Below are positions 1 through 64,000 of a stretch of DNA of 64,000 nt, piece by piece; position 1 is the first letter of the stretch, and the number at the start of each line of letters is the position of its first letter. The position numbers and the translations under genes are program-made. This DNA comes from a virus. A model generated the notes under the pieces. That model had not been told where the DNA came from and searched no databases. It saw only the letters and a program-made list of their open reading frames with translations. The stretch lies in the IMG/VR virus record IMGVR_UViG_3300045988_150584; one strand, written 5' to 3'.

Positions 1-2768
1 CGCACAGCATTGATAAATACAAGGCTGAGTGCCGAAGTATTCTTCTTGCCGCAAAGCATATCGAATATAGCGATGAAGACAGTTTTGACTTGACTTATAA
101 GAGTTATGATGAACTGGTTGAGATGTTCAGAAAACAAAACGCTCTTCCAGAAAGTCTATATCTTGAGGCAATCGAAAACACAAACCGTATGGCTGATTCT
201 GTCGAAAGTTTTGATTTGGACTTATCTTTTAAGTATCCAAAGCTTTATGGCAGCAGAGACAAGGAAGTATTTGTAGAGCGAATTAAGAGCGGGCTTGAAA
301 CCAAGCTTTTGTCTGGCGCTATTTCAAAAGAGCAGCTTCCTAACTTCAAGTCGGCTATTGCTGAAGAATGCCGAGTGTTTGACAAAATCGACATGTCAGG
401 ATTCATGCTGTTTATGTCAGAGCTTGTTACATGGTGCAAGTCAAACGGCATTCCTGTTGGGTTCAACCGTGGCTCATGTGGCGGATCTCGTGTGGCCTAC
501 GTTACCGATATTACAGACTTAAATCCAGAGACCTGGCATACAGTATTCTCTCGTTTCTGTAATGAAGATCGTAAGGAAATCGGTGATATTGATATCGACG
601 TCTCCCCGTCTGACAGAGACCGAGTGTATGAGTACATTATCAATCGTTTTGGGCAGGATAAAACCGCGTTTATTCTTGCTGTTGGCACGATTAAGTCCAA
701 GGGTTGTATTGATGAGATTTGCCGTGCGCTTGGTGTTCGGTGGAACAAAGAGCATCAACACGACTTGAAAGACCTGAAAGCGGTACTTAAATCACTGAAA
801 GATCTAAATGTCGAAATTCTATTTGGTGATGCAAGAGATGGTAATGTGACCTATTACTTCGATAAGGAGAATGGGAATCAGCTTATTTTCCAGAGCAGAT
901 TAAGTAATACGCCAAGATCGGAGTTAATCAAGTATTACACCAAGGAATACGACAAGCTCAAAGCAGAAAACGAAAAGATTTTTGAAAAGAATCCGTGGAC
1001 TGGAAAAATCAACAGCGTTATTAAGCAGGAGTTTGAAGCAGATCAGGAGGCGGCGAGAAAAAAGTATTCTGAGGTGTTTTACTACTACGATGGTCTTCTC
1101 GATACTGCAATCTCTCAGTCGATGCACCCAGCGGGCATTGTAGCGAGTCCAATCACTTTGGCGGATCATTATGGCACATTTGAAGATGCAGATGGGCATG
1201 TGTTACTTCAGATTGATATGGAGTGTGTGCATGAGGTAAGCCTTGTTAAATACGATATTCTTGGTTTGAAGAATATTGAGATTATCAAGGATGCGTATGA
1301 CTTAATTGGACTTCCGTATCCAAAGTCGCATGAGATTAACTGGTCTGATGAAGCCGTATGGAAAGATATGCTTCGCTCGCCTGTTGGGGTGTTCCAGTTT
1401 GAAGGAGATTTCGCACATTCCATGTTGAGGCAGTATGTTCCTCATAGCATCTTTGACATGTCGTTGATTACTGCAGCATTAAGACCGTCCGGTGCTTCTT
1501 ATCGTGATGATTTGATGCAACATAAGCCGCACAAGAATCCGTCAGCAATTATCGACGATCTTCTGAAAGACAATAACGGATATTTGATCTATCAGGAGGA
1601 TGTTATTAAGTTCTTGCAACAGATTTGCGGCTTTTCTGGTTCTGACGCAGATAACACGCGCCGTGCTATTGGTCGTAAGGATGAAGAGCGTTTGAAAAAA
1701 GCGCTTCCTCAGATTCTTGAGGGATATTGTGAAAAGTCAACGCAGCCGCGTAACATTGCGGAGCAGGAAGCAAAAGAGTTCCTACAAATTATCGAAGACG
1801 CTTCCAGCTATATGTTCGGTTATAATCATTCAATCGGTTATTGTATGATTGGCTATTTGTGTGCCTATCTCCGTTATTATTATCCGTTTGAGTTCATCAC
1901 TGCATATTTGAACAATGCAAATAACGAGGATGATATTAAAAACGGAAGCGCACTTGCCGAACTGTATGGAATTCAGATTGTTCCTCCGAGGTTTGGCTTG
2001 TCAAAAGACAAGTATCTGTTTGATAAGAAGTCTCAGGTAATTGCTAAGGGCATTGAGTCTATCAAATACATGAACAGCACTGTGGCGAATGAGTTGTACG
2101 AAATCTCTCAAAAGCATAAGCCAAATACTTTCATGGAGCTGCTGTGTCTAATGGCGGTTGAAAGCTCGTTAGATACGAGACAAAGAGATATCCTTATCAA
2201 GATTGACTACTTTAGAGATTTTGGTAATATCCCAGAGCTAAGCAGAATCGTCAGTTTCTTCTCATTCTTCAAAAATGGCACAGCAAAGCGAGTTCAGAAA
2301 GATAAGCTGAGCGATGAAATGATTAAGCTGGTTTCTCAGTATGGCACAGATAAAAACAAAGACGGAACATCTGGTAAATCATTTGTGATTACAGATATTG
2401 GCGGTTTGCTTGTAGCCTGTGAGAAAGCTGTAAAATCACTGAATCTCCCCGATGTTGATTTGAAAAATAAGATTCAGACGCAGCTTGAGCTTATGGGGTA
2501 TATTGATCTGACAACAAAAAAGCCAGAAGATCGCCGTAAGCTTCTGATTACGGATGTGTTTCCCTTTGTAAGCAAAAAGGATAATAACATCTGGGGATAT
2601 GCAGTTCAAACAAGGTCAATCGGTAGTGGCAAGGCTGCGCGGCTTACTATTCGTAGCTACCGATATAAAAAGAATCCTATTAAGAGATTCGATATTATTC
2701 AGGCAAAAGAGTTAGGAAAAAACAAGAGTGGGTATTGGTATTTGCTCGATTACGAACTAATTGCCTAA
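1..2768 (+). CDS. dnaE: DNA polymerase III alpha subunit (DnaE-type), 5' end cut by window edge
   Basis: Frame is open from nt 3 to the stop at 2768, so the TTG at 90 is only the ORF-caller start. Motifs GFNRGSCGGSRVAY, GDIDIDV and SMHPAGIVASP match Pol III alpha palm/fingers. The N-terminal PHP domain is not in the window. Confidence 0.85.
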   Translation, partial: HSIDKYKAECRSILLAAKHIEYSDEDSFDLTYKSYDELVEMFRKQNALPESLYLEAIENTNRMADSVESFDLDLSFKYPKLYGSRDKEVFVERIKSGLETKLLSGAISKEQLPNFKSAIAEECRVFDKIDMSGFMLFMSELVTWCKSNGIPVGFNRGSCGGSRVAYVTDITDLNPETWHTVFSRFCNEDRKEIGDIDIDVSPSDRDRVYEYIINRFGQDKTAFILAVGTIKSKGCIDEICRALGVRWNKEHQHDLKDLKAVLKSLKDLNVEILFGDARDGNVTYYFDKENGNQLIFQSRLSNTPRSELIKYYTKEYDKLKAENEKIFEKNPWTGKINSVIKQEFEADQEAARKKYSEVFYYYDGLLDTAISQSMHPAGIVASPITLADHYGTFEDADGHVLLQIDMECVHEVSLVKYDILGLKNIEIIKDAYDLIGLPYPKSHEINWSDEAVWKDMLRSPVGVFQFEGDFAHSMLRQYVPHSIFDMSLITAALRPSGASYRDDLMQHKPHKNPSAIIDDLLKDNNGYLIYQEDVIKFLQQICGFSGSDADNTRRAIGRKDEERLKKALPQILEGYCEKSTQPRNIAEQEAKEFLQIIEDASSYMFGYNHSIGYCMIGYLCAYLRYYYPFEFITAYLNNANNEDDIKNGSALAELYGIQIVPPRFGLSKDKYLFDKKSQVIAKGIESIKYMNSTVANELYEISQKHKPNTFMELLCLMAVESSLDTRQRDILIKIDYFRDFGNIPELSRIVSFFSFFKNGTAKRVQKDKLSDEMIKLVSQYGTDKNKDGTSGKSFVITDIGGLLVACEKAVKSLNLPDVDLKNKIQTQLELMGYIDLTTKKPEDRRKLLITDVFPFVSKKDNNIWGYAVQTRSIGSGKAARLTIRSYRYKKNPIKRFDIIQAKELGKNKSGYWYLLDYELIA

Positions 2769-2789
2769 ACAAGAAAGGACGTAACGAAC

Positions 2790-3476
2790 ATGTGTGGTAA
2801 ACACTTAGCAAAACGCAAAAAAAATCACGCACCGCTGGTTGCTGTACTTGCAATCTGCGCTATCGTGGCTGTTGTTATTACAGAAGTGATAAGCTGTTCT
2901 CAGGACGCAAAGGCGTATGAGTTTTATGATTCGTACAGTTATCCAGTGACTACATCATATGTAACTCCGTCGAAAGAAATTGTTGTAGACAACACGGAAG
3001 AATTTGATGTTAAAGCTGAGGACATTGAGTATGTCGATGTTGAATTTGCAGATTTGGTTATAAGCGAACCAGAACCAGTTGTCGAATCAGAGCCGCAGTA
3101 TTCGGAAGAAGATCTTGATTTACTTGCGAGGTTGATGACGGCAGAAATGGGAAGCGAATGGGTTTCGGATGAGGTGCAGTTATATGTCGGCAGCGTACCA
3201 CTTAACAGAATGAAGAGCGATGCTTTTCCAGGTGAGACATTATACGATGTGATTTATCAAGAAGGTCAATACTCCCCGACTTGGACTGGCGCAATTAACA
3301 ACACACCAGATGAACGCACGATTGAAAATGCCAAGAAACTTCTAACAGAAGGTAGCGTTTTGCCAGAAAATGTTGTGTTCCAAGCGAATTTTAAGCAAGG
3401 CGATGGTGTTTACTATGAATACTATGATGAGATCCTTGGCACAACCACTTATTTTTGCTACTTAGGAAATAGTTAA
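2790..3476 (+). CDS. SleB/CwlJ-family cell-wall hydrolase with N-terminal membrane anchor
   Basis: Hydrophobic N-terminal segment LVAVLAICAIVAVVI. C-terminal LLARLMTAEMG..VPLNRMKSDAFP..LYDVIYQEGQYSP resembles the Hydrolase_2 (SleB-like) signature. Confidence 0.7.
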   Translation: MCGKHLAKRKKNHAPLVAVLAICAIVAVVITEVISCSQDAKAYEFYDSYSYPVTTSYVTPSKEIVVDNTEEFDVKAEDIEYVDVEFADLVISEPEPVVESEPQYSEEDLDLLARLMTAEMGSEWVSDEVQLYVGSVPLNRMKSDAFPGETLYDVIYQEGQYSPTWTGAINNTPDERTIENAKKLLTEGSVLPENVVFQANFKQGDGVYYEYYDEILGTTTYFCYLGNS

Positions 3477-3495
3477 ACAATCGGAGGAATGAAGA

Positions 3496-4500
3496 TTGAA
3501 GATTGTAAAACCAAATGCTGAACTTATGTTTGCCCCCAATAATGATCTTTTTGCATTAAAGCACTTAGAGTCAGTCGGGAGAACATGCTATAAGAGCGAA
3601 AACAATATTACCGATGATTCGTGTATCAATTTTGTTTCCGGAATTATTAAGCGTGGACATGAAGCCGTTATTGAACACTATTCTTTCATCTATGAGCTGA
3701 ATGATGTGAGCTTGGACAGTCTTGAGTTTTTAATTAAAAATCTGTCTGATAATGGATTCAATAGTTACCTTCGTATTACATACGATAAGCGTCCGGTTGT
3801 TTCTGGAAATGTGAGAGCATGGAGAGAACTTTTCAAGTGGGCGACAAAGCTTGGATACCGTATTCCTGGATATATGAAGTCATTTGTATATGCGTATCCT
3901 TTGTTTTTCCCAGAATACAAAGACTCGTTGTTTTCAACAGAGGTAGATGAAGATTATGTGTTTACACCATTGAGTGTAGCTGGTTTGCATGGCGATATCG
4001 AGCTGCTGACGCATGTTGATATCACAGCTCGTCTTACAAACGACCGTGGCGTGTCTCACGAGGAAGTCCGCCATCGCCCAGCGAGTTTTGCGCAGGAAAG
4101 TACACGATACTGCAACTATTCTAAGGACAAATTTGACAATACGATTTCCTATATTGATCTTTTTGGCGGTATGGAGCTTGATAACAAGGTCAAAGGAATG
4201 TCTGCAAATGAAAAATCTGCAATTTATGATGAATGGGTATCGGCCTGTGAAGATGCAGAGCGTCACTACTTCAAAATGCTTGAGCTTGGGGCAACTCCGC
4301 AGATTGCTCGTTCCGTGCTAAATAACTCTACAAAAACAGAAATTTGCATTACGATGAATCTTGCTGAATGGAGGCACTTCTTTACCTTGCGACTCTCACC
4401 GGCAGCGCATCCGCAAATGCGTGAAGTAGCGTCTATGCTACTTGATCGGTTTGATACGGAATTTCCTCAGTATCATAAATATGTTGGGGTGAGCGAATGA
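3496..4500 (+). CDS. thyX: Flavin-dependent thymidylate synthase ThyX
   Basis: TTG start 7 nt after GGAGGA. ThyX signature RHRPASFAQESTRY (RHRxxSxxxxSxR). Confidence 0.8.
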   Translation: MKIVKPNAELMFAPNNDLFALKHLESVGRTCYKSENNITDDSCINFVSGIIKRGHEAVIEHYSFIYELNDVSLDSLEFLIKNLSDNGFNSYLRITYDKRPVVSGNVRAWRELFKWATKLGYRIPGYMKSFVYAYPLFFPEYKDSLFSTEVDEDYVFTPLSVAGLHGDIELLTHVDITARLTNDRGVSHEEVRHRPASFAQESTRYCNYSKDKFDNTISYIDLFGGMELDNKVKGMSANEKSAIYDEWVSACEDAERHYFKMLELGATPQIARSVLNNSTKTEICITMNLAEWRHFFTLRLSPAAHPQMREVASMLLDRFDTEFPQYHKYVGVSE

Positions 4501-5027
4501 AAGTGATTTGTATTTCTGGTAAAGCGCAACACGGGAAAGATACATCTGCAAATTTACTTCGTGAGGAATTAGTTAATCAATGTCAAAGCGTCCTTGTAAC
4601 GCACTATGCCGATTTGCTGAAGTACATCTGCCGTAATTTCTTTGATTGGGACGGAAAGAAAGACGATGCTGGTCGCAAGCTTTTACAGTATGTTGGGACG
4701 GATGTGGTTCGTCAGAAGCGTCCGGATTTCTGGGTGAGTTTTCTCGTCAATGTACTCGATCTGTTTCCAGATGAATGGGATTATGTTTTAATTCCGGATT
4801 GTCGTTTCCCAAACGAAATTGAGGCTATGAGAAACGCTGGCTTTGATGTAACGCATTTACGAATTGTGCGACCAAATTTTAATAGTCCACTCACAGTGGA
4901 GCAACAGCAGCATCCGTCAGAAACAGCGCTTGATAGCTACCATGCAGATTATGTGATTTGCAACGATGGTACAATCTCAGATCTAAAACGCAAACTATCA
5001 AATTGGCTTGGAGGTGAACAGCATTAA
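4497..5027 (+). CDS. P-loop deoxynucleoside-monophosphate kinase-like protein
   Basis: ATGA overlap with thyX. Walker A ISGKAQHGKDT at the N-terminus. Size and layout resemble phage dNMP kinases. Confidence 0.55.
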   Translation: MKVICISGKAQHGKDTSANLLREELVNQCQSVLVTHYADLLKYICRNFFDWDGKKDDAGRKLLQYVGTDVVRQKRPDFWVSFLVNVLDLFPDEWDYVLIPDCRFPNEIEAMRNAGFDVTHLRIVRPNFNSPLTVEQQQHPSETALDSYHADYVICNDGTISDLKRKLSNWLGGEQH

Positions 5028-5583
5028 GCGTTTGACAATTCTTATTGATATGGACGATGTGTTAGAAAACCTTGTTGAATGTTGGGTTGCTGCGCTGAAC
5101 CGAAAACACGGAACTACGGTTAAGCCAGAAGATATCACAAACTGGCTGATCGGTGAATTCTTCCCGTCTCTTACAAAAGAAGAACTGTTTGCCCCTTTGA
5201 ATGATCCAGCATTCTGGGGAAATCTTTCTCCTATGCCGTTCGCACAGGATGTTATTTGCCGGCTGATTGACGATGGACATTTGGTTCGGGTTGTAACTTC
5301 GTCTTACTACAACACCGTTCCGCCAAAGATGACTTGGCTATTTAAGCATTATCCGTACCTATGTTGGAAAGATGTCATTATTGCACATGACAAGAAACTT
5401 ATTAACGGTGACGTTCTGATTGATGACGGCGTTCACAATCTCGAAAACGCAAAATACAAAAAGCTTCTTTTTGATCAGCCGCACAACAGAAGCTATAACG
5501 CAGAAGAAAATGGCATGATTCGTGTTCACGATTGGAACGAGATTTACCGTGCTATTTGCGAAATCGCAGGAGGCGAAGAATGA
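5008..5583 (+). CDS. 5'(3')-deoxyribonucleotidase (NT5C / HAD family)
   Basis: HAD motif I ILIDMDDVLENL near the N-terminus and about 190 aa. The start (TTG 5008) is uncertain. Confidence 0.6.
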   Translation: MEVNSIKRLTILIDMDDVLENLVECWVAALNRKHGTTVKPEDITNWLIGEFFPSLTKEELFAPLNDPAFWGNLSPMPFAQDVICRLIDDGHLVRVVTSSYYNTVPPKMTWLFKHYPYLCWKDVIIAHDKKLINGDVLIDDGVHNLENAKYKKLLFDQPHNRSYNAEENGMIRVHDWNEIYRAICEIAGGEE

Positions 5584-7880
5584 TTACAGAAATTCGGAAA
5601 AGAGACGGTCGTATTGAACCGTTTGATGCAAGTAAAATTGCCAATGCAATTACAAAGGCGATGGTATCTGTCGATGAAGTCGATGGCGATGTAGCTTTGC
5701 GCGTTACAAGCAAAATCTCAAATTCTAACCTTTCTGGAGTTGTTGATGTTGAGCAGATTCAGGACATGGTTGAAGACGGTTTGATGGGAAGCCGCTGTAA
5801 GAAGACTGCGAAAGCTTACATCAAGTATCGTGAGAAACGCAATCAGGAGCGCCAGAAGAACAACGAACTGAATAAGCAGATTGAAGATATCCTCTTGTGC
5901 AACAATGTTCAAAACCAGAACGCAAATGTCGATGAGCATTCGTTTGGCGGCAGAAAATTTGAAAGCGCAAATGTACTCCACAAAAATATTGCAATGAATG
6001 TGTTTGTACGACCTGAGGTTGCGCAGGCTCATAGGGAGTCGAGAATCTATCTGCACGATTTGTCAGAGTACGATATTGGAGATCATAACTGCCTATTTGC
6101 AGATCTTGGACGATTGCTCCATAACGGCTTTGCCACAAGAAATGGTGATGTTCGCCCAGCAAACAGCTTTTCTACGGCCTGCCAGCTTATCGCTGTTATT
6201 TTCCAGATTCAGAGTCAGGTTCAGTTTGGCGGAGTCGCATCTTGCCATATTGACTATGATCTTGCTCCGTTTGTGAAAAAGAGTTTTGTCAAAAAGTATG
6301 TCATGGCTCTTGTAAAAGCAAGCGCAGAATTTGGAGAAACTGACTTTTCTATTATGACAGATGAAGAGCTTGATGATTTTATCAAGAAAATCAAGCCTGT
6401 AATTTTAGAGCGCGTCGGTTTATCCGAAAGCGATATTTATATCGACAACAAGGCGAACCTTGATCCTGTTATGTACAATCAGGCGTATTTTGACTTGATG
6501 TGTGAGGGCAAACAGTCGGCACAAAGCTTGTATCACAATCTGAACACATTGGAAAGCCGCGCGGGATCTCAGATTCCGTTTACATCAATCAATTTTGGTA
6601 CGGACACATCGACAGAGGGCAAGCTCGTTTCAAAGTGGCTTATGGCTGCAAGTCTTGATGGTATTGGCAAATATCACCTCACACCAATTTTCCCAATCAG
6701 TATCTTCAAGTACAAAAACGGTGTGAACGCTCATAATGGTGATCCGAACTACGATATCAAAAAGCTTGCCATTAAGTCACTGAGCAGAAGAATTTATCCC
6801 AATATTGTCAACTGCAATTTCTCAGGAAACATTGAAGAACCTGGCAATCCAGATACGGAGATGGCAACAATGGGTTGTAGAACGATGATGGGATATGACA
6901 GAAATGGGCTTGGATATTCTAAACTTGGGCGCGGAAATGTTTGCCCGACTACAATCAATCTCCCGAAGCTTGGTATCAAACATGGTATTTGTCTTGGCGA
7001 GCGTGATACCGCTGATTTAGACGGATTCTGGGAAGAGCTTGACGAAGTGCTACATCTTACAGAAATGTCCCTTGTAGACCGATTCTATCATGTGTGCAAA
7101 CAGTCCGTTGCCTCTGCAAAGTTTATGTATGGCAATGGAACGATCGCAGATTATGATAAGGCTTCTTATAAGGGCATTTACGAAGCGATGAAGCATGGAA
7201 CTCTCGCCGTTGGCTATATCGGTATTGCAGAGATGTGTCAGGCGCTTTTTGGAAAAGATCATTCTGAAGATGATGAGGTCTGGAAGTTTGCATTGAGCGT
7301 CGTAAAACACATTTATGATTTTTGCGTAGAGGCAAGCGAAAAGCACGGGCTGAACTTCTCATGCTATGCTACGCCGGCAGAAAATCTGTGCCGCACTTAT
7401 GCTACTGCTTTGAAAAAGGAATTCGGTGTAATTCCGAAAGTAACAGATCGTGAGTATATCACAAATTCTCACCATGTTCCCGTTTGGCAGAAGGTATCTA
7501 TCTACAGAAAGCTTGAATTGGAAGCTCCGTTCTGCAAGTATCCGACTGGCGGCTGCATTACCTATATCGAACTGGAAAGCTCGATTATGAAGAACGAAAG
7601 GGCTGTTGAAGATATCATTGACTACGCTATGTCGCTTGATATTCCGTATCTTGCATTTAACTTCCCGATTGACTCATGCCTCAAGTGTGGGTATCAGGGT
7701 GAGATTGGATATAACTGCCCCAAGTGCGGCAATACGGAAATTCAGCGTCTTCGTCGAGTTACCGGATATCTTACGACAGATTACCGTAATTTCAATGCTG
7801 GAAAAATCAAAGAATGCCTTGATCGAGTTAAGCACAGCAACTATACAGACTTCAATCAAATGAAGGATGATGCTGAGTGA
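5580..7880 (+). CDS. nrdD: Anaerobic ribonucleoside-triphosphate reductase (class III) NrdD
   Basis: ATG at 5580 follows AGGAGG. N-terminal ATP-cone (MITEIRKRDGRIEPFDASKI). C-terminal Zn ribbon CLKCG..CPKCG and glycyl-radical motif RRVTGYL. Confidence 0.9.
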   Translation: MITEIRKRDGRIEPFDASKIANAITKAMVSVDEVDGDVALRVTSKISNSNLSGVVDVEQIQDMVEDGLMGSRCKKTAKAYIKYREKRNQERQKNNELNKQIEDILLCNNVQNQNANVDEHSFGGRKFESANVLHKNIAMNVFVRPEVAQAHRESRIYLHDLSEYDIGDHNCLFADLGRLLHNGFATRNGDVRPANSFSTACQLIAVIFQIQSQVQFGGVASCHIDYDLAPFVKKSFVKKYVMALVKASAEFGETDFSIMTDEELDDFIKKIKPVILERVGLSESDIYIDNKANLDPVMYNQAYFDLMCEGKQSAQSLYHNLNTLESRAGSQIPFTSINFGTDTSTEGKLVSKWLMAASLDGIGKYHLTPIFPISIFKYKNGVNAHNGDPNYDIKKLAIKSLSRRIYPNIVNCNFSGNIEEPGNPDTEMATMGCRTMMGYDRNGLGYSKLGRGNVCPTTINLPKLGIKHGICLGERDTADLDGFWEELDEVLHLTEMSLVDRFYHVCKQSVASAKFMYGNGTIADYDKASYKGIYEAMKHGTLAVGYIGIAEMCQALFGKDHSEDDEVWKFALSVVKHIYDFCVEASEKHGLNFSCYATPAENLCRTYATALKKEFGVIPKVTDREYITNSHHVPVWQKVSIYRKLELEAPFCKYPTGGCITYIELESSIMKNERAVEDIIDYAMSLDIPYLAFNFPIDSCLKCGYQGEIGYNCPKCGNTEIQRLRRVTGYLTTDYRNFNAGKIKECLDRVKHSNYTDFNQMKDDAE

Positions 7881-8410
7881 ATGTATCTGGCATTAACTTT
7901 GAATCCATAGCGGATGGTGATGGTGTTCGGGTTGTGGTGTATATTAGCGGCTGTTTGCACAACTGCAAGGGATGCCACAATCCAACATCCCACTCTTTCA
8001 TGGCTGGCAGACCTTTTACAGAAGAGCTGCAGCGTGAGGTTATAGAGTACATCAAGAAAACACCATTTATTTCTGGATTAACATTAAGCGGTGGAGATCC
8101 TATGTATTCTGCAAGTGAGCTTGTGCCGTTTGTGACAGCTTTGAAAGAGGATATAAAAGATATCTCCGTGTGGATTTACTCAGGATTTAGCTATGAAAAA
8201 ATACTGGAAAACAGTGAAATGCTAAGTCTTTTATCATTGTGTGATGTGCTTGTTGATGGAGAGTTCATTCTTGAGCAGAGAGATATGACGCTTTGCTATA
8301 AAGGAAGCTCAAATCAAAGAATCATTGACATTCCCAAATCGCTCTCATCTGGAGAGATTATTCTATGGAAAAGCGAGGTAGTCGCAGTTGAACAGAATTG
8401 CAAAGTTTGA
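7877..8410 (+). CDS. nrdG: Anaerobic RNR activating radical-SAM protein NrdG
   Basis: GTGA overlap with the nrdD stop. Radical-SAM CxxxCxxC cluster (CLHNCKGCHNP). Confidence 0.85.
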   Translation: MNVSGINFESIADGDGVRVVVYISGCLHNCKGCHNPTSHSFMAGRPFTEELQREVIEYIKKTPFISGLTLSGGDPMYSASELVPFVTALKEDIKDISVWIYSGFSYEKILENSEMLSLLSLCDVLVDGEFILEQRDMTLCYKGSSNQRIIDIPKSLSSGEIILWKSEVVAVEQNCKV

Positions 8411-8927
8411 AAAGGTGAGCAAGCAGCAGTTCGCGGAAGCTATGCTTAACACCTTTGGAAATATTTTTACAGCAAACATTGATGATGTATCGCTCCCTGT
8501 CCGTGCGACCTCTGGATCGGCAGGATATGATTTTGTCAGCCCAATTTCATTTGAACTTGCCGCTGGTGAGTCAATCAAAGTCCCAACTGGTATCCGTGTT
8601 AATATCCGAGAAGGCTGGTGGCTCGCTATTGTTCCTCGTAGTAGCCTTGGCTTCAAGTATCGGATGCAGCTTGATAATACCGTTGGTGTAGTCGATAGCG
8701 ATTATTACCATTCAGATAATGAGGGACATATTTTCGTGAAAATTACAAATGACAGCCGCGATGGAAAGTCACTTGTGGTAAACGCGGGTGATAAATTCGC
8801 GCAGGCCATTTTTCTTCCTTATGGCATTACATATGACGATGCAGCAAGTGGGATTAGAAATGGCGGTTTTGGATCTACGAATACTCCCCATGTAATTGAG
8901 TTTGGACAGGCAGAAAAGGTCGGCTAA
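8388..8927 (+). CDS. dut: dUTP diphosphatase
   Basis: RATSGSAGYDF motif and an FEKVSKQQF-type N-terminus as in Firmicutes/phage dUTPases. TTG start 7 nt after GAGGTA. Confidence 0.8.
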   Translation: MNRIAKFEKVSKQQFAEAMLNTFGNIFTANIDDVSLPVRATSGSAGYDFVSPISFELAAGESIKVPTGIRVNIREGWWLAIVPRSSLGFKYRMQLDNTVGVVDSDYYHSDNEGHIFVKITNDSRDGKSLVVNAGDKFAQAIFLPYGITYDDAASGIRNGGFGSTNTPHVIEFGQAEKVG

Positions 8928-8932
8928 ATAGC

Positions 8933-9706
8933 GTGGAATTAGACAGAGTTTATAATGTGGACTGTCTGATCGGAATGAGGGAGATTGCGGATGAATCTAT
9001 TGATATGATCTTTTGTGATCTCCCTTATGGGGTAACTAAGAACAAGTGGGATTCTGTTATTCCACCAGAATTGCTCTGGGCGCAATACAAAAGAATCATC
9101 AAACCAAATGGTGCAATCCTTTTGTTCGGTCAAGATAAGTTTACGGCTAAGATGATGTTGTCAAATGAAAAACTACATCGTTACAACATCATTTGGCGTA
9201 AGGTTTTGAAAAGCGGATTTCTGAATGCGAACAGAATGCCGCTACGAGAACATGAAGATATCATGGTCTTTTATAAATCGCAGCCAGTCTATAATCCACA
9301 AATGGTAAAAGGACAAAAGAATCATAGTAAAGGTAAAGCAAAGGGCGAAAATGCGGAAGATATTCTGAATAATCGCGTGTACGGTGCGTATAAAGTCGTA
9401 GAAACGACCGGAGACATGAAACACCCGTCTTCGATTTGGGAGTTTCCAAAGTCTCATCCGTCTGTTGCAATCAGCTCAACTGAGAAACCTATTGAACTAT
9501 GCAGATATGCAATTCGCACCTTTACGAATCCAGGCACAGTTGTTCTTGATAATTGTTGTGGTTGTGGTTCTATTCCGATTGCTGCAAAGCTTGAAGGACG
9601 TCATTACATAGGCATGGATAATGGCGTTTGCGATAATAAAAAGAGTAAATATTTTGGAATGCCTTGGGCTGATGTTGCAACACAGCGCTTGGCGGAAATT
9701 GCGTGA
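8933..9706 (+). CDS. Site-specific DNA methyltransferase (N6A/N4C beta-class)
   Basis: Catalytic motif FCDLPYG (DPPY-like) precedes the SAM-binding motif VLDNCCGCGS, which is the beta-class order. Confidence 0.75.
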   Translation: MELDRVYNVDCLIGMREIADESIDMIFCDLPYGVTKNKWDSVIPPELLWAQYKRIIKPNGAILLFGQDKFTAKMMLSNEKLHRYNIIWRKVLKSGFLNANRMPLREHEDIMVFYKSQPVYNPQMVKGQKNHSKGKAKGENAEDILNNRVYGAYKVVETTGDMKHPSSIWEFPKSHPSVAISSTEKPIELCRYAIRTFTNPGTVVLDNCCGCGSIPIAAKLEGRHYIGMDNGVCDNKKSKYFGMPWADVATQRLAEIA

Positions 9707-9714
9707 GGTGTGAT

Positions 9715-9888
9715 ATGTACTATTGTGTTGGCAGATGCGGTTCTGAGATTCTTGTAGAGCTTGGTTGCAACGGAGAATGTGTAGCGACTTGTGGTTACTG
9801 TCGCTGTATGCAGGGCGATGAATGTTTTGATCCTACGGAGCTTTGTGATGGCTGCTCAATGTGCAAAAGCGAGGATCGTTATGCCTAA
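9715..9888 (+). CDS. Cys-rich small protein (hypothetical)
   Basis: ATG 6 nt after GAGG. 57 aa with 12 Cys. Confidence 0.45.
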   Translation: MYYCVGRCGSEILVELGCNGECVATCGYCRCMQGDECFDPTELCDGCSMCKSEDRYA

Positions 9889-10135
9889 TGAAAATTTGAA
9901 CTTAGTTCCAGCAATTCGCGCGATTGAAGAACAAATTAGCGAGCTGAATAGTGAATATGTAAAGAAGATTACACCATACAAAGAGAGTTTAGCTAAGCTC
10001 AAAGAAATCAATACAGCTTGCGAAACATGCTGTGGAACAGGAAAAGTGTTTAGGCGTTCATGCGCAGAAGACGAGGGAGACTACTATACATGTCCAGACT
10101 GTAAGGGTTCTGGCAAATGTGCAGATCATGTTTAA
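9881..10135 (+). CDS. Small protein with DnaJ-type CxxCxGxG zinc-finger repeats
   Basis: In-frame ATG at 9881 overlaps the upstream stop. Motifs CETCCGTGKV and CPDCKGSGKC. Confidence 0.5.
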   Translation: MPNENLNLVPAIRAIEEQISELNSEYVKKITPYKESLAKLKEINTACETCCGTGKVFRRSCAEDEGDYYTCPDCKGSGKCADHV

Positions 10136-10505
10136 GCTTATAATCGCTGGCGGGCGTGATTTTAACAACTATGACGGCATGTCGAAATGTCTTGACCGTC
10201 TGCTGAAAAACATCAACGATAATATTGAAATTGTTTGTGGTATGGCTCGCGGCGCAGATCGTCTTGGAGAACGCTATGCAAAAGAGCATGGCTATAAAGT
10301 AATCTACATGCCTGCCGATTGGGATTTGTATGGAAAATCTGCTGGCTTCAAACGCAATGTACAGATGGCTGAGTATGCAGATGCGCTCGTTGCTTTTTGG
10401 GATGGAGTATCGTCCGGTACGAAACATATGATAGAAACAGCGCAAAAGATGGGACTTGATGTGCGCGTAAAAAAGTACCTAATGGTAAAGAGGGATTCCA
10501 CATGA
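10128..10505 (+). CDS. SLOG-fold / DUF2493-like nucleotide-binding protein
   Basis: MFKLIIAGGRDF..IVCGMARGADRLGE..VAFWDGVSSGTKHMI matches the DUF2493 (SLOG) pattern. Confidence 0.6.
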   Translation: MFKLIIAGGRDFNNYDGMSKCLDRLLKNINDNIEIVCGMARGADRLGERYAKEHGYKVIYMPADWDLYGKSAGFKRNVQMAEYADALVAFWDGVSSGTKHMIETAQKMGLDVRVKKYLMVKRDST

Positions 10506-10657
10506 ATGAGCTTAAAAAGTATGAAGAATTGAAAAACAAGCTACATGATGCGGTAAATGAATTATGTGTATTATGCGGAAAGTATCAGTTTGAGCATATT
10601 GGTATGTGTGATGGGTGTAGATGGAAGCAGGAAAAACACGCATGGACGAAAGAGTAA
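10502..10657 (+). CDS. Small Cys-containing protein (51 aa, hypothetical)
   Basis: Hand-translated ATGA-coupled ORF below the 60-aa track cut-off: MNELKKYEELKNKLHDAVNELCVLCGKYQFEHIGMCDGCRWKQEKHAWTKE. Confidence 0.35.
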   Translation: MNELKKYEELKNKLHDAVNELCVLCGKYQFEHIGMCDGCRWKQEKHAWTKE

Positions 10658-10769
10658 ATAATAGTATCTGCCCGTTTGTCCGCTCTGGCGAATGTGATGT
10701 TCCTCCGTGTAATTCGTGCTTTTTATACCATTTGAGTTGTCATGAAGATAAAAAGGAGCAGCGAGAAAA

Positions 10770-11654
10770 TTGAAACGACCAGAAATCACAAAGCAATTAT
10801 CAGAGCTGTTAGAAAAACACATTGATCCGCATAACGATCCGCGTGTGTATTGGGCAAAAGAAGTGACATTTGATTATGCAACAAGCAATACCGTAAGAGT
10901 TGACTACATGCTTTTCAAACCAATAAACAACTCCGTTTCTGGCATTGAAAAAGGAGATTTCTCTTGCTATGAGATTAAATCCTCCGTCGATGATTTTCAC
11001 TCGAAAAATGGACATAACTTTATTGGCGATAAGAACTACTATGTCATGCCAGAGAGCGTGTTTGAGAATGTGAAAAATGAAATCCCTTATTTTGTTGGTG
11101 TCCTATGCCCGCGTCAGGTATTTAGCGGTAGCTCTACATATCAACTTGTCGTTGTGAAAAACGCAAAGAAACACGACCGTACAAAATCAGTCTCAGAAAT
11201 GCTGTTAATGATGTGGCGCTCATCCAGACGCGAAATTGTTAAAGCAAGGCGTATTAAGAAAGTGGAGGAAGTAATGGAAACTGATGTTTTAATCAAAAAT
11301 CTCCGTGAAGCTGCAAATAAATGGGACAGAGATAACCCAAATCCACCGACATTCTCGACGGTTTATTCTGCTGCTCTGCGTGATGCAGCAAGCAGATTAG
11401 AAGAGTATGAGAAGATTATTTCGGAGACGCAGAAGCCGAACAATGTACTTAGCATCGAAGATCTTCAGCGTATGAACGGGCAACCAGTGTGGATTGAAGA
11501 TATTCATGAGTGGGCTATCGTTTCTGTTGATGAGAATGGTTATTATGAGGGTATCCCATTTGCACAAGGACATTGTTTTAACTGGAATATTAAAGATCGA
11601 AACCTGAAATGTTATCGGAAACCGCCAGTCAGTAACACTCAGGAGGATAACTAA
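10770..11654 (+). CDS. MmcB-like PD-(D/E)XK nuclease-domain protein
   Basis: RVDYMLF...CYEIKSSVDDFHS...KNYYVMP resembles the MmcB-type D..E-x-K core. TTG start 9 nt after AAGGAG. Confidence 0.5.
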   Translation: MKRPEITKQLSELLEKHIDPHNDPRVYWAKEVTFDYATSNTVRVDYMLFKPINNSVSGIEKGDFSCYEIKSSVDDFHSKNGHNFIGDKNYYVMPESVFENVKNEIPYFVGVLCPRQVFSGSSTYQLVVVKNAKKHDRTKSVSEMLLMMWRSSRREIVKARRIKKVEEVMETDVLIKNLREAANKWDRDNPNPPTFSTVYSAALRDAASRLEEYEKIISETQKPNNVLSIEDLQRMNGQPVWIEDIHEWAIVSVDENGYYEGIPFAQGHCFNWNIKDRNLKCYRKPPVSNTQEDN

Positions 11655-12076
11655 TGGAGCGGCTGACCAATAAACGCGAGGCAGACGCTCAGCGTAAGGA
11701 TTACGAAAATCGTATTAAAAACGGTTATCCTCGCAACATTCCGGAAGAGCGTTTTCTTCGCCTCGCGGCATACGAAGATACAAAGATGCCTCCAGAACTC
11801 GTTGAAAAGGTGGCCAAGTTTGCAATGTGGGTAAATGAAAGTGGGATTGACCGACTACGGCATCTTGCAGAAGCAGACGAAGAAAATCGTATTATTATCT
11901 TGCCCTCAAAAGAATACCAAAAGAAATTACAAGAAGCATTTAACATCGTTGTAAAGTATGGTTTTTGTAGCGATTGCGTACAGAAATACGATGGAACACT
12001 TTGTCACCAATGTGATTGTTTTCAGAATGGCGTTGATGTGATTAGACAAGCTTTATTTGGATCGGAGAATTTGTAA
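11654..12076 (+). CDS. Hypothetical protein
   Basis: Tightly packed co-oriented ORF with ATG directly after the upstream stop. Confidence 0.6.
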   Translation: MERLTNKREADAQRKDYENRIKNGYPRNIPEERFLRLAAYEDTKMPPELVEKVAKFAMWVNESGIDRLRHLAEADEENRIIILPSKEYQKKLQEAFNIVVKYGFCSDCVQKYDGTLCHQCDCFQNGVDVIRQALFGSENL

Positions 12077-12379
12077 ATGCCGGAATATATTTCAAAGGAT
12101 GCGGCATTTCAGAGGTTGCTTTGTAAAGAAAGCGAATTCCACCATTGGAATGACTATAATCTTGCTCAATATATCATTGCGCAGATTGTTCCAGAAGATG
12201 TAGTTCCAGCCACGCATATACAAAAACTTGGTAATATTGTTCAAACAATAAAAAATGGGCGGGCTTGTAGAACCTTTTCGTGCTGCGGAACTGACTGTAC
12301 AGAAATGACATCATGGATGTGGCCTAAATACTGTCCTTGGTGTGGCGCTAAATTGAATGGTGGTGTCTGTAATGCCTAA
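12077..12379 (+). CDS. Hypothetical protein with C-terminal zinc-ribbon (CPWCGAKL)
   Basis: ATG follows the upstream TAA directly. Cys pairs are present. Confidence 0.55.
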   Translation: MPEYISKDAAFQRLLCKESEFHHWNDYNLAQYIIAQIVPEDVVPATHIQKLGNIVQTIKNGRACRTFSCCGTDCTEMTSWMWPKYCPWCGAKLNGGVCNA

Positions 12380-12653
12380 ATACACAGAATTATCTTCCCT
12401 TTTAGAAAAGCTTCAGACAACAAGCATAGTCACAGATGATTTGTACGGCATGGGGATTATGAGTGGCATGGATGCTGCGAGAAAGATTGTAGCTGAACAA
12501 CCAATCATAGACGCAGAGCCGGTTGTAAGATGTCAGCATTGTAAGCACCATGATGATGGTGAGAATTACATTTATTGTTGGCTGTTAAAAACAAAATGTC
12601 CGAATGATGCAGATTTCTTCTGCGCTTATGGTGAAAAAGAAAGCGGTGGCTAA
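12372..12653 (+). CDS. Hypothetical protein
   Basis: In-frame ATG at 12372 overlaps the upstream stop. Confidence 0.5.
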   Translation: MPKYTELSSLLEKLQTTSIVTDDLYGMGIMSGMDAARKIVAEQPIIDAEPVVRCQHCKHHDDGENYIYCWLLKTKCPNDADFFCAYGEKESGG

Positions 12654-12654
12654 T

Positions 12655-12969
12655 ATGGCGATGAAAATTGGATATATTCAAGAGATTGATCTTCAACTTA
12701 ACCCGCAGTGTAAAGAACGATTCCGTTTCAGAGAAGCATCGTTTACTCGAAGAATTTCAAGTCGTGGAGACCGTGTGTATTCCAAAATGCTTGCACTTCC
12801 AGTTGACTACGAAGAAATCGTAGACAATGCAAACATTATGAAGAAAAATAGCAAAATCATTTTAGTACGAGAACCATTCTTACTCGATGACGAACTGCGC
12901 AAGAAAGTTACAGAATGGGTTGAGTGGGCAAACACAGCAGACCCACACGAATACGATCCGTTTGCATAA
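12655..12969 (+). CDS. Hypothetical protein
   Basis: ATG at 12655 sits just after the upstream TAA. Confidence 0.5.
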   Translation: MAMKIGYIQEIDLQLNPQCKERFRFREASFTRRISSRGDRVYSKMLALPVDYEEIVDNANIMKKNSKIILVREPFLLDDELRKKVTEWVEWANTADPHEYDPFA

Positions 12970-12983
12970 GAGAGGTTTTCACA

Positions 12984-13160
12984 GTGGATAACGAAAAATA
13001 CACGCAAACGAATAGCACAAACGAGCCTGTTCATTGCAAGGACTGCCAGCATCTTATGTTTTCCGATTGTTACGGAGAATGTACAAAGTGTCATTTAGGA
13101 ATTGTGCGGCCAGATGATTCTTGCGAATTTGGCGAAAGGAGAGCTACAACACATGTCTGA
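12984..13160 (+). CDS. Small Cys-rich hypothetical protein
   Basis: GTG 9 nt after AGAGG. Motifs CKDCQH..CYGECTKCH. The start is uncertain. Confidence 0.35.
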   Translation: MDNEKYTQTNSTNEPVHCKDCQHLMFSDCYGECTKCHLGIVRPDDSCEFGERRATTHV

Positions 13161-13713
13161 AAACCGAAAGCTGTATATCGCAGACTGGCATTATGCACAT
13201 GCAAACATTCTTGCATTTGATAATCGTCCGTTTAAGACAGTAGAAAAAATGAACGAAGAGCTTGTTAAGCGTTGGAACGCTGCGGTCGATCCTGGCGATA
13301 CGGTTTATGTGCTTGGTGATATGTTCTGGTGTATTTCCTCTCAGGCCGTACCAATTCTGCAAGCATTGAACGGTCAGAAATTTCTTATCAAAGGAAATCA
13401 CGACAGATCAAACGATGGCAAGTTTGTAAAAGAGTTTGCAAAAATTACAGAATACCTTGAAGTAAATGATAATTTTAGAAACATCGTGCTTTGCCATTAT
13501 CCTATTCCATGTTTCAAAAATCATTATTACGGTTGGTATCACCTATATGGGCATGTACATAATTCGTTTGAGTATCAGATGATGGAGCATGACAAATATC
13601 TGATGCAGGAATTATACGGAAAGCAGTGTCAAATGTTTAATGTAGGTGCAATGATGCCGTATATGGATTATACGCCACGAACCCTTGATGAAATCCTAAA
13701 AGGAGCAAGTTAA
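13153..13713 (+). CDS. Metallophosphoesterase (calcineurin-like)
   Basis: ATG at 13153 after AAAGGAG. Motifs IADWHYAH, LGDMFW and IKGNHD. Confidence 0.7.
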   Translation: MSENRKLYIADWHYAHANILAFDNRPFKTVEKMNEELVKRWNAAVDPGDTVYVLGDMFWCISSQAVPILQALNGQKFLIKGNHDRSNDGKFVKEFAKITEYLEVNDNFRNIVLCHYPIPCFKNHYYGWYHLYGHVHNSFEYQMMEHDKYLMQELYGKQCQMFNVGAMMPYMDYTPRTLDEILKGAS

Positions 13714-13718
13714 ACAAT

Positions 13719-14219
13719 ATGGAAAAATTCTATGTGATAAAACCTGAGTGTGGATTTTACAAGCAGGTATTCGACTATTTAGAAAACGCGCAGATCGTAA
13801 ACAAATTGTTTAATCAGTTCTCTCATGATATGGGAATCGAATCCAATCTCTATTATGCCAGTAATGACACGGTGTCAATCGTACCGACAGCAAAAGACAA
13901 AGAGAAATTTGCAAATCAATTCAAAAAATATGCTGACGGCGCGACAGGTCTAATGTTCTTCAAACAGAATAGCAAGGTTTATAAGGAATGGATCGCTTTA
14001 TTGAAAAAGAATAATTTGAAAGTAAAGTGCCGTCCGCAGCCAGGATTCTATTTTGGAATTTGGGGCAGAGGAAGTTCCCGTTTATTTGAACACGATGGGA
14101 AACTGTATATGTCATTAAATTACAATGAAGATTTTGAAGATCCACAGGATTGTGAGCCTATTCTTGGCAGTGAGTTTTACAAGGTATTAGAGGAACTCGA
14201 ACATAGCGAAAAGAAATAA
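13719..14219 (+). CDS. Hypothetical protein
   Basis: Co-oriented 166-aa ORF with no motif recognised. Confidence 0.6.
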   Translation: MEKFYVIKPECGFYKQVFDYLENAQIVNKLFNQFSHDMGIESNLYYASNDTVSIVPTAKDKEKFANQFKKYADGATGLMFFKQNSKVYKEWIALLKKNNLKVKCRPQPGFYFGIWGRGSSRLFEHDGKLYMSLNYNEDFEDPQDCEPILGSEFYKVLEELEHSEKK

Positions 14220-14230
14220 TGAGGTGAAAT

Positions 14231-14678
14231 ATGAACACAGGAGTAATGTTCTCATCGAAGTCTATGAATTGGGCAACACCGCAAGACTTCTTTGATAAAC
14301 TCAACTCCGAGTTTCACTTTACCCTTGATCCGTGCGCAGACAGTGAAAACCATAAATGCGCTACATATTACACAGAGCGCGAAAATGGTCTTGCACAGTG
14401 CTGGGGGGGGGCAAACGGTCTTCTGTAATCCGCCATACGGAAGAGCGATTAAGGATTGGGTAAAGAAATGCTCGGAAGAATCGTTAAAGCCAAATACAAC
14501 GGTTGTAATGCTGATTCCAGCACGAACCGATACGAGTTATTTCCACGATTATATCTATCAAAAACCAAATGTCGAAATTCGGTTTATTCGTGGACGATTA
14601 AAGTTCGGAGATGGAAAAAACTCCGCCCCGTTCCCAAGTATGGTGGTTATATTCAAATCTAAAAAGGATGAAACATAA
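14231..14678 (+). pseudogene. Phage Dam-family N6-adenine DNA methyltransferase interrupted by a G9 homopolymer frameshift
   Basis: Frame 1 (14231-14428) encodes WATPQDFFDKLNSEFHFTLDPCA. Frame 2 (to 14678) encodes VFCNPPYGRAIKDWVKK...IPARTDTSYF...GRLKF. The frames meet at a 9-G run (14403-14411), and removing one G gives a single 148-aa ORF reading ..CWGGQTVFCNPPYG.. Confidence 0.75.
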
Positions 14679-14995
14679 TGGCTATCAAAGAAAATATGGA
14701 TTTATACAGATGTGAAAAATGTAAAAAGCTTTACACGTCTGAGTATGCTGCGAATATATGTTGTAAGCAATATCATTGTAGGGTATGCGGGAAAGAAACA
14801 CCGCAGTATATGTTGATTTGCGATTCTTGCGCAGAGCATGAGCGCTTTGAAAAAGCAAGAAAAATGACTCTGGCAGAGTATTATGAAGAGTTCCCAGGCA
14901 ACATGCTCTATTACGGAGAAGAATTCTATGACGATATCGAATCTCTATTAGACAGTATTGATTGTGACTATGAGGATATTCCAAAGTATGTATAG
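14678..14995 (+). CDS. Cys-rich (multi CxxC) hypothetical protein
   Basis: ATG after AAAGGA. Motifs CEKCKK, CRVCGK and CDSCAE. Confidence 0.55.
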   Translation: MAIKENMDLYRCEKCKKLYTSEYAANICCKQYHCRVCGKETPQYMLICDSCAEHERFEKARKMTLAEYYEEFPGNMLYYGEEFYDDIESLLDSIDCDYEDIPKYV

Positions 14996-15004
14996 GGCAC
15001 AACA

Positions 15005-15220
15005 ATGGAAAGCATGGAGATTGACGCAGATCAAATGTTGCAGCAAGCAGAGGAAGATTCAGATGTTGAGGACTTCTATTTTGATGATGTTGCCGCTAAA
15101 GAGCTGAGGGAATTTGTTAAGCAGTGGAATGAAAAATATGCCAAAAGCTACTACTCGTGGAATGACAAAGTAGTTATTATGCTTCCTCCGGAATACCAGA
15201 AGGAGCGTGTCAATGATTAA
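15005..15220 (+). CDS. Small acidic hypothetical protein
   Basis: 71-aa co-oriented ORF. Confidence 0.5.
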   Translation: MESMEIDADQMLQQAEEDSDVEDFYFDDVAAKELREFVKQWNEKYAKSYYSWNDKVVIMLPPEYQKERVND

Positions 15221-15683
15221 AACAGTTGTTGGGGACATTCTTGACGCAACGAAAGATATTATTTGCCATCAGGTAAATTGTCGGGGTGTAATGGGAGCTG
15301 GTGTAGCCAAAACGCTTTGTACTCGTTGGCCTATCATCAAGAAGACATACATCCGATATTGCAGAAGATTTGAAAATCAAAATGAACTTCTTGGTCATGT
15401 TCTTCCTGTAACGGTTGAACCGAATAAGACTGTTCTGAATATCTTTGGGCAACTTGATTATGGCAGAGACAAGTACCGCAAGTACACGGACTATGTTGCT
15501 CTCACAAAAGCATTTGATGAGATCCGCAGTAAGTATCATAACAAATCGCTTGCATTCCCATATGGATTTGGCTGTGGATTAGCAAATGGTGACTGGAATA
15601 TCGTTGAAAATATGCTCAACACATATTTTGGCGATATGGATGTCACTATTTACAGACTTTCAGCAAGGAGCGACGAGGTATGA
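15213..15683 (+). CDS. Macro-domain (ADP-ribose binding/hydrolase-like) protein
   Basis: ATG at 15213, 7 nt after AAGGAG. GDILDATKDIICHQVNCRGVMGAGVAKTL and LAFPYGFGCGLANGDW match macro-domain motifs. Confidence 0.65.
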   Translation: MIKTVVGDILDATKDIICHQVNCRGVMGAGVAKTLCTRWPIIKKTYIRYCRRFENQNELLGHVLPVTVEPNKTVLNIFGQLDYGRDKYRKYTDYVALTKAFDEIRSKYHNKSLAFPYGFGCGLANGDWNIVENMLNTYFGDMDVTIYRLSARSDEV

Positions 15684-15946
15684 AACTATACTTTCGCAAT
15701 AGCAGAGCTAAGTTTCGTCCTATCGCCAATATTGACGGCAGAAAGCCAGATAAAGAGATTGCCAAACAGATAGTTGCAAAAATCAATGAGTTTTGTAGTG
15801 AACGAAACTTTAAGATTTATTACACAAGGATATGGCATGAGGAATGCAAGGGAAAGCAAATGACAAAATTTGATGTAGGAAGCCACACGGAGTTTTTCTA
15901 TTTTGAAAAAGCTCTTCCGTTCGCAGCATTTCAAGGAGACAAATAA
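15680..15946 (+). CDS. Hypothetical protein
   Basis: ATGA coupling to the upstream gene. Confidence 0.55.
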   Translation: MKLYFRNSRAKFRPIANIDGRKPDKEIAKQIVAKINEFCSERNFKIYYTRIWHEECKGKQMTKFDVGSHTEFFYFEKALPFAAFQGDK

Positions 15947-16237
15947 ATGAAAGTATTACTTATTCCAGACTGGCAAGGATGTACGATCATTACGGACAAT
16001 GGGTACTGTACGATCCAGGGCTTGCCAAATGACATTGTAGACAAGGTGTTTGTATCCGAAATCCCTATTAGTAAAGGGATCGGGCTGATCACTCCGCTTG
16101 TAAATGAGCTTACTATCGTATCTGGTAGCAGCGCAGCAAGCCTGTATTGCAAATTGCTCAATGAACACCATATCGCCACAAAAGAGATTTTTAACACAAA
16201 GCCATCCGTATTGCTGAAAGGAATCCGAAATGGATAG
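15947..16237 (+). CDS. Hypothetical protein
   Basis: ATG 8 nt after AAGGAG. Confidence 0.5.
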   Translation: MKVLLIPDWQGCTIITDNGYCTIQGLPNDIVDKVFVSEIPISKGIGLITPLVNELTIVSGSSAASLYCKLLNEHHIATKEIFNTKPSVLLKGIRNG

Positions 16238-16913
16238 GCTAATTGCCATCGGAGACATTCACGGATGTCTCAACACACTAAAAGAGCTTCTGAAAAGTGT
16301 GGATTATAGCAGTCAGACAGATACGTTAGTGTTTGTTGGTGACTACATAGATCGCGGAGCAAATAGCTGTGAGACAGTGGCGTTTCTTCGCAAGCTTCAG
16401 CAACAGGTAGGAAAAGATAATTGTATTTGTCTTCGCGGCAATCATGAACAAATGGCAATTGACGCATTTATAAGCGGAGATAATTCGCTTTGGTTTTACA
16501 ATGGCGGATACTCAACCGTATGTAGTTACGATAGAAATGGCACAGATATTGAATCGGATATTGGTTGGTTTAAGACTCTTCCGCTTGTGTACGATACACC
16601 AGAAATTATATTCTGTCATGCCGGTCTGTCAAAACCACTGCTAAAGGACAATACTGCACACGATTTGATTTGGGGACGCGACTGGATTCGACATAATGAC
16701 CGTAGGCCACGGGAAAAGCAAGTGATTTTCGGGCATACCCCAAGTAGAACTGGTGCCGCCTACACCGTAGCAACTGGCGATATTTGCATCGACTCAGCAT
16801 GTGTTTATGGCGGAAAGCTATGCGCCTTAGCAATCAACGAAGATGGAAACAGTAAACTATTCTATGCAGACAAGTCCGAAGAGGACGATGAAAACTTGCA
16901 AGGAATTAGTTAA
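16230..16913 (+). CDS. PPP-family Ser/Thr protein phosphatase (lambda-phosphatase-like)
   Basis: Motifs IGDIHGC, GDYIDRG and GNHE. Confidence 0.8.
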   Translation: MDRLIAIGDIHGCLNTLKELLKSVDYSSQTDTLVFVGDYIDRGANSCETVAFLRKLQQQVGKDNCICLRGNHEQMAIDAFISGDNSLWFYNGGYSTVCSYDRNGTDIESDIGWFKTLPLVYDTPEIIFCHAGLSKPLLKDNTAHDLIWGRDWIRHNDRRPREKQVIFGHTPSRTGAAYTVATGDICIDSACVYGGKLCALAINEDGNSKLFYADKSEEDDENLQGIS

Positions 16914-16935
16914 ACAGCATTTGGAGTGTGAATTG

Positions 16936-17262
16936 ATGTTCAAAATTCTTATTTTCTATAAGAGCATTTCTGCGGTTAAAAACTACCTCGAAATGTTTAG
17001 AAATATGCCATTGATGATTTTTGAAGAAACTCGCAACGGCTTCACATTCAGTGGTGAAAAAATATGCGTGAAAGGTATCCGATGTGCCAAAATCTCAGAT
17101 CAGCACCGTGGACATCGGGCGCATATTATCGCCGTGCAAGAAGAACTCACATGGGCTGAAGATTGGAACGAGGTTCGAGACTATATCGTTTACCCCATGC
17201 TTCAAACACCGATTGATATTCAAATCTTTGATGGAGATTACTCAGATGAACAAGCAGCCTAA
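16936..17262 (+). CDS. Hypothetical protein
   Basis: In-frame ATG at 16936 after GGAG. Confidence 0.5.
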   Translation: MFKILIFYKSISAVKNYLEMFRNMPLMIFEETRNGFTFSGEKICVKGIRCAKISDQHRGHRAHIIAVQEELTWAEDWNEVRDYIVYPMLQTPIDIQIFDGDYSDEQAA

Positions 17263-17419
17263 AGAAGAAAAGCCTAAGTATATTACGGATGAAAATGGTA
17301 CGCAGTTTTTCGTAGTTGGCAATACGAAAATCCGTGTAACAGAGCATTTTAATAGTAAGGGTAAACATATCAAAGATCTCGTAGAAAATGCCGTACAATA
17401 CGCCGCAAATGCGGCTTAA
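17246..17419 (+). CDS. Small TnpW-like protein upstream of the serine recombinase
   Basis: 57 aa. VVGNTKIRVTEHFNSKGKHIKDLVENAV resembles the TnpW pattern (G.T.Y.V..HF...GK...D.L) seen next to large serine recombinases. The match is from memory only. Confidence 0.4.
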   Translation: MNKQPKEEKPKYITDENGTQFFVVGNTKIRVTEHFNSKGKHIKDLVENAVQYAANAA

Positions 17420-17429
17420 TACCGGTGAC

Positions 17430-17486
17430 AACAGCTCGTACTTGTGATATAATTACGCGGTAAGCTTATCATAAGTGCGAGTTGTT
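17430..17486. repeat. Imperfect 20-17-20 palindrome directly upstream of the integrase gene (candidate attP core or operator)
   Basis: Arms are aacagctcgtacttgtgata (17430-17449) and tatcataagtgcgagttgtt (17467-17486). They are complementary at 17 of 20 positions around a 17-nt centre. Confidence 0.5.
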
Positions 17487-17515
17487 TCACTACTAAAGGA
17501 GGTTGCTAAACAACG

Positions 17516-19126
17516 GTGAAACAACTGATTTATCGCGTCGCGCTCTACATGCGATTGAGCCGAGACGATGAAGATTACGGAGAAAGCGTTAGTATTGAAA
17601 CCCAGCGCAAAATCATCACACAATTTGCTAACGAACAGCACTTCATTATAGTTGACGAGTACATTGATGATGGTTGGAGTGGTACGAACTTTGATCGTCC
17701 AGCATTCCAACGCATGATGGAAGATGTTGAGTCCGGAAAGGTGAATTGCATTATTACCAAGGATCTCTCCCGCCTTGGTCGTGAGCATATCATGATGGAC
17801 TATTATCTGGAATTCTACTTTCCAGAAAAGCGAATCCGCTATATTGCCGTCACAGAAAATGAAGATACGGAAAAAGGCTTGTCTGACTTCGTTCCGTTCA
17901 AGAACCTATTCAATGAATGGTTTGCAAAGGATACAAGCCGTAAAGTCAAAGCCGCTTTCAAAGCAAAGTTTGCTGCTGGAGATCGTATTTGCGCATATGT
18001 TAAAATCGGATATAAGCGGCATCCAGAGATTAAAAACCGTATTGTGCCAGATGAAGAAACAAGGTGGATACCTGAGAAAATCTTTGATTTGGCTTATCAC
18101 GGTGCTGGAGCTGCTAAAATTACAAGGACTCTAATTGCAGAGAAAGTTCCTACGCCGTCCTGGATTAACTACCAGAGATTCGGGACATTCGCTCATGTAT
18201 ATCAAAATGCCTCAGAAGAAAAACGGTACGCATGGACGGTTGCACAAGTTAAGTACATCTTGAAAGATGAAACCTACATTGGGAATACAGTTCACTACAA
18301 ACAGACGAACATATCTTTCAAGAACAAGAAACGCATTCGCAAGCCAGAAGATGAATGGTGGAGAATAGAAAACACTCACGAGGGATTGATTCCAAAGGAG
18401 ATGTTTGATTCTGTTCAGGCGCAAATTGCCACCAGACGTCGGATGCAGAAAGATCATACAACGCAGATCTTCTCCGGACTTGTCAAATGTGCCGATTGCG
18501 GATGGTCAATGCGTTTCGGTACGAACAGGCAAAACAAAAACCCATACAGCCACTACACATGCAGCAAGTATGGGCAAGTAGGAATTCATTGTTCTGCGCA
18601 CTATATCCGATACGATGTACTGTATGCCTATGTGCTATCAAGAATTCAGTATTGGGCGACACAAGCCGTACAAGACGAGGATGCTCTTTTAGAAAGGCTT
18701 CTTCAAACTGGCAATGCAAAGCAGAATGCCGAGCGAAAAAAGATCGCTGACGATTTGAAGAGAGCTGAAAAACGGCAAAAGGAATTGGACAACCTTTTCG
18801 CCAAGCTATACGAAGATCGAATTGCTGAAAGAATTACAGAGCGAAACTTCATTATGCTGTCTGCAAAATATCAGGAAGAGCAAAATGCTTTGGACGGTAA
18901 GATAGACCTACTTAATGGGCAAATCAGTGAAAATTCTGAGCGATATAGCAATATTGAAACTTGGGTGAAACTGATTAAGCAGTACGCATCTCCAACGGAA
19001 TTAGACTCAATTTTACTCAATGCTCTTGTGGAAAAAATCACAGTCCACGAGGCAGTTAAACACGAAGATGGAAGTCGAGAGCAAGAGGTCGAGATTTTCT
19101 ATAAGTTTGTAGGAAAGATCGACTGA
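17516..19126 (+). CDS. Large serine recombinase (phage integrase type)
   Basis: GTG after AAAGGAGG. N-terminal resolvase catalytic domain (VALYMRLSRDDE..SIETQR), recombinase domain, Cys-rich zinc ribbon (CADCG...CSKYG..HCSAH) and C-terminal coiled coil. Confidence 0.9.
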   Translation: MKQLIYRVALYMRLSRDDEDYGESVSIETQRKIITQFANEQHFIIVDEYIDDGWSGTNFDRPAFQRMMEDVESGKVNCIITKDLSRLGREHIMMDYYLEFYFPEKRIRYIAVTENEDTEKGLSDFVPFKNLFNEWFAKDTSRKVKAAFKAKFAAGDRICAYVKIGYKRHPEIKNRIVPDEETRWIPEKIFDLAYHGAGAAKITRTLIAEKVPTPSWINYQRFGTFAHVYQNASEEKRYAWTVAQVKYILKDETYIGNTVHYKQTNISFKNKKRIRKPEDEWWRIENTHEGLIPKEMFDSVQAQIATRRRMQKDHTTQIFSGLVKCADCGWSMRFGTNRQNKNPYSHYTCSKYGQVGIHCSAHYIRYDVLYAYVLSRIQYWATQAVQDEDALLERLLQTGNAKQNAERKKIADDLKRAEKRQKELDNLFAKLYEDRIAERITERNFIMLSAKYQEEQNALDGKIDLLNGQISENSERYSNIETWVKLIKQYASPTELDSILLNALVEKITVHEAVKHEDGSREQEVEIFYKFVGKID

Positions 19127-19186
19127 AAGACCAATATCTTTAAGTATGTGAATGGGGGGATTCACTTAGTTAAAGATACCATTTGA

Positions 19187-19200
19187 AACAGCTCGCACTT
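19187..19200. repeat. Third copy of the palindrome arm core (aacagctcgcactt) downstream of the integrase gene
   Basis: Matches the left arm at 17430 in 13 of 14 positions, and matches the reverse complement of the right arm in 13 of 14. Confidence 0.45.
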
Positions 19201-19286
19201 TAGCTTACAAATTATTATATTGAGCTTATTATACCAGCGCGAAATGGTGTCATAATCTGAGTACAATAACAAATGCGTAAAAAATA

Positions 19287-19310
19287 GGGTACAGAAATAA
19301 ATCTGTACCC
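19287..19310. terminator. Hairpin gggtacag-N8-ctgtaccc with a T-run on the - strand side
   Basis: 8-bp stem. On the - strand it is followed by TATTTTTT. It is a likely terminator for - strand read-through from the lysis operon. Confidence 0.5.
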
Positions 19311-19313
19311 TTA

Positions 19314-19342
19314 TTGAAAAGAAACCATCTCCATGATATATT
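19314..19342 (+). promoter_or_regulatory. Sigma-A-like promoter TTGAAA-17 nt-TATATT with TG extension
   Basis: TTGAAA at 19314-19319, TG at 19334-19335 and TATATT at 19337-19342. Confidence 0.5.
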
Positions 19343-19348
19343 TATATG

Positions 19349-19486
19349 CGGATAGCCTGAGCGCTTTCATAACAGAATCCTTCCACCTCACGTATGGGAA
19401 TAACGGTTCATCTACCCGAACCCGTCTGTTACAGCAGACAGAGCGCCTTGTGCGCAGGGTAGTAACTACGGAAGGAGGAAACTGCT
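19349..19486 (+). ncRNA. Structured 5' leader with an SD-sequestering helix (unclassified cis-regulatory RNA candidate)
   Basis: tccttcc (19378-19384) pairs with ggaagga (19470-19476), which overlaps the SD. Inside, ctaccc (19412-19417) pairs with gggtag (19457-19462) and closes two small hairpins (gtctg/cagac and gcgc/gcgc). Confidence 0.35.
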
Positions 19487-19561
19487 ATGGCGAAAGTCAA
19501 AGTAGAAGTGAAAGTAGCGGTCAAAAAGACTGTGAAGCGTCGCGTCATCGTCCGTCGATGA
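19487..19561 (+). CDS. 24-codon micro-ORF MAKVKVEVKVAVKKTVKRRVIVRR
   Basis: ATG follows GGAAGGAGG. The unit is bracketed by the promoter-like element and a terminator. Coding status is unproven. Confidence 0.35.
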   Translation: MAKVKVEVKVAVKKTVKRRVIVRR

Positions 19562-19619
19562 GCGGTGTAGCTCAGGCTATTCATATTAAATTATCTGAAA
19601 ATGTATTTGATTATTTGTA

Positions 19620-19655
19620 GGGTGCAGAGCAAATCTGCACCCTTGTTTTGTTTCC
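19620..19655 (+). terminator. Rho-independent terminator (gggtgcag-N7-ctgcaccc + TTGTTTTGTTT)
   Basis: 8-bp GC-rich stem followed by a T-rich tract on the + strand. Confidence 0.65.
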
Positions 19656-19708
19656 TCGTTTGAAGAAACTTCACCAGAATGACTCTGGGCAATCTTGCCG
19701 ATCTAAAA

Positions 19709-20272
19709 TCACTTTCTGCTGTGCATCAGCTCAGCAATTCCACTTGTATCATCCATCTCGATAATGCCAAGCAAATTCATTTCTGGTTGCACAACACTGT
19801 GCATATAACCGTTGCCATTCATGTTCTCATAGTCTGCGAAACACTCCCAGAATGTTTCTGACTCCATACGAGTCCACTCTTGACGCGGGTTATGCTCCTT
19901 GCTCGTGTAATAACGATAATTTTGGAGCAGTCTGTCGCGTAGTTTATTACGCTCTCTACGCTGGGAATTCTCTTCCATCTGCAATAAGCGGCAGGTGTGT
20001 TCATCCTGCGCCTTACGCAGCTCTTGGATTTCACTTTCCAGCTTTTCTTGAATCTTAATGCTTTGTTGACGATATTCGGGGTACTTACGCACAGCTTCAA
20101 GTGCCTCTTTCAGCTCTTTGTCCTTTTCTTTCTCGGCTTCGTATTTCTTAATAAGATAATCTCTGATCTTCTTATAAGTCATACCAAGGAAAACGGCTGC
20201 AAGAGCAACGGTAATCACATTGGAAACCGTAATGTTCCCGAAAGTCTTTAGAAACTCTTCGAGTCCAGTCAT
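19709..20272 (-). CDS. Membrane-anchored coiled-coil protein (last gene of the lysis-side operon)
   Basis: RBS GGAGG. N-terminal TM segment VITVALAAVFLGM, then a charged coiled coil. Confidence 0.6.
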   Translation of the reverse strand: MTGLEEFLKTFGNITVSNVITVALAAVFLGMTYKKIRDYLIKKYEAEKEKDKELKEALEAVRKYPEYRQQSIKIQEKLESEIQELRKAQDEHTCRLLQMEENSQRRERNKLRDRLLQNYRYYTSKEHNPRQEWTRMESETFWECFADYENMNGNGYMHSVVQPEMNLLGIIEMDDTSGIAELMHSRK

Positions 20273-20300
20273 AAAGTACCTCCAATCTGCTCAAACCTAA

Positions 20301-20615
20301 TTAAGCTTTTGGGGCATTTACGACCTTGCTCATATTGCACAGACTATCAATCAAATCACTAATTGCATCCATGTCAATATCGTAGTCGATGGTATCAGCA
20401 GATGCCTTTACCATTGCAAGCACCCACTCCTTACGCTCAGCGCCAGTCTCAAACTTAGTCTCTGCGGTCTGCATAAGGTTCATTACCATATTCAGCACCT
20501 TAGACCAGTTCTTTTCTCGGATTGCTTTCTGAACATATTTTACCAACTCAACTACAAGAGGAATTGCGGCAGCTAAACCGGCCAGAGCAGAAACAAGAAT
20601 CTTTACCCATTCCAT
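20301..20615 (-). CDS. Holin (LL-H-family-like)
   Basis: AGGAGG RBS. N-terminal TM segment ILVSALAGLAAAIPLVV followed by a charged tail. About 100 aa and adjacent to the endolysin. Confidence 0.6.
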   Translation of the reverse strand: MEWVKILVSALAGLAAAIPLVVELVKYVQKAIREKNWSKVLNMVMNLMQTAETKFETGAERKEWVLAMVKASADTIDYDIDMDAISDLIDSLCNMSKVVNAPKA

Positions 20616-20642
20616 ATTGCGTGTCCTCCTAACAAATAAAAA

Positions 20643-20672
20643 AATAACAGTAGCCGGCAGACTACTGTTATT
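20643..20672 (-). terminator. Strong hairpin (11-bp stem) with flanking A/T runs between two lysis-cassette genes
   Basis: aataacagtag-N8-ctactgttatt. On the - strand it is followed by TTTTTTTATTTG, immediately before the holin RBS. Confidence 0.65.
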
Positions 20673-20680
20673 TTCTCAAA

Positions 20681-21040
20681 TTAAATAGCTGGACTTTCCC
20701 AGCTCGATCCGTCATCATTTACTGCGTCAGACATTGCCATTGCAAATTTGATGCCGTCTCCATTTCCACCAACATTTTCAGCTTCGCTTTTATGAACGAT
20801 TTTACTTAGCACAATGCTACAAGCTGTACCAATCGGCGTAAACACCACCGTCCAGCACATCAGAGCGCCAGTATATCCGGTTCTAATGCTTTCGTTGGCA
20901 AGATAAAAGCCGCCAGCCAAGCCAGCAGCCAAAAACAAAAGTATGTAAATCGCAAGCCGATTGCTAAAGCCAAGCGAAACAAGATGCTGGATAAGACCTT
21001 TCTTTTTCTTGCGACGCTTCACTTTACGCTTAACAGCCAT
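20681..21040 (-). CDS. Small membrane protein (holin/antiholin-like, at least 2 TM)
   Basis: TAATG coupling to the endolysin gene. Basic N-terminus, then two or more hydrophobic helices. Confidence 0.55.
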   Translation of the reverse strand: MAVKRKVKRRKKKKGLIQHLVSLGFSNRLAIYILLFLAAGLAGGFYLANESIRTGYTGALMCWTVVFTPIGTACSIVLSKIVHKSEAENVGGNGDGIKFAMAMSDAVNDDGSSWESPAI

Positions 21041-22380
21041 TACGCTTTACCCATCAATTTTGCAAAACGATAGAATAGCGCTGCGGCCTGCTCTCTCGTA
21101 AGCTGATCTGCCCAAGCATAATTCGGCTCTCCATTTGCATTGTTTCCAGTACCACCAATGAGACCGTTTGCGATTGCCCACTCACGAGCGTCCTTACTCC
21201 AAGTACCACAATCGTTGTCCTGAAGCTCTGCACGATACTCTTTCATCAACTCTTTGAATCTATCCAAAGTCATATCTTCATCCTCCTGTTCTACACTTTC
21301 ACCAACAAGCGACCAATCTGGTCTACCGTACCCACAAATATATGTAGCGGTAAGATTATAGGATTTGGCTCTTACGCATCCACCATTAGGAACAACGCCA
21401 GAAGCGCTTGATGTATTTCCCTCAATCGTATAGACTTTGCCATTTCCAACAGCAATAACAAGTCCGGTGTGATAAGATGTTGCTCCGCCATCGTTAGTGA
21501 AGAAAATCTGATCGCCGGCCTGAGGATTGCTTTTATGGAACTGCCCCTTTTGCTTATAATACTGAACAGAATAGGTACATCCAGCTCCAGCACCGCCATA
21601 TGGCTGACACAGCAGCTTCATAGCAAGATCTACTCCAAATGTCTTGATAAAACACCAGTCAACAAAAACATCACACCAAGCATAGCCGTTCTTTTTGCCA
21701 TTGTAAATGTTCCCGATGTTATCCAAATCACGGGCGTACTTTGTCCAGTTGTTGCTACCGGCATTTGCAGTTTTACTATCAAGCTGGGCATTCGTTGCCT
21801 TTTCCAAATAGCCCTCTTCTGCCTTTGCCGTCGCAATAAGTCTTTCAATCGCAGTCAAACTACCAACTCCTTCCTTTGTCGTACTCTGCGCAAACTTGTC
21901 ATAATAAGCTTGTCCATAGCTTGCACGTTTGTTTTGAACGGCTTCGCTTTGGTTAGCAGGTCGTTCATACTGTAATAGCACAGCGTTAGATGCTTCAAAA
22001 ACGGACGTCGCAGACTGCAGCGTTTTCCACACAGTAGGATATCCGGAAAGCTCCTTGCAGAGAAATTCAAGCTGCATGTCCAAATCACCGATTGATTTTC
22101 CGACGCTTCGTGCGTAATTCAATAGGTTTTGCTTTCGACTCCAATATGTCCATTGGGCAAGCCCATAACCGGCAGCATCCTTGACAAAGTTTGTATAGCT
22201 GCCATTATCAACGGCTTGCGTATAGCTTTGATCTGTAAAATTAAGCTTCTTCTCATATGAGTTTTGAAGATTGATAGGGCTTAATCCAGACTCGGCGTAT
22301 AGATTTCCCATCAGCCCAGATACACCAAAATCAGTAAAACCTTTTGACTTTAAGAATTTCCAGATTTTTTCTTCATTCAT
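21040..22380 (-). CDS. Multidomain endolysin (phage lysozyme-like N-domain + CHAP + SLH-like C-terminal motif)
   Basis: N-terminus GVSGLMGNLYAESGL..GYGLAQWTYWSR is phage tail lysozyme-like. The centre has CHAP-like Cys/His motifs (YAWCDVFV ... YHTGLVIAV). The C-terminus W..DAREWAIANGLIGG...LTREQAAALFYRF is SLH-like. Confidence 0.8.
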   Translation of the reverse strand: MNEEKIWKFLKSKGFTDFGVSGLMGNLYAESGLSPINLQNSYEKKLNFTDQSYTQAVDNGSYTNFVKDAAGYGLAQWTYWSRKQNLLNYARSVGKSIGDLDMQLEFLCKELSGYPTVWKTLQSATSVFEASNAVLLQYERPANQSEAVQNKRASYGQAYYDKFAQSTTKEGVGSLTAIERLIATAKAEEGYLEKATNAQLDSKTANAGSNNWTKYARDLDNIGNIYNGKKNGYAWCDVFVDWCFIKTFGVDLAMKLLCQPYGGAGAGCTYSVQYYKQKGQFHKSNPQAGDQIFFTNDGGATSYHTGLVIAVGNGKVYTIEGNTSSASGVVPNGGCVRAKSYNLTATYICGYGRPDWSLVGESVEQEDEDMTLDRFKELMKEYRAELQDNDCGTWSKDAREWAIANGLIGGTGNNANGEPNYAWADQLTREQAAALFYRFAKLMGKA

Positions 22381-22394
22381 TTATATCACCGCCC

Positions 22395-22820
22395 TTAAAC
22401 CAGCATATAATGCGGCTTCTCTTCTCCGAAAAACCAATATCGAAAATAATCGTCAAGTATAATAGCCACGACAGACAACCCAACCCAAGCAAAGAAAAAC
22501 GGCAAGCAAATTTGCCCCATCAAATTAAGCGGTAGATTTGAATAGTCCCACACATTTAATCCAAGCCAAACATTCACAATTAAGCCTGTAATAAATTCAA
22601 GAGTGGTTACAAGTACACCGCCAATTAAAGCCTGCCATACAATACCAAGTTCCCACGGAAACAGTTCGTTGATTAAACCGATAGAAACAAAACACATACC
22701 GCCAAGAATAAACATGGAAATATGACTATGACCGCGCCAAAGTAGTTCGATCAAAACATAGGCAGCACCGCCAATAACAAACAGTGCTGCCAGTTTGAAA
22801 AATGTCTTCAGATTACGCAT
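22395..22820 (-). CDS. Polytopic membrane protein (PF06541/DUF1113-like)
   Basis: About four TM helices. The ELLWRGHSHISMFILGG motif resembles the 'ABC-transporter type IV' family common in Clostridia. Confidence 0.5.
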   Translation of the reverse strand: MRNLKTFFKLAALFVIGGAAYVLIELLWRGHSHISMFILGGMCFVSIGLINELFPWELGIVWQALIGGVLVTTLEFITGLIVNVWLGLNVWDYSNLPLNLMGQICLPFFFAWVGLSVVAIILDDYFRYWFFGEEKPHYMLV

Positions 22821-23412
22821 TTGCCGCGCTGCTCAGACGAGCAATAATTGCTTGCATTTGTTCATTTGCAACAGCAAGCTTCTCATTCATTTCGGTATTA
22901 TACGGATCTGGCAAAGTCATTCCATATACAATTGATGTGACAGCTTCAACACTATCCAAAGATTGTACATAGGCTTTCAGTTCATTGTGATATGTTGTCT
23001 GTGTCGTAATAAGCGTTTGCGCAGCAATGTAAATCGTTGCGATTTCCGACGCTGTATAGATACGGCAAACGCCACCATCAGCCTGATACGGGAATTCAGT
23101 TCCACCAAGCTCTACAACGCGGAACAAGTTTGCGATATTTGCCTGATCTTCCGTACTCAGATTAAAATGAACTGTTTCGCCATTGAGAGTAAGATCAACG
23201 CCGTTTACAATAGTTTCGTTGCAAGCAATCGAAATCTCCTTCAACTTTGCCGCACGGACAATTGGTAAAGTATCTTCACCGCCAATGATTTCAACAGCAT
23301 CGTCAAGTGTGATCCAGCCGTTCGCAACTGCTTTAAGCAAGCCGTTCGCACTAATGCAAGGCGTAATGCCAGCCTGCCCATTCTGGTATAGTTCTCTAAG
23401 CTTCTCTTTCAT
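22813..23412 (-). CDS. Hypothetical protein (DUF4376-like, tail-fibre associated)
   Basis: GGAGGG RBS. The AAKLKEISIACNETIVNGVDL..F.LSTEDQANI pattern resembles DUF4376. Confidence 0.4.
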   Translation of the reverse strand: MKEKLRELYQNGQAGITPCISANGLLKAVANGWITLDDAVEIIGGEDTLPIVRAAKLKEISIACNETIVNGVDLTLNGETVHFNLSTEDQANIANLFRVVELGGTEFPYQADGGVCRIYTASEIATIYIAAQTLITTQTTYHNELKAYVQSLDSVEAVTSIVYGMTLPDPYNTEMNEKLAVANEQMQAIIARLSSAANA

Positions 23413-23414
23413 TG

Positions 23415-23687
23415 TTATCCCTCCAAAATCGTTTGAATCATTTCATTGATTGCGGACTGTTGATGGGATACAGCAGTCCCGCCGTCAATCTCTGATACAA
23501 TAACGGTTTCTGCATTCTGGATTTCATCATGACCAATCAAACCATAGGTTGTTCCATCAAACACAACGCCAGTTGCATTCTCTTTCTTGGCAATGGCAAA
23601 ATCGCCGCTGCTACCAATCTTCACATATGTAACAGTCTCGACCATACCAAGTTCTTTTCCATCTGAAACTTTAACAATACGATACAT
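23415..23687 (-). CDS. Hypothetical protein
   Basis: AAGGAGGG RBS. 90 aa. Confidence 0.55.
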   Translation of the reverse strand: MYRIVKVSDGKELGMVETVTYVKIGSSGDFAIAKKENATGVVFDGTTYGLIGHDEIQNAETVIVSEIDGGTAVSHQQSAINEMIQTILEG

Positions 23688-24089
23688 TTATTTGCCCTCC
23701 TTTACTCCAATCAGATTTGCAATATACCGTAGTACATCAATATCGGCATTATAAAAATCATGATTCCAAAGCCATGTATCGTCGCACTCTTGGCGACGGT
23801 ATCTTTGACAAATGGAATCGTCTGCTACCTTTTCACAACGCTCATCGTGCTTCGTATCTTTTTTCTCAAGCGCCGTCTGGATACTGCTTGTGAGTTTACC
23901 TCTGAGCATTCCATTACCATCGTCATTTCTGGCAAAAAACTGGTGTGCATTTCTGGAAAATACACTGCAAATTTGCTTGCCATTGTAATAAATAACATTA
24001 CCGACAGACTCGCATTCGCTCATAGCTGGAATATTCACACTATCGCAAACAGAAGTGTGTCTAAATCTTCTATGTACAATGTACTGCAT
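23688..24089 (-). CDS. Hypothetical Cys-rich protein overlapping the 3' end of the RT gene
   Basis: GGAGAG RBS lies inside the RT gene. There is a 20-nt overlap with the RT stop (24070). Confidence 0.55.
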   Translation of the reverse strand: MQYIVHRRFRHTSVCDSVNIPAMSECESVGNVIYYNGKQICSVFSRNAHQFFARNDDGNGMLRGKLTSSIQTALEKKDTKHDERCEKVADDSICQRYRRQECDDTWLWNHDFYNADIDVLRYIANLIGVKEGK

Positions 24090-25251
24090 CTTTTAATCTC
24101 TCCATTGCTCTGAAATTTTCTATGTTTTCTGCTGAAAAGCCATAGATAGCATAAAAGAGCCGCCGCAACCTCAACACTCGTTGATGATTTTGATAGCTCT
24201 CTAAATACGCAAGCATCCCATTTACAGAAGTCCATAAATCCTCGTAGGACATTTCGCCATTTTGCACTTTCTCATAGAATGCTTTGATTTTGTGTCTGGT
24301 ACGCTTGAAACTTCCTCGATTACCAGTCTCAATAACACGACCGCTTTCCGTCAAGGTATATTTCGCCTTACAATAACGAAACGGCTTGGAGAGCGGGACA
24401 ATTCTGGATTTTTCTTTACTGATGGTCAGATCCAGTTCTGACGCTTTTTGAACAATGAGACGCATGATCTCCTTTGGATCTTGATTTGGAGGAACTATAA
24501 TATAGTAGTCATCCATATAATGACCAGCGCATTTAATAGAGAGCTGGCATTTAATGTAGTTATCAAGCGGAGATGGGAAAGCAATCATTTCAGCCTGACT
24601 CGGCTCAACTCCAAGTGGCATACCTTTATCACCGGTGCTTGATGCAACAATATCATCACCAAGCTTGCACAAATCATAATCATGAATCAGCTTGTTATGA
24701 CGGGCGTAGATAACACGGTGCGATGCACTTGGAAAGAATTGTTTGTAGTCTAAAAGAATTATGCTTCCATTTCTCCCATAGCGCTTAAAATGATAATGCA
24801 AATCCTCGCGCAAAAGTCTTTTAGAGAAATGAAAACCTTTGCCTGGGAGACTTGCTCCGTTATTCCAAATCATATCTGGCAGATATAAAGGCAAAAGGAC
24901 TTTCTTTGTATAAACCTTGTGTATCTGTCTATCTTGAATGCGAGGTGCGTCAATTGGTCTTGTTTTACCGCGCTCAGAGATAACGAAATGGACATATGGG
25001 CATGGTTTCCACATTTTATCCAGTATTAGTTTTCTCCGTCGCGCCGTGCCGGAAAACAAGTGCATTTCAAATCTTTGTGCGCTGTTCTTCCAACGCACAC
25101 CATTACAGCATTGCTTTCCTGCCTTGTATAAGTCGCCGTAGGAAAATACATCTGACATCGTTCCTACAGCAAGACTTCGTTCTTGTTTCTTGCGCCATCT
25201 CTCGGCTTTCCGTCGTTGGAATCTTGCCTCATGACGCTCTTTGCTTGTCAT
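24070..25251 (-). CDS. DGR reverse transcriptase
   Basis: Motifs FVISERGKTRPIDAP, LLDYKQFFPSASH, LGVEPSQ ([LIV]GxxxSQ, typical of DGR RTs) and the catalytic HYMDDYYII. Confidence 0.9.
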   Translation of the reverse strand: MTSKERHEARFQRRKAERWRKKQERSLAVGTMSDVFSYGDLYKAGKQCCNGVRWKNSAQRFEMHLFSGTARRRKLILDKMWKPCPYVHFVISERGKTRPIDAPRIQDRQIHKVYTKKVLLPLYLPDMIWNNGASLPGKGFHFSKRLLREDLHYHFKRYGRNGSIILLDYKQFFPSASHRVIYARHNKLIHDYDLCKLGDDIVASSTGDKGMPLGVEPSQAEMIAFPSPLDNYIKCQLSIKCAGHYMDDYYIIVPPNQDPKEIMRLIVQKASELDLTISKEKSRIVPLSKPFRYCKAKYTLTESGRVIETGNRGSFKRTRHKIKAFYEKVQNGEMSYEDLWTSVNGMLAYLESYQNHQRVLRLRRLFYAIYGFSAENIENFRAMERLKDAVHCT

Positions 25252-25483
25252 AAATAGTTATTCGCCTTTCGTACAGTTGTAATATAGAGTGCGCCTAAAC
25301 TGCTTTGCCTTGACACATGAAATAGGATTAAGCACAATATCCTCCCACCATGCAAGAAGCGTCCGTGCAAAAGCATCAAAAGAGCGGTTTTGGGTTTTAT
25401 CCACGGGAAACATTTCTCCTTTCGCAAAGGTCTCCTTCATCCTCAAAAGGACTACCGTATTTGACCATACCTAAAAGGGTTGC

Positions 25484-25609
25484 GAAATCGGGGGCGAGGC
25501 CATTGGAATTCCTGGCGTTGTTGTTGTTCGCGTTGCCGTTCGTGTTCACATTGCAGAAGTTGTTGCTGTTGTTGTAGTACGGAGAACGCTCCCACCAATT
25601 CGCAGTGGA
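25484..25609 (-). repeat. DGR template repeat (TR)
   Basis: Non-coding copy of 26247-26372. On the - strand it is rich in AAC (notional translation NNSNNFCNVNTNGNANNNNARNSNG). The GC-rich 3' end is GGCCTCGCCCCCG. Confidence 0.9.
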
Positions 25610-25702
25610 CAGCGGGAATCCCCAAAGCCGACAGGTTTTACAGAAATGCACCCAATTTTTATGATCTGGTAAGCAAAGCCCAATTTTCGTTGGTAGATAT
25701 AA

Positions 25703-26158
25703 TTAGCGGTCTTTGTCGCTCTTTAATGTATTTGTCAAAAGACCGTTTTCGGAATCAATCAGCTCACCAAGCGATTGCGCCATATTTTCAAGAATTTCTT
25801 TTGCTCTTGCTGGCTTAACTGGATTTCCATTTGATGTTGTAAAGCATCCCTCCGGATTCAGCATCATAATGTCATAGCAATGAGATAGCTCAACATCCAA
25901 AGCCATCAATGCAGCTCTTGATTCTAAAAGGTGCTGCTTGCGCAACTCCTTTCTGGTATGATCCGATGGAAAGATACTGTTTGCCTTTTCTGCATTCACG
26001 AGAACTTCTGACGCAAGATGTGATACATCGTTAGCCATCAGTCTTGAAAATCTTGCAGAAAGTCGAGATAAGAAGTTAATCGTTTCCACATAAATCTTGT
26101 TTGCAGTATTCACAAACTCAGCTTTGCTTTCAGATCTATGTGCTTTTAATACCGACAT
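25703..26158 (-). CDS. avd: Accessory variability determinant (Avd-like helical bundle protein)
   Basis: 151-aa, predicted helical ORF between the target gene and TR. AAGGAG RBS. Position and size are typical of Avd. Confidence 0.65.
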   Translation of the reverse strand: MSVLKAHRSESKAEFVNTANKIYVETINFLSRLSARFSRLMANDVSHLASEVLVNAEKANSIFPSDHTRKELRKQHLLESRAALMALDVELSHCYDIMMLNPEGCFTTSNGNPVKPARAKEILENMAQSLGELIDSENGLLTNTLKSDKDR

Positions 26159-26198
26159 AAATAGAACTCCTTTTTATATTTTGAAAAACAAAAAGAAA

Positions 26199-26220
26199 CC
26201 CGCCCTCTTTCGAGGGCAGG
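26199..26220 (-). other. GC-rich hairpin with GAAA loop about 30 nt 3' of VR (DGR target-recognition hairpin and/or terminator)
   Basis: The - strand reads CCTGCCCTC-GAAA-GAGGGCGGG followed by TTTCTTTTTGTTTTT. Confidence 0.6.
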
Positions 26221-26237
26221 ATTCTCTTGATATGGGA

Positions 26238-28325
26238 TTAGACGCGGAAAGCGGGGGCGAGGCCATAGGAAAACCAGGCGTCGGTGAAGCCCGCGTCGCC
26301 GTTCGAGTACACACTGCAGAAGTAGAGGCCGCTGCTGTAGTACGGAGAACGCTCCCACCAATTCGCAGTGGAAGAAGTAGAGTTATGGCGATACTTGATC
26401 TTAGAATTACCAGCCTTATAGTAATCGTACTGTTTCTGATAATTCTTTTCTGCACTATTTGCATAAGAGCGAGAGCCAAAGATCTCAAACTCCGCCAACA
26501 AAGGCAGATAATCTACAGACTTTGTAACATACGAAGCAGTATCAGAACCGCCAGCAGTATTGTCCGTATAAATCGTCATCGGTTTCATAACCGCACGAAG
26601 CGCGGATGGCAATGCAGCCATTAGCGTATTTGCAACAGGGCTTGTAGCACAAGTAGATGTTGCATCATTACCCTTACGACCAGAAGAAACCGCGCTACCA
26701 TATCCGCTTGGAGCAACATTTGTACTGCCAAGAACATCATAACGTAGGTCGCATCCAGCCCATCCACCATAGTTATAGTTACCCCAATGGTTCATGTTGA
26801 AATACTTTGAACCATTCGTCGAATAACTATTGTAGTTGCCATCGGTAAGACACAAATCACTTCCGCCAGAAGCCGCAGACTTGAATCCACCAAAGTCAAT
26901 GGTGTTCGATGCGCCATTGTGAGCAAATCCAAGAATATATACATAGTAAGTAGCATTCACTGCCAATGTACCGACTGTACCATTGACTAAAACGCCCTTA
27001 CGATCACCGACGTCGAAATAGTCATCACCTTTACCAGCAGCGGAAATCTGAGCAATTTGTTCCCATGTGTATGTGTCAAGCGCATTACCCATTGGGGGCA
27101 TAAACGACGCGATAACATCAACTGTCTTGTTAGAAGGGGCTGTATAGTTCGTACCAGCACCGCAAGAAACAGTGATTGTAGTGTTACCTGTGGTCTGATT
27201 GACATGAGAAACCGTAGCGGTATTTCCGCTTAGACTAACGGTCGCAATAGATGTATTGTTAGATTTAACCGACAATGTTCCATCGTGATTACCGCCAATC
27301 GTGAATGTGGTAGTCAGATTATCTTTATCCACTGTAACGCTTGTCTTGCTTACAGTCAGCGTACCAGTTGCCTTACCGATCTTCCACGAAACAGTCTTTG
27401 CTGTAGTCGTACCGTCAGACCAGCAATAATCCGACTTTGGCGTAAATGTGGCATTGTATGTGCCGGCATTTGTTCCGGATGTCGTTCCGCCAATCGTCAT
27501 CTTGGATGTGTCATAGTTACTCCAAGACGGAGACTGAGAGTTTTTATTATATGTCAGCGTACCACTCTGGCTTGGAACAGTCGAAATCGTCAAACGATTT
27601 GGAACTCCGGTTATTCTATTACTTGTGTTTACATTAACTGCACCATCCGTAGAGATGGGGAAGAATGAAATGTAATAGGTTGTTCCGTTAGTTAGGCCGG
27701 TAACAGTAAGTGCAGAATTCGCATACTGATTGCGAGTGGTCACATTTAAGCTATAAGCCGCAGCGCTATCATCTGGAGAAGTTGCATAGCTTCCAGCCTT
27801 AACGACAATCTTTGTGCTTGCCCATGTCGCAAGTGTCACGCCGTCCGAAACTACGGTCGCGGCTGGATCAGTCCACTTGATTGCAAGCTTTCCATTACCA
27901 GCAGCAACAGCGCTTGCGCCAGAAATATTACCAACATTTACAGCAGCAGGAGTAACATTGAATTCGTCATCCGTACTGTCCGTATATGTACCAGTGGTAG
28001 TGTATGGGAACAGCTTATAGTAATACTTCACGCCGTTAGTCAATCCACTATCACAGAAATAGGCAGATTTATATTGATCTCGCGTCTTGCTGTCGAGAAC
28101 GATTGTGCCATCTCTACGACTTGTCGGAGCAGAACCAGCCTTACGAACAAGGAGTGTTCCTCCCCATGCGGCAAGAGTAGAGCCAGCAACGACCATATCA
28201 TCAGGATCAGTCCATTTTACATAGACCTTCCCAGCCGCCGCGAGCGTTGTAATTCCCGTAACAGCGGCAAGGGCAAGTCCGCCGCCAGATCCGCCGCCAG
28301 TTGGGAAATTAGAAATAATAGGCAT
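26238..28325 (-). CDS. DGR target protein: tail-fibre/adhesin-like with two FN3-like repeats, Ig-like repeats and a C-terminal variable lectin-like domain
   Basis: GGAGG RBS. Repeated module GK..(V/I)KWTDP...GLTNG..YY..FP. The C-terminus ANWWERSPYY + VR resembles CLec/FGE-type DGR targets. Confidence 0.85.
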   Translation of the reverse strand: MPIISNFPTGGGSGGGLALAAVTGITTLAAAGKVYVKWTDPDDMVVAGSTLAAWGGTLLVRKAGSAPTSRRDGTIVLDSKTRDQYKSAYFCDSGLTNGVKYYYKLFPYTTTGTYTDSTDDEFNVTPAAVNVGNISGASAVAAGNGKLAIKWTDPAATVVSDGVTLATWASTKIVVKAGSYATSPDDSAAAYSLNVTTRNQYANSALTVTGLTNGTTYYISFFPISTDGAVNVNTSNRITGVPNRLTISTVPSQSGTLTYNKNSQSPSWSNYDTSKMTIGGTTSGTNAGTYNATFTPKSDYCWSDGTTTAKTVSWKIGKATGTLTVSKTSVTVDKDNLTTTFTIGGNHDGTLSVKSNNTSIATVSLSGNTATVSHVNQTTGNTTITVSCGAGTNYTAPSNKTVDVIASFMPPMGNALDTYTWEQIAQISAAGKGDDYFDVGDRKGVLVNGTVGTLAVNATYYVYILGFAHNGASNTIDFGGFKSAASGGSDLCLTDGNYNSYSTNGSKYFNMNHWGNYNYGGWAGCDLRYDVLGSTNVAPSGYGSAVSSGRKGNDATSTCATSPVANTLMAALPSALRAVMKPMTIYTDNTAGGSDTASYVTKSVDYLPLLAEFEIFGSRSYANSAEKNYQKQYDYYKAGNSKIKYRHNSTSSTANWWERSPYYSSGLYFCSVYSNGDAGFTDAWFSYGLAPAFRV
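26247..26372 (-). repeat. DGR variable repeat (VR)
   Basis: Covers 42 codons ending 2 codons before the stop. It differs from TR at 21 hand-counted positions, all at TR adenines. Confidence 0.9.
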
Positions 28326-28338
28326 ATTGATTCCTCCA

Positions 28339-28743
28339 TTAACCTAAGAGAATAATTACAACGGGAATGTCTTGTTCTGGCAGTTCACCATCAGCTACGA
28401 TTTGTAGCTTTCCGTTTTCCTGACCGGTGATGGAGAGCAACGCTTCTCGCGCAATTTCCCGTTGCTCGGCAGTCGCACTATGCGCCACCGAAATAGTTCC
28501 GTTTTGCGCAGCACCAAGCCCCTCAATAGAGAGTTCTTGTGTGAAAGGAGCATCTACGCCTACCCATGCGGAAACCAGCAATGTTGCCGTAGCTGAAGTG
28601 CTTTTGTCTGCTTTCTCGCCAAGAGCGGTGTCAATTTTCACCATATTGGATTGCCCAGAACCATTCATTTTCTGTCTCCATGTTTTGAACTTAGCAGACG
28701 CATCATCTTCCAAATAAAGCCCGTAGTTAGTTGTTTCGCTCAT
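28339..28743 (-). CDS. Tail-fibre-cluster protein sharing a C-terminal module with 28762-29304
   Basis: Shared module W.G....Q.LSI.GLGA.QNG.IS...ADG..P..DIP.VIILL. Confidence 0.6.
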   Translation of the reverse strand: MSETTNYGLYLEDDASAKFKTWRQKMNGSGQSNMVKIDTALGEKADKSTSATATLLVSAWVGVDAPFTQELSIEGLGAAQNGTISVAHSATAEQREIAREALLSITGQENGKLQIVADGELPEQDIPVVIILLG

Positions 28744-28761
28744 CCGTCAACACCGCCTTTC

Positions 28762-29304
28762 TTAACTCAGCAAAATAATGACGGTTGGAATATCGCAGGT
28801 GGGTACAGTGCCATCCGCAGCGATTGTGATAGTTCCATCGGCCTGAGCGCAGACATAAAGCTCTCCATTCTTTACTGCCTCCATCGCTTGTGCTGAAATG
28901 TCTTGTGTAATGCTGATAATTCCATTCTGATTTGCACCTAATCCATTGATCGAAATACTCTGTTTGCCGTTCGCCCATCCATCTGCGGCCAGAGTTGCAT
29001 AAACAGCGTCGCTTGCGCCGCTTCCAGATGTGAGGTCAACCCACGCATCATTCAAATAGCGCCAGAAGTGAGCCGTATCTTTTACAAAGTAAAATTTGTC
29101 CAATGGAGCAAGAATTGCTGTTCTTTCCGCGTCCGTCTCCAAATCAATAATGTCAGTAAGATGCTTACGAACATTATCTTTGGTGTCATAGTAGACATCG
29201 GAAGTATCAGTGCAGATCAGATACCGTCCAGGTGTAATCGGAATCAAGGCAGTATTTTCAGACTTGCTTTTTACCGTTTCAAAAACCCGAAAATTGTATC
29301 CCAC
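28762..29304 (-). CDS. Tail-fibre-cluster protein (YLxCTDT N-motif plus the shared C-terminal module)
   Basis: The GTG at 29304 is 7 nt after AAGGAGG, whereas the ORF-track start 29310 is too close to the RBS. Confidence 0.6.
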   Translation of the reverse strand: MGYNFRVFETVKSKSENTALIPITPGRYLICTDTSDVYYDTKDNVRKHLTDIIDLETDAERTAILAPLDKFYFVKDTAHFWRYLNDAWVDLTSGSGASDAVYATLAADGWANGKQSISINGLGANQNGIISITQDISAQAMEAVKNGELYVCAQADGTITIAADGTVPTCDIPTVIILLS

Positions 29305-29333
29305 TTGCACACCTCCTTAAATTGATAAAGAAA

Positions 29334-29357
29334 GCGGACGGGCTTTTGCCCGTCCGC
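29334..29357 (-). terminator. Rho-independent terminator after 29403-30659
   Basis: gcggacgggc-tttt-gcccgtccgc. On the - strand it is followed by TTTCTTTATC. Confidence 0.65.
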
Positions 29358-29402
29358 CGTTTTCGGATATATCATTGATTGAATCGAATGAAAAATCCTC
29401 GA

Positions 29403-30659
29403 TTAAAAAGTACCGACAGTGACAGCTTCCTCAACAGCCTTGACACGAGTATCCATGTCGCTGTTCAAGCCGTTTGCATAGCCCTTAGCATCAGCAAGAG
29501 CCTTCTTAACAGAACCCTCGGTCTTCTCGTCGCCCTGCAAAGTAGTAAGCTTACCCTCAGCAGCAGTCATACGACCGTCCATAGCGGTGTTCAGTTCATC
29601 CGCATAGTCCTTTGCGTTCTGCTCTGCGGCATCCCACTTTGCTTTGTCGCCAACTGCAATCTTGTCAAGCTCTGCCTTGTTAGCATGAGTGTGAATCTTA
29701 TTGATCTCGGTCTGCAGCTCAGCAGTCAGCTTAGCCTTGGTAATAGTACCATCAGTGATAGTAGCAGTTACCTTATGAGTGGACTCATCAATGTCGATAA
29801 CGACCATATCGCCAGCTGCAGAACCAGAGGTGACATACTCAATCAGAGAATCAACAGGGATGTAGATCTCGCTGTTCTCAGCATTGGCAAGCACCAGCTT
29901 CAGATAAGTACCATTAGCCTGACCTTCCGGATTGGTGACAACAGTACCGCTCTGAACAACCATATCCTTAGGAATATTGATTGCAGCGCCGACATTTGCA
30001 CCATTCTTAGTCAGATGATAGGTTGCAGCAAAACCTTCAGCAGCAGACTCATCCTTAACGACAGTATAGGTGTCTGCATTTGGGATAATGACCTTCAGAC
30101 CTTCTTGACCTTCGGTCTCGTCAAGCTCCAAAGCATTGCCAGCAGCGGGAGAAAGCTTCACCTTAACAGTAGGCTTAGTGGCAGTACCGCCGATGTCAAC
30201 ACTGTTGTCGCCAGCACCAACAGAATCAACCTTACCGTTGATCTTGTTTTTTAGAGTCTCTTCAAGCTCGTTCTCAGACACATTGTCCTTGTGCGCCAGC
30301 TCACCAAGTTCGCTACCAGTAATACCAGCAACATAATCCTTGACTGCCTTTGCAGTAGGCACTTCGCTGTCACTTGCAGAAGCACCGATAGTTGTAGCAA
30401 CGGTCTTTGTTACAATAGCGGTGAAAACAGACTTCCATGTAGTACCATTCCACACATCACCAGCGCCAGAAACAGTGTCAATGTACAACACACCCTGGGC
30501 AGGAGCGGTAGGCTTAGTACCATCGTAGAAGCGCACAGCCTCAGTGTAAAGATTTGCGCCGAAGAACAGCTCACGGGTATCCGTGCAGAGATAGAAGCTG
30601 TTTGCATTACGCTCCGCAGGCAAGTTAGCTTTCAAGCCCTTATAAATTAGATTTGCCAT
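29403..30659 (-). CDS. Tail fibre protein (paralogue A)
   Basis: N-terminus MANLIYKGLKANLP..FYLCTDTRELFFGANLYTEAVRFY..KP..PAQGVLY is shared with 31048-32145. The remainder is Ala/Thr/Gly-rich. Confidence 0.7.
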   Translation of the reverse strand: MANLIYKGLKANLPAERNANSFYLCTDTRELFFGANLYTEAVRFYDGTKPTAPAQGVLYIDTVSGAGDVWNGTTWKSVFTAIVTKTVATTIGASASDSEVPTAKAVKDYVAGITGSELGELAHKDNVSENELEETLKNKINGKVDSVGAGDNSVDIGGTATKPTVKVKLSPAAGNALELDETEGQEGLKVIIPNADTYTVVKDESAAEGFAATYHLTKNGANVGAAINIPKDMVVQSGTVVTNPEGQANGTYLKLVLANAENSEIYIPVDSLIEYVTSGSAAGDMVVIDIDESTHKVTATITDGTITKAKLTAELQTEINKIHTHANKAELDKIAVGDKAKWDAAEQNAKDYADELNTAMDGRMTAAEGKLTTLQGDEKTEGSVKKALADAKGYANGLNSDMDTRVKAVEEAVTVGTF

Positions 30660-30720
30660 AGTTTCTTCATCCTTTCTTGCCGTTGATACGGCTTATAAAA
30701 TAGTGATAAATATAGATTAA

Positions 30721-30740
30721 GCGAGGGCTATTGCCCTCGC
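30721..30740 (-). terminator. Hairpin gcgagggc-tatt-gccctcgc after 30758-31030
   Basis: 8-bp GC stem with a weak T-tract. Confidence 0.45.
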
Positions 30741-30757
30741 CAAATCAAGCAAATAGG

Positions 30758-31030
30758 TTAAAACTCTCCGACAAGATCCTCGGCAGAAATACCATCGACT
30801 TTCGTAAGAGTCTTATCCGGTTGGATACGATATCCAGCAGACACACCGTTCTCAACGACAAATAGTTGCATACCATAATGATATACACCATCAGAGCTGC
30901 CGACAGGAACAGCAGTTGCAGCAGCGGCCTGCGCCGTTTCAAGGCTTTCAAAATATGTACGTCCGTCCAAAGGGAAAGCAGTCTGAGGAACGAATGCAAC
31001 CGCGAAATTTAGCTTACCAAAATCAGCCAT
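30758..31030 (-). CDS. Small tail-fibre-associated protein
   Basis: GGAAGGAG RBS. 90 aa. Confidence 0.55.
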   Translation of the reverse strand: MADFGKLNFAVAFVPQTAFPLDGRTYFESLETAQAAAATAVPVGSSDGVYHYGMQLFVVENGVSAGYRIQPDKTLTKVDGISAEDLVGEF

Positions 31031-31047
31031 TACAATTCACTCCTTCC

Positions 31048-32145
31048 TCAAATTGTGACCTTATAAGTGTTTGCGGTATCGTTGGCATTAGCCATATCCA
31101 TCACATACACCTTATAATCAATACCGTCATATCCGTTAGCACCCTCAACAGAAACAACGGACTGTGTAAACGCAGTTTTAACCTCTGCGTTCATTCCGTT
31201 GACGTCCTGAACAGAGTTGACATCACGCAGCGAAGCGGGATATGCAAACACGACACGGATATCTCCAACGGGAATAGAGATGGTAAAACTGTTTCCAGCA
31301 GCAAGTGCCTTATTACTCTTTCCGGACAAAGCGCGGACAAGCGCAGAGTTTACCACACCATCTTTAGCAGTCAAAGAACCGTAGAAACTGTTACGATAGC
31401 CAGAAATCTTGCTCTTCGTAGCCGTCTTCTTACCTGCCTTGATCTGCCCAGCAGCATAATCCTTTTCCAATGCAGTCTTCGGCATAGCACCGTCTGCATA
31501 AGTCGCCTCGGCAGTGATGGAATATGCTGTGTCATCGCCAACGGTAATCTCATCGAATGTTCCACTTGCAGTTGTTTTCTCACCGCCATCTGTATTTGTC
31601 ACTTTCCATGCGGAAGCAACGATGCCAGTTGCCGGCCCGAATTCATAAGAACCAGCATTTAGCACAGCAGAGTAATCTGGAGATACCTTTGTACCAGCTT
31701 CATATGCCTTGATCTTAGCCGCAGTTAATGTAACACTCGGCTGAGTTACAGTCGGGTTTTGATCTTCTGCGAAAGCGTCATTCAAAAGCTCTGTCAAAGT
31801 CTTATCTTTTGCTGGAACTGTGACCTTGCCTCCGACCGGTGTATACTTACCAAACTGATATGTAAACACCAGATCTTCTGTGAACACAATATCGTCTGTT
31901 GACGATCCACCGAATAACTGTACCCATGCACTACCAGTCCAAATCTCACCAACCTTGGTGTCCGTATTAACATACAGAACGCCAGTGGCAGGAGTTGCCG
32001 GTTTTTCACCAGTGTATGTACGAACTGCCTCGGTAAAGAGATCTGCACCAAAGTAAATCTCTCTTGTGTCCGTACAAAGATAAAACGCATTTTCACGGAC
32101 TTCTGGCAAATTTGCTTTCAAGCCCGTATACACAAAATGAGCCAT
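31048..32145 (-). CDS. Tail fibre protein (paralogue B)
   Basis: N-terminus MAHFVYTGLKANLP..FYLCTDTREIYFGADLFTEAVRTY..KP..PATGVLY. Confidence 0.7.
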   Translation of the reverse strand: MAHFVYTGLKANLPEVRENAFYLCTDTREIYFGADLFTEAVRTYTGEKPATPATGVLYVNTDTKVGEIWTGSAWVQLFGGSSTDDIVFTEDLVFTYQFGKYTPVGGKVTVPAKDKTLTELLNDAFAEDQNPTVTQPSVTLTAAKIKAYEAGTKVSPDYSAVLNAGSYEFGPATGIVASAWKVTNTDGGEKTTASGTFDEITVGDDTAYSITAEATYADGAMPKTALEKDYAAGQIKAGKKTATKSKISGYRNSFYGSLTAKDGVVNSALVRALSGKSNKALAAGNSFTISIPVGDIRVVFAYPASLRDVNSVQDVNGMNAEVKTAFTQSVVSVEGANGYDGIDYKVYVMDMANANDTANTYKVTI

Positions 32146-32219
32146 TATCTTGTTCTCCTTTCTTGTTATTTAGCTTACAGAATATTTACAAAAAGATAGC
32201 GCTACTCTTTCTGCACAAA

Positions 32220-32588
32220 TTAAAAACTGCCAATCATATCTGCAATGACCGCAGAAGATGTGGCAACACTGTCTTCAACAATATCATCCTTACCACCGTC
32301 AGATGGAACGCCGTATGTCTTAATCAGTCCGGCGCTGATCCATGTGAGTTTGACATTATCTCCGTCATTTTTAACATAGAAAAGATCATCTTTTAATGTC
32401 TCGCGCTCATCATCATCTGGGGTAATCTTCCATGTTCCGTCGATATTGTAAACGCCAGTAGATAAGCTTGAAATAACAATACCAGAGCCGCTGATGTTTG
32501 TTACCGGCTTGTTGGAAAGCTTGTCGTAGTTAGAAACTCCGCCTGTTCCGCCGCCAGAACCTCCACTCCAAAAAGGAATATCACTCAT
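32220..32588 (-). CDS. Tail-fibre-like small protein with Gly-rich N-terminus and YDKLSNKP motif
   Basis: AGGAGG RBS. The N-terminus IPFWSGGSGGGTGG resembles that of the DGR target (SNFPTGGGSGGG). Confidence 0.55.
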   Translation of the reverse strand: MSDIPFWSGGSGGGTGGVSNYDKLSNKPVTNISGSGIVISSLSTGVYNIDGTWKITPDDDERETLKDDLFYVKNDGDNVKLTWISAGLIKTYGVPSDGGKDDIVEDSVATSSAVIADMIGSF

Positions 32589-32604
32589 AGCAACCTCCTG
32601 TTTG

Positions 32605-32898
32605 TTAATACATGTAATAGATGTTGACAGCTACAGCCTGTTTGAAAACAAGACTTGTAATGTCAATTTGCCCATACCCTAATTCAAAAACACCAGACAC
32701 AATCGGGATATCACATCCATTGATAGATACCTCTGTGCCTGGATCGCATTGAATGCCAATTTTCTTAATAATCATTCGTTCAGCGAATGCTAAAACACTA
32801 TTCTGATGTAATTCAATTTCGTTTTTTCTGAATACATCGACCATGTTTGCATTCGCTGTTGTAGTTCCATTAAAACTACCAAGCGTACCCTTAGACAT
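32605..32898 (-). CDS. Hypothetical structural protein
   Basis: RBS AGGAAGG. 97 aa. Confidence 0.55.
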   Translation of the reverse strand: MSKGTLGSFNGTTTANANMVDVFRKNEIELHQNSVLAFAERMIIKKIGIQCDPGTEVSINGCDIPIVSGVFELGYGQIDITSLVFKQAVAVNIYYMY

Positions 32899-32921
32899 AT
32901 ATAAACACCTTCCTAATCGTT

Positions 32922-33842
32922 TTAAGCCAGCTCAACATAATCAAGCTCGTCAAGTGATACAGAATCTATGCTGCTAAGAGTAGACGAATCGAGGTCAGAC
33001 AGCAAACGATATCGCTTTAGGCCGGCAGTAACATTTGGTGTCAAATGAAGCTCTGCAAATTCCGCCTTAATAAACGCTTCGAGAGATTCGTTGACTGCAG
33101 CAATTAGTGACATAAATCCATCCGCAGAAAGATACTTTGTCGATTTCACACCGTTGTTTACAGCAGTCAAATAAAATGTCTGATTTGCATTGCCAAGCGT
33201 GTACCACATTTCAAAATCCATCAAACAAAGCAGATTCATAACAGCTTCTCCTTGCACAGCAAGCAGGTAGTACAAATCAAAGCGGTCTGTGTTTAATTGC
33301 ATCTCTGCGCCAACACCAGCAAATGTTTCTTTCTTTGTATCGGCACTGGACAAAAGCTCGATATCATTCTGCATCTTATCAAAAGCAGTTTTTAATGTAT
33401 TAGCGGTTGATGTGTGAAAGATTAAATCACTACGCCCGCTTCCAATTGACTTCGCAAGATCGTATTGCAATGCAGATGTTGTAAGTCTCGTTAGATTTTG
33501 AAAAACCTCGTATGTTTCTTCGCCAATCTCAAATGGACTCGTTGCAAAAACAAGGTCGGATTGACCAGAGATCGGCTTACCAGCAGCCAATTCAACATCC
33601 AAGTCAATCTCAACCTTGCTCTGAAATGTATTAAATACACGCTCTAACAATTCGTCAATCTCAGTTCTAAGATTAGCGTCACTCTCTCCGATGATAAATC
33701 TTTGTAGGCACAAATAATTAACCATCGCATCCAGATACATTTTGTTATACATGATTAGGCCGTCTCGATACGGAAGATTTTTGATAATAACATCAAACTC
33801 CGTCAGCCGCTTGCGAAGATAGATATTATATTCTTGTGCCAT
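32922..33842 (-). CDS. Hypothetical baseplate/tail protein
   Basis: 306-aa ORF in the tail module. Confidence 0.6.
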   Translation of the reverse strand: MAQEYNIYLRKRLTEFDVIIKNLPYRDGLIMYNKMYLDAMVNYLCLQRFIIGESDANLRTEIDELLERVFNTFQSKVEIDLDVELAAGKPISGQSDLVFATSPFEIGEETYEVFQNLTRLTTSALQYDLAKSIGSGRSDLIFHTSTANTLKTAFDKMQNDIELLSSADTKKETFAGVGAEMQLNTDRFDLYYLLAVQGEAVMNLLCLMDFEMWYTLGNANQTFYLTAVNNGVKSTKYLSADGFMSLIAAVNESLEAFIKAEFAELHLTPNVTAGLKRYRLLSDLDSSTLSSIDSVSLDELDYVELA

Positions 33843-33870
33843 AACTCACCGCCAAATTGTTTAGCTAATT

Positions 33871-34272
33871 TTATGTAGGATTGCTCAATGTCAAAGTCAG
33901 GCTACCAGCCTTGATGGTAACGATGGTCGCAGTTTCAACATTACGAGCAGAAGACAGCTCATCAAACATGAGCAGATTTCCGCCAGTCAAAGCGTCGTAA
34001 ATAACGAAATGCGTCATTGTACCCCAGTTCGCAGTTGACTCATCAAACGAAACCGCAGCAGTATTCTTAATTACACCAGCAGTCGGCTCGCTCAGAACAG
34101 TTAGCTTGACACGCTTATAACCAGCGCTTGAAGCCGGTTCAGATACGCCAGATCCATCTACACCAGGTTCAGTCGCGCTTAAACCAATGTAATAATCGCC
34201 TGGAAGCGCCGGATTCTCCTTTGTGTGAAATAGATTACCCATCACCTGATTCAAGAAATATGTAGTAGTCAT
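33871..34272 (-). CDS. Hypothetical tail protein
   Basis: AAGGAGG RBS. Confidence 0.6.
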   Translation of the reverse strand: MTTTYFLNQVMGNLFHTKENPALPGDYYIGLSATEPGVDGSGVSEPASSAGYKRVKLTVLSEPTAGVIKNTAAVSFDESTANWGTMTHFVIYDALTGGNLLMFDELSSARNVETATIVTIKAGSLTLTLSNPT

Positions 34273-34284
34273 CGCAAATCCTCC

Positions 34285-34653
34285 TTATTTGATGATTGCC
34301 TTATCAATATTGTTTGTAATACCTAAAATGCCTTGGCTTGGAATCTCAGTTTCTCCGGACATATCCTGAATGGTGATCTGATAGATATACTTGCCATATA
34401 GGTTCACGGTCTCTTGTGGGAGAAGCGTAACCGTCAGAATATTTTCAACGCCATCATCATTTGCAACAATGGACATGGGCTTTGATAACACCGGAGTACC
34501 TGTACGATTTACTGAATACACCACTGAAAATGTAGCCGTAGCGCCTGATGCGCTGAACGGCTTTCGTGTATCAGTGAATAGGCAAAATCGTAAATCGTGT
34601 GTTTCCCCGCCAACAAAAAGGATTTCAGGTAGGTCATAAACTTTTGATTGCAT
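34285..34653 (-). CDS. Hypothetical tail protein
   Basis: ATG at 34653 is 5 nt after GGAGG. The ORF-track TTG at 34668 lies upstream of that RBS and is probably not the start. Confidence 0.55.
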   Translation of the reverse strand: MQSKVYDLPEILFVGGETHDLRFCLFTDTRKPFSASGATATFSVVYSVNRTGTPVLSKPMSIVANDDGVENILTVTLLPQETVNLYGKYIYQITIQDMSGETEIPSQGILGITNNIDKAIIK

Positions 34654-34654
34654 A

Positions 34655-35461
34655 TTAACCTCCAACATTTACGGGAAACTCACATTGGATTTCCAACATA
34701 CAATTCCCAACCACTTCAAGCAAATTGTCACCACAAACAAGCTTGAAGAATTCAAAATTGAAATATGGATATAGGTTCAAATCCATATTATTTGTAATTA
34801 CACCATTTTCATTATCCACTTCAATCTCCAAGAAGTAGTCTTGCGGAAGATCGCTCAATGCAAAAAACCTATCGTTATCAGAATGATTGATGATTTTGAT
34901 AGCGTTACTTCCGTTCAGTGTGATTTTTAGCTTTGGCTGATATCCACCACGATAGCTACCGAGATTGCGCAAAATAATGTTAGTGTTGCCGCTGCAGTTA
35001 TAGCTATATGTCACCGGATACTGATAGGCAAATGGGGAATCGCATCGAACAGTGCATGAAAAAGCAATCGGTAAATTTCCGATTTCCACCATCTGCAAAT
35101 CTTCAATCAAGCACCGATATCGAACCTGCTCCATATCGGCCTGCTCAATTTCCAACCACTTATAACCATCGACAGGAGACAACCATGCACTGATTGCCTC
35201 CCGATCCCAGGCATCAAAAAAGCCGTTTGTTTTCACAAACGACTTATCAGCTCCAAATACCATTTTGAATGTCAATGGCTCATTTTGTGTGATACCATAA
35301 AACAGCGGCTTATATCGACCAGAAATACGGTCTTCCGAAATTTCTGCCGGCGTAGGAAAACTACCATTACCAGGAGAAACACCATTGACTTCGTAAAGCC
35401 TTAGCCCGTATTCCGTGCAAGGGATACCATCAAAAATAAAATAGTCACCCCAAAAAGCCAT
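34655..35461 (-). CDS. Distal-tail-protein-like (Sipho_tail family-like)
   Basis: N-terminus F.FDGIPCTEYGLRLYEV resembles the Dit-family start. GGAGG RBS. Confidence 0.45.
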   Translation of the reverse strand: MAFWGDYFIFDGIPCTEYGLRLYEVNGVSPGNGSFPTPAEISEDRISGRYKPLFYGITQNEPLTFKMVFGADKSFVKTNGFFDAWDREAISAWLSPVDGYKWLEIEQADMEQVRYRCLIEDLQMVEIGNLPIAFSCTVRCDSPFAYQYPVTYSYNCSGNTNIILRNLGSYRGGYQPKLKITLNGSNAIKIINHSDNDRFFALSDLPQDYFLEIEVDNENGVITNNMDLNLYPYFNFEFFKLVCGDNLLEVVGNCMLEIQCEFPVNVGG

Positions 35462-35475
35462 AACTGCACCTCCGC

Positions 35476-35655
35476 TTACTTATCCTTTGGCTGTTCCTCT
35501 TCCTTTGTAATCTCACAACCAAGTAAAATGTCTCTCGTCTCTTCAAGAATGGCGATACTTCCACTCAGATTTGCAAGATTCGGCTTCCCGCGAACAGAAA
35601 TATTGTCAAGCGCATTCAGTACAGCAACTAAACGATTGATAACTTCATCCTTCAT
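35476..35655 (-). CDS. Small hypothetical protein (59 aa)
   Basis: Hand-translated MKDEVINRLVAVLNALDNISVRGKPNLANLSGSIAILEETRDILLGCEITKEEEQPKDK. It fills the gap between two tail genes. Confidence 0.45.
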   Translation of the reverse strand: MKDEVINRLVAVLNALDNISVRGKPNLANLSGSIAILEETRDILLGCEITKEEEQPKDK

Positions 35656-35658
35656 ATA

Positions 35659-38600
35659 TTAACCCTCTTTCAAAGATTGCAATTCATTTTCAAGCTTGGT
35701 GATACGACGATATAGTTTCTGAATCATGTGTGTATTCAGAGAAATGAACTCGCCGTAGCGAAGCTTGTAGTAATTGTCAGTAATTCCGTCTGCCTCGTTG
35801 ACCTCTTCAATAGGTGCAATAACCAGACCAGCAAAATCCATATTAGACAGGCCGGCGTTGTGAAGAGCATCTTCAACATCCTGTGCAATAAATCCAGAAT
35901 GAAGTCTTCCACCATGACCATTGTTATACTTAAATGTCGCTGGTTTCAGCCCCATGAAAAATTCATCATAACGATCAAAGTCGTAGTTGATGGTATTCTT
36001 CAATCGTCTATCAGAACGCAGCGTAATTTCTTCACTTGCATAAATGCCATTGGCAGTAATGAAGAAGTCCATTGCCCCGATTTCATCCAGACCAGTCATT
36101 CGGCATCCAGAATCCGTAACAATGAAGTATGGGGCGTTGCCTTCACCATTTCCGCCATACATCATAGAACCGTATGTTCGATTACCGCCGCTACCAGAAC
36201 CATATCCTTTTGCGAATCCGCCATAGCCACAGGTAAGCGCAATATTATCAGCGTCAATATTACCAGCGAGAATATATGATGCGTTAATAGCAAGATAATA
36301 TCGACCATTATATCTGTACGAATAAATACCATCGTAATAATAGTCATCCGAATTCTCGTACAAAGCCTTAGCAATATTACCGCGAGTAACATTCGCATCG
36401 CTACCGTCTGCGCCGTCATATCCATCACGACCATCTTTACCTTGAATCTTCATTGCAGAAGTCCAAGTATTACCGCCGTCATAAGAATACGAAGCATAGT
36501 AGTCATATGAAACGCTCAAGCTTCTGTGCCAACCACTTGAAGACGAACTTGGATAGGAAGAGTACGGAGAGGTAGGTGTTGCATAACTTGATCTGCCATA
36601 CAAAACGCGAACGGGACTGCTGCCGGTTCCCCAAGTAATGTTTCCTTGAAGATTGATGCTTCCAGTCATCGTGATATTACCAGTTGTGCCGTCAATCTGA
36701 ATATTTCCAAGATCAAGATAATTGCTATCAAACTTGTTCTTATCAGATGTCAGCATTGACTTTCCAGACTTGTCCAGAAAATCAGATGCTTGTACAACGC
36801 CTTTGAAATTACCACTTGCAGCAGAAAGCTCACCGCTGAATTTACCGTCACAGCCCTCAAGCGTACCTTTGATATGAACATTTCCGTCTGTATCGACCCA
36901 GAAAGATGCGTTCTTTTCATCAATGGTATACTCATCACCGTCATACAACGGATACTTGCCAATTGCAATTCCGGAATACGGATTTAGAGTGATTTGCACC
37001 TGATTAGCATTGTAGATATCAAAAATAGCATTATGGAGAGAAGCGCCGTTTCCATCAACACGAAACACAGAAGTCTTTCCGTCTTTCTTTTTGCTTTCGA
37101 TAATCATACTGTTGCTGGCAATCAGCTTACCAATGAGACTATCAGCAATTACACCGCTAATAAGCGTACCATCTTCAGATACCATTTGACCGATAGCAAG
37201 ATTCGCTGTTTGCCAATTATCTGTGGTAAACATGATCGAACCGTTGTTCATCCAAATCTGGTACGGCTCATATTCTGTAGGCGATCCATCAACTCGTTTC
37301 CGTAGACGCAAACCAGACTCACTCCATGAAATATCCTGTCCGCTTGATGACATGATATTGTTCTTTGCGATATCCAGCGCAGACTTCATGAATTTGCTTA
37401 GTGATGTTTCTGCACCACTATTCACAAACTGATTATATGTCCATTTGCCACTATCAAGCGTTTTGCCCGCAGACACACTATCACTCAAAGCATCTGAATA
37501 TGAAAAATCATTTCCAGAAAGATTATACTTGCTGGATAATGTCACCTCGAACTTAGACAAATCTTCAAATGGAATATGGACTCCAAGTAAAATAGGCTGC
37601 AAAACCTTACCATCACGATCTTGCCAATAAACCTTGCTACCAAGCTCCAAGTGATTTTTGAAATACTTGAATTCTGACATAGCAAGAAAGTTGGCTAAAT
37701 CAAGTGAAAATGTATAAGAGGGTTGCGAAACTTTTTCCAACACAGTTTTGCCATATTCAAATAGATCCCATTCTACGGTTCTCTGTTCATACTCTGTTGT
37801 ACTTCTTGTGAAATACAGATTTGCAGTATTGATTTTGAACTGCAATGTACTTCCAGAGCTAATCGCACCATTGACCTCAGACTCAGCTTTCACATTAGAC
37901 GAAACACTAATTGCCGTACCTGAGATAGATACACAAGCGTTAGGGAACTCTGCGTCATTCAATGTGCCATCATTAACACGCGCAGTAAACAAAATGTTGT
38001 TATCACTGTCAAAATCCAAAGACGCACGAATTAGATTCGCCCGAAGAACAAAACCGTTAGTTGAACATTCCAAAACGCCACCAGATGCAGAATAAATGTC
38101 CTTACCGAAATCATTCTTGACTTTGATAACTTCTGATCTGCTGATATTAAAAATAGCGCCAGAAACTTTTACGCTCTCACCTGAGGTATCATAAGTAGCC
38201 ACTTTTGGAATTACAAATGAATCCTCTGAAACAGAGTCCTCTTTCAGATACCGATTGATAATCTTGTACTCATCTTCTGTAAAAAATGCAGATAGGGTAG
38301 TCTTGTTGTTAATTGCGACCATCTGCTCATTCAAACTTGAAACTTCCGCAGAAATAGCATCAATTTCAGACTGCTTCTGTGTAATCTCCGATTTTTTAGC
38401 GCTAATTTTTGCATTGACGCTATTTAGATCGCTTTGTGACTTCAATCCTTGTGCAATAGCCTGAATAGTAACCGCTTGAATATTTTCAAGGCTTGTCAAT
38501 TCTCCTTGCAATGTAGTCATAGCGGCTTGTTCCGTGACAAGCTGTGCAGTTTTCAGAGCCTCTTCAATCGTTAAATTGTAATACTGCTGCTGGTAAGACT

Positions 38601-39432
38601 CAAATGTTTCCTCCCACAGATTATATTTGTTGATTACATTCTGACTAAAATTATCGAGTGTCATAAAATGCTGCAGATTGATAATGCTGCTTGTTCCCAT
38701 CGGATTGACACTTCGGATATCAACACCATCCGCACCATATACGCTAAGATTGGTAACAATACTTTCGCTATCCTCATCAACACTCACATTTTTCACGAGA
38801 TTTTTTACAGAGAAGTATACGGGTGTAATCGGCGCGGCAGAAGCCATATCACGCACATGGATCAGTCGTTTATAGGTATCAAAATAAAAAATACAACCAT
38901 ATGACTCCTGCAAATCAGATTTCATAAAATTGTAGACATTTTGATCGTCGCTATCATCGAAAGTGCGATACTTGTCAATTAAAGTCGCATCAACGCTTCC
39001 AACATTCCAAGATGGCATTAGTTCAAGAATCATCCCTAAAATTGTTCCTTTCGGAGCAATAGGATTCCACAAATTATATGTCCCCTCTGTCAATGGAAGC
39101 TTCTTAAACGAAAACTCATATTCAAGCGAATATGCAGTACAACTTTTGATTTGCTTGATACCATCGTCATCCACTTTTGGATCAACCAAAAGGAAGCGAC
39201 CGTAGTTCATCAAATCAATAATTCGCATTCCGACAACTCGACCATAGTTCTCTGTGAGCTTTCGATCCACATACGCTGGTAGATCAAATGTCAGTGTTGA
39301 AATCTCATTATAACAAAGGTCGGCCTCAACATTGAATGCGTATTTTAGCACTCCAATAGGGGTATCATCAAGATTTTGGAGAATCAACATGGGCTGTTCT
39401 TTTACATTGATCTTTGCAAAATCAATGACCAT
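35659..39432 (-). CDS. Large tail protein / tail-associated fibre with C-terminal S74 intramolecular chaperone domain
   Basis: ATG at 39432 is 7 nt after AAGGAGG. C-terminus SDRRLKNTI...HSGFIAQDVEDAL...LRYGEFISLNTHMIQKL matches Peptidase_S74. There is a short collagen-like run GKDGRDGYDGADGSD. Confidence 0.75.
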   Translation of the reverse strand: MVIDFAKINVKEQPMLILQNLDDTPIGVLKYAFNVEADLCYNEISTLTFDLPAYVDRKLTENYGRVVGMRIIDLMNYGRFLLVDPKVDDDGIKQIKSCTAYSLEYEFSFKKLPLTEGTYNLWNPIAPKGTILGMILELMPSWNVGSVDATLIDKYRTFDDSDDQNVYNFMKSDLQESYGCIFYFDTYKRLIHVRDMASAAPITPVYFSVKNLVKNVSVDEDSESIVTNLSVYGADGVDIRSVNPMGTSSIINLQHFMTLDNFSQNVINKYNLWEETFESYQQQYYNLTIEEALKTAQLVTEQAAMTTLQGELTSLENIQAVTIQAIAQGLKSQSDLNSVNAKISAKKSEITQKQSEIDAISAEVSSLNEQMVAINNKTTLSAFFTEDEYKIINRYLKEDSVSEDSFVIPKVATYDTSGESVKVSGAIFNISRSEVIKVKNDFGKDIYSASGGVLECSTNGFVLRANLIRASLDFDSDNNILFTARVNDGTLNDAEFPNACVSISGTAISVSSNVKAESEVNGAISSGSTLQFKINTANLYFTRSTTEYEQRTVEWDLFEYGKTVLEKVSQPSYTFSLDLANFLAMSEFKYFKNHLELGSKVYWQDRDGKVLQPILLGVHIPFEDLSKFEVTLSSKYNLSGNDFSYSDALSDSVSAGKTLDSGKWTYNQFVNSGAETSLSKFMKSALDIAKNNIMSSSGQDISWSESGLRLRKRVDGSPTEYEPYQIWMNNGSIMFTTDNWQTANLAIGQMVSEDGTLISGVIADSLIGKLIASNSMIIESKKKDGKTSVFRVDGNGASLHNAIFDIYNANQVQITLNPYSGIAIGKYPLYDGDEYTIDEKNASFWVDTDGNVHIKGTLEGCDGKFSGELSAASGNFKGVVQASDFLDKSGKSMLTSDKNKFDSNYLDLGNIQIDGTTGNITMTGSINLQGNITWGTGSSPVRVLYGRSSYATPTSPYSSYPSSSSSGWHRSLSVSYDYYASYSYDGGNTWTSAMKIQGKDGRDGYDGADGSDANVTRGNIAKALYENSDDYYYDGIYSYRYNGRYYLAINASYILAGNIDADNIALTCGYGGFAKGYGSGSGGNRTYGSMMYGGNGEGNAPYFIVTDSGCRMTGLDEIGAMDFFITANGIYASEEITLRSDRRLKNTINYDFDRYDEFFMGLKPATFKYNNGHGGRLHSGFIAQDVEDALHNAGLSNMDFAGLVIAPIEEVNEADGITDNYYKLRYGEFISLNTHMIQKLYRRITKLENELQSLKEG

Positions 39433-39455
39433 ACCAAGACCTCCTTTATAGAACA

Positions 39456-39482
39456 AAGAGGACACCCATTGGGTGTCCTCTT
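39456..39482 (-). terminator. 12-bp-stem hairpin directly after the tape measure gene
   Basis: aagaggacaccc-att-gggtgtcctctt. Confidence 0.5.
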
Positions 39483-39486
39483 AAAA

Positions 39487-42400
39487 TTATCCTCTGAGCA
39501 TAGAATTAGCAACCTTGTTTCTAATTCCCTTACGCCGATTTGCACTAATCAGTTTTCCAATTGTAAAGTCAGCATAATACTCAGCAAAGCCCTTCATATT
39601 TTCTTCCGTCACATTCTGCATCTGGAAGTAGTTCTGAATAGTGACACGATCATCCGTAGACGAATTATCTGTATTACTATTGTCGTTCGTAATCGACTTA
39701 ACGACCTCAGAAACAGCGGGTGATGTAGAAGTAAGGTTGCCAATCAATGAGTCCAAAACACCAGTAATACCATATTTCAACGAATTGAAAATACGCATAT
39801 ACTGATCTTTCGTCATGACAAGCTCTCCATCCTTCAAAACAGAAAGGACTTCATCAGCACCGGCAGCTCGACCGCCAACATAACCCTCGTCCAAACCAGT
39901 ATGGAACAGTCGCGGGCCATTTGCGGAATCAAGATACCAAACGCCATTCACTTTAACAACCTTGCGCCCCAATAGAGCGGAAAGCTGTTCGGCAAGATCC
40001 TCATTCTCCTTAACCAAACGGTTCTTTTCTTCCTGCGTCTTTGCAGTATGCCAACCCTTACTATTTGTCTGCATCTTACTCAAAATTCTGTCGATTTGCG
40101 TTTGCTTATCGTCAGCATTCTTTCCAGCGTAGGAAATTTCAGAGTTAATACCATTCAGCGCAGACACGACATCGCCGTATTCCTGCGCCGCTGCCTTAGC
40201 AGTTCGCCAAGCGGAAGTAATAGAATCTTCGCCGTCGATCATATCTCCATATTGCTTATTCCACTCAATTAGGTCTGTGTATAGCTGTTCCCAATTGCTG
40301 TTGATGCGGGCAATAGCTGCATTGTACACCTTTTCTTCCGTATCAACTGTGGACTTCACATAGGAAATTTCATCGTTTTTCGTATCCTCAAAAGTATCAG
40401 CTTCTTTGTCCAAAGCGTCAACTTGTGAATTATACGCATAATCTGCTTGATAGTCAGCCAACTCCTGCTGAAGCTGAGCCAGCTCTTGTGCCAGCTTTTG
40501 TTTTTCAGCATTTGCTGATGCACTCGTATCACGATCCAACTGCGCAAGCTTCGCTTGCTTTTCAGCAATCTCAGCTACTTTTTCTGCAACAGTTCTTTGA
40601 TAGTCTTCTTCATCCTTAGTCGCAGAAAGAGACTCTTTCTTCAAATCAATGATTTTACGGAAAGCGTCAATCTGTGCTTCCAGAGCATCTACTTGATCCT
40701 CAGCCTCTTGACGAACAAGCTCCATCGTCATCTCAATGATTTTCGTTAGAGCATCTTTCTGTTCGTTGTAGATTTCAACGCCCGTTTCACGCATAAGACT
40801 GTTATACTCTTTCAGAGTTAAAACACCCTCTTCAAATAGGCGATTGATTTCTTTCAGCTTTTGTTTCAGGTAGTCAACCTTGGTAAAATTGAAATCTCCC
40901 CACAAATCAAAATCATCGGCATAATCAATGAAGTCATCAAATGTATCAAGAACATTATCTGCAATTTTAGAGTTAATATCTTGAATATCATTATAAGCAC
41001 CCCACCATGCGTCAATACAATCTTGAATTGCTTCGTCGTTTTCGTCCAGTCCGAGATCACGCAGACGTCGTTCTTCCTTATGAGCTTCTTCTTGAATTTT
41101 CTTTTGTTCTTCAAGCTGCTTATAAAGGTTATCCAACATCGCATCCTTGGTCTGATTGTTGTCCAGCATATCATACTGGTTTTCCAACAGACTGAGCATA
41201 TTGTTATGATTATCTACCGCAGTCTGGTAAATATCATGCAACATATCCTCAATCGTATCCTGATAATCCCACCACTTTTTCTGTAGGTCTTGGATATAAT
41301 CAGAGGTATCATCTAAACCAAGCGCACGATACTTTTCAGCTTGTGCGTGGACTGTTTCTTGCATCTTCCGATAGATGGCAATAATTTGTTCCGGAGTCCC
41401 GTCATTCTTCTCCAAAAGGAAAATTGAATGCTCAAAATTGCCAATGATATCGGATAGTTGGTCTTCCAAATCGTCCAGCTTATCTTTAAGCTGTTCTTCT
41501 AATGTCTTATCGTCAATTGTCGCTTCGACTGTAGCGTTGAATGTGATTGGTGTTCCACTTGAACCGGTCTTGCCTGTCTCAACATGCAATCCACCTGTCT
41601 GGACTCTGCCTTTCGCATAAGCTGGGATAACACCCTTGAGCTGCTTGCCAGATCCGTGTACGATACGCTTTGTTTCATCCGCAGTATAAACACGGTCGCC
41701 CTGCTTGAGATTAACAACCTCAGCGCCATTTACACCTGCAAGATAAGCTTTATCGCCAGACTGGATAAGCTCAGCGCCCTCTTCACCAACCAACGCATCA
41801 CCAGCCGGTGCAGCACCAGTACCAGAAGCATACCCAAAGATACTTCCAAGAATGCCGCTCTTACGCTTTGTGTCAATCGTGACCGTAGCGGTTTGACCGT
41901 CCAAATGCTGAACAGCAGTTTGAACGCGCTTTACTGCGGTCTCTGCGTCGCTTGCAGCAGTTTCAATGTTATTAAACTGATCAACAACATTATCAGTTGT
42001 CTCATCGTCAACATCCTCGACAGCCTGCGCAACACCATCAACATTAGAAGTTACTGTCGCAAAATCCAAACCGTTCAGATACTCCAGCGCATCTGTCGTA
42101 TCTTTAATTTCACCTTGCGAATTTGTGAGGGAAATACCGTCTGCTTCACCAAGCTTTGTGATTAGGTTTTCCGCCTGTTCCTTAGTGAAGTTTAGTTCGG
42201 AAAGAAGTGGGGCAAGAGCTTCTGCATCAACATTGACCGTGATACCATCGCTGGCTGCTAAACCAAGATTAGTAAGACTGTTCGTTAAACCGTCAATGCT
42301 GCCCTCTGCATCCAACAATACAACGCCATCGAGATCTTGTAGACCTGTCAGAATATCATAGATTTCCTTGTCAGTCTTACCAAGAGTGATAAGCTGATCG

Positions 42401-45400
42401 GTAAGCGCCGAAACATTGATTGCTTTCTTTCCAGCATTCTCCGCAGATAGACCAATTTCGTCGATAACATCTGCGACCTCGTTCATATCGTAGAAATCAA
42501 TATCTCCCCACATGGAGAGGGCTTCCAGACATGCAAGAACCGCATCTGTCGTAATACCCATCTTTTCGGCAATCGCGTCCAGATTATCCGGATCAATGTC
42601 GAAAACATAAGCACCATCAGAATCTTTACTGATATCCAGTAATTTTTCGCCCTGATCGTTGACTAACTGACCAGCCTGAGACATCTGATATAGCCGTTCA
42701 ACAAAACCAGCACCAGCACTGTCAGCGTCCTCAAACACAATCTTGTTTTTCTCCATCGCGGAGTAGATTTCGTCAAGACCATCGCTCCATCCCCATGTAG
42801 ATAGCTGATCGCTACCAAATAGGAATTCAGCCGCAGCCCAGAAAGCATTTGAGTTGGTCGTGCCTGCTTCAAACTGCTTATTCAGTTCCTCAAAGGCTTC
42901 TGCATAAGACTTAAAGTCGGTATCCTTTTCCTCGACAGACATGGCAGCATCGTACCGTGCTTTCGCCTCAGTTACGCTGTCAAATTTATCTACCATGCCA
43001 TCAAGAGCATCATTGAGCTTCAACGCCTGCTCTGTAATAAGAGCAACACCATCGCCACCCTCAGCCATAACCTGTAGGATATGTGCGAGGAATTGCGCAT
43101 TCATACCGTCTTCATCAAGAACACCGGCAAGAATACCGCTTTCCTCAGCCAATTCCTTTACATTTTCGGCTGTGATACCATCAAGTGTTATTGAAAGAGT
43201 CATCAACTCTTCCTTAGCGTCAGCAAAGTTTTCAGAATTCCAAAGGCTCTTAATCGTGGTCTTGAGCTGTTCAGAATGTCTTCTTGCTACTTCCTGTTCG
43301 CTATTATACTTTTCGATTGCTACAGTGATATCATCCCAAGTCGTTGCGCCTTGGTTAATAACCGCATCATAAGCAACCTCAAATTCCTCATCTGATAGAC
43401 CGCGTAGCTTTTCTTTGACTTCATCAGCCTCAGCAAGCCATGCGTCTAACTCATGGAAATGTGCAGATGTGCCAGACTCATACTGTTCGTAGTTTTTGGG
43501 AACTAACGCCTCAGCAATAGCCTGCATTTTCTCGTTGACTTGCTTAGCCTGACTTTCGCGCTGATTTAGCTCTTCAAGCAAACCAGCATAGTAATCATTC
43601 GTACCAAGCGTTTTATCAACAAGTTCCTCAGCAGAATATGTACCATTCTCGTCGAAACTCAAATCGTTCTGAACCTGCTGGATCAGATCCTTGCGCATCT
43701 TTTCAAACTGGTCAAGGTCTTCTGGCTTTGCAAGCTTCTGAGCAGCAAGGAAAGCGTCTTCCGCAATCATCTGATTGTTTTTATCAATCTGATCAATTGC
43801 GTCGGACAACGCAGCGTCGTATTCGTTATAAGCATCCGCAAGAACTTCAAATACCGGATTTTCACTTCCGAATTTGTCACGAACTGCGTTCATCGCATCT
43901 TGTAGATACTTATAATTCGCCGCTAAATCCTCAAATGTGACATCTTTTAAGCCACCATCTGAACTATATACGCTTGGAAGGAAGATTGTTCCGCCGCCCT
44001 TGCTACCACTATCATCAATACCAGTAAACCCAAGCTCTTTAAGATACGCCATAGCGTCTCCAGCTTCTTTACCAGTTGCAGAATAAAAACTATGACTATT
44101 GAAATATCCATCAAGCTCTTTTACAGCATCTTCTTTAACAACATTAGCAGCACGAACACCTTTTGAAATGTCGGTTTGTAACTGCGTTCTGGCCGCGTCG
44201 ATAATGCTATCTCGCAAATCTGCATAGCTACCAGACAAATTATCAACAGCAACACCCTGATCTTTCAGATAGGCAATTAGCTCGTCTTGAATAGCAATAA
44301 GATCTTCTTGTGAGCCAGTACCAGCCTCGACAGCATTACTCAGCTCAATATAAGAAGATGCGAGATCATACAACTTCTTTGCATCTTCCGAAGCAGTAGT
44401 ACCCGCTTCGACAGCAGCCTGACGAGCCTCCTTAGCCTTGTTAATTAGCTTTGAAATTCCAGAAACAATTGCCGAAATAGCAAGACCAATACCAAGACTA
44501 ATCAGCATATTCAGAGCGGTCTTTAACACCTGTACGCCAACAGCGGCGTCTTTTGAAGCAACGCCCATTTCTGTTGTAGATGCAGATGCGTTTGTCATTG
44601 ATGAACGATATGCGTCAGTGGAAATCGTAGCATCATCTGTTACATGAACAGCCGTTTTCAGCGAACTACTTCCACGACCAATTGTATCGTTCCATACGAT
44701 TTGACGTTGTGTCAAATCACTTGTTGATGTACCAAGACCTTGAATCTTTGTTTTGTATTCATCAAGTAGACGAATATCATTTTCTAATTCAAGCTTTCCA
44801 CTATTCCATGCAAATGAAATGCCAGTACCAGTACCAAGCCAATTCTTCGATGTGGTTGTTTTTAATAACTGAAGCTTATCAAAGAATGGGGTAATACCAG
44901 CAAGAATCGCAGGAAATGCACCAAGCGTTTCAATAAGTTTTGTGAGCCAACCAAGCAATCCAGTTCCAGCATCATATGCACCCTTAATCAAATCACTATT
45001 CAAAATAGTCTTTGCAAGAGCTTGATACTGAGCTTGGAATTTTTGCTGCTTCGCCTCAATGCTGTCCATCCACTTCTCATGCTCAGCGAGAGCAGAACCC
45101 TCCGCATTAACGGAAGCATTCATGGCACTAACAGCATCGTCCATATTTTCGATAGCCGCCGCCAGAGCGTTACCCTGACGCTTACCAGCCAGCAATTCAA
45201 GCAATGCAGCCTGGTCGATATCGCTCATTTTCTCCCAGACCTTACTAATTCCAAGAATAATTTCATATGTACTCTTGAAATTATCAGCATCAGCCATAAT
45301 ATCAAAACCACCAGAGCCATCAACATTGGTCAATCCCTTGATTTGCTTCTGAAGTTTTGCTGTGCTTTCCGCCATATATTCGGTTTCAAGACCGGCTTCT

Positions 45401-47310
45401 TCAAGCTCAGTCTTTGCACCACGAATACGCATGGCAACGGTTTTCCACATTGTACCGACAGCATCGGGATCTTGTACAACATTATTCGCCGCAACAATCA
45501 GAGCGATTGACTCATCAATTGTATTGTTTGCCGCAGCCATAGCGGAAGCGGAGCGCTGCAAAGCATCGCCGACACCTCCAGAAGAAATAGCGAACTCATT
45601 GCCAATTTTGTTGAATTTATCAACGATGGTCATTGCATCGCTGGCTTCAATACCAAACGCTTTCATTGTGGAAATGATAGAGCTGGTAGCCTCGTTCACA
45701 TCGCTGATTTCGTTACCAACGACGCTATAAATTGTAGCAACTTCTGCAAGATCAGAAGCATCAGCCATCGAATAGCCAAGGCGAGCAAAATTAGCAGTTG
45801 CAGTTACATAGTCAGAATATGATGTACCAATATCAACTGCCTTTTGTGCCGCGTCAGAAAGGAAACGGTCATACGACTCATCAGTTTCGTCCGTAACCTT
45901 TTTCAGCTCAGTCATCGCTGTGTCCAAATCGACAACAGCATCATAAAGACCAGTAACACCCCGCATGATACCAGCGATAACACCGCCAAGTACCATCCAA
46001 GATCCCATTTTCGCAATATTGTTTTTCAGCTCTCCGAATAGAGACTGACTATGTTTATCTGCGCTAATAAGTTCCTGCTCGAAAAGTCGAATTTTCGCAT
46101 TTAGGTTTGTCAGTTCTTTTGAAGAACTAACCATCTGAGACTCATCAAAAAGCTGCTGCCATTTTGACATCAAGCTTGGATCAGAAACAAATGCACTATA
46201 TGTCTGCTTTAGATTCTGAATTCTAAGCTGCGCTGTTTGAATGTTGGAATTGAGCTTTTCTGCATCCAACAACTTCCCAGAGGCAGTATTATCAAGCTTT
46301 ATCTGCTTAAACTGCTGTTCGAGTAGCGCAAGCTTATGACGATATGCGTCAAGATCGTTCGGATTCAACGCATTATCTAATGCGGTCTTTGCCTCTTCTA
46401 CGCTTGCCTTAAAATCACCACCGAAAATACCAGCGTTTTGCCACTTCTTGATTTGTGTTTCAAGACTTGCCTGCAACTCAGCTTTTTGATTTGCAAAAGT
46501 ATTTGCTTTCAAATCCGTTGCAGCATACGCAGAAGTTTGAAGTTCCTTTGCATAGCGCTGAAGATCAGCAACCATAGAGTCAATTTCTCTCTTATGTTCA
46601 GAAGAGAGAGTGGTGTTTGATTGCTTGATCTCTTCAATACGAGCCTTTACAGCATTCAGTTTTTCTTTGTACTGATTAAACTGCTCCATATCGCCAAGCA
46701 ACGGCTTTGATGTGTTTGTCAATGTCTTGCTTGTAATATCGGCAATTTTCGTATTGATTCTGTTTAGATAGTTAAGCGTCTGCTCCAAATTAGAGCCGGC
46801 GTTTTTATCTGTCAAAATAGAGTTGCTTTGGACGAATCCTTTTATGGATTGAGCGCCATCTTTGATTTTTGCAAGATTAAAATTAAACTTCTCTACAACA
46901 CCATCAGCCTTAGTAACACTGGCTGTAAAGCTTTGGATGTTTCCCTTAGAATCCTTAAAGACATTCGTAATATCCGTCTTGCCAAGCTTACTGAATTCAG
47001 CCTGCGCCCGACTGACGATATCCTTAACCGATGTAAAGTAACGCTGCCCATCAGCCTTTAATTGCGTTGCATCAAAAACCTGCAATGGCTTATATGTGCC
47101 AGTATGGTTTGCACCACCGACCTGCTTGGCGATTGTTTGTAGCTGACTCTGCACCGTTTTAACGGAGTCTTCATCAAAACCAACCTTCAGCTTTACAGTG
47201 TGCGATTCACTCAGAGACTTAGCAATGCTTGCAAGCTTAGAATCAAGTGAAGACTGGCTGTTCTCGTCAATCACGGCTTTTAATAGAATTTGCAGATCAT
47301 CCACGCACAA
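39487..47310 (-). CDS. Tail tape measure protein (TP901-family core), about 2600 aa
   Basis: Contains the TMP core region ...DIGTSYSDYVTATANFARLGY...MKAFGI...GDALQRSASAMAAANNTIDE... and long coiled-coil stretches. The start is TTG 47310 or GTG 47304. Confidence 0.9.
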   Translation of the reverse strand: MCVDDLQILLKAVIDENSQSSLDSKLASIAKSLSESHTVKLKVGFDEDSVKTVQSQLQTIAKQVGGANHTGTYKPLQVFDATQLKADGQRYFTSVKDIVSRAQAEFSKLGKTDITNVFKDSKGNIQSFTASVTKADGVVEKFNFNLAKIKDGAQSIKGFVQSNSILTDKNAGSNLEQTLNYLNRINTKIADITSKTLTNTSKPLLGDMEQFNQYKEKLNAVKARIEEIKQSNTTLSSEHKREIDSMVADLQRYAKELQTSAYAATDLKANTFANQKAELQASLETQIKKWQNAGIFGGDFKASVEEAKTALDNALNPNDLDAYRHKLALLEQQFKQIKLDNTASGKLLDAEKLNSNIQTAQLRIQNLKQTYSAFVSDPSLMSKWQQLFDESQMVSSSKELTNLNAKIRLFEQELISADKHSQSLFGELKNNIAKMGSWMVLGGVIAGIMRGVTGLYDAVVDLDTAMTELKKVTDETDESYDRFLSDAAQKAVDIGTSYSDYVTATANFARLGYSMADASDLAEVATIYSVVGNEISDVNEATSSIISTMKAFGIEASDAMTIVDKFNKIGNEFAISSGGVGDALQRSASAMAAANNTIDESIALIVAANNVVQDPDAVGTMWKTVAMRIRGAKTELEEAGLETEYMAESTAKLQKQIKGLTNVDGSGGFDIMADADNFKSTYEIILGISKVWEKMSDIDQAALLELLAGKRQGNALAAAIENMDDAVSAMNASVNAEGSALAEHEKWMDSIEAKQQKFQAQYQALAKTILNSDLIKGAYDAGTGLLGWLTKLIETLGAFPAILAGITPFFDKLQLLKTTTSKNWLGTGTGISFAWNSGKLELENDIRLLDEYKTKIQGLGTSTSDLTQRQIVWNDTIGRGSSSLKTAVHVTDDATISTDAYRSSMTNASASTTEMGVASKDAAVGVQVLKTALNMLISLGIGLAISAIVSGISKLINKAKEARQAAVEAGTTASEDAKKLYDLASSYIELSNAVEAGTGSQEDLIAIQDELIAYLKDQGVAVDNLSGSYADLRDSIIDAARTQLQTDISKGVRAANVVKEDAVKELDGYFNSHSFYSATGKEAGDAMAYLKELGFTGIDDSGSKGGGTIFLPSVYSSDGGLKDVTFEDLAANYKYLQDAMNAVRDKFGSENPVFEVLADAYNEYDAALSDAIDQIDKNNQMIAEDAFLAAQKLAKPEDLDQFEKMRKDLIQQVQNDLSFDENGTYSAEELVDKTLGTNDYYAGLLEELNQRESQAKQVNEKMQAIAEALVPKNYEQYESGTSAHFHELDAWLAEADEVKEKLRGLSDEEFEVAYDAVINQGATTWDDITVAIEKYNSEQEVARRHSEQLKTTIKSLWNSENFADAKEELMTLSITLDGITAENVKELAEESGILAGVLDEDGMNAQFLAHILQVMAEGGDGVALITEQALKLNDALDGMVDKFDSVTEAKARYDAAMSVEEKDTDFKSYAEAFEELNKQFEAGTTNSNAFWAAAEFLFGSDQLSTWGWSDGLDEIYSAMEKNKIVFEDADSAGAGFVERLYQMSQAGQLVNDQGEKLLDISKDSDGAYVFDIDPDNLDAIAEKMGITTDAVLACLEALSMWGDIDFYDMNEVADVIDEIGLSAENAGKKAINVSALTDQLITLGKTDKEIYDILTGLQDLDGVVLLDAEGSIDGLTNSLTNLGLAASDGITVNVDAEALAPLLSELNFTKEQAENLITKLGEADGISLTNSQGEIKDTTDALEYLNGLDFATVTSNVDGVAQAVEDVDDETTDNVVDQFNNIETAASDAETAVKRVQTAVQHLDGQTATVTIDTKRKSGILGSIFGYASGTGAAPAGDALVGEEGAELIQSGDKAYLAGVNGAEVVNLKQGDRVYTADETKRIVHGSGKQLKGVIPAYAKGRVQTGGLHVETGKTGSSGTPITFNATVEATIDDKTLEEQLKDKLDDLEDQLSDIIGNFEHSIFLLEKNDGTPEQIIAIYRKMQETVHAQAEKYRALGLDDTSDYIQDLQKKWWDYQDTIEDMLHDIYQTAVDNHNNMLSLLENQYDMLDNNQTKDAMLDNLYKQLEEQKKIQEEAHKEERRLRDLGLDENDEAIQDCIDAWWGAYNDIQDINSKIADNVLDTFDDFIDYADDFDLWGDFNFTKVDYLKQKLKEINRLFEEGVLTLKEYNSLMRETGVEIYNEQKDALTKIIEMTMELVRQEAEDQVDALEAQIDAFRKIIDLKKESLSATKDEEDYQRTVAEKVAEIAEKQAKLAQLDRDTSASANAEKQKLAQELAQLQQELADYQADYAYNSQVDALDKEADTFEDTKNDEISYVKSTVDTEEKVYNAAIARINSNWEQLYTDLIEWNKQYGDMIDGEDSITSAWRTAKAAAQEYGDVVSALNGINSEISYAGKNADDKQTQIDRILSKMQTNSKGWHTAKTQEEKNRLVKENEDLAEQLSALLGRKVVKVNGVWYLDSANGPRLFHTGLDEGYVGGRAAGADEVLSVLKDGELVMTKDQYMRIFNSLKYGITGVLDSLIGNLTSTSPAVSEVVKSITNDNSNTDNSSTDDRVTIQNYFQMQNVTEENMKGFAEYYADFTIGKLISANRRKGIRNKVANSMLRG

Positions 47311-47369
47311 TCACCTCACTTATAAGTTGTTTAGCTAATTTCTTATATAAAGAAAAGAAAGACACCAGA

Positions 47370-47855
47370 TTATCGAACCGTGATGCCTTTCTTCATAAGT
47401 CCTCGTTTCAATGCCTGCGTACATTTACCAGAAGCTTGTAATCTCTCAACCGTTGTTTCTGTAAATGGGCGGGCTTTCGGTCTGCTCCAATAGTCATAGC
47501 CAGGATCGCCAGATCCACCACGACCATGCTCAATCAAATACGGGAGATCCTTGTTTACCGTAGCTCTGTCTCCGTTTCGACCGTTCAAATATGGGTTTGG
47601 ATCGGTAATATTGATAACCGATAAAATGCCGTTTTGCGCAGTATTGCCTTTAATCACAATGTTATATGGATCTCCGATACCACCAAAATCATATCTGCGT
47701 TGGTAATACCCAGATGTATCCATGCTATAAACGATGTCTTTAATTGCTTCGACTTCTTCATCACGAATAACAGGGAATACATCGTTGGTTAAAGACTCAT
47801 CGACAGCTTTTTTCAAATATGCCATCAGATCAGCCGTATTTTTGAACTGCGGCAT
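47370..47855 (-). CDS. Hypothetical tail/head-tail joining protein
   Basis: ATG at 47855 after GGAGGAATGAT. Confidence 0.55.
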   Translation of the reverse strand: MPQFKNTADLMAYLKKAVDESLTNDVFPVIRDEEVEAIKDIVYSMDTSGYYQRRYDFGGIGDPYNIVIKGNTAQNGILSVINITDPNPYLNGRNGDRATVNKDLPYLIEHGRGGSGDPGYDYWSRPKARPFTETTVERLQASGKCTQALKRGLMKKGITVR

Positions 47856-47914
47856 ATCATTCCTCCAGAATAAGAAAAGCGCCGGCATATGCCGGCGCAA
47901 TACTCATGAATCAA

Positions 47915-48484
47915 TTATTTGTCATTTTCTTTTGAATCGCTTATCTTGTTTTGCTTCTCTTCACACATCGTAGTTACGCTGTCAGCATCAAGCATTAAGA
48001 ACATCATAAAGCTAAATAGCCCAACTACAACAAAGAGTAAAATAAGTGCAGCGCAAGTCACAATAGTCATAGTTGTTGTATAGTTCTCCAACAGTAGCAC
48101 AACTGAAAATCCAACATAACATACAACTGTTGCATAGACTGCAATTCTTTGAAGACGCTTAAATCTGCTACGAATCTGACTGGCTTCTGGCAAATGTTTT
48201 AACCACCGTCTAACAAAATACAACGCAGCAATCAACACAACAAAACTTACAACTGCCAATATCGGTGTGGCTATAAAACAGGCAGACGCAGCGACAACGG
48301 GAAGCACTATCAAAACCAAAACAAACCAATTGATATTACTATCAACAAGCCTTGCAGTAAGAAGCATCGCAGGCAATGCCACAAACGCCGAAAACGGGAG
48401 GCATAGCAACCCAACAATAACAACAAGAGCTGCTCCGTCACTGGTTGATGCACTCAGCATAAACGGTCTTGGTCTTCTTCTCAT
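47915..48484 (-). CDS. Polytopic membrane protein inserted in the tail-morphogenesis block
   Basis: ATG at 48484 is 7 nt after AGGAGG. About five hydrophobic helices. Confidence 0.55.
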   Translation of the reverse strand: MRRRPRPFMLSASTSDGAALVVIVGLLCLPFSAFVALPAMLLTARLVDSNINWFVLVLIVLPVVAASACFIATPILAVVSFVVLIAALYFVRRWLKHLPEASQIRSRFKRLQRIAVYATVVCYVGFSVVLLLENYTTTMTIVTCAALILLFVVVGLFSFMMFLMLDADSVTTMCEEKQNKISDSKENDK

Positions 48485-48572
48485 AGGCACACCTCCTAAT
48501 CAACACAACTATGCTTGTATTATAGGAAAATCGCCCGCTGAAGTCAACCAATACACATAGCTTTAATTGCTA

Positions 48573-49187
48573 TTAGTTGTTTTCTTTCGCATTCTCCACG
48601 AAAGCTTTCGCAAGCTCTTCAGTAGAGATCTGCGTGTCAGAAAGCTTGCTCATACTCGAAATGAAACCAGCCATTTGCTCGCCGCTGATATTGCCAAACA
48701 CACTATCCATCTGTTCTGCGAAACGAGAAATCTCACCAACCAATGTGTTGACACGCTGTTCCTGCACAGACAACATTTTCTGAGTCTCAAAATTAACCCT
48801 ATCACGAACACCAGCTAAAAGCATCTGATATTGCGCATTGTCAATGCAACCGATAATATCACCAATAATACCGTTTGCGCCCAACACCAATTCATACGCC
48901 TTACTCTCATCGCTCGGCATCGTAAAATTCGCATAGTAAACGAGAATGTTCTTTCCAATGATATAGCTCTGTGCGAGCGGCACAATCATACCATCATTCG
49001 GCATAACAGCTTCTTTTACAACATCCTCAATAAAACGCATAGACTCTTCCAATGTAAGGCGGAATTTTACCTCATATGTAATAGTCTCATCGCCAATAGA
49101 AAATGTACGCTGCATAATATCAGGAGTTGTCTCCTTACAAAAACGCTCAAGCGCGTTAATTGAAACACGATTAGTCTTCTTTGCCAT
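48573..49187 (-). CDS. Putative tail assembly chaperone
   Basis: Assigned only from its position between the tail tube and tape measure genes and its acidic composition. Confidence 0.35.
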   Translation of the reverse strand: MAKKTNRVSINALERFCKETTPDIMQRTFSIGDETITYEVKFRLTLEESMRFIEDVVKEAVMPNDGMIVPLAQSYIIGKNILVYYANFTMPSDESKAYELVLGANGIIGDIIGCIDNAQYQMLLAGVRDRVNFETQKMLSVQEQRVNTLVGEISRFAEQMDSVFGNISGEQMAGFISSMSKLSDTQISTEELAKAFVENAKENN

Positions 49188-49207
49188 TTATAGCACCCTC
49201 TCTAAGA

Positions 49208-49768
49208 TTATTTTTCATGTTTCTCAATTTTGATTTGGTCATCCTGATTTAACCGAATATCGTAGTTGTTAATTACAAAATGCCCAATCATAATTGCATC
49301 GGCCAGATTATCATTGTCCGTGTCAATTCCGTACATTTCTTTCGCTGCTTGAATGGAAAGAATTTTTGATTCTTTCTTTCCAGACGCTTCCAAGGCTTTA
49401 ATTTTATCTTTGATTTCCTTACTGCTCCGTCCTCTTGCTTTACAGTAGTTTTGCCACTGAGTTGGAGCAATGAAATCGTACAAGTATTCATTCTTCTCAA
49501 AGAGATTTATGAGGACTCCTTGAAGTTGCGCAAGCTTTTTGAAAGACTGTACATTTACACGAAGCTGAATGTCTTCGATAAATACAGCCGAAATGTTATA
49601 GGTCTTGATAATCGTATCGACCAAACTCTCAATAGCAAGAATCGCTCTTGCGTATGTATAATCCTTATTTCCAAAAGAAAAAGTCCCGTATGTTTCGAGC
49701 TTTTTCGTTTCATAGTCAAAAACAGCCCAAGCACCGTTTCTGGCCTGGTCTATGGATAAAATTTTCAT
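49208..49768 (-). CDS. RuvC-like Holliday junction resolvase
   Basis: MKILSIDQARNGAWAVFD ... AVFIEDIQ fits the RuvC/RNase H-fold D...E pattern. Confidence 0.55.
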   Translation of the reverse strand: MKILSIDQARNGAWAVFDYETKKLETYGTFSFGNKDYTYARAILAIESLVDTIIKTYNISAVFIEDIQLRVNVQSFKKLAQLQGVLINLFEKNEYLYDFIAPTQWQNYCKARGRSSKEIKDKIKALEASGKKESKILSIQAAKEMYGIDTDNDNLADAIMIGHFVINNYDIRLNQDDQIKIEKHEK

Positions 49769-49804
49769 ATCATCACCCTTCGCAAAACAAAAGAAAGGGA
49801 GAGG

Positions 49805-50062
49805 TTATTCCTCTCCACTTTCAATATCCTGCGTGGGATCATCTACCTCATGTTTTGGTGATCGTACTGCGGAGAGACGCACACGCCCATTCTTGATTTC
49901 ATAATAAATTTCCTCGCCAATACACTTGGAAATATCACAGTATTTCGGAATGCAGATTTGCACTTCTCGCGTTGTTTCTCCATCTTCAACGAGTGCTACA
50001 ACCACATCCAGATCACCAGCACAAGGCAATACGTCGCATACAAAAATCTTGTTCTTACTCAT
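49805..50062 (-). CDS. Hypothetical protein
   Basis: RBS AAGGTGA. 85 aa. Confidence 0.55.
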   Translation of the reverse strand: MSKNKIFVCDVLPCAGDLDVVVALVEDGETTREVQICIPKYCDISKCIGEEIYYEIKNGRVRLSAVRSPKHEVDDPTQDIESGEE

Positions 50063-50090
50063 ATTTTCACCTTGCCTGTTGATAGAAGAA

Positions 50091-50113
50091 CGGGAGGGCG
50101 ATTTGCCCTCCCG
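50091..50113 (-). terminator. Hairpin cgggagggc-N5-gccctcccg after the major tail gene
   Basis: 9-bp GC stem. On the - strand it is followed by TTCTTCTATC. Confidence 0.55.
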
Positions 50114-50127
50114 AAGTGATTAACACC

Positions 50128-50922
50128 TTAATACTTCACCATCTGAATCATCGCGCCAGTATCGGTGTCACGCATGACCTCGCACTCGAATGTAGTGGTA
50201 GAAGGATCGCCCTCAGCAGCAAAACCAAGCTCCAAATTAGAAGTGAACTTCAGATTCGGAATAGTAACCTGGAAAGCCTCATCCTTACCAGTCTTCTGAT
50301 TACGAAGTACGGTATCACCAACCAGCTTGTATGTACCGCTGAAGTGTTCAGCGTCAATTACATAGGTCTCAGCAGTAGCTTCACTATCGTAGTCATAGTA
50401 AACCACAACACGCTGATTCTTAGCCGCTTCAATGGTAAGAGTCTTGTTCTCCGTATCAAGAGTTGCACCGGTCATATCGAATAGAGCATCCTCTTCGCAA
50501 TCGGAGTCGAACGGATAAACCAAGATCTTGCTCACATCGGTATTCGGAGCAAACGCCAGAGCAATCTTACCGGTAGCATCAGCCTTCAAAGGATACATCT
50601 TACCCTTATTCTCGCCGTTTTCGTACTCGGTTGTCTGTCTCATGCGAATGGTCTGGACACCGACCTTACGAGCGATACCGGACACAAGCTCCATAGACTT
50701 CGGAGAAATCAAAGCGTCCTCGATAGTCAAGGTTGCTTCCTTATTGATCTCCCATGTAATCAGCTTCGGATTGCCCTTACCGCCTCGTGCGTAAACCTTT
50801 TCTGAGGTTACGCTAATGCTGGAAGTCTTTAGACTATCAAACTGAATAACCGGCTTATCTGTCTCCATGTCATAAAGAACAACGTCCATGACTTCCTTCG
50901 CGCCAAATTTTGCGTTAGACAT
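50128..50922 (-). CDS. Putative major tail (tube) protein
   Basis: Strong AAGGAGG RBS and flanked by terminators, which suggests high expression. It lies upstream of the chaperone and tape measure genes. Confidence 0.5.
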   Translation of the reverse strand: MSNAKFGAKEVMDVVLYDMETDKPVIQFDSLKTSSISVTSEKVYARGGKGNPKLITWEINKEATLTIEDALISPKSMELVSGIARKVGVQTIRMRQTTEYENGENKGKMYPLKADATGKIALAFAPNTDVSKILVYPFDSDCEEDALFDMTGATLDTENKTLTIEAAKNQRVVVYYDYDSEATAETYVIDAEHFSGTYKLVGDTVLRNQKTGKDEAFQVTIPNLKFTSNLELGFAAEGDPSTTTFECEVMRDTDTGAMIQMVKY

Positions 50923-50948
50923 GTATGTACCTCCTTAAAAAAAATAAA

Positions 50949-50970
50949 CAGCCTGGAATAATCCAGACTG
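50949..50970 (-). terminator. Rho-independent terminator upstream of the major tail gene
   Basis: The - strand reads cagtctgga-ttat-tccaggctg followed by TTTATTTTTTTT. Confidence 0.65.
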
Positions 50971-50975
50971 CCGTA

Positions 50976-51707
50976 TTACTCAGGATCGTGTTTAATTTTT
51001 GTGATCCAGTGAGTCAAATTAACATTTTCTTTCTTAGCACCATGTAGTAGTGCCTGAACATTGACTTCATAATCGTCCATAATTTTTAGACGATTGAATT
51101 GATCGTTAAACTGGTAGATGTCATATTTCATTACATCCGCCATCGTCAAGCCAAATCCACTCGCTAAAATACTGACCAAATCAGCAAGCGTAATCGCAGA
51201 CTCTTCATCGACCTCTTTCAAGCGCTTTCGCTTTAACCGTTCTTCTTTTCTACGCTGTAATACGCGGCGAGCAGCTTCGTTATCTGGGTTTTCTTCCTCT
51301 TCTTCAATGTCTTGCAAGCCATTACGAAGTCTGATAACGGCTTGTACCTCATCAAAGTTTTCTTGTGTGATGTTGAATGCGCCACAAGTAAAGCATAGAT
51401 TACGGGAAGAAAACTTCATTCTGCTATGCGTGATAATAGAAAGCCAAAACAAAATCGTGTTCATAAGCCCTTGATCTCGCATTGCGTTTGCAACCAGATA
51501 TTTGAAAACGCCAATATCAGAAATATCGTTTCCGGTCATTGCGCTGATATCACTTTCGCTCAAACAGAGCAAACGAACCTCGGCGTTAAATCTCATATAT
51601 CCAATCTTGGCAATTTCGCTGATTGGAATAGGGTAGATAGGTACTCCGCCAACAAAAATCGGATCATCCGAACAGAGCTGCAAATTCAAGTCTCTTTTAT
51701 CCACCAT
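50976..51707 (-). CDS. Hypothetical head-tail module protein
   Basis: 243-aa ORF with RBS GGGAGTGA. Confidence 0.6.
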   Translation of the reverse strand: MVDKRDLNLQLCSDDPIFVGGVPIYPIPISEIAKIGYMRFNAEVRLLCLSESDISAMTGNDISDIGVFKYLVANAMRDQGLMNTILFWLSIITHSRMKFSSRNLCFTCGAFNITQENFDEVQAVIRLRNGLQDIEEEEENPDNEAARRVLQRRKEERLKRKRLKEVDEESAITLADLVSILASGFGLTMADVMKYDIYQFNDQFNRLKIMDDYEVNVQALLHGAKKENVNLTHWITKIKHDPE

Positions 51708-51710
51708 GTA

Positions 51711-52175
51711 TCACTCCCGATTGAAGTCAACAGTGCGATAAGTAAGAGAACGCCCATGAAAATCATCGGCAGGTGTAAAACGATCCCACCCCATAAGCTC
51801 AACTCTGCCAAGACCGAATTCTCGACTGCCATTCATAAGCTTGTCTACTTCGCAAGACAGAAGATCCGTCACAAGCCCTTTCGGTGTGCGCATTGCTCTT
51901 TCGTGAGAAATAATCCAGAAGTAAATACGGAAATCAGAAAAAGCATGGTCGATAATACGCGGAGCAGCAACATCAAAACACAGATATGAGCCTACCTCTG
52001 TGGTCTTATCCACAATATAGTCATATGGAAAAATGTATTTATAAGCCATGTCGGAAGCCTTCATATTTGGCTGATCCTCAGGCCGAATCAAATCAATGAT
52101 TGCGTCACACTTACAAATCCTCTCCATAACGACATCTCTATATCTCGGTATCTCAGATAAATACATCAATACCAC
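51711..52175 (-). CDS. Hypothetical head-tail module protein
   Basis: The likely start is the ATG at 52166, which overlaps the upstream TGA. Confidence 0.55.
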   Translation of the reverse strand: MVLMYLSEIPRYRDVVMERICKCDAIIDLIRPEDQPNMKASDMAYKYIFPYDYIVDKTTEVGSYLCFDVAAPRIIDHAFSDFRIYFWIISHERAMRTPKGLVTDLLSCEVDKLMNGSREFGLGRVELMGWDRFTPADDFHGRSLTYRTVDFNRE

Positions 52176-53203
52176 CGTCCTATCGTTAGAATAATCGACG
52201 CACTAACACCATACTCATCATTGCTCGCTTCAAGAGTAATTTCCTGACCAATATAATCTCGATTATTTAGCGCACGAACAATAATGTATCCGTCTCCAAC
52301 TTCTTTAATCTCACCGTATTCATTACCGTCTGTCAGACTGGCATTGACCTCGAAAGAATCAATGGGAACACCATCCTTGAAACAGTGCAGATCGATACGA
52401 ATATCTTCACCAAATGTAACCTTGTTACCGGACGAATCCGTGGTTAATGTGATAGAATATCCTTCCTCTGGATCTTCTGGCTTAGAATAAATCGACTTGC
52501 CATAATAATCGGCAATCATTAGTTCTTTGTTGTCAGTCTCTTTGTCGTACTGACTTTCAATAATCGTCCACTGCAGCAGTCCATCATCAGCACCGCACGA
52601 ATAACCTCCGGAGTCCACCTGCGCAAGACGATATGCGGTCGGCTCTTCTCGGTTTTTATCAATCAAGAACCGAAAACCACTATCGAGCATAATTGTCTCA
52701 GAATTATATGGAATATAAACAAGATGCTGCGAAGTACCAATAGTCATATGTGTTTTAGTAGTTTCACCAGAACCATACTGCGTACTATTGATATCGTAGA
52801 CAGGATACTCAACCGCTTTGCCTGTAACGGGCGAAATAAAGTAGATAGAGTATTTGCACTGCCACGCAATCGCCTTTTCATACATCTTGTTATTATCGGG
52901 GAGAGAATAGACCATCCAATACTGACCACGAGCCTTAATATACTGACCTGCTCGAAGCGTCCCAATACGACAAATAAATTGACGCATAACACTATTGTTA
53001 TAGGTATCGCTCGTTACGCCCTGAATAATGGCTCGCGTCTTCACAGGCTCAACATTGAGGCTCTTTTCAAAAATCTCAATATCATCAGCAAGCTCGGACT
53101 CTAAAATTTCCTCAAACCCATCTGAGGCGTAATTCGCAAACTCATCGCCCTCAAAACCACTGTTATAAGTAGGCTGCTTCATCAAATACCACTCAATAGG
53201 CAT
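52166..53203 (-). CDS. Hypothetical structural protein
   Basis: ATG at 53203 is 9 nt after AAGGGGG. Confidence 0.6.
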   Translation of the reverse strand: MPIEWYLMKQPTYNSGFEGDEFANYASDGFEEILESELADDIEIFEKSLNVEPVKTRAIIQGVTSDTYNNSVMRQFICRIGTLRAGQYIKARGQYWMVYSLPDNNKMYEKAIAWQCKYSIYFISPVTGKAVEYPVYDINSTQYGSGETTKTHMTIGTSQHLVYIPYNSETIMLDSGFRFLIDKNREEPTAYRLAQVDSGGYSCGADDGLLQWTIIESQYDKETDNKELMIADYYGKSIYSKPEDPEEGYSITLTTDSSGNKVTFGEDIRIDLHCFKDGVPIDSFEVNASLTDGNEYGEIKEVGDGYIIVRALNNRDYIGQEITLEASNDEYGVSASIILTIGRWY

Positions 53204-53217
53204 ATGCAAGCACCCCC

Positions 53218-53613
53218 TTAATCAAAACAGTGTTGTTTCAACTTGTGCAATCGTTCTTTTACGCGCCCGATCTCGAATTCAAGTTCTTGCTTCGTTACTC
53301 TTTTCGTCCCGTCAGCACCAGTGATCTGAACATCCTTTGTATAAATTCCATTCAGCGCCATTACACGACTAAGCTCTCTTTGTAAATAGCTGACATACAT
53401 CATGAGAGCAAGAACACGCACTGTTTGCCGATCCAACACAGAAGAAAAGCAATGATTTTCTTCGTCGTATTCAAGATCACAGCTCAAATCGAGTTCATAA
53501 TCTGCGACCGCAGATTTTAACCATTCCTGCTCTAACGCTGTCGGAATAATATACTTAGTTAAAGGCATGGAATGAAAGCCGGTCTCAATCTCTTCAAAAG
53601 TAGTTTTCTCCAT
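53218..53613 (-). CDS. Hypothetical head-tail connector-like protein
   Basis: Assigned from position only. Confidence 0.5.
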   Translation of the reverse strand: MEKTTFEEIETGFHSMPLTKYIIPTALEQEWLKSAVADYELDLSCDLEYDEENHCFSSVLDRQTVRVLALMMYVSYLQRELSRVMALNGIYTKDVQITGADGTKRVTKQELEFEIGRVKERLHKLKQHCFD

Positions 53614-53629
53614 ACCCGAACCTCCTTAA

Positions 53630-54103
53630 TTAAAGAGTGACTGACTCAGCAAGCTTATTGATTGCGTCCATCTTCCAGGCAGCGACATCATCTCCGCCGT
53701 TTTCCTTTGCAATCTGCGCAATCATTTTCTTTTCAGCATCATTAGTAACAAGAGCCTCAAGACGAGCGTTGAACTCATCCTTCTTTCTAATTGCAAGCAG
53801 CTCTCGCACAGAATCAGCATTCAAAACAAGAACATCGTCTGTGGTATCGGCATAGCCAAACAACGCCTTGCGTTGTGCATCATTTTGAATGAACAGACGG
53901 GCATGATCGCCAGGACGAGATGGATCGTTGCCAACAAACATTCTGTTCCCAGACTGAATCTGCATCTGCACCTCTGCAACATCCAGCATGGCAAATCCAG
54001 TTACCTTTGCTGGAATCCGAATATCTCCCACTCCATTTAGGCGGCGGAAGTATAGAGGCCAGCTACACAAATTATCAATTAAAACCTTATCGGTTAGTTC
54101 CAT
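53630..54103 (-). CDS. Hypothetical head module protein
   Basis: AAGGAG RBS. Confidence 0.6.
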   Translation of the reverse strand: MELTDKVLIDNLCSWPLYFRRLNGVGDIRIPAKVTGFAMLDVAEVQMQIQSGNRMFVGNDPSRPGDHARLFIQNDAQRKALFGYADTTDDVLVLNADSVRELLAIRKKDEFNARLEALVTNDAEKKMIAQIAKENGGDDVAAWKMDAINKLAESVTL

Positions 54104-54128
54104 TTACTTTCGCTCCTTGTTATGAAAT

Positions 54129-54153
54129 AGGAGGGAGGAATATCCTCCCTCCT
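54129..54153 (-). terminator. 11-bp-stem hairpin after the major capsid gene
   Basis: aggagggagga-ata-tcctccctcct. Confidence 0.5.
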
Positions 54154-54177
54154 CTATATTATCTAACTAATTCCTAA

Positions 54178-55290
54178 TTAAAGAGAAGGAACCTCAAAGT
54201 TAGTGTCGGACAGAAGACCGATCTGATCCTCCATGCCCTCAGCAACACCAGCGCCGATCTCCATATCGAAACGAGTCAAGTGCTGACGGGTTACAATATC
54301 ATCACCGGTCATAGTGGTCATGCCGCCACGACGGAAGATCTGCAACGGAGCAATCTTGCCCTGAGGAATGAAGAACAGCAAGCCCTGTGGCATATACAGC
54401 TCGTAAGAAGTCTTGTCGGCATTCATACGAGTGAAGTCCAGAGCGTTAGGCAGCTCAACAATGTGAGAACCATTGTAGAAGCTCAGCAGGCCGGTCTTGC
54501 GGATTTCCTCGGCAACAGCGTCAGCACCAAACGGAATGGTGTTCGCACCGAAAGTCTTATAACCAGCAAAATCGTTGAACTGAGATACAACAGAATAATC
54601 GCCGCAAATGTTCACACGACCATAGCGACGCATCTGCTTCAACATCTCATCAACAGCAGTCTGCGTAACACCACTGTTCTCAGCAAAATGCTTCACGCCC
54701 TTGGCATTCTTCAGCGCATCGTACAGCTTGGCAATAACATAGTAAACTGCCTTGTTCTGCATGTCGATCTGCACCTGAGAAATGCCCTCAGCAATAGTGC
54801 CATCAAAGTTGCCGCTCTGTAGCTCACGATAGTCTACGGCATAACCAGAAGAAATGGTCTGAGTGCCGATAGGATACTCGCGGAAGCTGTGGGTAGCAAA
54901 AGGCACATCACCGCTTGAAGCCTGGAAACGAGAATCAATGCTCTCGTACTTATAGGTCTTCATCATAGGAACAGTGTCATAAGGTACGCTCTTGTATGTA
55001 CCCATGAAATTGAAGATCTTAATAGCCTCGATCAACTTAGGCTCAATAGCAAAACGCTGAATGGCGTTCAGCTCAGAAACAGCCTGATGATCGCCGTCGA
55101 TAGCACGACCAGCAAGATCCTTGATATGCTCAACTGACTTATCAACGACCTTACCATCAAAAGAAGACAGGCTCTTGCCCTGCACCAACGCAGAGAAAAC
55201 CTCAACCACCGGAGAGGTAGACTTTACCTTAGAAGCGCCAACTTCATCTTTAACATTGTTGACGGTGTTTAGTTCAAAAATGTTATCCAT
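54178..55290 (-). CDS. Major capsid protein
   Basis: ATG at 55290 follows AGGAGG. About 370 aa, downstream of the scaffold-like gene and followed by a hairpin. Confidence 0.65.
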   Translation of the reverse strand: MDNIFELNTVNNVKDEVGASKVKSTSPVVEVFSALVQGKSLSSFDGKVVDKSVEHIKDLAGRAIDGDHQAVSELNAIQRFAIEPKLIEAIKIFNFMGTYKSVPYDTVPMMKTYKYESIDSRFQASSGDVPFATHSFREYPIGTQTISSGYAVDYRELQSGNFDGTIAEGISQVQIDMQNKAVYYVIAKLYDALKNAKGVKHFAENSGVTQTAVDEMLKQMRRYGRVNICGDYSVVSQFNDFAGYKTFGANTIPFGADAVAEEIRKTGLLSFYNGSHIVELPNALDFTRMNADKTSYELYMPQGLLFFIPQGKIAPLQIFRRGGMTTMTGDDIVTRQHLTRFDMEIGAGVAEGMEDQIGLLSDTNFEVPSL

Positions 55291-55315
55291 TTGTTTTTTC
55301 CTCCTATACCTATTC

Positions 55316-55777
55316 TTACTGCGCAACAATCTCAGCAAGAATACCATCGTCCATATATGGAGTCTTGCAAATTACCTTGAAGCAAACAGCATAACCATCT
55401 GCACTTGCAGCCTTAACAATCTTACCGTCAGTGCCAAACACTAACAGATCCTCAGCCGCCAAGCCAGTAGTGCCACCATTGATTTCAAAAGCAGCAAACT
55501 CAATTTCGAGACCATTTACGGTTCTCAGGTCATCGGCACGAACATACTCGCCCTCGTTTACAACATAAGTCTCAGGGCTGTTGTGCAGCTCAGGCTTATC
55601 ATTGATATTGGTAACGATGTATACGACCTTCTTTGCATCGTCCTCGGATGCAGGAAGAGTTGCTGTCTTTGCAACACGATCCAAAATAACGCCCATGCCG
55701 ACCTTCATATCAGAAGCAGCCTTGCAATAAGGCACATTCTGTACATTCTTAAATGCACCAATAGTCTTGTACTTCAT
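55316..55777 (-). CDS. Hypothetical head protein (decoration-like)
   Basis: AAGGAGG RBS. It lies between the scaffold-like and capsid genes. Confidence 0.5.
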   Translation of the reverse strand: MKYKTIGAFKNVQNVPYCKAASDMKVGMGVILDRVAKTATLPASEDDAKKVVYIVTNINDKPELHNSPETYVVNEGEYVRADDLRTVNGLEIEFAAFEINGGTTGLAAEDLLVFGTDGKIVKAASADGYAVCFKVICKTPYMDDGILAEIVAQ

Positions 55778-55794
55778 TTCTATTATCCTCCTTA

Positions 55795-56949
55795 TTAACC
55801 AAAGATATCTACGTCGCCTTTATCCTCAGGAGAAGAAACCCCTCCAAAGATATCCGGTGCGCCATTGTTCAATTCAGCGTTGTGAATTTCCTTGTTTTTG
55901 CGAACCATCTCAACGCAAATCTTACTGGTAATACTGTTGATCTCAACAGTTGTAGGATCAGCCTTAAACGCATCAATCTCAGCCTGCGCAAGAGCCTGTT
56001 CCTCAGCGCTGAACTCTGACAGAGCAGAATTTAGCTCAGCGATTTTCTTCTCTTTCTCCAAAGTAGCATTTGTCTCTTTCAAAGAATTCAGTTCAGAAGT
56101 CTGTGCTTCCATAGCCTCATCCTTTGCGGCCAAATCCGCCTGTGCCGTCGCAAGCTTCTCATTCAGCTCAGCAATTTCCGCATCCTTTGCGGCCAACTGA
56201 CCGTTCAACTCGGAAATCTGCCCCTCATACTGCTCGCCTTTATTATTAAGCTCAGTAATTGTCTGAGTAACAGAAGTCTTCACAAGCTCGACGAATTGTC
56301 CCATTACCTTTTCGTCCATAGGTGTTTCCTCCTTGCTGTTTTCCAATTTATTATTTAACTCAACAACGATTGCGGTATCATCTGCCGGTCTGATACCAAG
56401 AATGGCATATCCACTATAATCATAAATCTGAGGAATTCTGCCATGCTCTTTCCAACCGCCATCGTAAATAATACGATTATCATTTTCTGGGCGACCAACG
56501 ATTTCAACAGATCCCTTTACGCTGCCATTCTTTAGCTTTTCAGCCAACCACGCAACGAACTTTGGATACCGCATTTCGTCAATATATCCCTCACCGACAA
56601 GCACCTTTTTTGTTTCGCCGTCGATTTCAATATCTGTGATATAGCCTTTCTCGCAATGGCCTACCACAGTTGCATCCTCCATATATGGCATATTGTCCTT
56701 AATATCGGTCAAGCCATGCCCATATGGAAGACGTCGCTCTTCGCTTAGGAATTCAACACAGATGGACATATTCGTAACAGACTCGATATTCTGTGCTGTG
56801 TATTCCTCATCCCAAGAAATTCCGTTCTCCTGCCATGTATCATGAGATGGGAAAATCTCGTGTAATACAATTTTGATCTTTCTACGACCAGTAATTTGCC
56901 GTTCATTAGAAAGCTCAAAAATACGACCCATAAAGCAGTCTACGCTCAT
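55795..56949 (-). CDS. Scaffold-like head protein with C-terminal coiled coil
   Basis: ATG at 56949 is 8 nt after AGGAGG. Heptad-rich C-terminus ELNGQLAAKDAEIAELNEKLATAQADLAAKDEAM. Confidence 0.55.
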   Translation of the reverse strand: MSVDCFMGRIFELSNERQITGRRKIKIVLHEIFPSHDTWQENGISWDEEYTAQNIESVTNMSICVEFLSEERRLPYGHGLTDIKDNMPYMEDATVVGHCEKGYITDIEIDGETKKVLVGEGYIDEMRYPKFVAWLAEKLKNGSVKGSVEIVGRPENDNRIIYDGGWKEHGRIPQIYDYSGYAILGIRPADDTAIVVELNNKLENSKEETPMDEKVMGQFVELVKTSVTQTITELNNKGEQYEGQISELNGQLAAKDAEIAELNEKLATAQADLAAKDEAMEAQTSELNSLKETNATLEKEKKIAELNSALSEFSAEEQALAQAEIDAFKADPTTVEINSITSKICVEMVRKNKEIHNAELNNGAPDIFGGVSSPEDKGDVDIFG

Positions 56950-56965
56950 TTTCCTCACCTCCTAA

Positions 56966-58603
56966 TTATGCTGATGGCTTTGGCGTATTATTTCCATTAT
57001 TAGTTCGCTGCTGAACAGCCGTTGGATCTGTACTATCAGAATTAGTCGGTCGGCCACCGGTACTATCGCCGTCGCTTTCAGTATAAGAAGTCTTATGCAC
57101 CGGATATCTGTTCTCAAAGTCTTCTTCCAGCTCGTGATCCATAAGAGCAATATAATTATCAGGATTAAAGCCTGTCGCCGCGATCCATGCGTATAGACTA
57201 CCCTTGCCGCGAGCATATAGCGATTCCATATATCCAACCATATTGTTCTTATTTACCATCGTGATTGGAAGGATATATAGCTCAACACGACAACTCGCAT
57301 CGCTGATGATATTCTGATTGATACACTTATTCAGCTCATCAACAATGTCCTCAATCCATGAATACACATTGGCTGAAACAAGCTCCAAATTCAGATTTGC
57401 CGTAGAATAGTTACCTGTACTGCTTCCATCCAACGCACTTGCACTAATGCCAAGATCCTTGTTTACAGAATCAATAATGGAGTTCTCGTTCTTCTCGTCC
57501 AACAGAGAAACATCGAGAGAGATACTGTCCAGCTTTGTGCCGGCTGCAAGAGAGAAGAAAGATGTGCCGCTCGAATTTCTGCTCTTGCTGGCAAGCGCGT
57601 TCTTCACAAGATCGTGCTGCTGTTTCTGCTGCTTCTCACTTAGAGCAGATGTTCCTTTTTCTTTTCCCTCCGGAAAAGTCTCGTACACAATCTGATTGTT
57701 GACTGAATCCAAAACATTTCTTTTGGTATCTACAAAATACTGCGCATAACTTACATCATCCAGAGCGGCAATCGCAAATGGGATACCGAACGGATCTGTA
57801 ATTTCGCTCTTGATTTTGGTCACAATCGTTTTGTTGTTATTAAGACGCAGCCACGGAGCATCAATCGTCTGGTTCTCATATGCAAGATATCCCTCTTGAA
57901 TTTCTTTCGGGAATCCAGCAAGCTTTCTTTTCCTGACATCTTCACTCAGATTAGAAAAATACCGCAGATCAAAAGCTACCTGATAGCTATTGTTTCTGCG
58001 GCCAATAATTCTTACATAATCAATAGGAAGAGGAATAACCATTGCGTTCATACCAATTGCATTGATTTCTGTGATATTTTGAATTTCATAATCCGTTAAA
58101 GCAGTACGATAATCTGGCGTAGCATAATTTGTCTCAAAATAAGCTACATACATGCCATCGTTTGCATTCTTAAAAATGGCATCACGAATTACTTGCTTAT
58201 ATCGAATGGTGTGAAGAGTTGCCTCCATCTTTTGTTTGTTCATACGATAATTACGCGGTCTTTTACCGTCAGCTCGTTTTGATCTACTGACAATAACGCC
58301 ATCAAGCGTGTGCATCGTCCGCATATAGTCAATTCCGCTTGCAACAACGCCATTAGAATAATAAGCCCAATGCGCTAAATTTCTGATTGCTTCAATATTC
58401 GCCATTGGATTTCTAATGAATGTTCTGATTTCCTGAATCGTATATGGCATACGGCCAGAACTTTGTAGCATCCGAATATACGCAGTTTCTAAATTCGTGT
58501 TGAACTCATATGTTGGATCTTGCGGCGCTGAATTTTCCTCGTAGACTTCGTTGGTTTTCCAGAAAAATGGAAAGCGTCTTTTATTATTTGGCAATCTTCT
58601 CAC
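56966..58603 (-). CDS. Portal protein
   Basis: About 540 aa, directly downstream of the large terminase. The start is uncertain (GTG 58603 or TTG 58594). Confidence 0.65.
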   Translation of the reverse strand: MRRLPNNKRRFPFFWKTNEVYEENSAPQDPTYEFNTNLETAYIRMLQSSGRMPYTIQEIRTFIRNPMANIEAIRNLAHWAYYSNGVVASGIDYMRTMHTLDGVIVSRSKRADGKRPRNYRMNKQKMEATLHTIRYKQVIRDAIFKNANDGMYVAYFETNYATPDYRTALTDYEIQNITEINAIGMNAMVIPLPIDYVRIIGRRNNSYQVAFDLRYFSNLSEDVRKRKLAGFPKEIQEGYLAYENQTIDAPWLRLNNNKTIVTKIKSEITDPFGIPFAIAALDDVSYAQYFVDTKRNVLDSVNNQIVYETFPEGKEKGTSALSEKQQKQQHDLVKNALASKSRNSSGTSFFSLAAGTKLDSISLDVSLLDEKNENSIIDSVNKDLGISASALDGSSTGNYSTANLNLELVSANVYSWIEDIVDELNKCINQNIISDASCRVELYILPITMVNKNNMVGYMESLYARGKGSLYAWIAATGFNPDNYIALMDHELEEDFENRYPVHKTSYTESDGDSTGGRPTNSDSTDPTAVQQRTNNGNNTPKPSA

Positions 58604-58608
58604 CTCCT

Positions 58609-60405
58609 TCAGTTAAATAGTGGTATATACTCATACTCCGAACTATCCGACAACATATCGTGTTCAAGCATCTGAGCAAAATAATTACCGTAAGAGACCG
58701 AAGTATAGCGGTCTTTACGGTTGTTGTTGTTTACAATCTTGATAAGCCCTGTCTGTTCTCCACGCTCATATTCCAGATCAATCATCTCATTGATAAGGGC
58801 AACCGTTTCAAGATATGGTCGCTCAAAGAAGAGCTGCGTATCCACATCAGCAGTAGCATACTCAGGAATAAAGTTTGCAATTTCATCAACCGCCTCAGTA
58901 TTACTAATCAATAGATCAATCATTCCGGAATTCAGAGCATTTCTCATCGACTCCGCAATATTGCTATTCGTCTCAAGCTGTGCTTTGATAATGTAAACAT
59001 TTTCTTCTGCTCCAGCGATCTGAATACGATTAGCAACTTTCTCATCATTCATACATTTCCAAGGCTTATACTCCATATTGCGCTCTTCGTCATATAGAAC
59101 CTTAGCAAGCATATCATAAACGGAGATACCTGCATTACGACCGTCCAAAACACAATAATCCGCATTGAAATCAGTATATAGCTGCTTAATACGAATGGCC
59201 TGCTTGGTTGTTTCGCCACCGTGAACAGCCTCCATATAACTGACTTGACGTCTATATCCACGCTTTACTTCGATGTGTTCTCCCTGAGTATCCATAACTT
59301 TATACTCTTGGCTCTCTGGAAGTAGACGAATGCAAGAGTAAATAGAATTATCTGTGGCGTTACCGCCCTCCATAGCGATATCGCAAGACAAAATGCGAAT
59401 TTCGCCAACTTGCTTTGGGATATCGTACTTGTTCTTCTGCTTCAAAAGCGCTTCGTCGTTTCTTCTTGGATAGAAAGCTCTCTTCAATCTACGGTTGCGA
59501 TTGAGCTGCTCATAATTGAAGAAAGATTTTGCATTTTCCGCAATCATCTGGTTTTCATACTCAATCGCCCAAGAAATCGGATCGAGCTTTTTCCGCTCTT
59601 TGATCAAGAAGTTTCTCGTTTTGATATTGTGCTTCAAAGCAATACTATAATCCATTGCAATTACACACGAAGAACCATCTGTAAACATATCCTTAGTAAG
59701 AGTCTGGATGAGCTTCCACATCCAATGGCTTTGATACCACGCGGAAGAAATATAAACTTCTTTCGGCTCTTCGACCATAGAAGAATACTCTGGAAGCTTC
59801 AAGTAATCGGCCTGACGGATATATAGGAACGGTGAAAGAACGCTATCAATGATATTTTTGACGATCATACGGAATTCTTCGTAAATCATTACCGTTGCAC
59901 GATAACCACGAGCATTTTCATTTGCGGCAACAACAACGATGGAACTGCCATTCTTGAAAATCACTTCGATTTCGTTTTGGTTATCTTTGAAGCTATCAAT
60001 CTCAGCAGCCAACAATGGCGATTTTGGCATAAGCTCCTTTTTGATCTTCTCAGACACAATAAGGCGAGCTTGCTTTTTAGTTGCCGACGCAACAACAATT
60101 TTCGCCCCAGGTCGCAAGATAGCCTCTTTACAAGCAAAGATAGCAATTAGAAATGATTTTGCCGCAGATCGCGCAGCAACAATACAAAAGCTCGGAACGA
60201 ACTCCATCAAATACAAGATGATATGCTGGTATAGATGAAGAACGATTCCAAAATAATGCTCTACAAATCTCGATGGGTTACGACGATAGAATGTAATCCA
60301 CTCCATAAGTCGCATAACATTTTCCTGCTTATGTAAATAATGCGTTGATGGGAAATGCTCATGTAGAGCAGCTTGCCGTTCATCCATTCGCTTGATATTA
60401 TCCAT
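58609..60405 (-). CDS. Terminase large subunit
   Basis: ATG at 60405 is 7 nt after AGGAGG. About 600 aa with an N-terminal ATPase-like region (IVAARSAAKS...VVAS) and it precedes the portal gene. Confidence 0.7.
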   Translation of the reverse strand: MDNIKRMDERQAALHEHFPSTHYLHKQENVMRLMEWITFYRRNPSRFVEHYFGIVLHLYQHIILYLMEFVPSFCIVAARSAAKSFLIAIFACKEAILRPGAKIVVASATKKQARLIVSEKIKKELMPKSPLLAAEIDSFKDNQNEIEVIFKNGSSIVVVAANENARGYRATVMIYEEFRMIVKNIIDSVLSPFLYIRQADYLKLPEYSSMVEEPKEVYISSAWYQSHWMWKLIQTLTKDMFTDGSSCVIAMDYSIALKHNIKTRNFLIKERKKLDPISWAIEYENQMIAENAKSFFNYEQLNRNRRLKRAFYPRRNDEALLKQKNKYDIPKQVGEIRILSCDIAMEGGNATDNSIYSCIRLLPESQEYKVMDTQGEHIEVKRGYRRQVSYMEAVHGGETTKQAIRIKQLYTDFNADYCVLDGRNAGISVYDMLAKVLYDEERNMEYKPWKCMNDEKVANRIQIAGAEENVYIIKAQLETNSNIAESMRNALNSGMIDLLISNTEAVDEIANFIPEYATADVDTQLFFERPYLETVALINEMIDLEYERGEQTGLIKIVNNNNRKDRYTSVSYGNYFAQMLEHDMLSDSSEYEYIPLFN

Positions 60406-60407
60406 AC

Positions 60408-61370
60408 TCAATCCTCCTTGGAGAGATTGAATTCTTTATCAAGCTCCTTTGAACCAGTAAGCAAGTTCTTTAACGGGCGGAAAATAAAACGACTTGCATA
60501 TCCGCCAATACCATCCGCATCTCTGTAAAGATCTTTGTCTTTGTAGTATTCAGCCGGCGTATATTTCTCAATATCGCTGATCCAAACACCAAGAGGATCT
60601 AATTTCACAGAATCTTCCTTTTTCTGTTTACGATCCTCCAGCTCGGTAGTTGCAGCGTTGATATACTCTTTATAAGTTTTAGCCAACGCACCAATACCAG
60701 CATCACCATTCTGAACGGACTTCTGGAGCTGTAACTTCAAATAGCAGATGCTCTTATATAGCTCGTCTTGACGCTTATCCTCAGGTTCGCCATATTTGCT
60801 TACCCAATCATCATATTCAAACTTCAAAACCTCATAGTCTTGCTCGCTAAAACCAAGACCGAATAAACGAATTGTTTCAATAGGTACTTCGATTTTAGGA
60901 TTGTCTTTTACTTGCTGCACAGAAGTTGCATTTTCAACCTTGTTAGCTCTTCGTAGCAAAATAGTATCTGCATATGACGCACCTTTCGTCTGTGCAAGAT
61001 TCAGTTTTGAAAAATAAGCGCTGACACGACTTTTGTTTGGTGGACTCTTTTTTGCATTTGTCCAAGCCGTTTCATCAAAACATGTGTTGATAGTAGCGCA
61101 CAAAAAATCCATCGCCTTATCCTGATCGCCATTAAAAACATCATCTGTATAGTAATCAAATGACTTTTCTAAGCAGCGCTTACAAATAGGCAAATAACCA
61201 TTATTTCTTGCATAATACGGAGATGGCGACACATTGAAATTATCTTTTTGTCTCATGAATCCCTTGCCACAAGAAGTACAATGAAACGGATAACCGTCAT
61301 CGTTCAAATATGCTTTCTCAGCAGACGCAGACTTTTTTGTACGGGTAGTTCTTTTTACTTCTCCAGCCAT
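60408..61370 (-). CDS. Putative terminase small subunit / DNA-recognition protein with zinc-ribbon
   Basis: It lies upstream of terL. Basic N-terminus and CTSCG..CKRC. Confidence 0.4.
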   Translation of the reverse strand: MAGEVKRTTRTKKSASAEKAYLNDDGYPFHCTSCGKGFMRQKDNFNVSPSPYYARNNGYLPICKRCLEKSFDYYTDDVFNGDQDKAMDFLCATINTCFDETAWTNAKKSPPNKSRVSAYFSKLNLAQTKGASYADTILLRRANKVENATSVQQVKDNPKIEVPIETIRLFGLGFSEQDYEVLKFEYDDWVSKYGEPEDKRQDELYKSICYLKLQLQKSVQNGDAGIGALAKTYKEYINAATTELEDRKQKKEDSVKLDPLGVWISDIEKYTPAEYYKDKDLYRDADGIGGYASRFIFRPLKNLLTGSKELDKEFNLSKED

Positions 61371-61397
61371 GTCTCAACCTCCTTTCCATAAAACAAA

Positions 61398-61422
61398 AAC
61401 TCAGAGCAAAATACTCTGAGTT
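61398..61422 (-). terminator. Rho-independent terminator between the tRNA array and the packaging genes
   Basis: aactcagag-N7-ctctgagtt. On the - strand it is followed by TTTTTGTTTT. Confidence 0.65.
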
Positions 61423-61426
61423 CATT

Positions 61427-61502
61427 TGGTGCGCCAGAAGGGATTTGAACCCTTGACTTGTCGCTTAAAAGGCGACTACTCTACCTACTGAGTTACTGGC
61501 GC
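61427..61502 (-). tRNA. tRNA-Lys (anticodon UUU), CCA encoded
   Basis: Hand-folded cloverleaf with acceptor GCGCCAG/CTGGCGC, anticodon loop CTTTTAA and T-loop TTCAAAT. Confidence 0.85.
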
Positions 61503-61662
61503 TTATTCAGTTCCGGTTTGCACGGTTTCCCCACTTATTTTAACTCAGTTGGTAACTCCCATTAGAGTAGCAGTGCTTTCAGTCTGCCAGTCCGTCCGCT
61601 TTTCACGGAGGGCATACGTTCCCAATAGAAACTCATGAAGAGCAAACTGCCATTTCTGGCTT

Positions 61663-61738
61663 TGGTGGGACAAGAAGGAATCGAACCTTCGACGCGCAGG
61701 GCTTCAACCTGCCGCTCTTCCATCTGAGCTATCGTCCC
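61663..61738 (-). tRNA. tRNA-Phe (anticodon GAA), CCA encoded
   Basis: Acceptor GGGACGA/TTGTCCC, anticodon loop TTGAAGC and T-loop TTCGATT. Confidence 0.85.
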
Positions 61739-61819
61739 ATATAAAACCATTATGTATAGCAAACCTTTCTATCGGAAATGCTCTTTCGTGTAAACTGATA
61801 GAAAAGGAGGCTATGCGTC

Positions 61820-62107
61820 ATGGTTGAATTTTCTCAAAGATTAAAACAACTGCGCAAAGAAAAACATTTAACTCAGGCGCAGGTTGCAAAAAGAATAGGA
61901 GTAACAGCCTCAATGGTGTCCTCATACGAAACGGACATCCGACTCCCATCCTATGAAGTCCTTGTAAAGATCGCTACACTATTCGGCGTGACAGTAGACT
62001 ACCTACTCTGCCGTGAAGACAAAAGATTTATCGACATATCCAGTCTATCCGATGATGAAGCTGCAGTTGTGTGTGATATGATAAACATACTCCTAAAAAA
62101 GAAATGA
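61820..62107 (+). CDS. XRE-family helix-turn-helix transcriptional regulator
   Basis: LKQLRKEKHLTQAQVAKRIGVTASMVSSYE is a Cro/CI-type HTH. AAGGAGG RBS and a terminator follows. Confidence 0.8.
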   Translation: MVEFSQRLKQLRKEKHLTQAQVAKRIGVTASMVSSYETDIRLPSYEVLVKIATLFGVTVDYLLCREDKRFIDISSLSDDEAAVVCDMINILLKKK

Positions 62108-62112
62108 CTACC

Positions 62113-62135
62113 AGCCGCCCGAATGGGCGGCTTTT
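62113..62135 (+). terminator. Rho-independent terminator of the HTH gene
   Basis: agccgccc-gaat-gggcggct followed by TTTT. Confidence 0.7.
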
Positions 62136-62143
62136 GTCATATG

Positions 62144-62236
62144 TGGCGACGGAGGTAGGATTTGAACCCACGGACGGCTCATCACCGCCTCTTGTTTTCA
62201 AGACAAGCGCCATAAACCGGACTCGACCACTCCGCC
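62144..62236 (-). tRNA. tRNA-Ser (anticodon UGA), class II, CCA encoded
   Basis: Anticodon loop CTTGAAA, long variable arm and T-loop TTCAAAT. Confidence 0.8.
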
Positions 62237-62356
62237 ATATAACTGGCTTTCATATATACTTCGACGGGAACAGCCATACCCATCCATCCTAAGCAGCCTA
62301 TATGCAGACCGGAATCATATGATCTCGTACCTCATAAAGCGTGGTACGACACGCTT

Positions 62357-62443
62357 TGGTGAGGGAGGTTGGATTTGAACCAACTCAGCCCGAAGGCAAC
62401 GGATTTACAGTCCGCCCCAGCTCTCCAACTCTGGCGCTCCCCC
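62357..62443 (-). tRNA. tRNA-Tyr (anticodon GUA), class II, CCA encoded
   Basis: GCGGA-CTGTAAA-TCCGT anticodon arm, variable arm and T-loop TTCAAAT. Confidence 0.8.
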
Positions 62444-62456
62444 ATATAAGGTCGCA

Positions 62457-63326
62457 TCAGCGACCATTTTTATTTAACAAATAAGCGCTCAATGTATTCT
62501 TCAATAGCGAAACCCTTGTCATAAGACCAACACCACCAGGAACAGGTGTAATTGCGCTACACTTTTGGCTTACATTATCAAAATCGACATCGCCACACAA
62601 CCTACCATCTTTACCCCGATTGATTCCAACATCAACGACAACAACCCCGTCTTTCACCATGTCTTCAGTCAAAAAGCCGCTACGACCAACTGCACACACA
62701 ATGATATCGGCTTGCCGCGTAATATCGACCAGATTATTTGTATGCGAATGGCAAAGAGTTACCGTCCCGCCAGCATTTGTGAGCAGCAAACAAATTGGCT
62801 TGCCCACAATATCACTGCGTCCAATTACTGCACATCGCTTACCATCTATATCAATGTTGAAATGGTTTAGCATATCCATGATTCCAAGAGAGGTACACGG
62901 AACAAACATAGGAGAATTGATAAATAATTTCCCCATGTTTTCAGAACAAAAACCATCAACATCCTTACACGGATCAATCTGTTCAATGACGGTGGACTTA
63001 TCAATATGTTCTGGCAATGGTAGTTGAACAAGAATGCCGTCTACATCGTCACGAAAATTCAAACGCTGAATAATATCACAAATATCACTTGTCTCAATCG
63101 CTTCATTAAAATGCAAAATTTCACATTCAATTCCACACTCTTCGCAATCACGCTTTTTCCCGCGAACATACGATTGAGAAGCCATATTATCTCCAACAAC
63201 AATAACAGCAAGTTTCGGAACTTTATTTAGCAGTGCAACGCACTGTTTGATAGCACTCTTTTCTTTTGCAGCAAGTTCTTTGCAGCTCATAATTACACAA
63301 CTGATACCATCACGACCTTTATACAT
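62457..63326 (-). CDS. folD: Bifunctional methylenetetrahydrofolate dehydrogenase/methenyl-THF cyclohydrolase FolD
   Basis: Motifs VDGILVQLPLP, DVDGF, GRSDIVGKP, TVTLCHSHT and PVPGGVGLMT. The start is uncertain (ATG 63326 or 63290) and neither has an SD. Confidence 0.85.
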   Translation of the reverse strand: MYKGRDGISCVIMSCKELAAKEKSAIKQCVALLNKVPKLAVIVVGDNMASQSYVRGKKRDCEECGIECEILHFNEAIETSDICDIIQRLNFRDDVDGILVQLPLPEHIDKSTVIEQIDPCKDVDGFCSENMGKLFINSPMFVPCTSLGIMDMLNHFNIDIDGKRCAVIGRSDIVGKPICLLLTNAGGTVTLCHSHTNNLVDITRQADIIVCAVGRSGFLTEDMVKDGVVVVDVGINRGKDGRLCGDVDFDNVSQKCSAITPVPGGVGLMTRVSLLKNTLSAYLLNKNGR

Positions 63327-63329
63327 TTT

Positions 63330-63404
63330 TGGTACTGGCGGTGGGAGTTGAACCCACGACCTTATGATTAAGAGTCATCTGCTCTTCCTCTGAGCTACGC
63401 CAGT
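63330..63404 (-). tRNA. tRNA-Lys (anticodon CUU), CCA encoded
   Basis: Acceptor ACTGGCG/CGCCAGT, anticodon loop CTCTTAA and T-loop TTCAACT. Confidence 0.8.
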
Positions 63405-63502
63405 ATAAAACAAGACACTTGTAAGGGAAAGGAAAGGGGTGGTGATACAATGGAGGTTGTAATAGGATGTTTCATTAAACAAATCGCTGTAAGTGTCTTT
63501 TT

Positions 63503-63577
63503 TGGCATGAGGTAAAGGAGTCGAACCCTTATTTACGGTTTTGGAGACCGCAGTGCTACCATTTACACCAACCTCAT
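63503..63577 (-). tRNA. tRNA-Trp (anticodon CCA), CCA encoded
   Basis: Acceptor ATGAGGT/ACCTCAT and anticodon arm GCGGT-CTCCAAA-ACCGT. Confidence 0.8.
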
Positions 63578-63582
63578 AAATA

Positions 63583-63659
63583 TGGCGACGTATACGGGAC
63601 TTGAACCCGTGACCTCTGGCGTGACAGGCCAGCGTTCTACTCTTCTGAACTAATACGCC
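63583..63659 (-). tRNA. tRNA-Asp (anticodon GUC), CCA encoded
   Basis: Anticodon arm CTGGC-CTGTCAC-GCCAG and T-arm ACGGG-TTCAAGT-CCCGT. Confidence 0.85.
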
Positions 63660-63662
63660 ATT

Positions 63663-63905
63663 TTATTTATCCCAGTCTACAAGAGGGTATAAGTCATATG
63701 GACTATCAGCAGTTGCAATCTTCTCAAAACCGCTATCGACAATGCGCCATAATGTGTGCTTGTGTTTTTCTGGATTCTGAGAAATACGATATTCCTTTCC
63801 AGATCTGGTTTTGCATAAAACGCCAGTTCCACAATCTGATGCAGGAATTTTCTTTACAACCTTCCGTTCTTTATCAACCGATAATGAACTTGCTTTTCGC
63901 GGCAT
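63663..63905 (-). CDS. Small hypothetical protein within the tRNA array
   Basis: AAGAGGTG RBS 7 nt upstream of the ATG. 80 aa and basic. Confidence 0.6.
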   Translation of the reverse strand: MPRKASSLSVDKERKVVKKIPASDCGTGVLCKTRSGKEYRISQNPEKHKHTLWRIVDSGFEKIATADSPYDLYPLVDWDK

Positions 63906-63925
63906 AATTTACACCTCTTTCATGT

Positions 63926-64000
63926 TGGTGATGCGTAAGGGATTTGAACCCTTAAATTCCGCCGTGAAAGGGCGGTGACTCTACCAATTCGTCCAACGCA
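63926..64000 (-). tRNA. tRNA-Glu (anticodon UUC), 5' two nt beyond the window edge
   Basis: ACCGCC-CTTTCAC-GGCGG anticodon arm, T-arm AAGGG-TTCAAAT-CCCTT and CCA encoded. Confidence 0.8.

Follow-up and report, generated by a model that had tools for sequence, protein, structure and literature searches.

Does the repeat pair beside a reverse transcriptase gene in this viral DNA belong to a complete diversity-generating retroelement (DGR), and is that element still at work? We addressed this question for a stretch of 64,000 nucleotides (the window) and for its relatives in metagenomes. The initial annotation had read the locus as a complete DGR. This reading is supported: the outcomes named there as able to refute it (mismatches at non-adenine template positions, a reverse transcriptase of group II intron or retron type, an invariant variable repeat) were each looked for, and all results favoured a DGR. 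With high confidence, we regard the locus as a complete, currently active DGR of a siphovirus-type gut phage that most likely infects a member of the Oscillospiraceae.

The repeat pair and the proteins encoded around it

The cassette comprises the following genes and repeats, all on the minus strand:

26238–28325, minus strand: DGR target gene, 695 aa (phrog_37900, E = 7.5e-129), carrying the variable repeat at its 3′ end
26247–26372, minus strand: variable repeat (VR), 42 codons, with the stop of the target ORF two codons on
26252–26264, minus strand: GC-rich IMH-like stretch GGCCTCGCCCCCG within the VR, followed by C26251, a base fixed in and specific to the VR
25703–26158, minus strand: accessory protein, 151 aa, an Avd-like four-helix bundle by predicted fold, pI 6.5
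25484–25609, minus strand: template repeat (TR), non-coding, with 38 adenines and 15 AAY codons
24070–25251, minus strand: DGR reverse transcriptase (RT), 393 aa (Pfam RVT_1, E = 1.4e-10; phrog_1423, E = 2.5e-66)

A repeat search recovered the pair at the coordinates first given for it, as the only repeat family (126 nt, 83% identity) with nothing comparable nearby, and no second VR occurs in the whole 64-kb window. The position of the VR end two codons before the stop agrees with the ORF at 26238–28325. Ungapped alignment on the coding (minus) strand yielded 21 mismatches, each opposite a TR adenine, so that 21 of the 38 adenines are changed (hypergeometric P = 6.7e-14 for all 21 falling on 38 adenines among 126 positions). 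Tabulated by template base, the window contains no non-adenine mismatch, which bears out the adenine-only divergence previously counted by hand. The substitutions from TR to VR (10 A>T, 8 A>G and 3 A>C) are confined to codon positions 1 or 2, and the TR has zero codons that adenine substitution could convert to a stop. As also described before, both copies end in the GC-rich IMH-like sequence, and their first 36 nt are identical, the first mismatch being at index 37. This identity is a trait of the present genome; other strains are substituted at adenine indices 3, 9, 10, 19, 31 and 34.

The target gene follows tape-measure, Dit-like and tail-fibre-like genes, and the lysis genes come directly after it. 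The C-terminal ~290 aa of its product form a DUF6273 module (Pfam PF19789 at residues 568–694, E = 2.7e-8; AF2 pLDDT 94 for the final 289 aa), whereas the N-terminal part consists of repeated beta-rich modules that have no Pfam match. The protein is 43% identical to gp68 of Faecalibacterium phage FP_Taranis, which is already annotated as ‘DGR target’ (PMC5883640). Its gene position, last in the tail module, and the DUF6273 domain suggest that the target binds a receptor or ligand; a putative tail-fibre role is suggested by the gene position. The receptor-binding tip proposed at the outset is partly supported, as a role that these two features suggest. Alternatively, the DGR may diversify a protein for virion decoration or adhesion, with environmental ligands such as mucus, glycans or immunoglobulin, as has been put forward for Hoc-like DGR targets; we consider this unlikely but worth keeping in view. 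Such a role would fit the one solved structure that the DUF6273 module matches significantly, an N-terminal domain, with no known function, from an IgA protease of gut bacteria (PMC12402451), and also the likeness of the N-terminal repeats to Ig/FN3-type spacer modules; the Taranis target, too, is described as having no known function (PMC5883640). However, the tail-to-lysis gene context, a best BFVD match labelled tail-collar fibre protein (42% identical) and the interpretation of DUF6273 targets of other phages as receptor-binding proteins (PMC10743442) argue for receptor binding.

The accessory protein was assigned to phrog_30516 (annotated unknown). It returned zero matches in Pfam (including PF22296 and PF05635), NCBIfam and the PDB, and hhalign against bAvd found nothing. 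Its AF2 model (pLDDT 86.5) has four long helices, and the top Foldseek matches are chains of 2GSC (prob 1.0, target TM 0.83–0.86, E = 0.05), the representative of PF05635 (PMC10053308). The protein is 62% identical to FP_Taranis gp70, which occupies the same gene position. The earlier designation as avd is therefore partly supported: the protein appears Avd-like by predicted fold and position, and not by sequence-level family membership.

Variation of the repeats in natural populations

The comparison covered 15 nearly identical phages, with RTs ≥96% identical, drawn from independent metagenomes; each is represented by the one VR assembled from its sample. This close set holds 14 distinct VRs versus 3 TRs. 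VR and TR differed at 309 of 570 adenines of the TR (~54%), compared to 4 of 601 C, 1 of 387 G and 0 of 317 T (<1% for each); the VR diversity is a between-sample comparison of assembled sequences. Six different VRs occur among seven contigs whose RT proteins are 100% identical, and the flanking DNA of these contigs differs by at most 3%; variable columns make up 32.5% of the VR, 2.9% of the remaining target gene, 0.8% of the TR and 0.25% of the RT gene. Non-adenine variants of the TR reappear in the cognate VR, with five changes in one strain (L020) and a G>T at index 114, inside the IMH-like segment, in two others (L006/L007). As the latter is present in both repeats, information transfer extends at least to index 114. 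About 45 more distinct loci, with RTs 49–74% identical, have TR/VR pairs with mismatches almost all at adenines; the scoring applied to these favours adenine mismatches by design, but ungapped alignments of 120–135 nt give hardly any scope for artefact. Variation limited to the VR and to TR-adenine positions hence shows that information passes from TR to VR in natural populations in an adenine-specific manner, and the proposal of an active or recently active element is well supported.

One of the differences is of another kind. At index 121, the last mismatch, the TR has A25488 and the VR C26251. This pair of bases is constant in all 15 close strains and kept in every one of the clade's 42 distinct TR/VR pairs. 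It is a fixed IMH*/IMH-type mark and no product of mutagenesis, so that the 21 differences comprise 20 mutagenic ones and one fixed mark.

It is very unlikely that the locus is a decayed or domesticated relic, in which TR and VR record the past activity of a lineage that no longer mobilises information. The single VR per sample leaves room for this view, and some Faecalibacterium prophage DGRs show no VR variation upon induction (PMC11792537). Nevertheless, the six VRs beside identical RTs, the recent non-adenine TR changes already copied into the VR, the intactness of all ORFs and the conservation of the RNA elements with covariation speak against a relic and for an active DGR.

The RT (pI 9.8) has a basic N-terminal extension. 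Both motifs reported for its ORF are present and have counterparts in the DGR RT of Bordetella phage BPP-1 (bRT), where LGVEPSQ aligns with IGSLTSQ and YMDD with YMDD; the two enzymes have their catalytic and template-contact motifs in common. In a PDB search, bRT was the best match (8ub7, E = 1e-7; 25% identity over 255 aa by BLASTP), the group II intron RT GsI-IIC was weaker (E = 6e-4), and no retron RT was matched. That the RT stems from a retron, group II intron or defence system, with repeats of an unrelated duplication shaped by ordinary mutation and tail-fibre-tip selection, is extremely improbable: a group II RT/maturase model has the best NCBIfam E-value (1.3e-11), Drt3a and Drt2 match weakly and the label ‘retron-type’ is attached to some RTs of related phages, but the group II score of 44 bits is far under the cutoff of 300 bits, Rfam finds neither group II nor retron RNA in the region, the best structural relative is a DGR RT, and ordinary divergence is excluded because 309 of 314 mismatches sit at adenines of one copy that stays invariant.

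RNA elements around the template repeat

Further elements lie upstream and downstream of the TR and behind the VR:

25642–25649, minus strand: 5′ strand of helix H1, GCAUUUCU, 32 nt upstream of the TR; partner 25410–25417
25480–25487, minus strand: template-side strand of helix H2, UUUCGCAA, in the TR 3′ tail; partner 25420–25427
25244–25469, minus strand: Rfam RT-2 RNA (RF03077) in the TR–RT spacer, 137 bits, E = 4.7e-33
25410–25427, minus strand: spacer segment UUGCGAAA-GG-AGAAAUGU, holding the 3′ strands of H2 (25420–25427) and H1 (25410–25417)
26199–26220, minus strand: GC-rich hairpin/cruciform, 26 bp downstream of the VR, with a GAAA loop and a T-run after it

The RT-2 match is full-length (model positions 1–222, gathering threshold 40 bits) and lies immediately upstream of the RT gene. 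The same RNA occurs at the equivalent position in Taranis and seven other relatives, with compensatory changes in 37 of 53 RNAalifold pairs. RT-2, one of the ‘RT’ motifs of Weinberg et al. 2017, was given no function by Rfam or the source paper, where only RT-10 is tied to DGRs (PMC5737381). Unlike the Rfam model, the spacer here forms two covarying helices with sequences outside it, one with the TR tail and one with sequence that precedes the TR. Over 34 sequences, H1 is paired in 99.3% of cells, with compensatory changes in 7 of its 8 pairs; slid controls, scored for both helices jointly, gave 48–66% pairing. H2 is paired in ~98% of cells (97.8–97.9% on two alignments), with compensatory pairs numbering 5 of 8 on alignment A5 and 7 of 8 on A4, where slid controls reached 39–56%. 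Together, 12 of 16 pairs are compensatory, and 0 of 500 shuffles came up to the real alignment in percentage of pairing or in covariation score. GAAAGGAGA is unchanged or nearly unchanged across 36 sequences, and an invariant G25489-A25488 stands directly 5′ of the H2 strand in the TR tail. The covariation shows that H1 and H2, both long-range, clamp the TR.

By analogy to BPP-1, we propose that H1 is the equivalent of the stop duplex and that the TR-tail strand of H2 serves as template strand of a template:primer duplex. A25420 would then be the candidate priming adenosine, by its likeness to A56 of the BPP-1 Sp; the putative cDNA start site is likewise extrapolated from BPP-1.

In the hairpin behind the VR, a loop of 4 nt caps a 9-bp stem, 7 pairs of which are GC. 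Of 41 distinct relatives, 33 have a hairpin with a GNNA loop; their stems covary and the T-run is often absent. The structure fits the rules for DGR target-recognition hairpins (Guo et al. 2011, PMC3240598) and probably doubles as terminator of the target gene.

Relation to described elements and a model of diversification

The closest described relative is the DGR of FP_Taranis (Taranisvirus; likewise phages Pioen and Roos). Both share the order of DUF6273 target with 3′ VR, ~152-aa accessory protein, TR, RT-2 RNA and RT, homologous proteins (the RTs are 50% identical), a cassette between tail and lysis modules, and the TR G-A / VR G-C mark. In contrast, nucleotide similarity is nil (megablast finds nothing), and the phage studied here is larger (related contigs of 60–127 kb vs 54 kb), encoding a tape measure of 2607 aa and a cluster of tRNAs. 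Its target has a longer N-terminus (695 aa vs 546 aa in total), and the Arc-like gene found between target and accessory gene in Taranis is absent.

The prototype of BPP-1 (mtd-avd-TR-brt) agrees in gene order and in the 3′-terminal place of the VR within the target gene; mutagenesis there is likewise adenine-only and affects ~50% of adenines. Also shared are an IMH-like GC-rich end, a GC-rich hairpin with a GAAA loop behind the VR, and the RT motifs IGxxxSQ and YMDD. The RNA topology is also alike, leading from the TR tail over a stem-loop to the primer strand, plus a duplex of the regions flanking the TR upstream and downstream. It differs in its spacer RNA (Rfam Phage_DGR, RF03022, rather than RT-2) and in its accessory protein, as bAvd is basic (pI 9.55) and the near-neutral protein here lacks detectable sequence similarity to it. 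Mtd further has a C-type lectin domain in place of DUF6273, and the IMH/IMH* distinction inside the repeat is a single base in the present element. In DUF6273/C-type-lectin-like DGR targets of gut phages, such as tentaclins and the tgt2 proteins of phages nd4 and nd12, DUF6273 is N-terminal and followed by Ig domains, whereas here it is C-terminal, behind ~400 aa of other modules, and Foldseek yields only short, non-significant C-type lectin matches for it. The element is an ordinary further member of a clade of DGRs that is known from Faecalibacterium/Oscillospiraceae phages.

On this basis, a minus-strand RNA from at least ~25650 to ~25244 would carry the TR and the RT-2-type spacer, of which adjacent segments would pair upstream of the TR (H1) and with its 3′ tail (H2) to form a closed template loop. 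From the BPP-1 analogy we infer the priming site, the stop function and the need for the Avd-like protein: the RT and this protein would cis-prime cDNA from A25420 at the end of H2, with synthesis beginning at the invariant G-A (25489/25488). Copying of the TR would be faithful save at adenines, with misincorporation at about half of these, until the RT halts at H1. The cDNA would then take the place of the VR in the target gene, guided by the IMH-like segment, C26251 and the GAAA-loop hairpin. As a result, the phage may produce up to ~5e21 variants of a 40-residue surface on the C-terminal DUF6273 module of a distal tail-module protein.

Adenine-directed divergence and copying of the template repeat

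The diversity-generating retroelement (DGR) comprises the following elements:

26238-28325, (-) strand: target gene (695 aa), with the variable repeat (VR) at 26247-26372
25703-26158, (-) strand: gene of the 151-aa accessory protein
25484-25609, (-) strand: non-coding template repeat (TR)
25244-25469, (-) strand: RT-2 spacer RNA
24070-25251, (-) strand: reverse transcriptase (RT) gene (393 aa)

A repeat search of 23000-29500 identified TR and VR as its sole long direct repeat (126 nt, 83% identity). On ungapped comparison of the coding strand the copies differ at 21 positions, and 21/21 mismatches are located at adenines of the 25484-25609 copy. These affect 21 of the 38 TR adenines (10 A>T, 8 A>G and 3 A>C) and all fall on codon position 1 or 2 of the target ORF; the probability that 21 mismatches all land on the 38 adenines by chance is 6.7e-14. 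The adenine-only divergence described in the initial annotation is therefore confirmed, and so are its ORF map, the VR ending two codons before the stop and the GC-rich GGCCTCGCCCCCG present in both copies. Two of its statements need to be amended. The count of 21 adenine mismatches is correct, but the last one (TR A25488 / VR C26251) is fixed and so does not result from mutagenesis. Likewise, the first 36 nt are identical in this genome but not elsewhere, where adenines at repeat positions 3, 9, 10, 19, 31 and 34 are substituted; the identity is accidental. With 37 mutable adenines, the TR specifies 1.9e22 DNA variants and about 5.4e21 protein variants, and substitution of TR adenines converts no codon to a stop. 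A scan of the whole 64-kb window found no second VR-like copy.

Transfer from TR to VR was followed among related phages. The exact RT protein occurs on 23 contigs in public assemblies, and IMG/VR yielded 155 related stretches, from which 80 loci were retained. Fifteen strains with an RT at least 96% identical carry 14 distinct VRs compared to 3 TRs. Their VRs deviate from the TRs at 309/570 adenines (54%), 4/601 cytosines, 1/387 guanines and 0/317 thymines, so that 309 of 314 mismatches are at adenines. In two strains (L006 and L007) a non-adenine change of the TR, a G>T within the GC-rich end, also appears in the cognate VR, and in a further locus (L020) five TR changes are mirrored in its own VR. 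As the cognate VRs reproduce non-adenine TR variants, these cases are direct evidence of TR-to-VR copying; together with the invariant TR and the variable VR, they mark the transfer as unidirectional. Across seven contigs with an identical RT, a MAFFT-based comparison gave 32.5% variable columns in the VR, compared to 2.9% in the rest of the target gene, 2.2% in the spacer, 0.8% in the TR and 0.25% in the RT gene. At lower RT identity (49-74%), about 45 additional distinct loci possess TR/VR pairs of 101-135 nt with mismatches almost exclusively at adenines; although the scoring used for these loci is biased towards adenine mismatches, an artefact is unlikely over ungapped alignments of such length. 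Taken together, the strains, the seven contigs and the further loci show that the element is active on the time-scale separating near-identical phages. The earlier proposal of an active or recently active element with adenine-confined VR polymorphism is thereby borne out by between-strain comparison.

Two related loci showed other patterns. In L022 (3879-3967 / 4643-4731) the VR is out of register with the TR after about 89 nt, which could be due to an indel or to an assembly chimera of VR variants. In L053 (3613-3698 / 4509-4594) only 5 of 14 mismatches are located at adenines, pointing to decay of the element or mis-pairing of the repeats.

Reverse transcriptase and accessory protein

The RT was recognised as Pfam RVT_1 and phrog_1423. 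The solved structure closest to it is the DGR RT of the Bordetella prototype BPP-1 (bRT; 8ub7, E 1e-7); a group II intron RT follows behind (6e-4), and no retron RT matched among the solved structures, in agreement with the initial reading of the enzyme as a DGR RT. The alignment with bRT covers 255 residues, in which LGVEPSQ corresponds to IGSLTSQ and the YMDD motifs coincide, so that both motifs noted previously in the 393-aa ORF are confirmed. According to Handa et al., the IGxxxSQ and YMDD motifs contact the template base and the incoming dNTP. The TR is accordingly adjoined by a predicted DGR-type RT with [LIV]GxxxSQ and YxDD. A group II maturase was rejected, as the NCBIfam model TIGR04416 scored 44 bits, far under its 300-bit cutoff, and for group II introns and retrons alike Rfam gave no intron ribozyme and no msr/msd RNA flanking the RT. 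A 133-aa ORF (23688-24089, (-) strand; phrog_29409) has a 20-nt overlap with the 3' end of the RT gene and follows it in every close strain.

The initial annotation had placed an avd gene between target and TR. The 151-aa gene indeed occupies the canonical Avd position in the cassette, but its product was not recognised as Avd by sequence or profile. It had no match in Pfam or NCBIfam, none in the PDB by phmmer, and none to bAvd, the Avd of BPP-1, by hhalign; a profile of 25 homologues gave only chance-level matches against the PDB. By sequence it thus belongs to neither bAvd (PF22296) nor PF05635, and its pI is near-neutral (6.5) compared to the basic bAvd (9.55). Its AlphaFold model is a bundle of four long helices (pLDDT 86.5), and the best Foldseek matches of this model were five chains of 2GSC (probability 1.0, target TM 0.83-0.86, E 0.05), the structural representative of the Avd-like family PF05635 (PMC10053308). 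Because the predicted fold matches and the sequence does not, we refer to the protein as Avd-like by fold and position, not as a member of the Avd family. For the related Faecalibacterium phage FP_Taranis, Cornuault et al. found no Avd homologue (PMC5883640); the modelled fold indicates that the 'missing Avd' of Taranis-type DGRs would be a divergent four-helix-bundle protein.

The RT-2 spacer RNA and the ends of the template repeat

The spacer between TR and RT matches the Rfam family RF03077 (RT-2) with 137 bits (gathering threshold 40) over model positions 1-222 of 222. Spacers of the RT-2 family are likewise present in Taranis, Dulem virus 34 and six further relatives. RF03022 (Phage_DGR), the family of the BPP-1 spacer, which that model scores at 104.7 bits, matched nothing in the window, even with the E limit relaxed to 1. 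In Weinberg et al. (PMC5737381), RT-10 is the only motif connected with a DGR and no function is given for RT-2; a literature search for a later paper assigning one found none. Alignment of 36 spacers revealed compensatory changes in 37 of the 53 predicted pairs. Two long-range helices at the TR lie outside the Rfam model:

H1, (-) strand: GCAUUUCU at 25642-25649, 32 nt upstream of the TR, with spacer AGAAAUGU at 25410-25417
H2, (-) strand: TR 3' tail UUUCGCAA at 25480-25487, with spacer UUGCGAAA at 25420-25427

Among 34 sequences, 99.3% of the H1 and 97.8% of the H2 cells are paired, and 12 of the 16 pairs of both helices show compensatory changes. None of 500 shuffles reached the observed pairing percentage or covariation score, and sliding one strand by 1-3 columns lowered pairing to 48-66%. 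As the spacer strands of H1 and H2 are separated by GG only, the TR would be held as a closed loop. A small invariant GGAG/UUCC hairpin proposed by RNAalifold is without covariation and overlaps the covarying H1, which we preferred.

In BPP-1, TR117-129 pairs with Sp47-56 and Sp A56 primes at TR G117, and a duplex of sequences upstream and downstream of the TR stops synthesis. The topology is shared here, with a TR tail, a stem-loop and a primer strand plus an upstream/downstream duplex around the TR. By analogy, A25420 is a candidate priming nucleotide, and synthesis would start at the invariant G25489-A25488. Such a start would explain that A25488 and the TTTC that follows it never pass to the VR, while repeat position 114 does. 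A scan for sigma-70 promoters was at background (9 sites, 9.2 expected), and hence no promoter was assigned to the DGR RNA. A mir-135 match at 24089-24158 (23 bits, gathering threshold 59) was dismissed as chance.

The fixed difference A25488/C26251 recurs without exception in the close strains and in 42/42 distinct pairs of the clade, with A in the TR and C in the VR. It follows GGCCTCGCCCCCG, and TR/VR homology stops 3-5 nt beyond it. Judged from the sequences, it appears to be a donor/recipient mark of the IMH*/IMH type and not a product of mutagenesis; the VR would then end in an IMH-like GC-rich segment differing from the IMH* of the TR. At 26 bp downstream of the VR, the DNA at 26199-26220 contains a 9-bp GC-rich hairpin with a GAAA loop. 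This fits the target-recognition hairpin of Guo et al. 2011 in stem, loop and distance (7-10 bp GC stem, 4-nt GRNA loop, 4-34 bp from the VR; PMC3240598). Of 41 distinct relatives, 33 have a hairpin with a GNNA loop; its stem covaries, and a T-run is often missing.

Target, genomic setting and relation to described elements

The target protein had no match in the PDB by sequence. Foldseek did not return the expected Mtd, TvpA or FGE-type C-type lectins but only short lectin fragments; it matched the C-terminal module region (26238-27107, (-) strand) to an IgA-protease N-terminal domain. The N-terminal 406 aa had no Pfam match at E up to 0.1. This part contains a duplication (27793-27836 / 28135-28178, (-) strand) with a period of about 340 nt and repeated 'KWTDP...' modules. 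The cassette forms the end of a siphovirus-type tail module encoding a 2607-aa tape measure, a 1268-aa minor tail/tail-fibre-like protein, a Dit-like protein and several unknown proteins. Beyond the cassette lie genes for a DUF4376 'tail fibre' protein, a holin-like protein and an endolysin. Solely from this genome context, we infer a binding role for the target. The tape-measure ORF (39487-47310, (-) strand) is very long, and the order tape measure, 1268-aa protein with a Peptidase_S74 chaperone domain, Dit-like protein is unusual for a siphovirus. Eight tRNA genes (Lys-ttt, Phe, Ser, Tyr, Lys-ctt, Trp, Asp, Glu) are clustered at the window end (61427-64002, (-) strand).

Relatives of the RT are prophage genes in genomes of Oscillospiraceae and other Clostridia, and a 99%-identical copy is present in an Oscillospiraceae MAG from the Hadza gut. 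The apparent-prophage relatives (L094-L141) are found in many such genomes (Flavonifractor, Oscillibacter, Colidextribacter, Hominicoprocola, Muriventricola). Some genomes possess two or three RT copies of the clade, for example Oscillospiraceae bacterium 50-58.

Gut phages commonly carry DGRs. In every feature that can be read from sequence, save Avd membership at the sequence level and the C-type lectin fold, the present element is classed as a DGR; what was verified is a textbook DGR and no new kind of system. The closest described element is the DGR of FP_Taranis/Pioen/Roos; the one in FP_Taranis, a sister element, was described in 2018 (PMC5883640). Its proteins are 43-62% identical, gene order and RNA family are the same, and in FP_Taranis the genome layout around the cassette matches as well. 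However, nucleotide similarity is lacking, the phage here is larger, and FP_Taranis (L001) has an Arc-like repressor gene (7637-7822) between target and accessory gene that is absent from this cassette. When the cassette was compared by megablast with 50,697 phage records, nothing matched, and relatives were found at the protein level only.

Four by-products are modestly novel: RT-2 receives a functional placement, two helices clamp the TR, a universal mark of one base separates TR from VR, and the Avd-like protein is divergent. On balance, we lean towards a combined reading in which DGR template RNAs come in a second structural class, that of RT-2, which is widespread in Oscillospiraceae phages; a stop-like and a template:primer-like duplex, adjacent and covarying, clamp the TR; donor and recipient are told apart by one fixed base (TR A / VR C) bordering the priming duplex; and the accessory protein is a sequence-unrecognisable, non-basic analogue of Avd.

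The orphan Rfam family RT-2 gains a function and a genomic context; like the duplex covariation and the Avd-like fold, this is of modest value. The covariation shows that the initiation and termination duplexes of BPP-1 have counterparts in a distant Firmicutes-phage DGR. If the combined reading is true, cis-priming as in BPP-1 would be a general DGR design, carried out in this element by RNA and protein of unrelated sequence, and the Taranis-type clade would provide a natural second system for testing it. Together, the RT-2 placement, the duplex covariation and the divergent Avd-like fold open up a second, abundant human-gut system in which one can test how general the BPP-1 mechanism is.

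Follow-up and report, generated by a model that had tools for sequence, protein, structure and literature searches.

The stretch of viral DNA analysed here (64,000 nucleotides, IMG/VR record IMGVR_UViG_3300045988_150584; hereafter the window) carries a 695-aa open reading frame that a preliminary description had proposed as the target of a diversity-generating retroelement (DGR). The questions raised by this locus are whether the gene is such a target, whether its diversification is still taking place and where the resulting protein would act. Our analysis indicated, with a probability of roughly 80%, that its product is the variable protein of a DGR active in this phage, composed of a flexible stalk and a variable head and most likely attached to the virion as an accessory adhesin or receptor-binding protein. 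The features on which this reading is based are listed in Table 1.

Table 1. Features of the target gene, its DGR cassette and the neighbouring genes in the window (all on the minus strand).
Feature	Coordinates	Details
DGR target gene	26238..28325	695 aa + stop; ATG start; ORF list and translation
N-terminal peptide MPIISNFP and Gly-rich linker	28263..28325	aa 1-21; predicted disordered, pLDDT 36-60
FN3-like domain 1	27951..28262	aa 22-125; AF2 pLDDT >90
FN3-like domain 2	27603..27929	aa 133-241; AF2 and Foldseek
Small beta-sandwich, Ig-like	27369..27596	aa 244-319; AF2 pLDDT ~90
Big_2-like Ig domain	27102..27368	aa 320-408; AF2; weak Big_2 and Big_3_5 matches under cut-off
Globular DUF6273 domain with VR (head)	26241..27083	aa 415-695, ~280 aa
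Variable repeat (VR)	26247..26372	codons 652-693; 126-nt direct repeat with TR
GC-rich hairpin	26194..26225	9-bp stem, GAAA loop, T-run; right after stop codon
Accessory gene in Avd position	25703..26158	151 aa; phrog_30516 match
Template repeat (TR)	25484..25609	38 adenines, 15 AAY codons
DGR reverse transcriptase (RT)	24070..25251	393 aa; RVT_1, E 1.4e-10
Lysis genes	21040..22820	141-aa membrane protein; 446-aa endolysin (Phage_lysozyme2 + CHAP)
Fibre-like paralogous genes upstream of target	28339..32145	134, 182, 418, 90 and 365 aa
122-aa ORF	32220..32588	N-terminus MSDIPFW + Gly run
Tail-tip or fibre protein	35659..39465	1268 aa; Prophage_tail and Peptidase_S74 chaperone domain
Tape measure protein	39487..47310	2607 aa; phrog_4211, E 4.8e-81

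The repeat pair and its cassette

The proposal that the gene is a DGR target was borne out by the presence of a VR/TR pair, an RT gene and mismatches between the repeats that fall exclusively on adenines. The span first given for the reading frame was exact, and its minus orientation had gone unstated. VR and TR differ at 21 of 126 bases. Each of these differences (A>T in ten cases, A>G in eight and A>C in three) involves a TR adenine and a first or second codon position; 21 mismatches placed at random would be confined to the 38 adenines with a probability of about 7e-14. The 21 variable positions of the preliminary description were correctly counted, although they represent nucleotides, which alter 17 codons. 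In all, 23 codons are mutable, 15 of which read AAY in the TR; the sequences open to the VR number about 2e22, with a stop codon out of reach, and a scan of the window revealed no second VR. At its 3' end the VR has the GC-rich GGCCTCGCCCCCG in common with the TR, followed by IMH-like divergence between the two copies, in keeping with an IMH on the VR side and a differing IMH* on the TR side.

The hairpin that follows the stop codon (DNA fold -17.4 kcal/mol, z -3.66) is a putative terminator and/or, by analogy with Bordetella phage BPP-1, a putative DGR homing hairpin. The cassette is ordered target, accessory gene, TR and RT. The RT aligned with BPP-1 Brt at 25% identity (E 2e-12), with LGVEPSQ paired with IGSLTSQ and YMDD with YMDD; the motif [ILV]GxxxSQ is the signature of DGR-type RTs. 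The accessory gene is kept beside related targets and its product is 64% identical to gp70 of Faecalibacterium phage FP_Taranis. Neither this protein nor its profile showed similarity to bAvd of BPP-1, to which it is unrelated at the sequence level, or to entries in Pfam, NCBIfam and PDB; an Avd homologue was likewise not found in Taranis by Cornuault et al. (PMC5883640).

A cycle of mutagenic homing can be proposed from these elements, in which the RT would copy a TR-containing RNA to cDNA and misincorporate opposite TR adenines, probably with the 151-aa accessory protein as its partner in cDNA synthesis. The cDNA would replace the VR at the 3' end of the target, with its homing steered by the GC-rich stretch in which the repeat ends and, probably, by the hairpin downstream. 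Each round would re-randomise up to 23 codons within the last 42 residues of the target.

Comparison with natural relatives located the variation in the same positions. The target gene of a phage contig 97-99% identical to the window (L003) differs at 24 nucleotides, 20 of which lie in the VR, and 19 of these coincide with TR adenines. The twentieth is a C>T that the TR of L003 carries as well, which shows that sequence has passed from TR to VR. The proteins P0001 (97% identical) and P0002 differ from the target at 18 residues (15 in the VR) and 24 residues (16 in the VR), respectively, and across 75 family members entropy was 3.24 bits at TR-adenine codons in comparison to 1.25 bits at scaffold positions. 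Judged from these population sequences, the DGR is active and mutagenic homing is ongoing.

Domain architecture and the variable head

AF2 and Foldseek supported the multi-domain organization that had been proposed for the target: a Gly-rich N-terminus, modelled as disordered, precedes two FN3 domains, and these are followed by Ig-like modules and by the variable domain at the C-terminus. In order, the protein consists of a short N-terminal peptide with a Gly linker, two FN3-like domains, two Ig-like domains and the DUF6273 head of ~280 aa. The N-terminus showed no variation among close homologues, and MPIISNFP was also found on relatives with otherwise different downstream sequence. N-termini like MPIISNFP-GGGSGGG and MSDIPFW-GGSGGG occur on otherwise unrelated DUF6273 and fibre proteins.

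The two FN3-like domains are 40% identical to each other (BLASTP E 6e-22), and a DNA repeat with 342-nt spacing was also detected. The stalk was modelled with pLDDT >90 and its top Foldseek matches were tandem FN3 arrays (E 1e-10). None of the Pfam FN3, Big_2 and He_PIG models reached threshold on the target stalk, so that the assignment of FN3 and Ig domains depends on the structural model. What had been called Ig-like repeats are two Ig-like beta-sandwich modules of different kinds. The module at aa 244-319 gave a weak He_PIG match under the cut-off (E 1.3e-3) and is present once in the target, its copy number in relatives ranging from one to three or more. For the Big_2-like domain, PF02368 is among the precomputed annotations of Taranis-type homologues.

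The preliminary description also noted an echo of the target N-terminus in the 122-aa ORF and suggested a common docking site. A Gly run is indeed present in both (SNFPTGGGSGGG in the target, FWSGGSGGGTGG in the 122-aa ORF), and among the 248 six-frame ORFs with a length of 60 aa or more these two alone carry such a run. The peptides that precede it differ (MPIISNFP and MSDIPFW), and BLASTP comparison of the 122-aa protein with the target and with Taranis gp68 gave nothing significant outside the Gly run. A homologous N-terminal motif was rejected for this reason, leaving a common design that the 122-aa protein keeps within its own family, and a common docking site is at this stage conjectural. 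A broader proposal, that a short aromatic peptide with a poly-Gly tether is a plug-in docking device for interchangeable accessory proteins at one virion site and that the DGR is served by a new non-Avd accessory family (phrog_30516), is regarded as doubtful.

The C-terminal head was recognised by Pfam PF19789 (DUF6273) at aa 568-694 with 34.3 bits against a cut-off of 23.5, placing the VR at the C-terminal end of the domain, and the same model was matched by 65 of 75 relatives. A first full-length AF2 model from 29 sequences was poor in the head, with pLDDT <50 in the VR, and a head-only alignment of 75 sequences was used instead, giving pLDDT 97.7 and pTM 0.94 for the head alone. The VR spans the last five beta-strands in this model, and the variable residues would lie on the C-terminal beta-hairpins, held by the invariant scaffold WW.RSP..FC.V..G.A...A..S.GLAP.F. 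The motif ANWWERSPYY, described earlier as preceding the VR, is present but lies inside the TR-matching repeat, and N655 varies among relatives.

Sequence searches of solved structures with the target alone and with the head profile found no relative and no PDB match. Foldseek with the head model returned 9qa6 (E 5e-6) and many DUF6273 phage proteins in BFVD, the best viral structural match being named 'tail-collar fiber protein', and gave no significant match to a canonical C-type lectin, Mtd or TvpA. The head profile showed no relation to BPP-1 Mtd (HHalign probability 0.5%), and no Pfam match to FGE-sulfatase or DUF1566 was obtained at E up to 10. DUF6273 domains have been described as C-lec-like DGR-variable domains (PMC10743442, PMC11792537, bioRxiv 10.1101/2024.10.15.618418). 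The head forms 2843 clusters at 50% identity, and in relatives it is fused with N-termini of tail-fibre type or, in a single protein, with Mtd_N, indicating a widely shuffled module on many different anchors.

Known relatives of the target

The target matched phrog_37900 (E 7.5e-129) and has homologues in over 4310 clusters. Among described relatives the nearest is gp68 of Taranis (NC_047914, 'DUF6273 domain-containing protein; DGR target'), which is 43% identical over aa 201-695, and the targets of the Roos and Pioen phages group with it as the closest known systems. Taranis gp68 shares with the target a Gly-rich N-terminus, the same Ig-like module, Big_2 and a C-terminal DUF6273 head with the VR at the extreme C-terminus; the Taranis cassette likewise consists of target, ~151-aa accessory protein (64% identical), TR and RT, and its target also lies between fibre and lysis genes. 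The window protein differs in the addition of two FN3 domains and in having one copy of the small Ig-like module in comparison to two in gp68. Taranis is a myovirus with a baseplate, whereas the tail genes of the window phage are of siphovirus type and its tape measure is 2607 aa long.

BPP-1 shows the same order of genes (fibre, mtd as the target, avd as the accessory gene, TR, brt as the RT, lysis), homologous RTs, an AAY-rich TR and a VR at the C-terminus of a globular head. Mtd itself, the prototype among DGR variable proteins, has no sequence or profile similarity to the target, differs in N-terminal architecture and was absent from the Foldseek matches. The tentaclins and Hoc-like DGR targets of gut Clostridia phages (PMC10743442; Mushu-type) resemble the target in their DUF6273 variable domain, in the location of variable residues in beta-hairpins and in the Ig/FN3 chain that serves as a flexible stalk. 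In tentaclins the lectin-like domain comes first and the chain ends in a consensus anchoring Ig domain. The order is reversed in the target, where the head and VR take up the C-terminus and an anchor, if there is one, must lie at the N-terminus.

The only solved structure that matched the head significantly is the N-terminal DUF6273 domain of the Thomasclavelia ramosa IgA peptidase (9qa6; Foldseek E 5.2e-6, 298 columns, TM 0.44), the sole DUF6273 domain solved to date, for which no binding function has been assigned (PMC12402451). This domain is close to the head in size (~290 aa), with 15% identity, and belongs to a bacterial cell-surface enzyme; it is not diversified by a DGR.

Annotations and published discussion of homologous targets already exist, and DUF6273 DGR targets are known from gut Clostridia phages; the window DGR is for this reason a well-formed, ordinary example. 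Current understanding is unchanged, because the target class has been described since 2018 and structurally analysed since 2023. The analysis provides a model of the whole ~280-aa DUF6273 head at high confidence, which is of use in gut virome annotation and in the choice of a tractable system for work on non-Mtd variable proteins and Avd-less DGRs.

Genomic setting and place of action

The target lies within the late structural/lysis operon and is co-oriented with it, in agreement with the place between lysis-side and fibre-like genes that had been reported for it; the order is that of BPP-1 and Taranis. It is the last gene of the structural module. Among the fibre-like paralogues upstream, the 134-aa and 182-aa proteins have a C-terminal domain in common (E 5e-19), and the 418-aa and 365-aa proteins share their N-terminal 79 aa (58% identity, E 4e-31), an anchor also found on the DUF6273 proteins P0261 and P0345. 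The count of at least four other fibre genes came down to one clear fibre/Tal gene (1268 aa, Peptidase_S74), the rest being probable fibre genes on the strength of paralogy and shared N-terminal anchors. The 134-aa ORF was considered as a conserved partner of the target and ruled out by comparison with Taranis gp67. A search of NCBIfam with the target, its accessory protein and the genes around them gave no match.

In the preferred reading, attachment to the virion as an accessory adhesin, the VR face may bind a ligand, and the DGR would keep shifting the ligand specificity of this adhesin. A less probable reading makes the target a decoration of the capsid or tail tube in the style of Hoc and the tentaclins, one that would tether virions to mucus, host glycans or non-host surfaces without determining which bacterium is infected. 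Such a role would suit the long multi-domain stalk and the position of the gene at the very end of the structural module, in a phage whose tail-tip and fibre genes form a complete set of their own. Hoc-like and tentaclin DGR targets are likewise built of an FN3/Ig chain and a lectin-like head (PMC10743442; PMC5883640, Mushu, Brigit). The domain order is however opposite to the tentaclin order and lacks the consensus anchoring Ig domain at the C-terminus, the gene adjoins fibre-like rather than head genes, and relatives carry the same head on tail-fibre N-termini and on Mtd_N, all of which count against this reading.

A free lectin, diversified by the DGR and released by lysogens or at lysis, would bring about lysogenic conversion or phenotype extension. 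This role off the virion is improbable for the present protein. In its favour, a 2026 preprint (10.64898/2026.05.08.723808) reports a DUF6273 DGR target in a lysogen secretome free of phage particles, with the DGR active during lysogeny; that the sole solved DUF6273 domain is part of a cell-wall-anchored bacterial enzyme (PMC12402451) points the same way. Against it, the N-terminus lacks signal-peptide features (no basic n-region), aa 22-30 are modelled within the first FN3 domain at pLDDT ~95, and the gene is embedded in the late operon in the same orientation. Least probable is that the DGR is a relic, its TR/VR pattern recording past activity and the protein now being a fixed fibre component. 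Nothing specific favours this, apart from the persistence of targets without a DGR in some phage lineages (bioRxiv 10.1101/2024.10.15.618418), and it is opposed by the intact RT, TR, accessory gene and VR, by near-identical genomes that vary almost solely at TR-adenine sites of the VR and by the recent TR mutation copied into the VR.

The host phage is most likely a temperate long-tailed siphovirus of gut Oscillospiraceae. The very long tail postulated at the outset agrees with the 2607-aa tape measure, and no sheath gene was present among the ORFs scanned. Megablast of 24 kb of the window against a phage collection gave no match. One protein of this phage was found unchanged on at least 1000 contigs, and the gut phage is highly prevalent.

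Template and variable repeats within the cassette

Repeat searching paired the 3' end of the 695-aa target ORF with a 126-nt copy lying 763 nt further downstream in the direction of transcription (see table). In minus-strand reading the two copies are mismatched at 21 of 126 nucleotides, and at every mismatch the downstream copy has an adenine (A>T 10, A>G 8, A>C 3); it contains 38 adenines in all (hypergeometric chance of 21/21 ~7e-14). This identifies the downstream copy as the template repeat (TR) and the copy inside the ORF as the variable repeat (VR). In the reading frame of the ORF, all 21 mismatches are confined to first and second codon positions; the 21 variable positions of the preliminary description hold as a count, although they are nucleotides and alter 17 codons. 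Adenine-containing TR codons number 23 (15 of them AAY), from which ~2e22 protein sequences and no stop codons can be reached. VR and TR have GGCCTCGCCCCCG in common and diverge beyond it, as IMH and IMH* are expected to do. A scan of the whole window found no further TR-like copy.

The cassette runs on the minus strand in the order target, hairpin, 151-aa ORF, TR and reverse transcriptase (RT). The RT aligned with Brt of Bordetella phage BPP-1 at 25% identity (E 2e-12), placing LGVEPSQ opposite IGSLTSQ and YMDD opposite YMDD. The 21/21 mismatches at TR adenines and a complete cassette with RT confirm the ORF as a DGR target.

The 151-aa protein has the same position as Avd in BPP-1 but shows no detectable similarity to that protein (bAvd), profile comparison included, and neither singly nor as an 8-orthologue profile did it match Pfam, NCBIfam or PDB. 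It shares 64% identity with gp70 of Faecalibacterium phage Taranis, in which Cornuault et al. likewise did not find an Avd homologue (PMC5883640). It was present beside related targets at every locus long enough to show the accessory gene, and in Taranis, Roos and several Oscillospiraceae prophages its gene is kept at 59-100% identity next to a DUF6273 target. This protein could be a very divergent Avd or belong to another accessory family. At the other end of the cassette, a conserved 133-aa ORF (23688-24089, minus strand; phrog_29409, E 6.5e-38) has a 20-nt overlap with the RT gene at the latter's 3' end, and orf31 of phage Roos likewise overlaps its RT 3' end.

Features of the cassette, the tail region and the related contig L003
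Feature	Coordinates	Strand	Evidence or remark
Tape measure protein, 2607 aa	39487-47310	-	phrog_4211, E 5e-81; upstream of target
Tail-tip or fibre protein, 1268 aa	35659-39465	-	Prophage_tail and Peptidase_S74 domains; upstream of target
Dit-like gene	34655-35461	-	phrog_33, E 1.5e-14
Fibre-like paralogues, 418 aa and 365 aa	29403-30659, 31048-32145	-	N-terminal 79 aa common, 58% identity, E 4e-31
Fibre-like paralogues, 134 aa and 182 aa	28339-28743, 28762-29310	-	C-terminal ~75-aa domain common, E 5e-19, ending IP.VIILL
Target, 695 aa, ATG start	28325-26238	-	ORF list and translation; first in cassette
VR	26247-26372	-	3' end of target ORF
Hairpin, GC-rich, GAAA loop and T-run	~26225-26194	-	DNA fold z -3.66
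Accessory ORF, 151 aa	26158-25703	-	phrog_30516; occupies Avd position
TR	25484-25609	-	downstream repeat copy
RT, 393 aa	25251-24070	-	RVT_1 match, E 1.4e-10
L003 TR	12720-12845 of L003		C>T, GCCCCC to GCTCCC, GC-rich end
L003 VR	inside 10001-12088 of L003		carries same C>T as L003 TR

Diversification in natural populations

The two closest homologues in public data, P0001 and P0002, are 97% identical to the target, and 15 of 18 and 16 of 24 residue differences, respectively, lie in the VR. A closely related metagenomic contig, L003, has the same gene order and 96.6-99.3% identity to the window across 19 kb; its target gene differs by 24 nt, 20 of them inside the 126-nt VR. Of these 20, 19 coincide with TR adenines and the other is a C>T that L003 also has in its own TR, so sequence has moved between TR and VR since divergence from the window phage. 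This substitution is a natural marker of TR-VR sequence transfer, reaching into the IMH-proximal stretch. For 75 head-family representatives, TR-adenine codons had a Shannon entropy of 3.24 bits, the remaining VR positions 1.25 bits and the domain outside the VR 1.50 bits; homologous positions are diversified throughout the family.

Architecture of the head and stalk

The C-terminal head matched Pfam DUF6273 over aa 568-694 (34.3 bits, cut-off 23.5), and the conserved unit is larger than this match, at ~280 aa. The head was poorly modelled in the full-length AF2 run, which used an alignment of 29 sequences; with 75 diverse representatives aligned, aa 405-695 reached pLDDT 97.7 and pTM 0.94, and the last five beta-strands of this model are the VR (aa 652-693). 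Clustering at 50% identity gave 2843 head clusters with E <1e-3 and 675 with E <1e-30, the head lying nearly always at the extreme C-terminus of proteins of 314-2005 aa.

The only significant PDB match of the head by Foldseek was 9qa6, the Thomasclavelia ramosa IgA peptidase (E 5.2e-6, 298 columns), whose N-terminal domain (residues 31-322) has been named DUF6273 with no clear function assigned (PMC12402451). C-type lectins (MBP-C, the Lcl C-terminal domain, SP-A, CD23) and pilin 4eps aligned at E ~2-6 over only 25-48 columns, Mtd and TvpA were absent from the listed PDB matches, and HHalign gave the head profile a 0.5% probability against Mtd. This outcome is compatible with a remote, local lectin-like substructure and does not independently establish one. 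In BFVD the head matched many phage DUF6273 proteins, the best being annotated 'tail-collar fiber protein' (TM 0.85).

In the full-length model residues 1-21 (MPIISNFPTGGGSGGG...) are disordered and residues 22-410 form four beta-domains (pLDDT >90), which Foldseek grouped with tandem FN3 arrays, LAR and fibronectin among them (E 1e-10). The first domain (aa 22-125) and the second (aa 133-241) share 40% identity (E 6e-22), so the two FN3-like copies previously proposed are real; Pfam FN3 models pick up neither. The third module (aa 244-319, encoded at 27369-27596 on the minus strand) is small and Ig-like, with the pattern VPSQSG.LTY...TFTP...W.DG...K.V.W.I, and matches He_PIG weakly. The window protein has a single copy, whereas the close homologues P0011, P0013, P0015 and P0033 carry two, three or more in tandem, so that stalk length varies with the copy number of this module. 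The fourth module (aa 320-408) is Big_2-like, weakly matched in the window protein, and PF02368 is recorded for its Taranis-type relatives.

Genomic setting and proposed display of the target

The order fibre, target, accessory, TR, RT and lysis is the same in the window, BPP-1 and Taranis, in agreement with the earlier placement of the target between fibre-like and lysis genes. The tape measure protein is unusually long and, at the usual figure of ~1.5 angstrom per residue, implies a tail of ~390 nm. Portal and terminase genes were present among the ORFs scanned, in which no sheath gene was seen. The 1268-aa gene is followed by the Dit-like gene and then a set of small and medium ORFs; as the usual order is TMP, Dit, Tal, a Dit-like gene downstream of the large Tal/fibre gene is unusual. 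A RuvC-like Holliday junction resolvase gene (49208-49768, minus strand) lies within the structural block between head and tail genes.

In other phages (DUF6273 proteins P0261 and P0345) DUF6273 heads are fused to the same N-terminal anchor that the 418-aa and 365-aa proteins have (...NLP...FYLCTDTRE...), and one relative of the head carries Mtd_N, which makes the head a module that is shuffled between anchors of the fibre type. The RT is followed downstream by small ORFs, a DUF4376 protein, a membrane protein and a two-domain endolysin. The membrane protein (22395-22820, minus strand), directly upstream of the endolysin, matches ABC_trans_CmpB (PF06541, E 1.4e-12) and no named holin family; by its position it is a probable holin. 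Prophages of Hominicoprocola, Dysosmobacter and uncultured Oscillospiraceae carry relatives of the target, and megablast of 24 kb of the window found no DNA-level match in the phage collection.

An active DGR with a variable head is the best explanation (probability about 0.8): the DGR would re-randomise the C-terminal hairpins of a DUF6273 head borne on an FN3/Ig stalk. That the DGR is a relic is contradicted by the population data and is very hard to credit. The target is most likely held on the virion via its N-terminus, as an accessory adhesin or receptor-binding protein, and we are less confident of its attachment site than of the DGR and variable head. A Hoc-like or tentaclin-like decoration is unlikely; tentaclins, DUF6273 DGR targets of gut phages, have the head in common with the target but the opposite domain order. 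That the protein acts away from the virion, as a lectin that is secreted or released, is improbable here, although a 2026 preprint reports such a role for a Mushuvirus DUF6273 target (10.64898/2026.05.08.723808).

Among described proteins the nearest relative is gp68 of Taranis, annotated as a DGR target (43% identity over target aa 201-695), with which the Roos and Pioen targets are grouped (PMC11792537). The target works like Mtd yet stands outside the Mtd family. The two added FN3 domains, the siphovirus background with its long tape measure and the cassette without a recognisable Avd are variations within the described class, of which target and cassette are a real, well-formed example.

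An N-terminal Gly run occurs in 2 of 248 six-frame window ORFs, the target and ORF 32220-32588 (122 aa). The target family keeps MPIISNFP.G.G.GGG, and MPIISNFP recurs on relatives of otherwise different sequence, some with tail-fibre repeat motifs; Taranis gp68 begins MAWGPFYAGGGGGSSGG. Members of the 122-aa protein's family conserve M[SA]D[ILM][PS][FW][FW] before a Gly run of variable length. The shared N-terminal motif once proposed survives as a Gly run in both ORFs, but BLASTP of the 122-aa ORF against the target and gp68 gave nothing significant. The common feature is one of design, a short aromatic peptide with a flexible Gly tether; a shared motif is not demonstrable, and a docking site common to both proteins is speculation. 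Identical copies of the 122-aa protein are present on at least 1000 public contigs of up to 944 kb, so the phage is highly prevalent and is also found as an integrated element of bacterial genomes; one relative of the protein is labelled Faecalibacterium sp.
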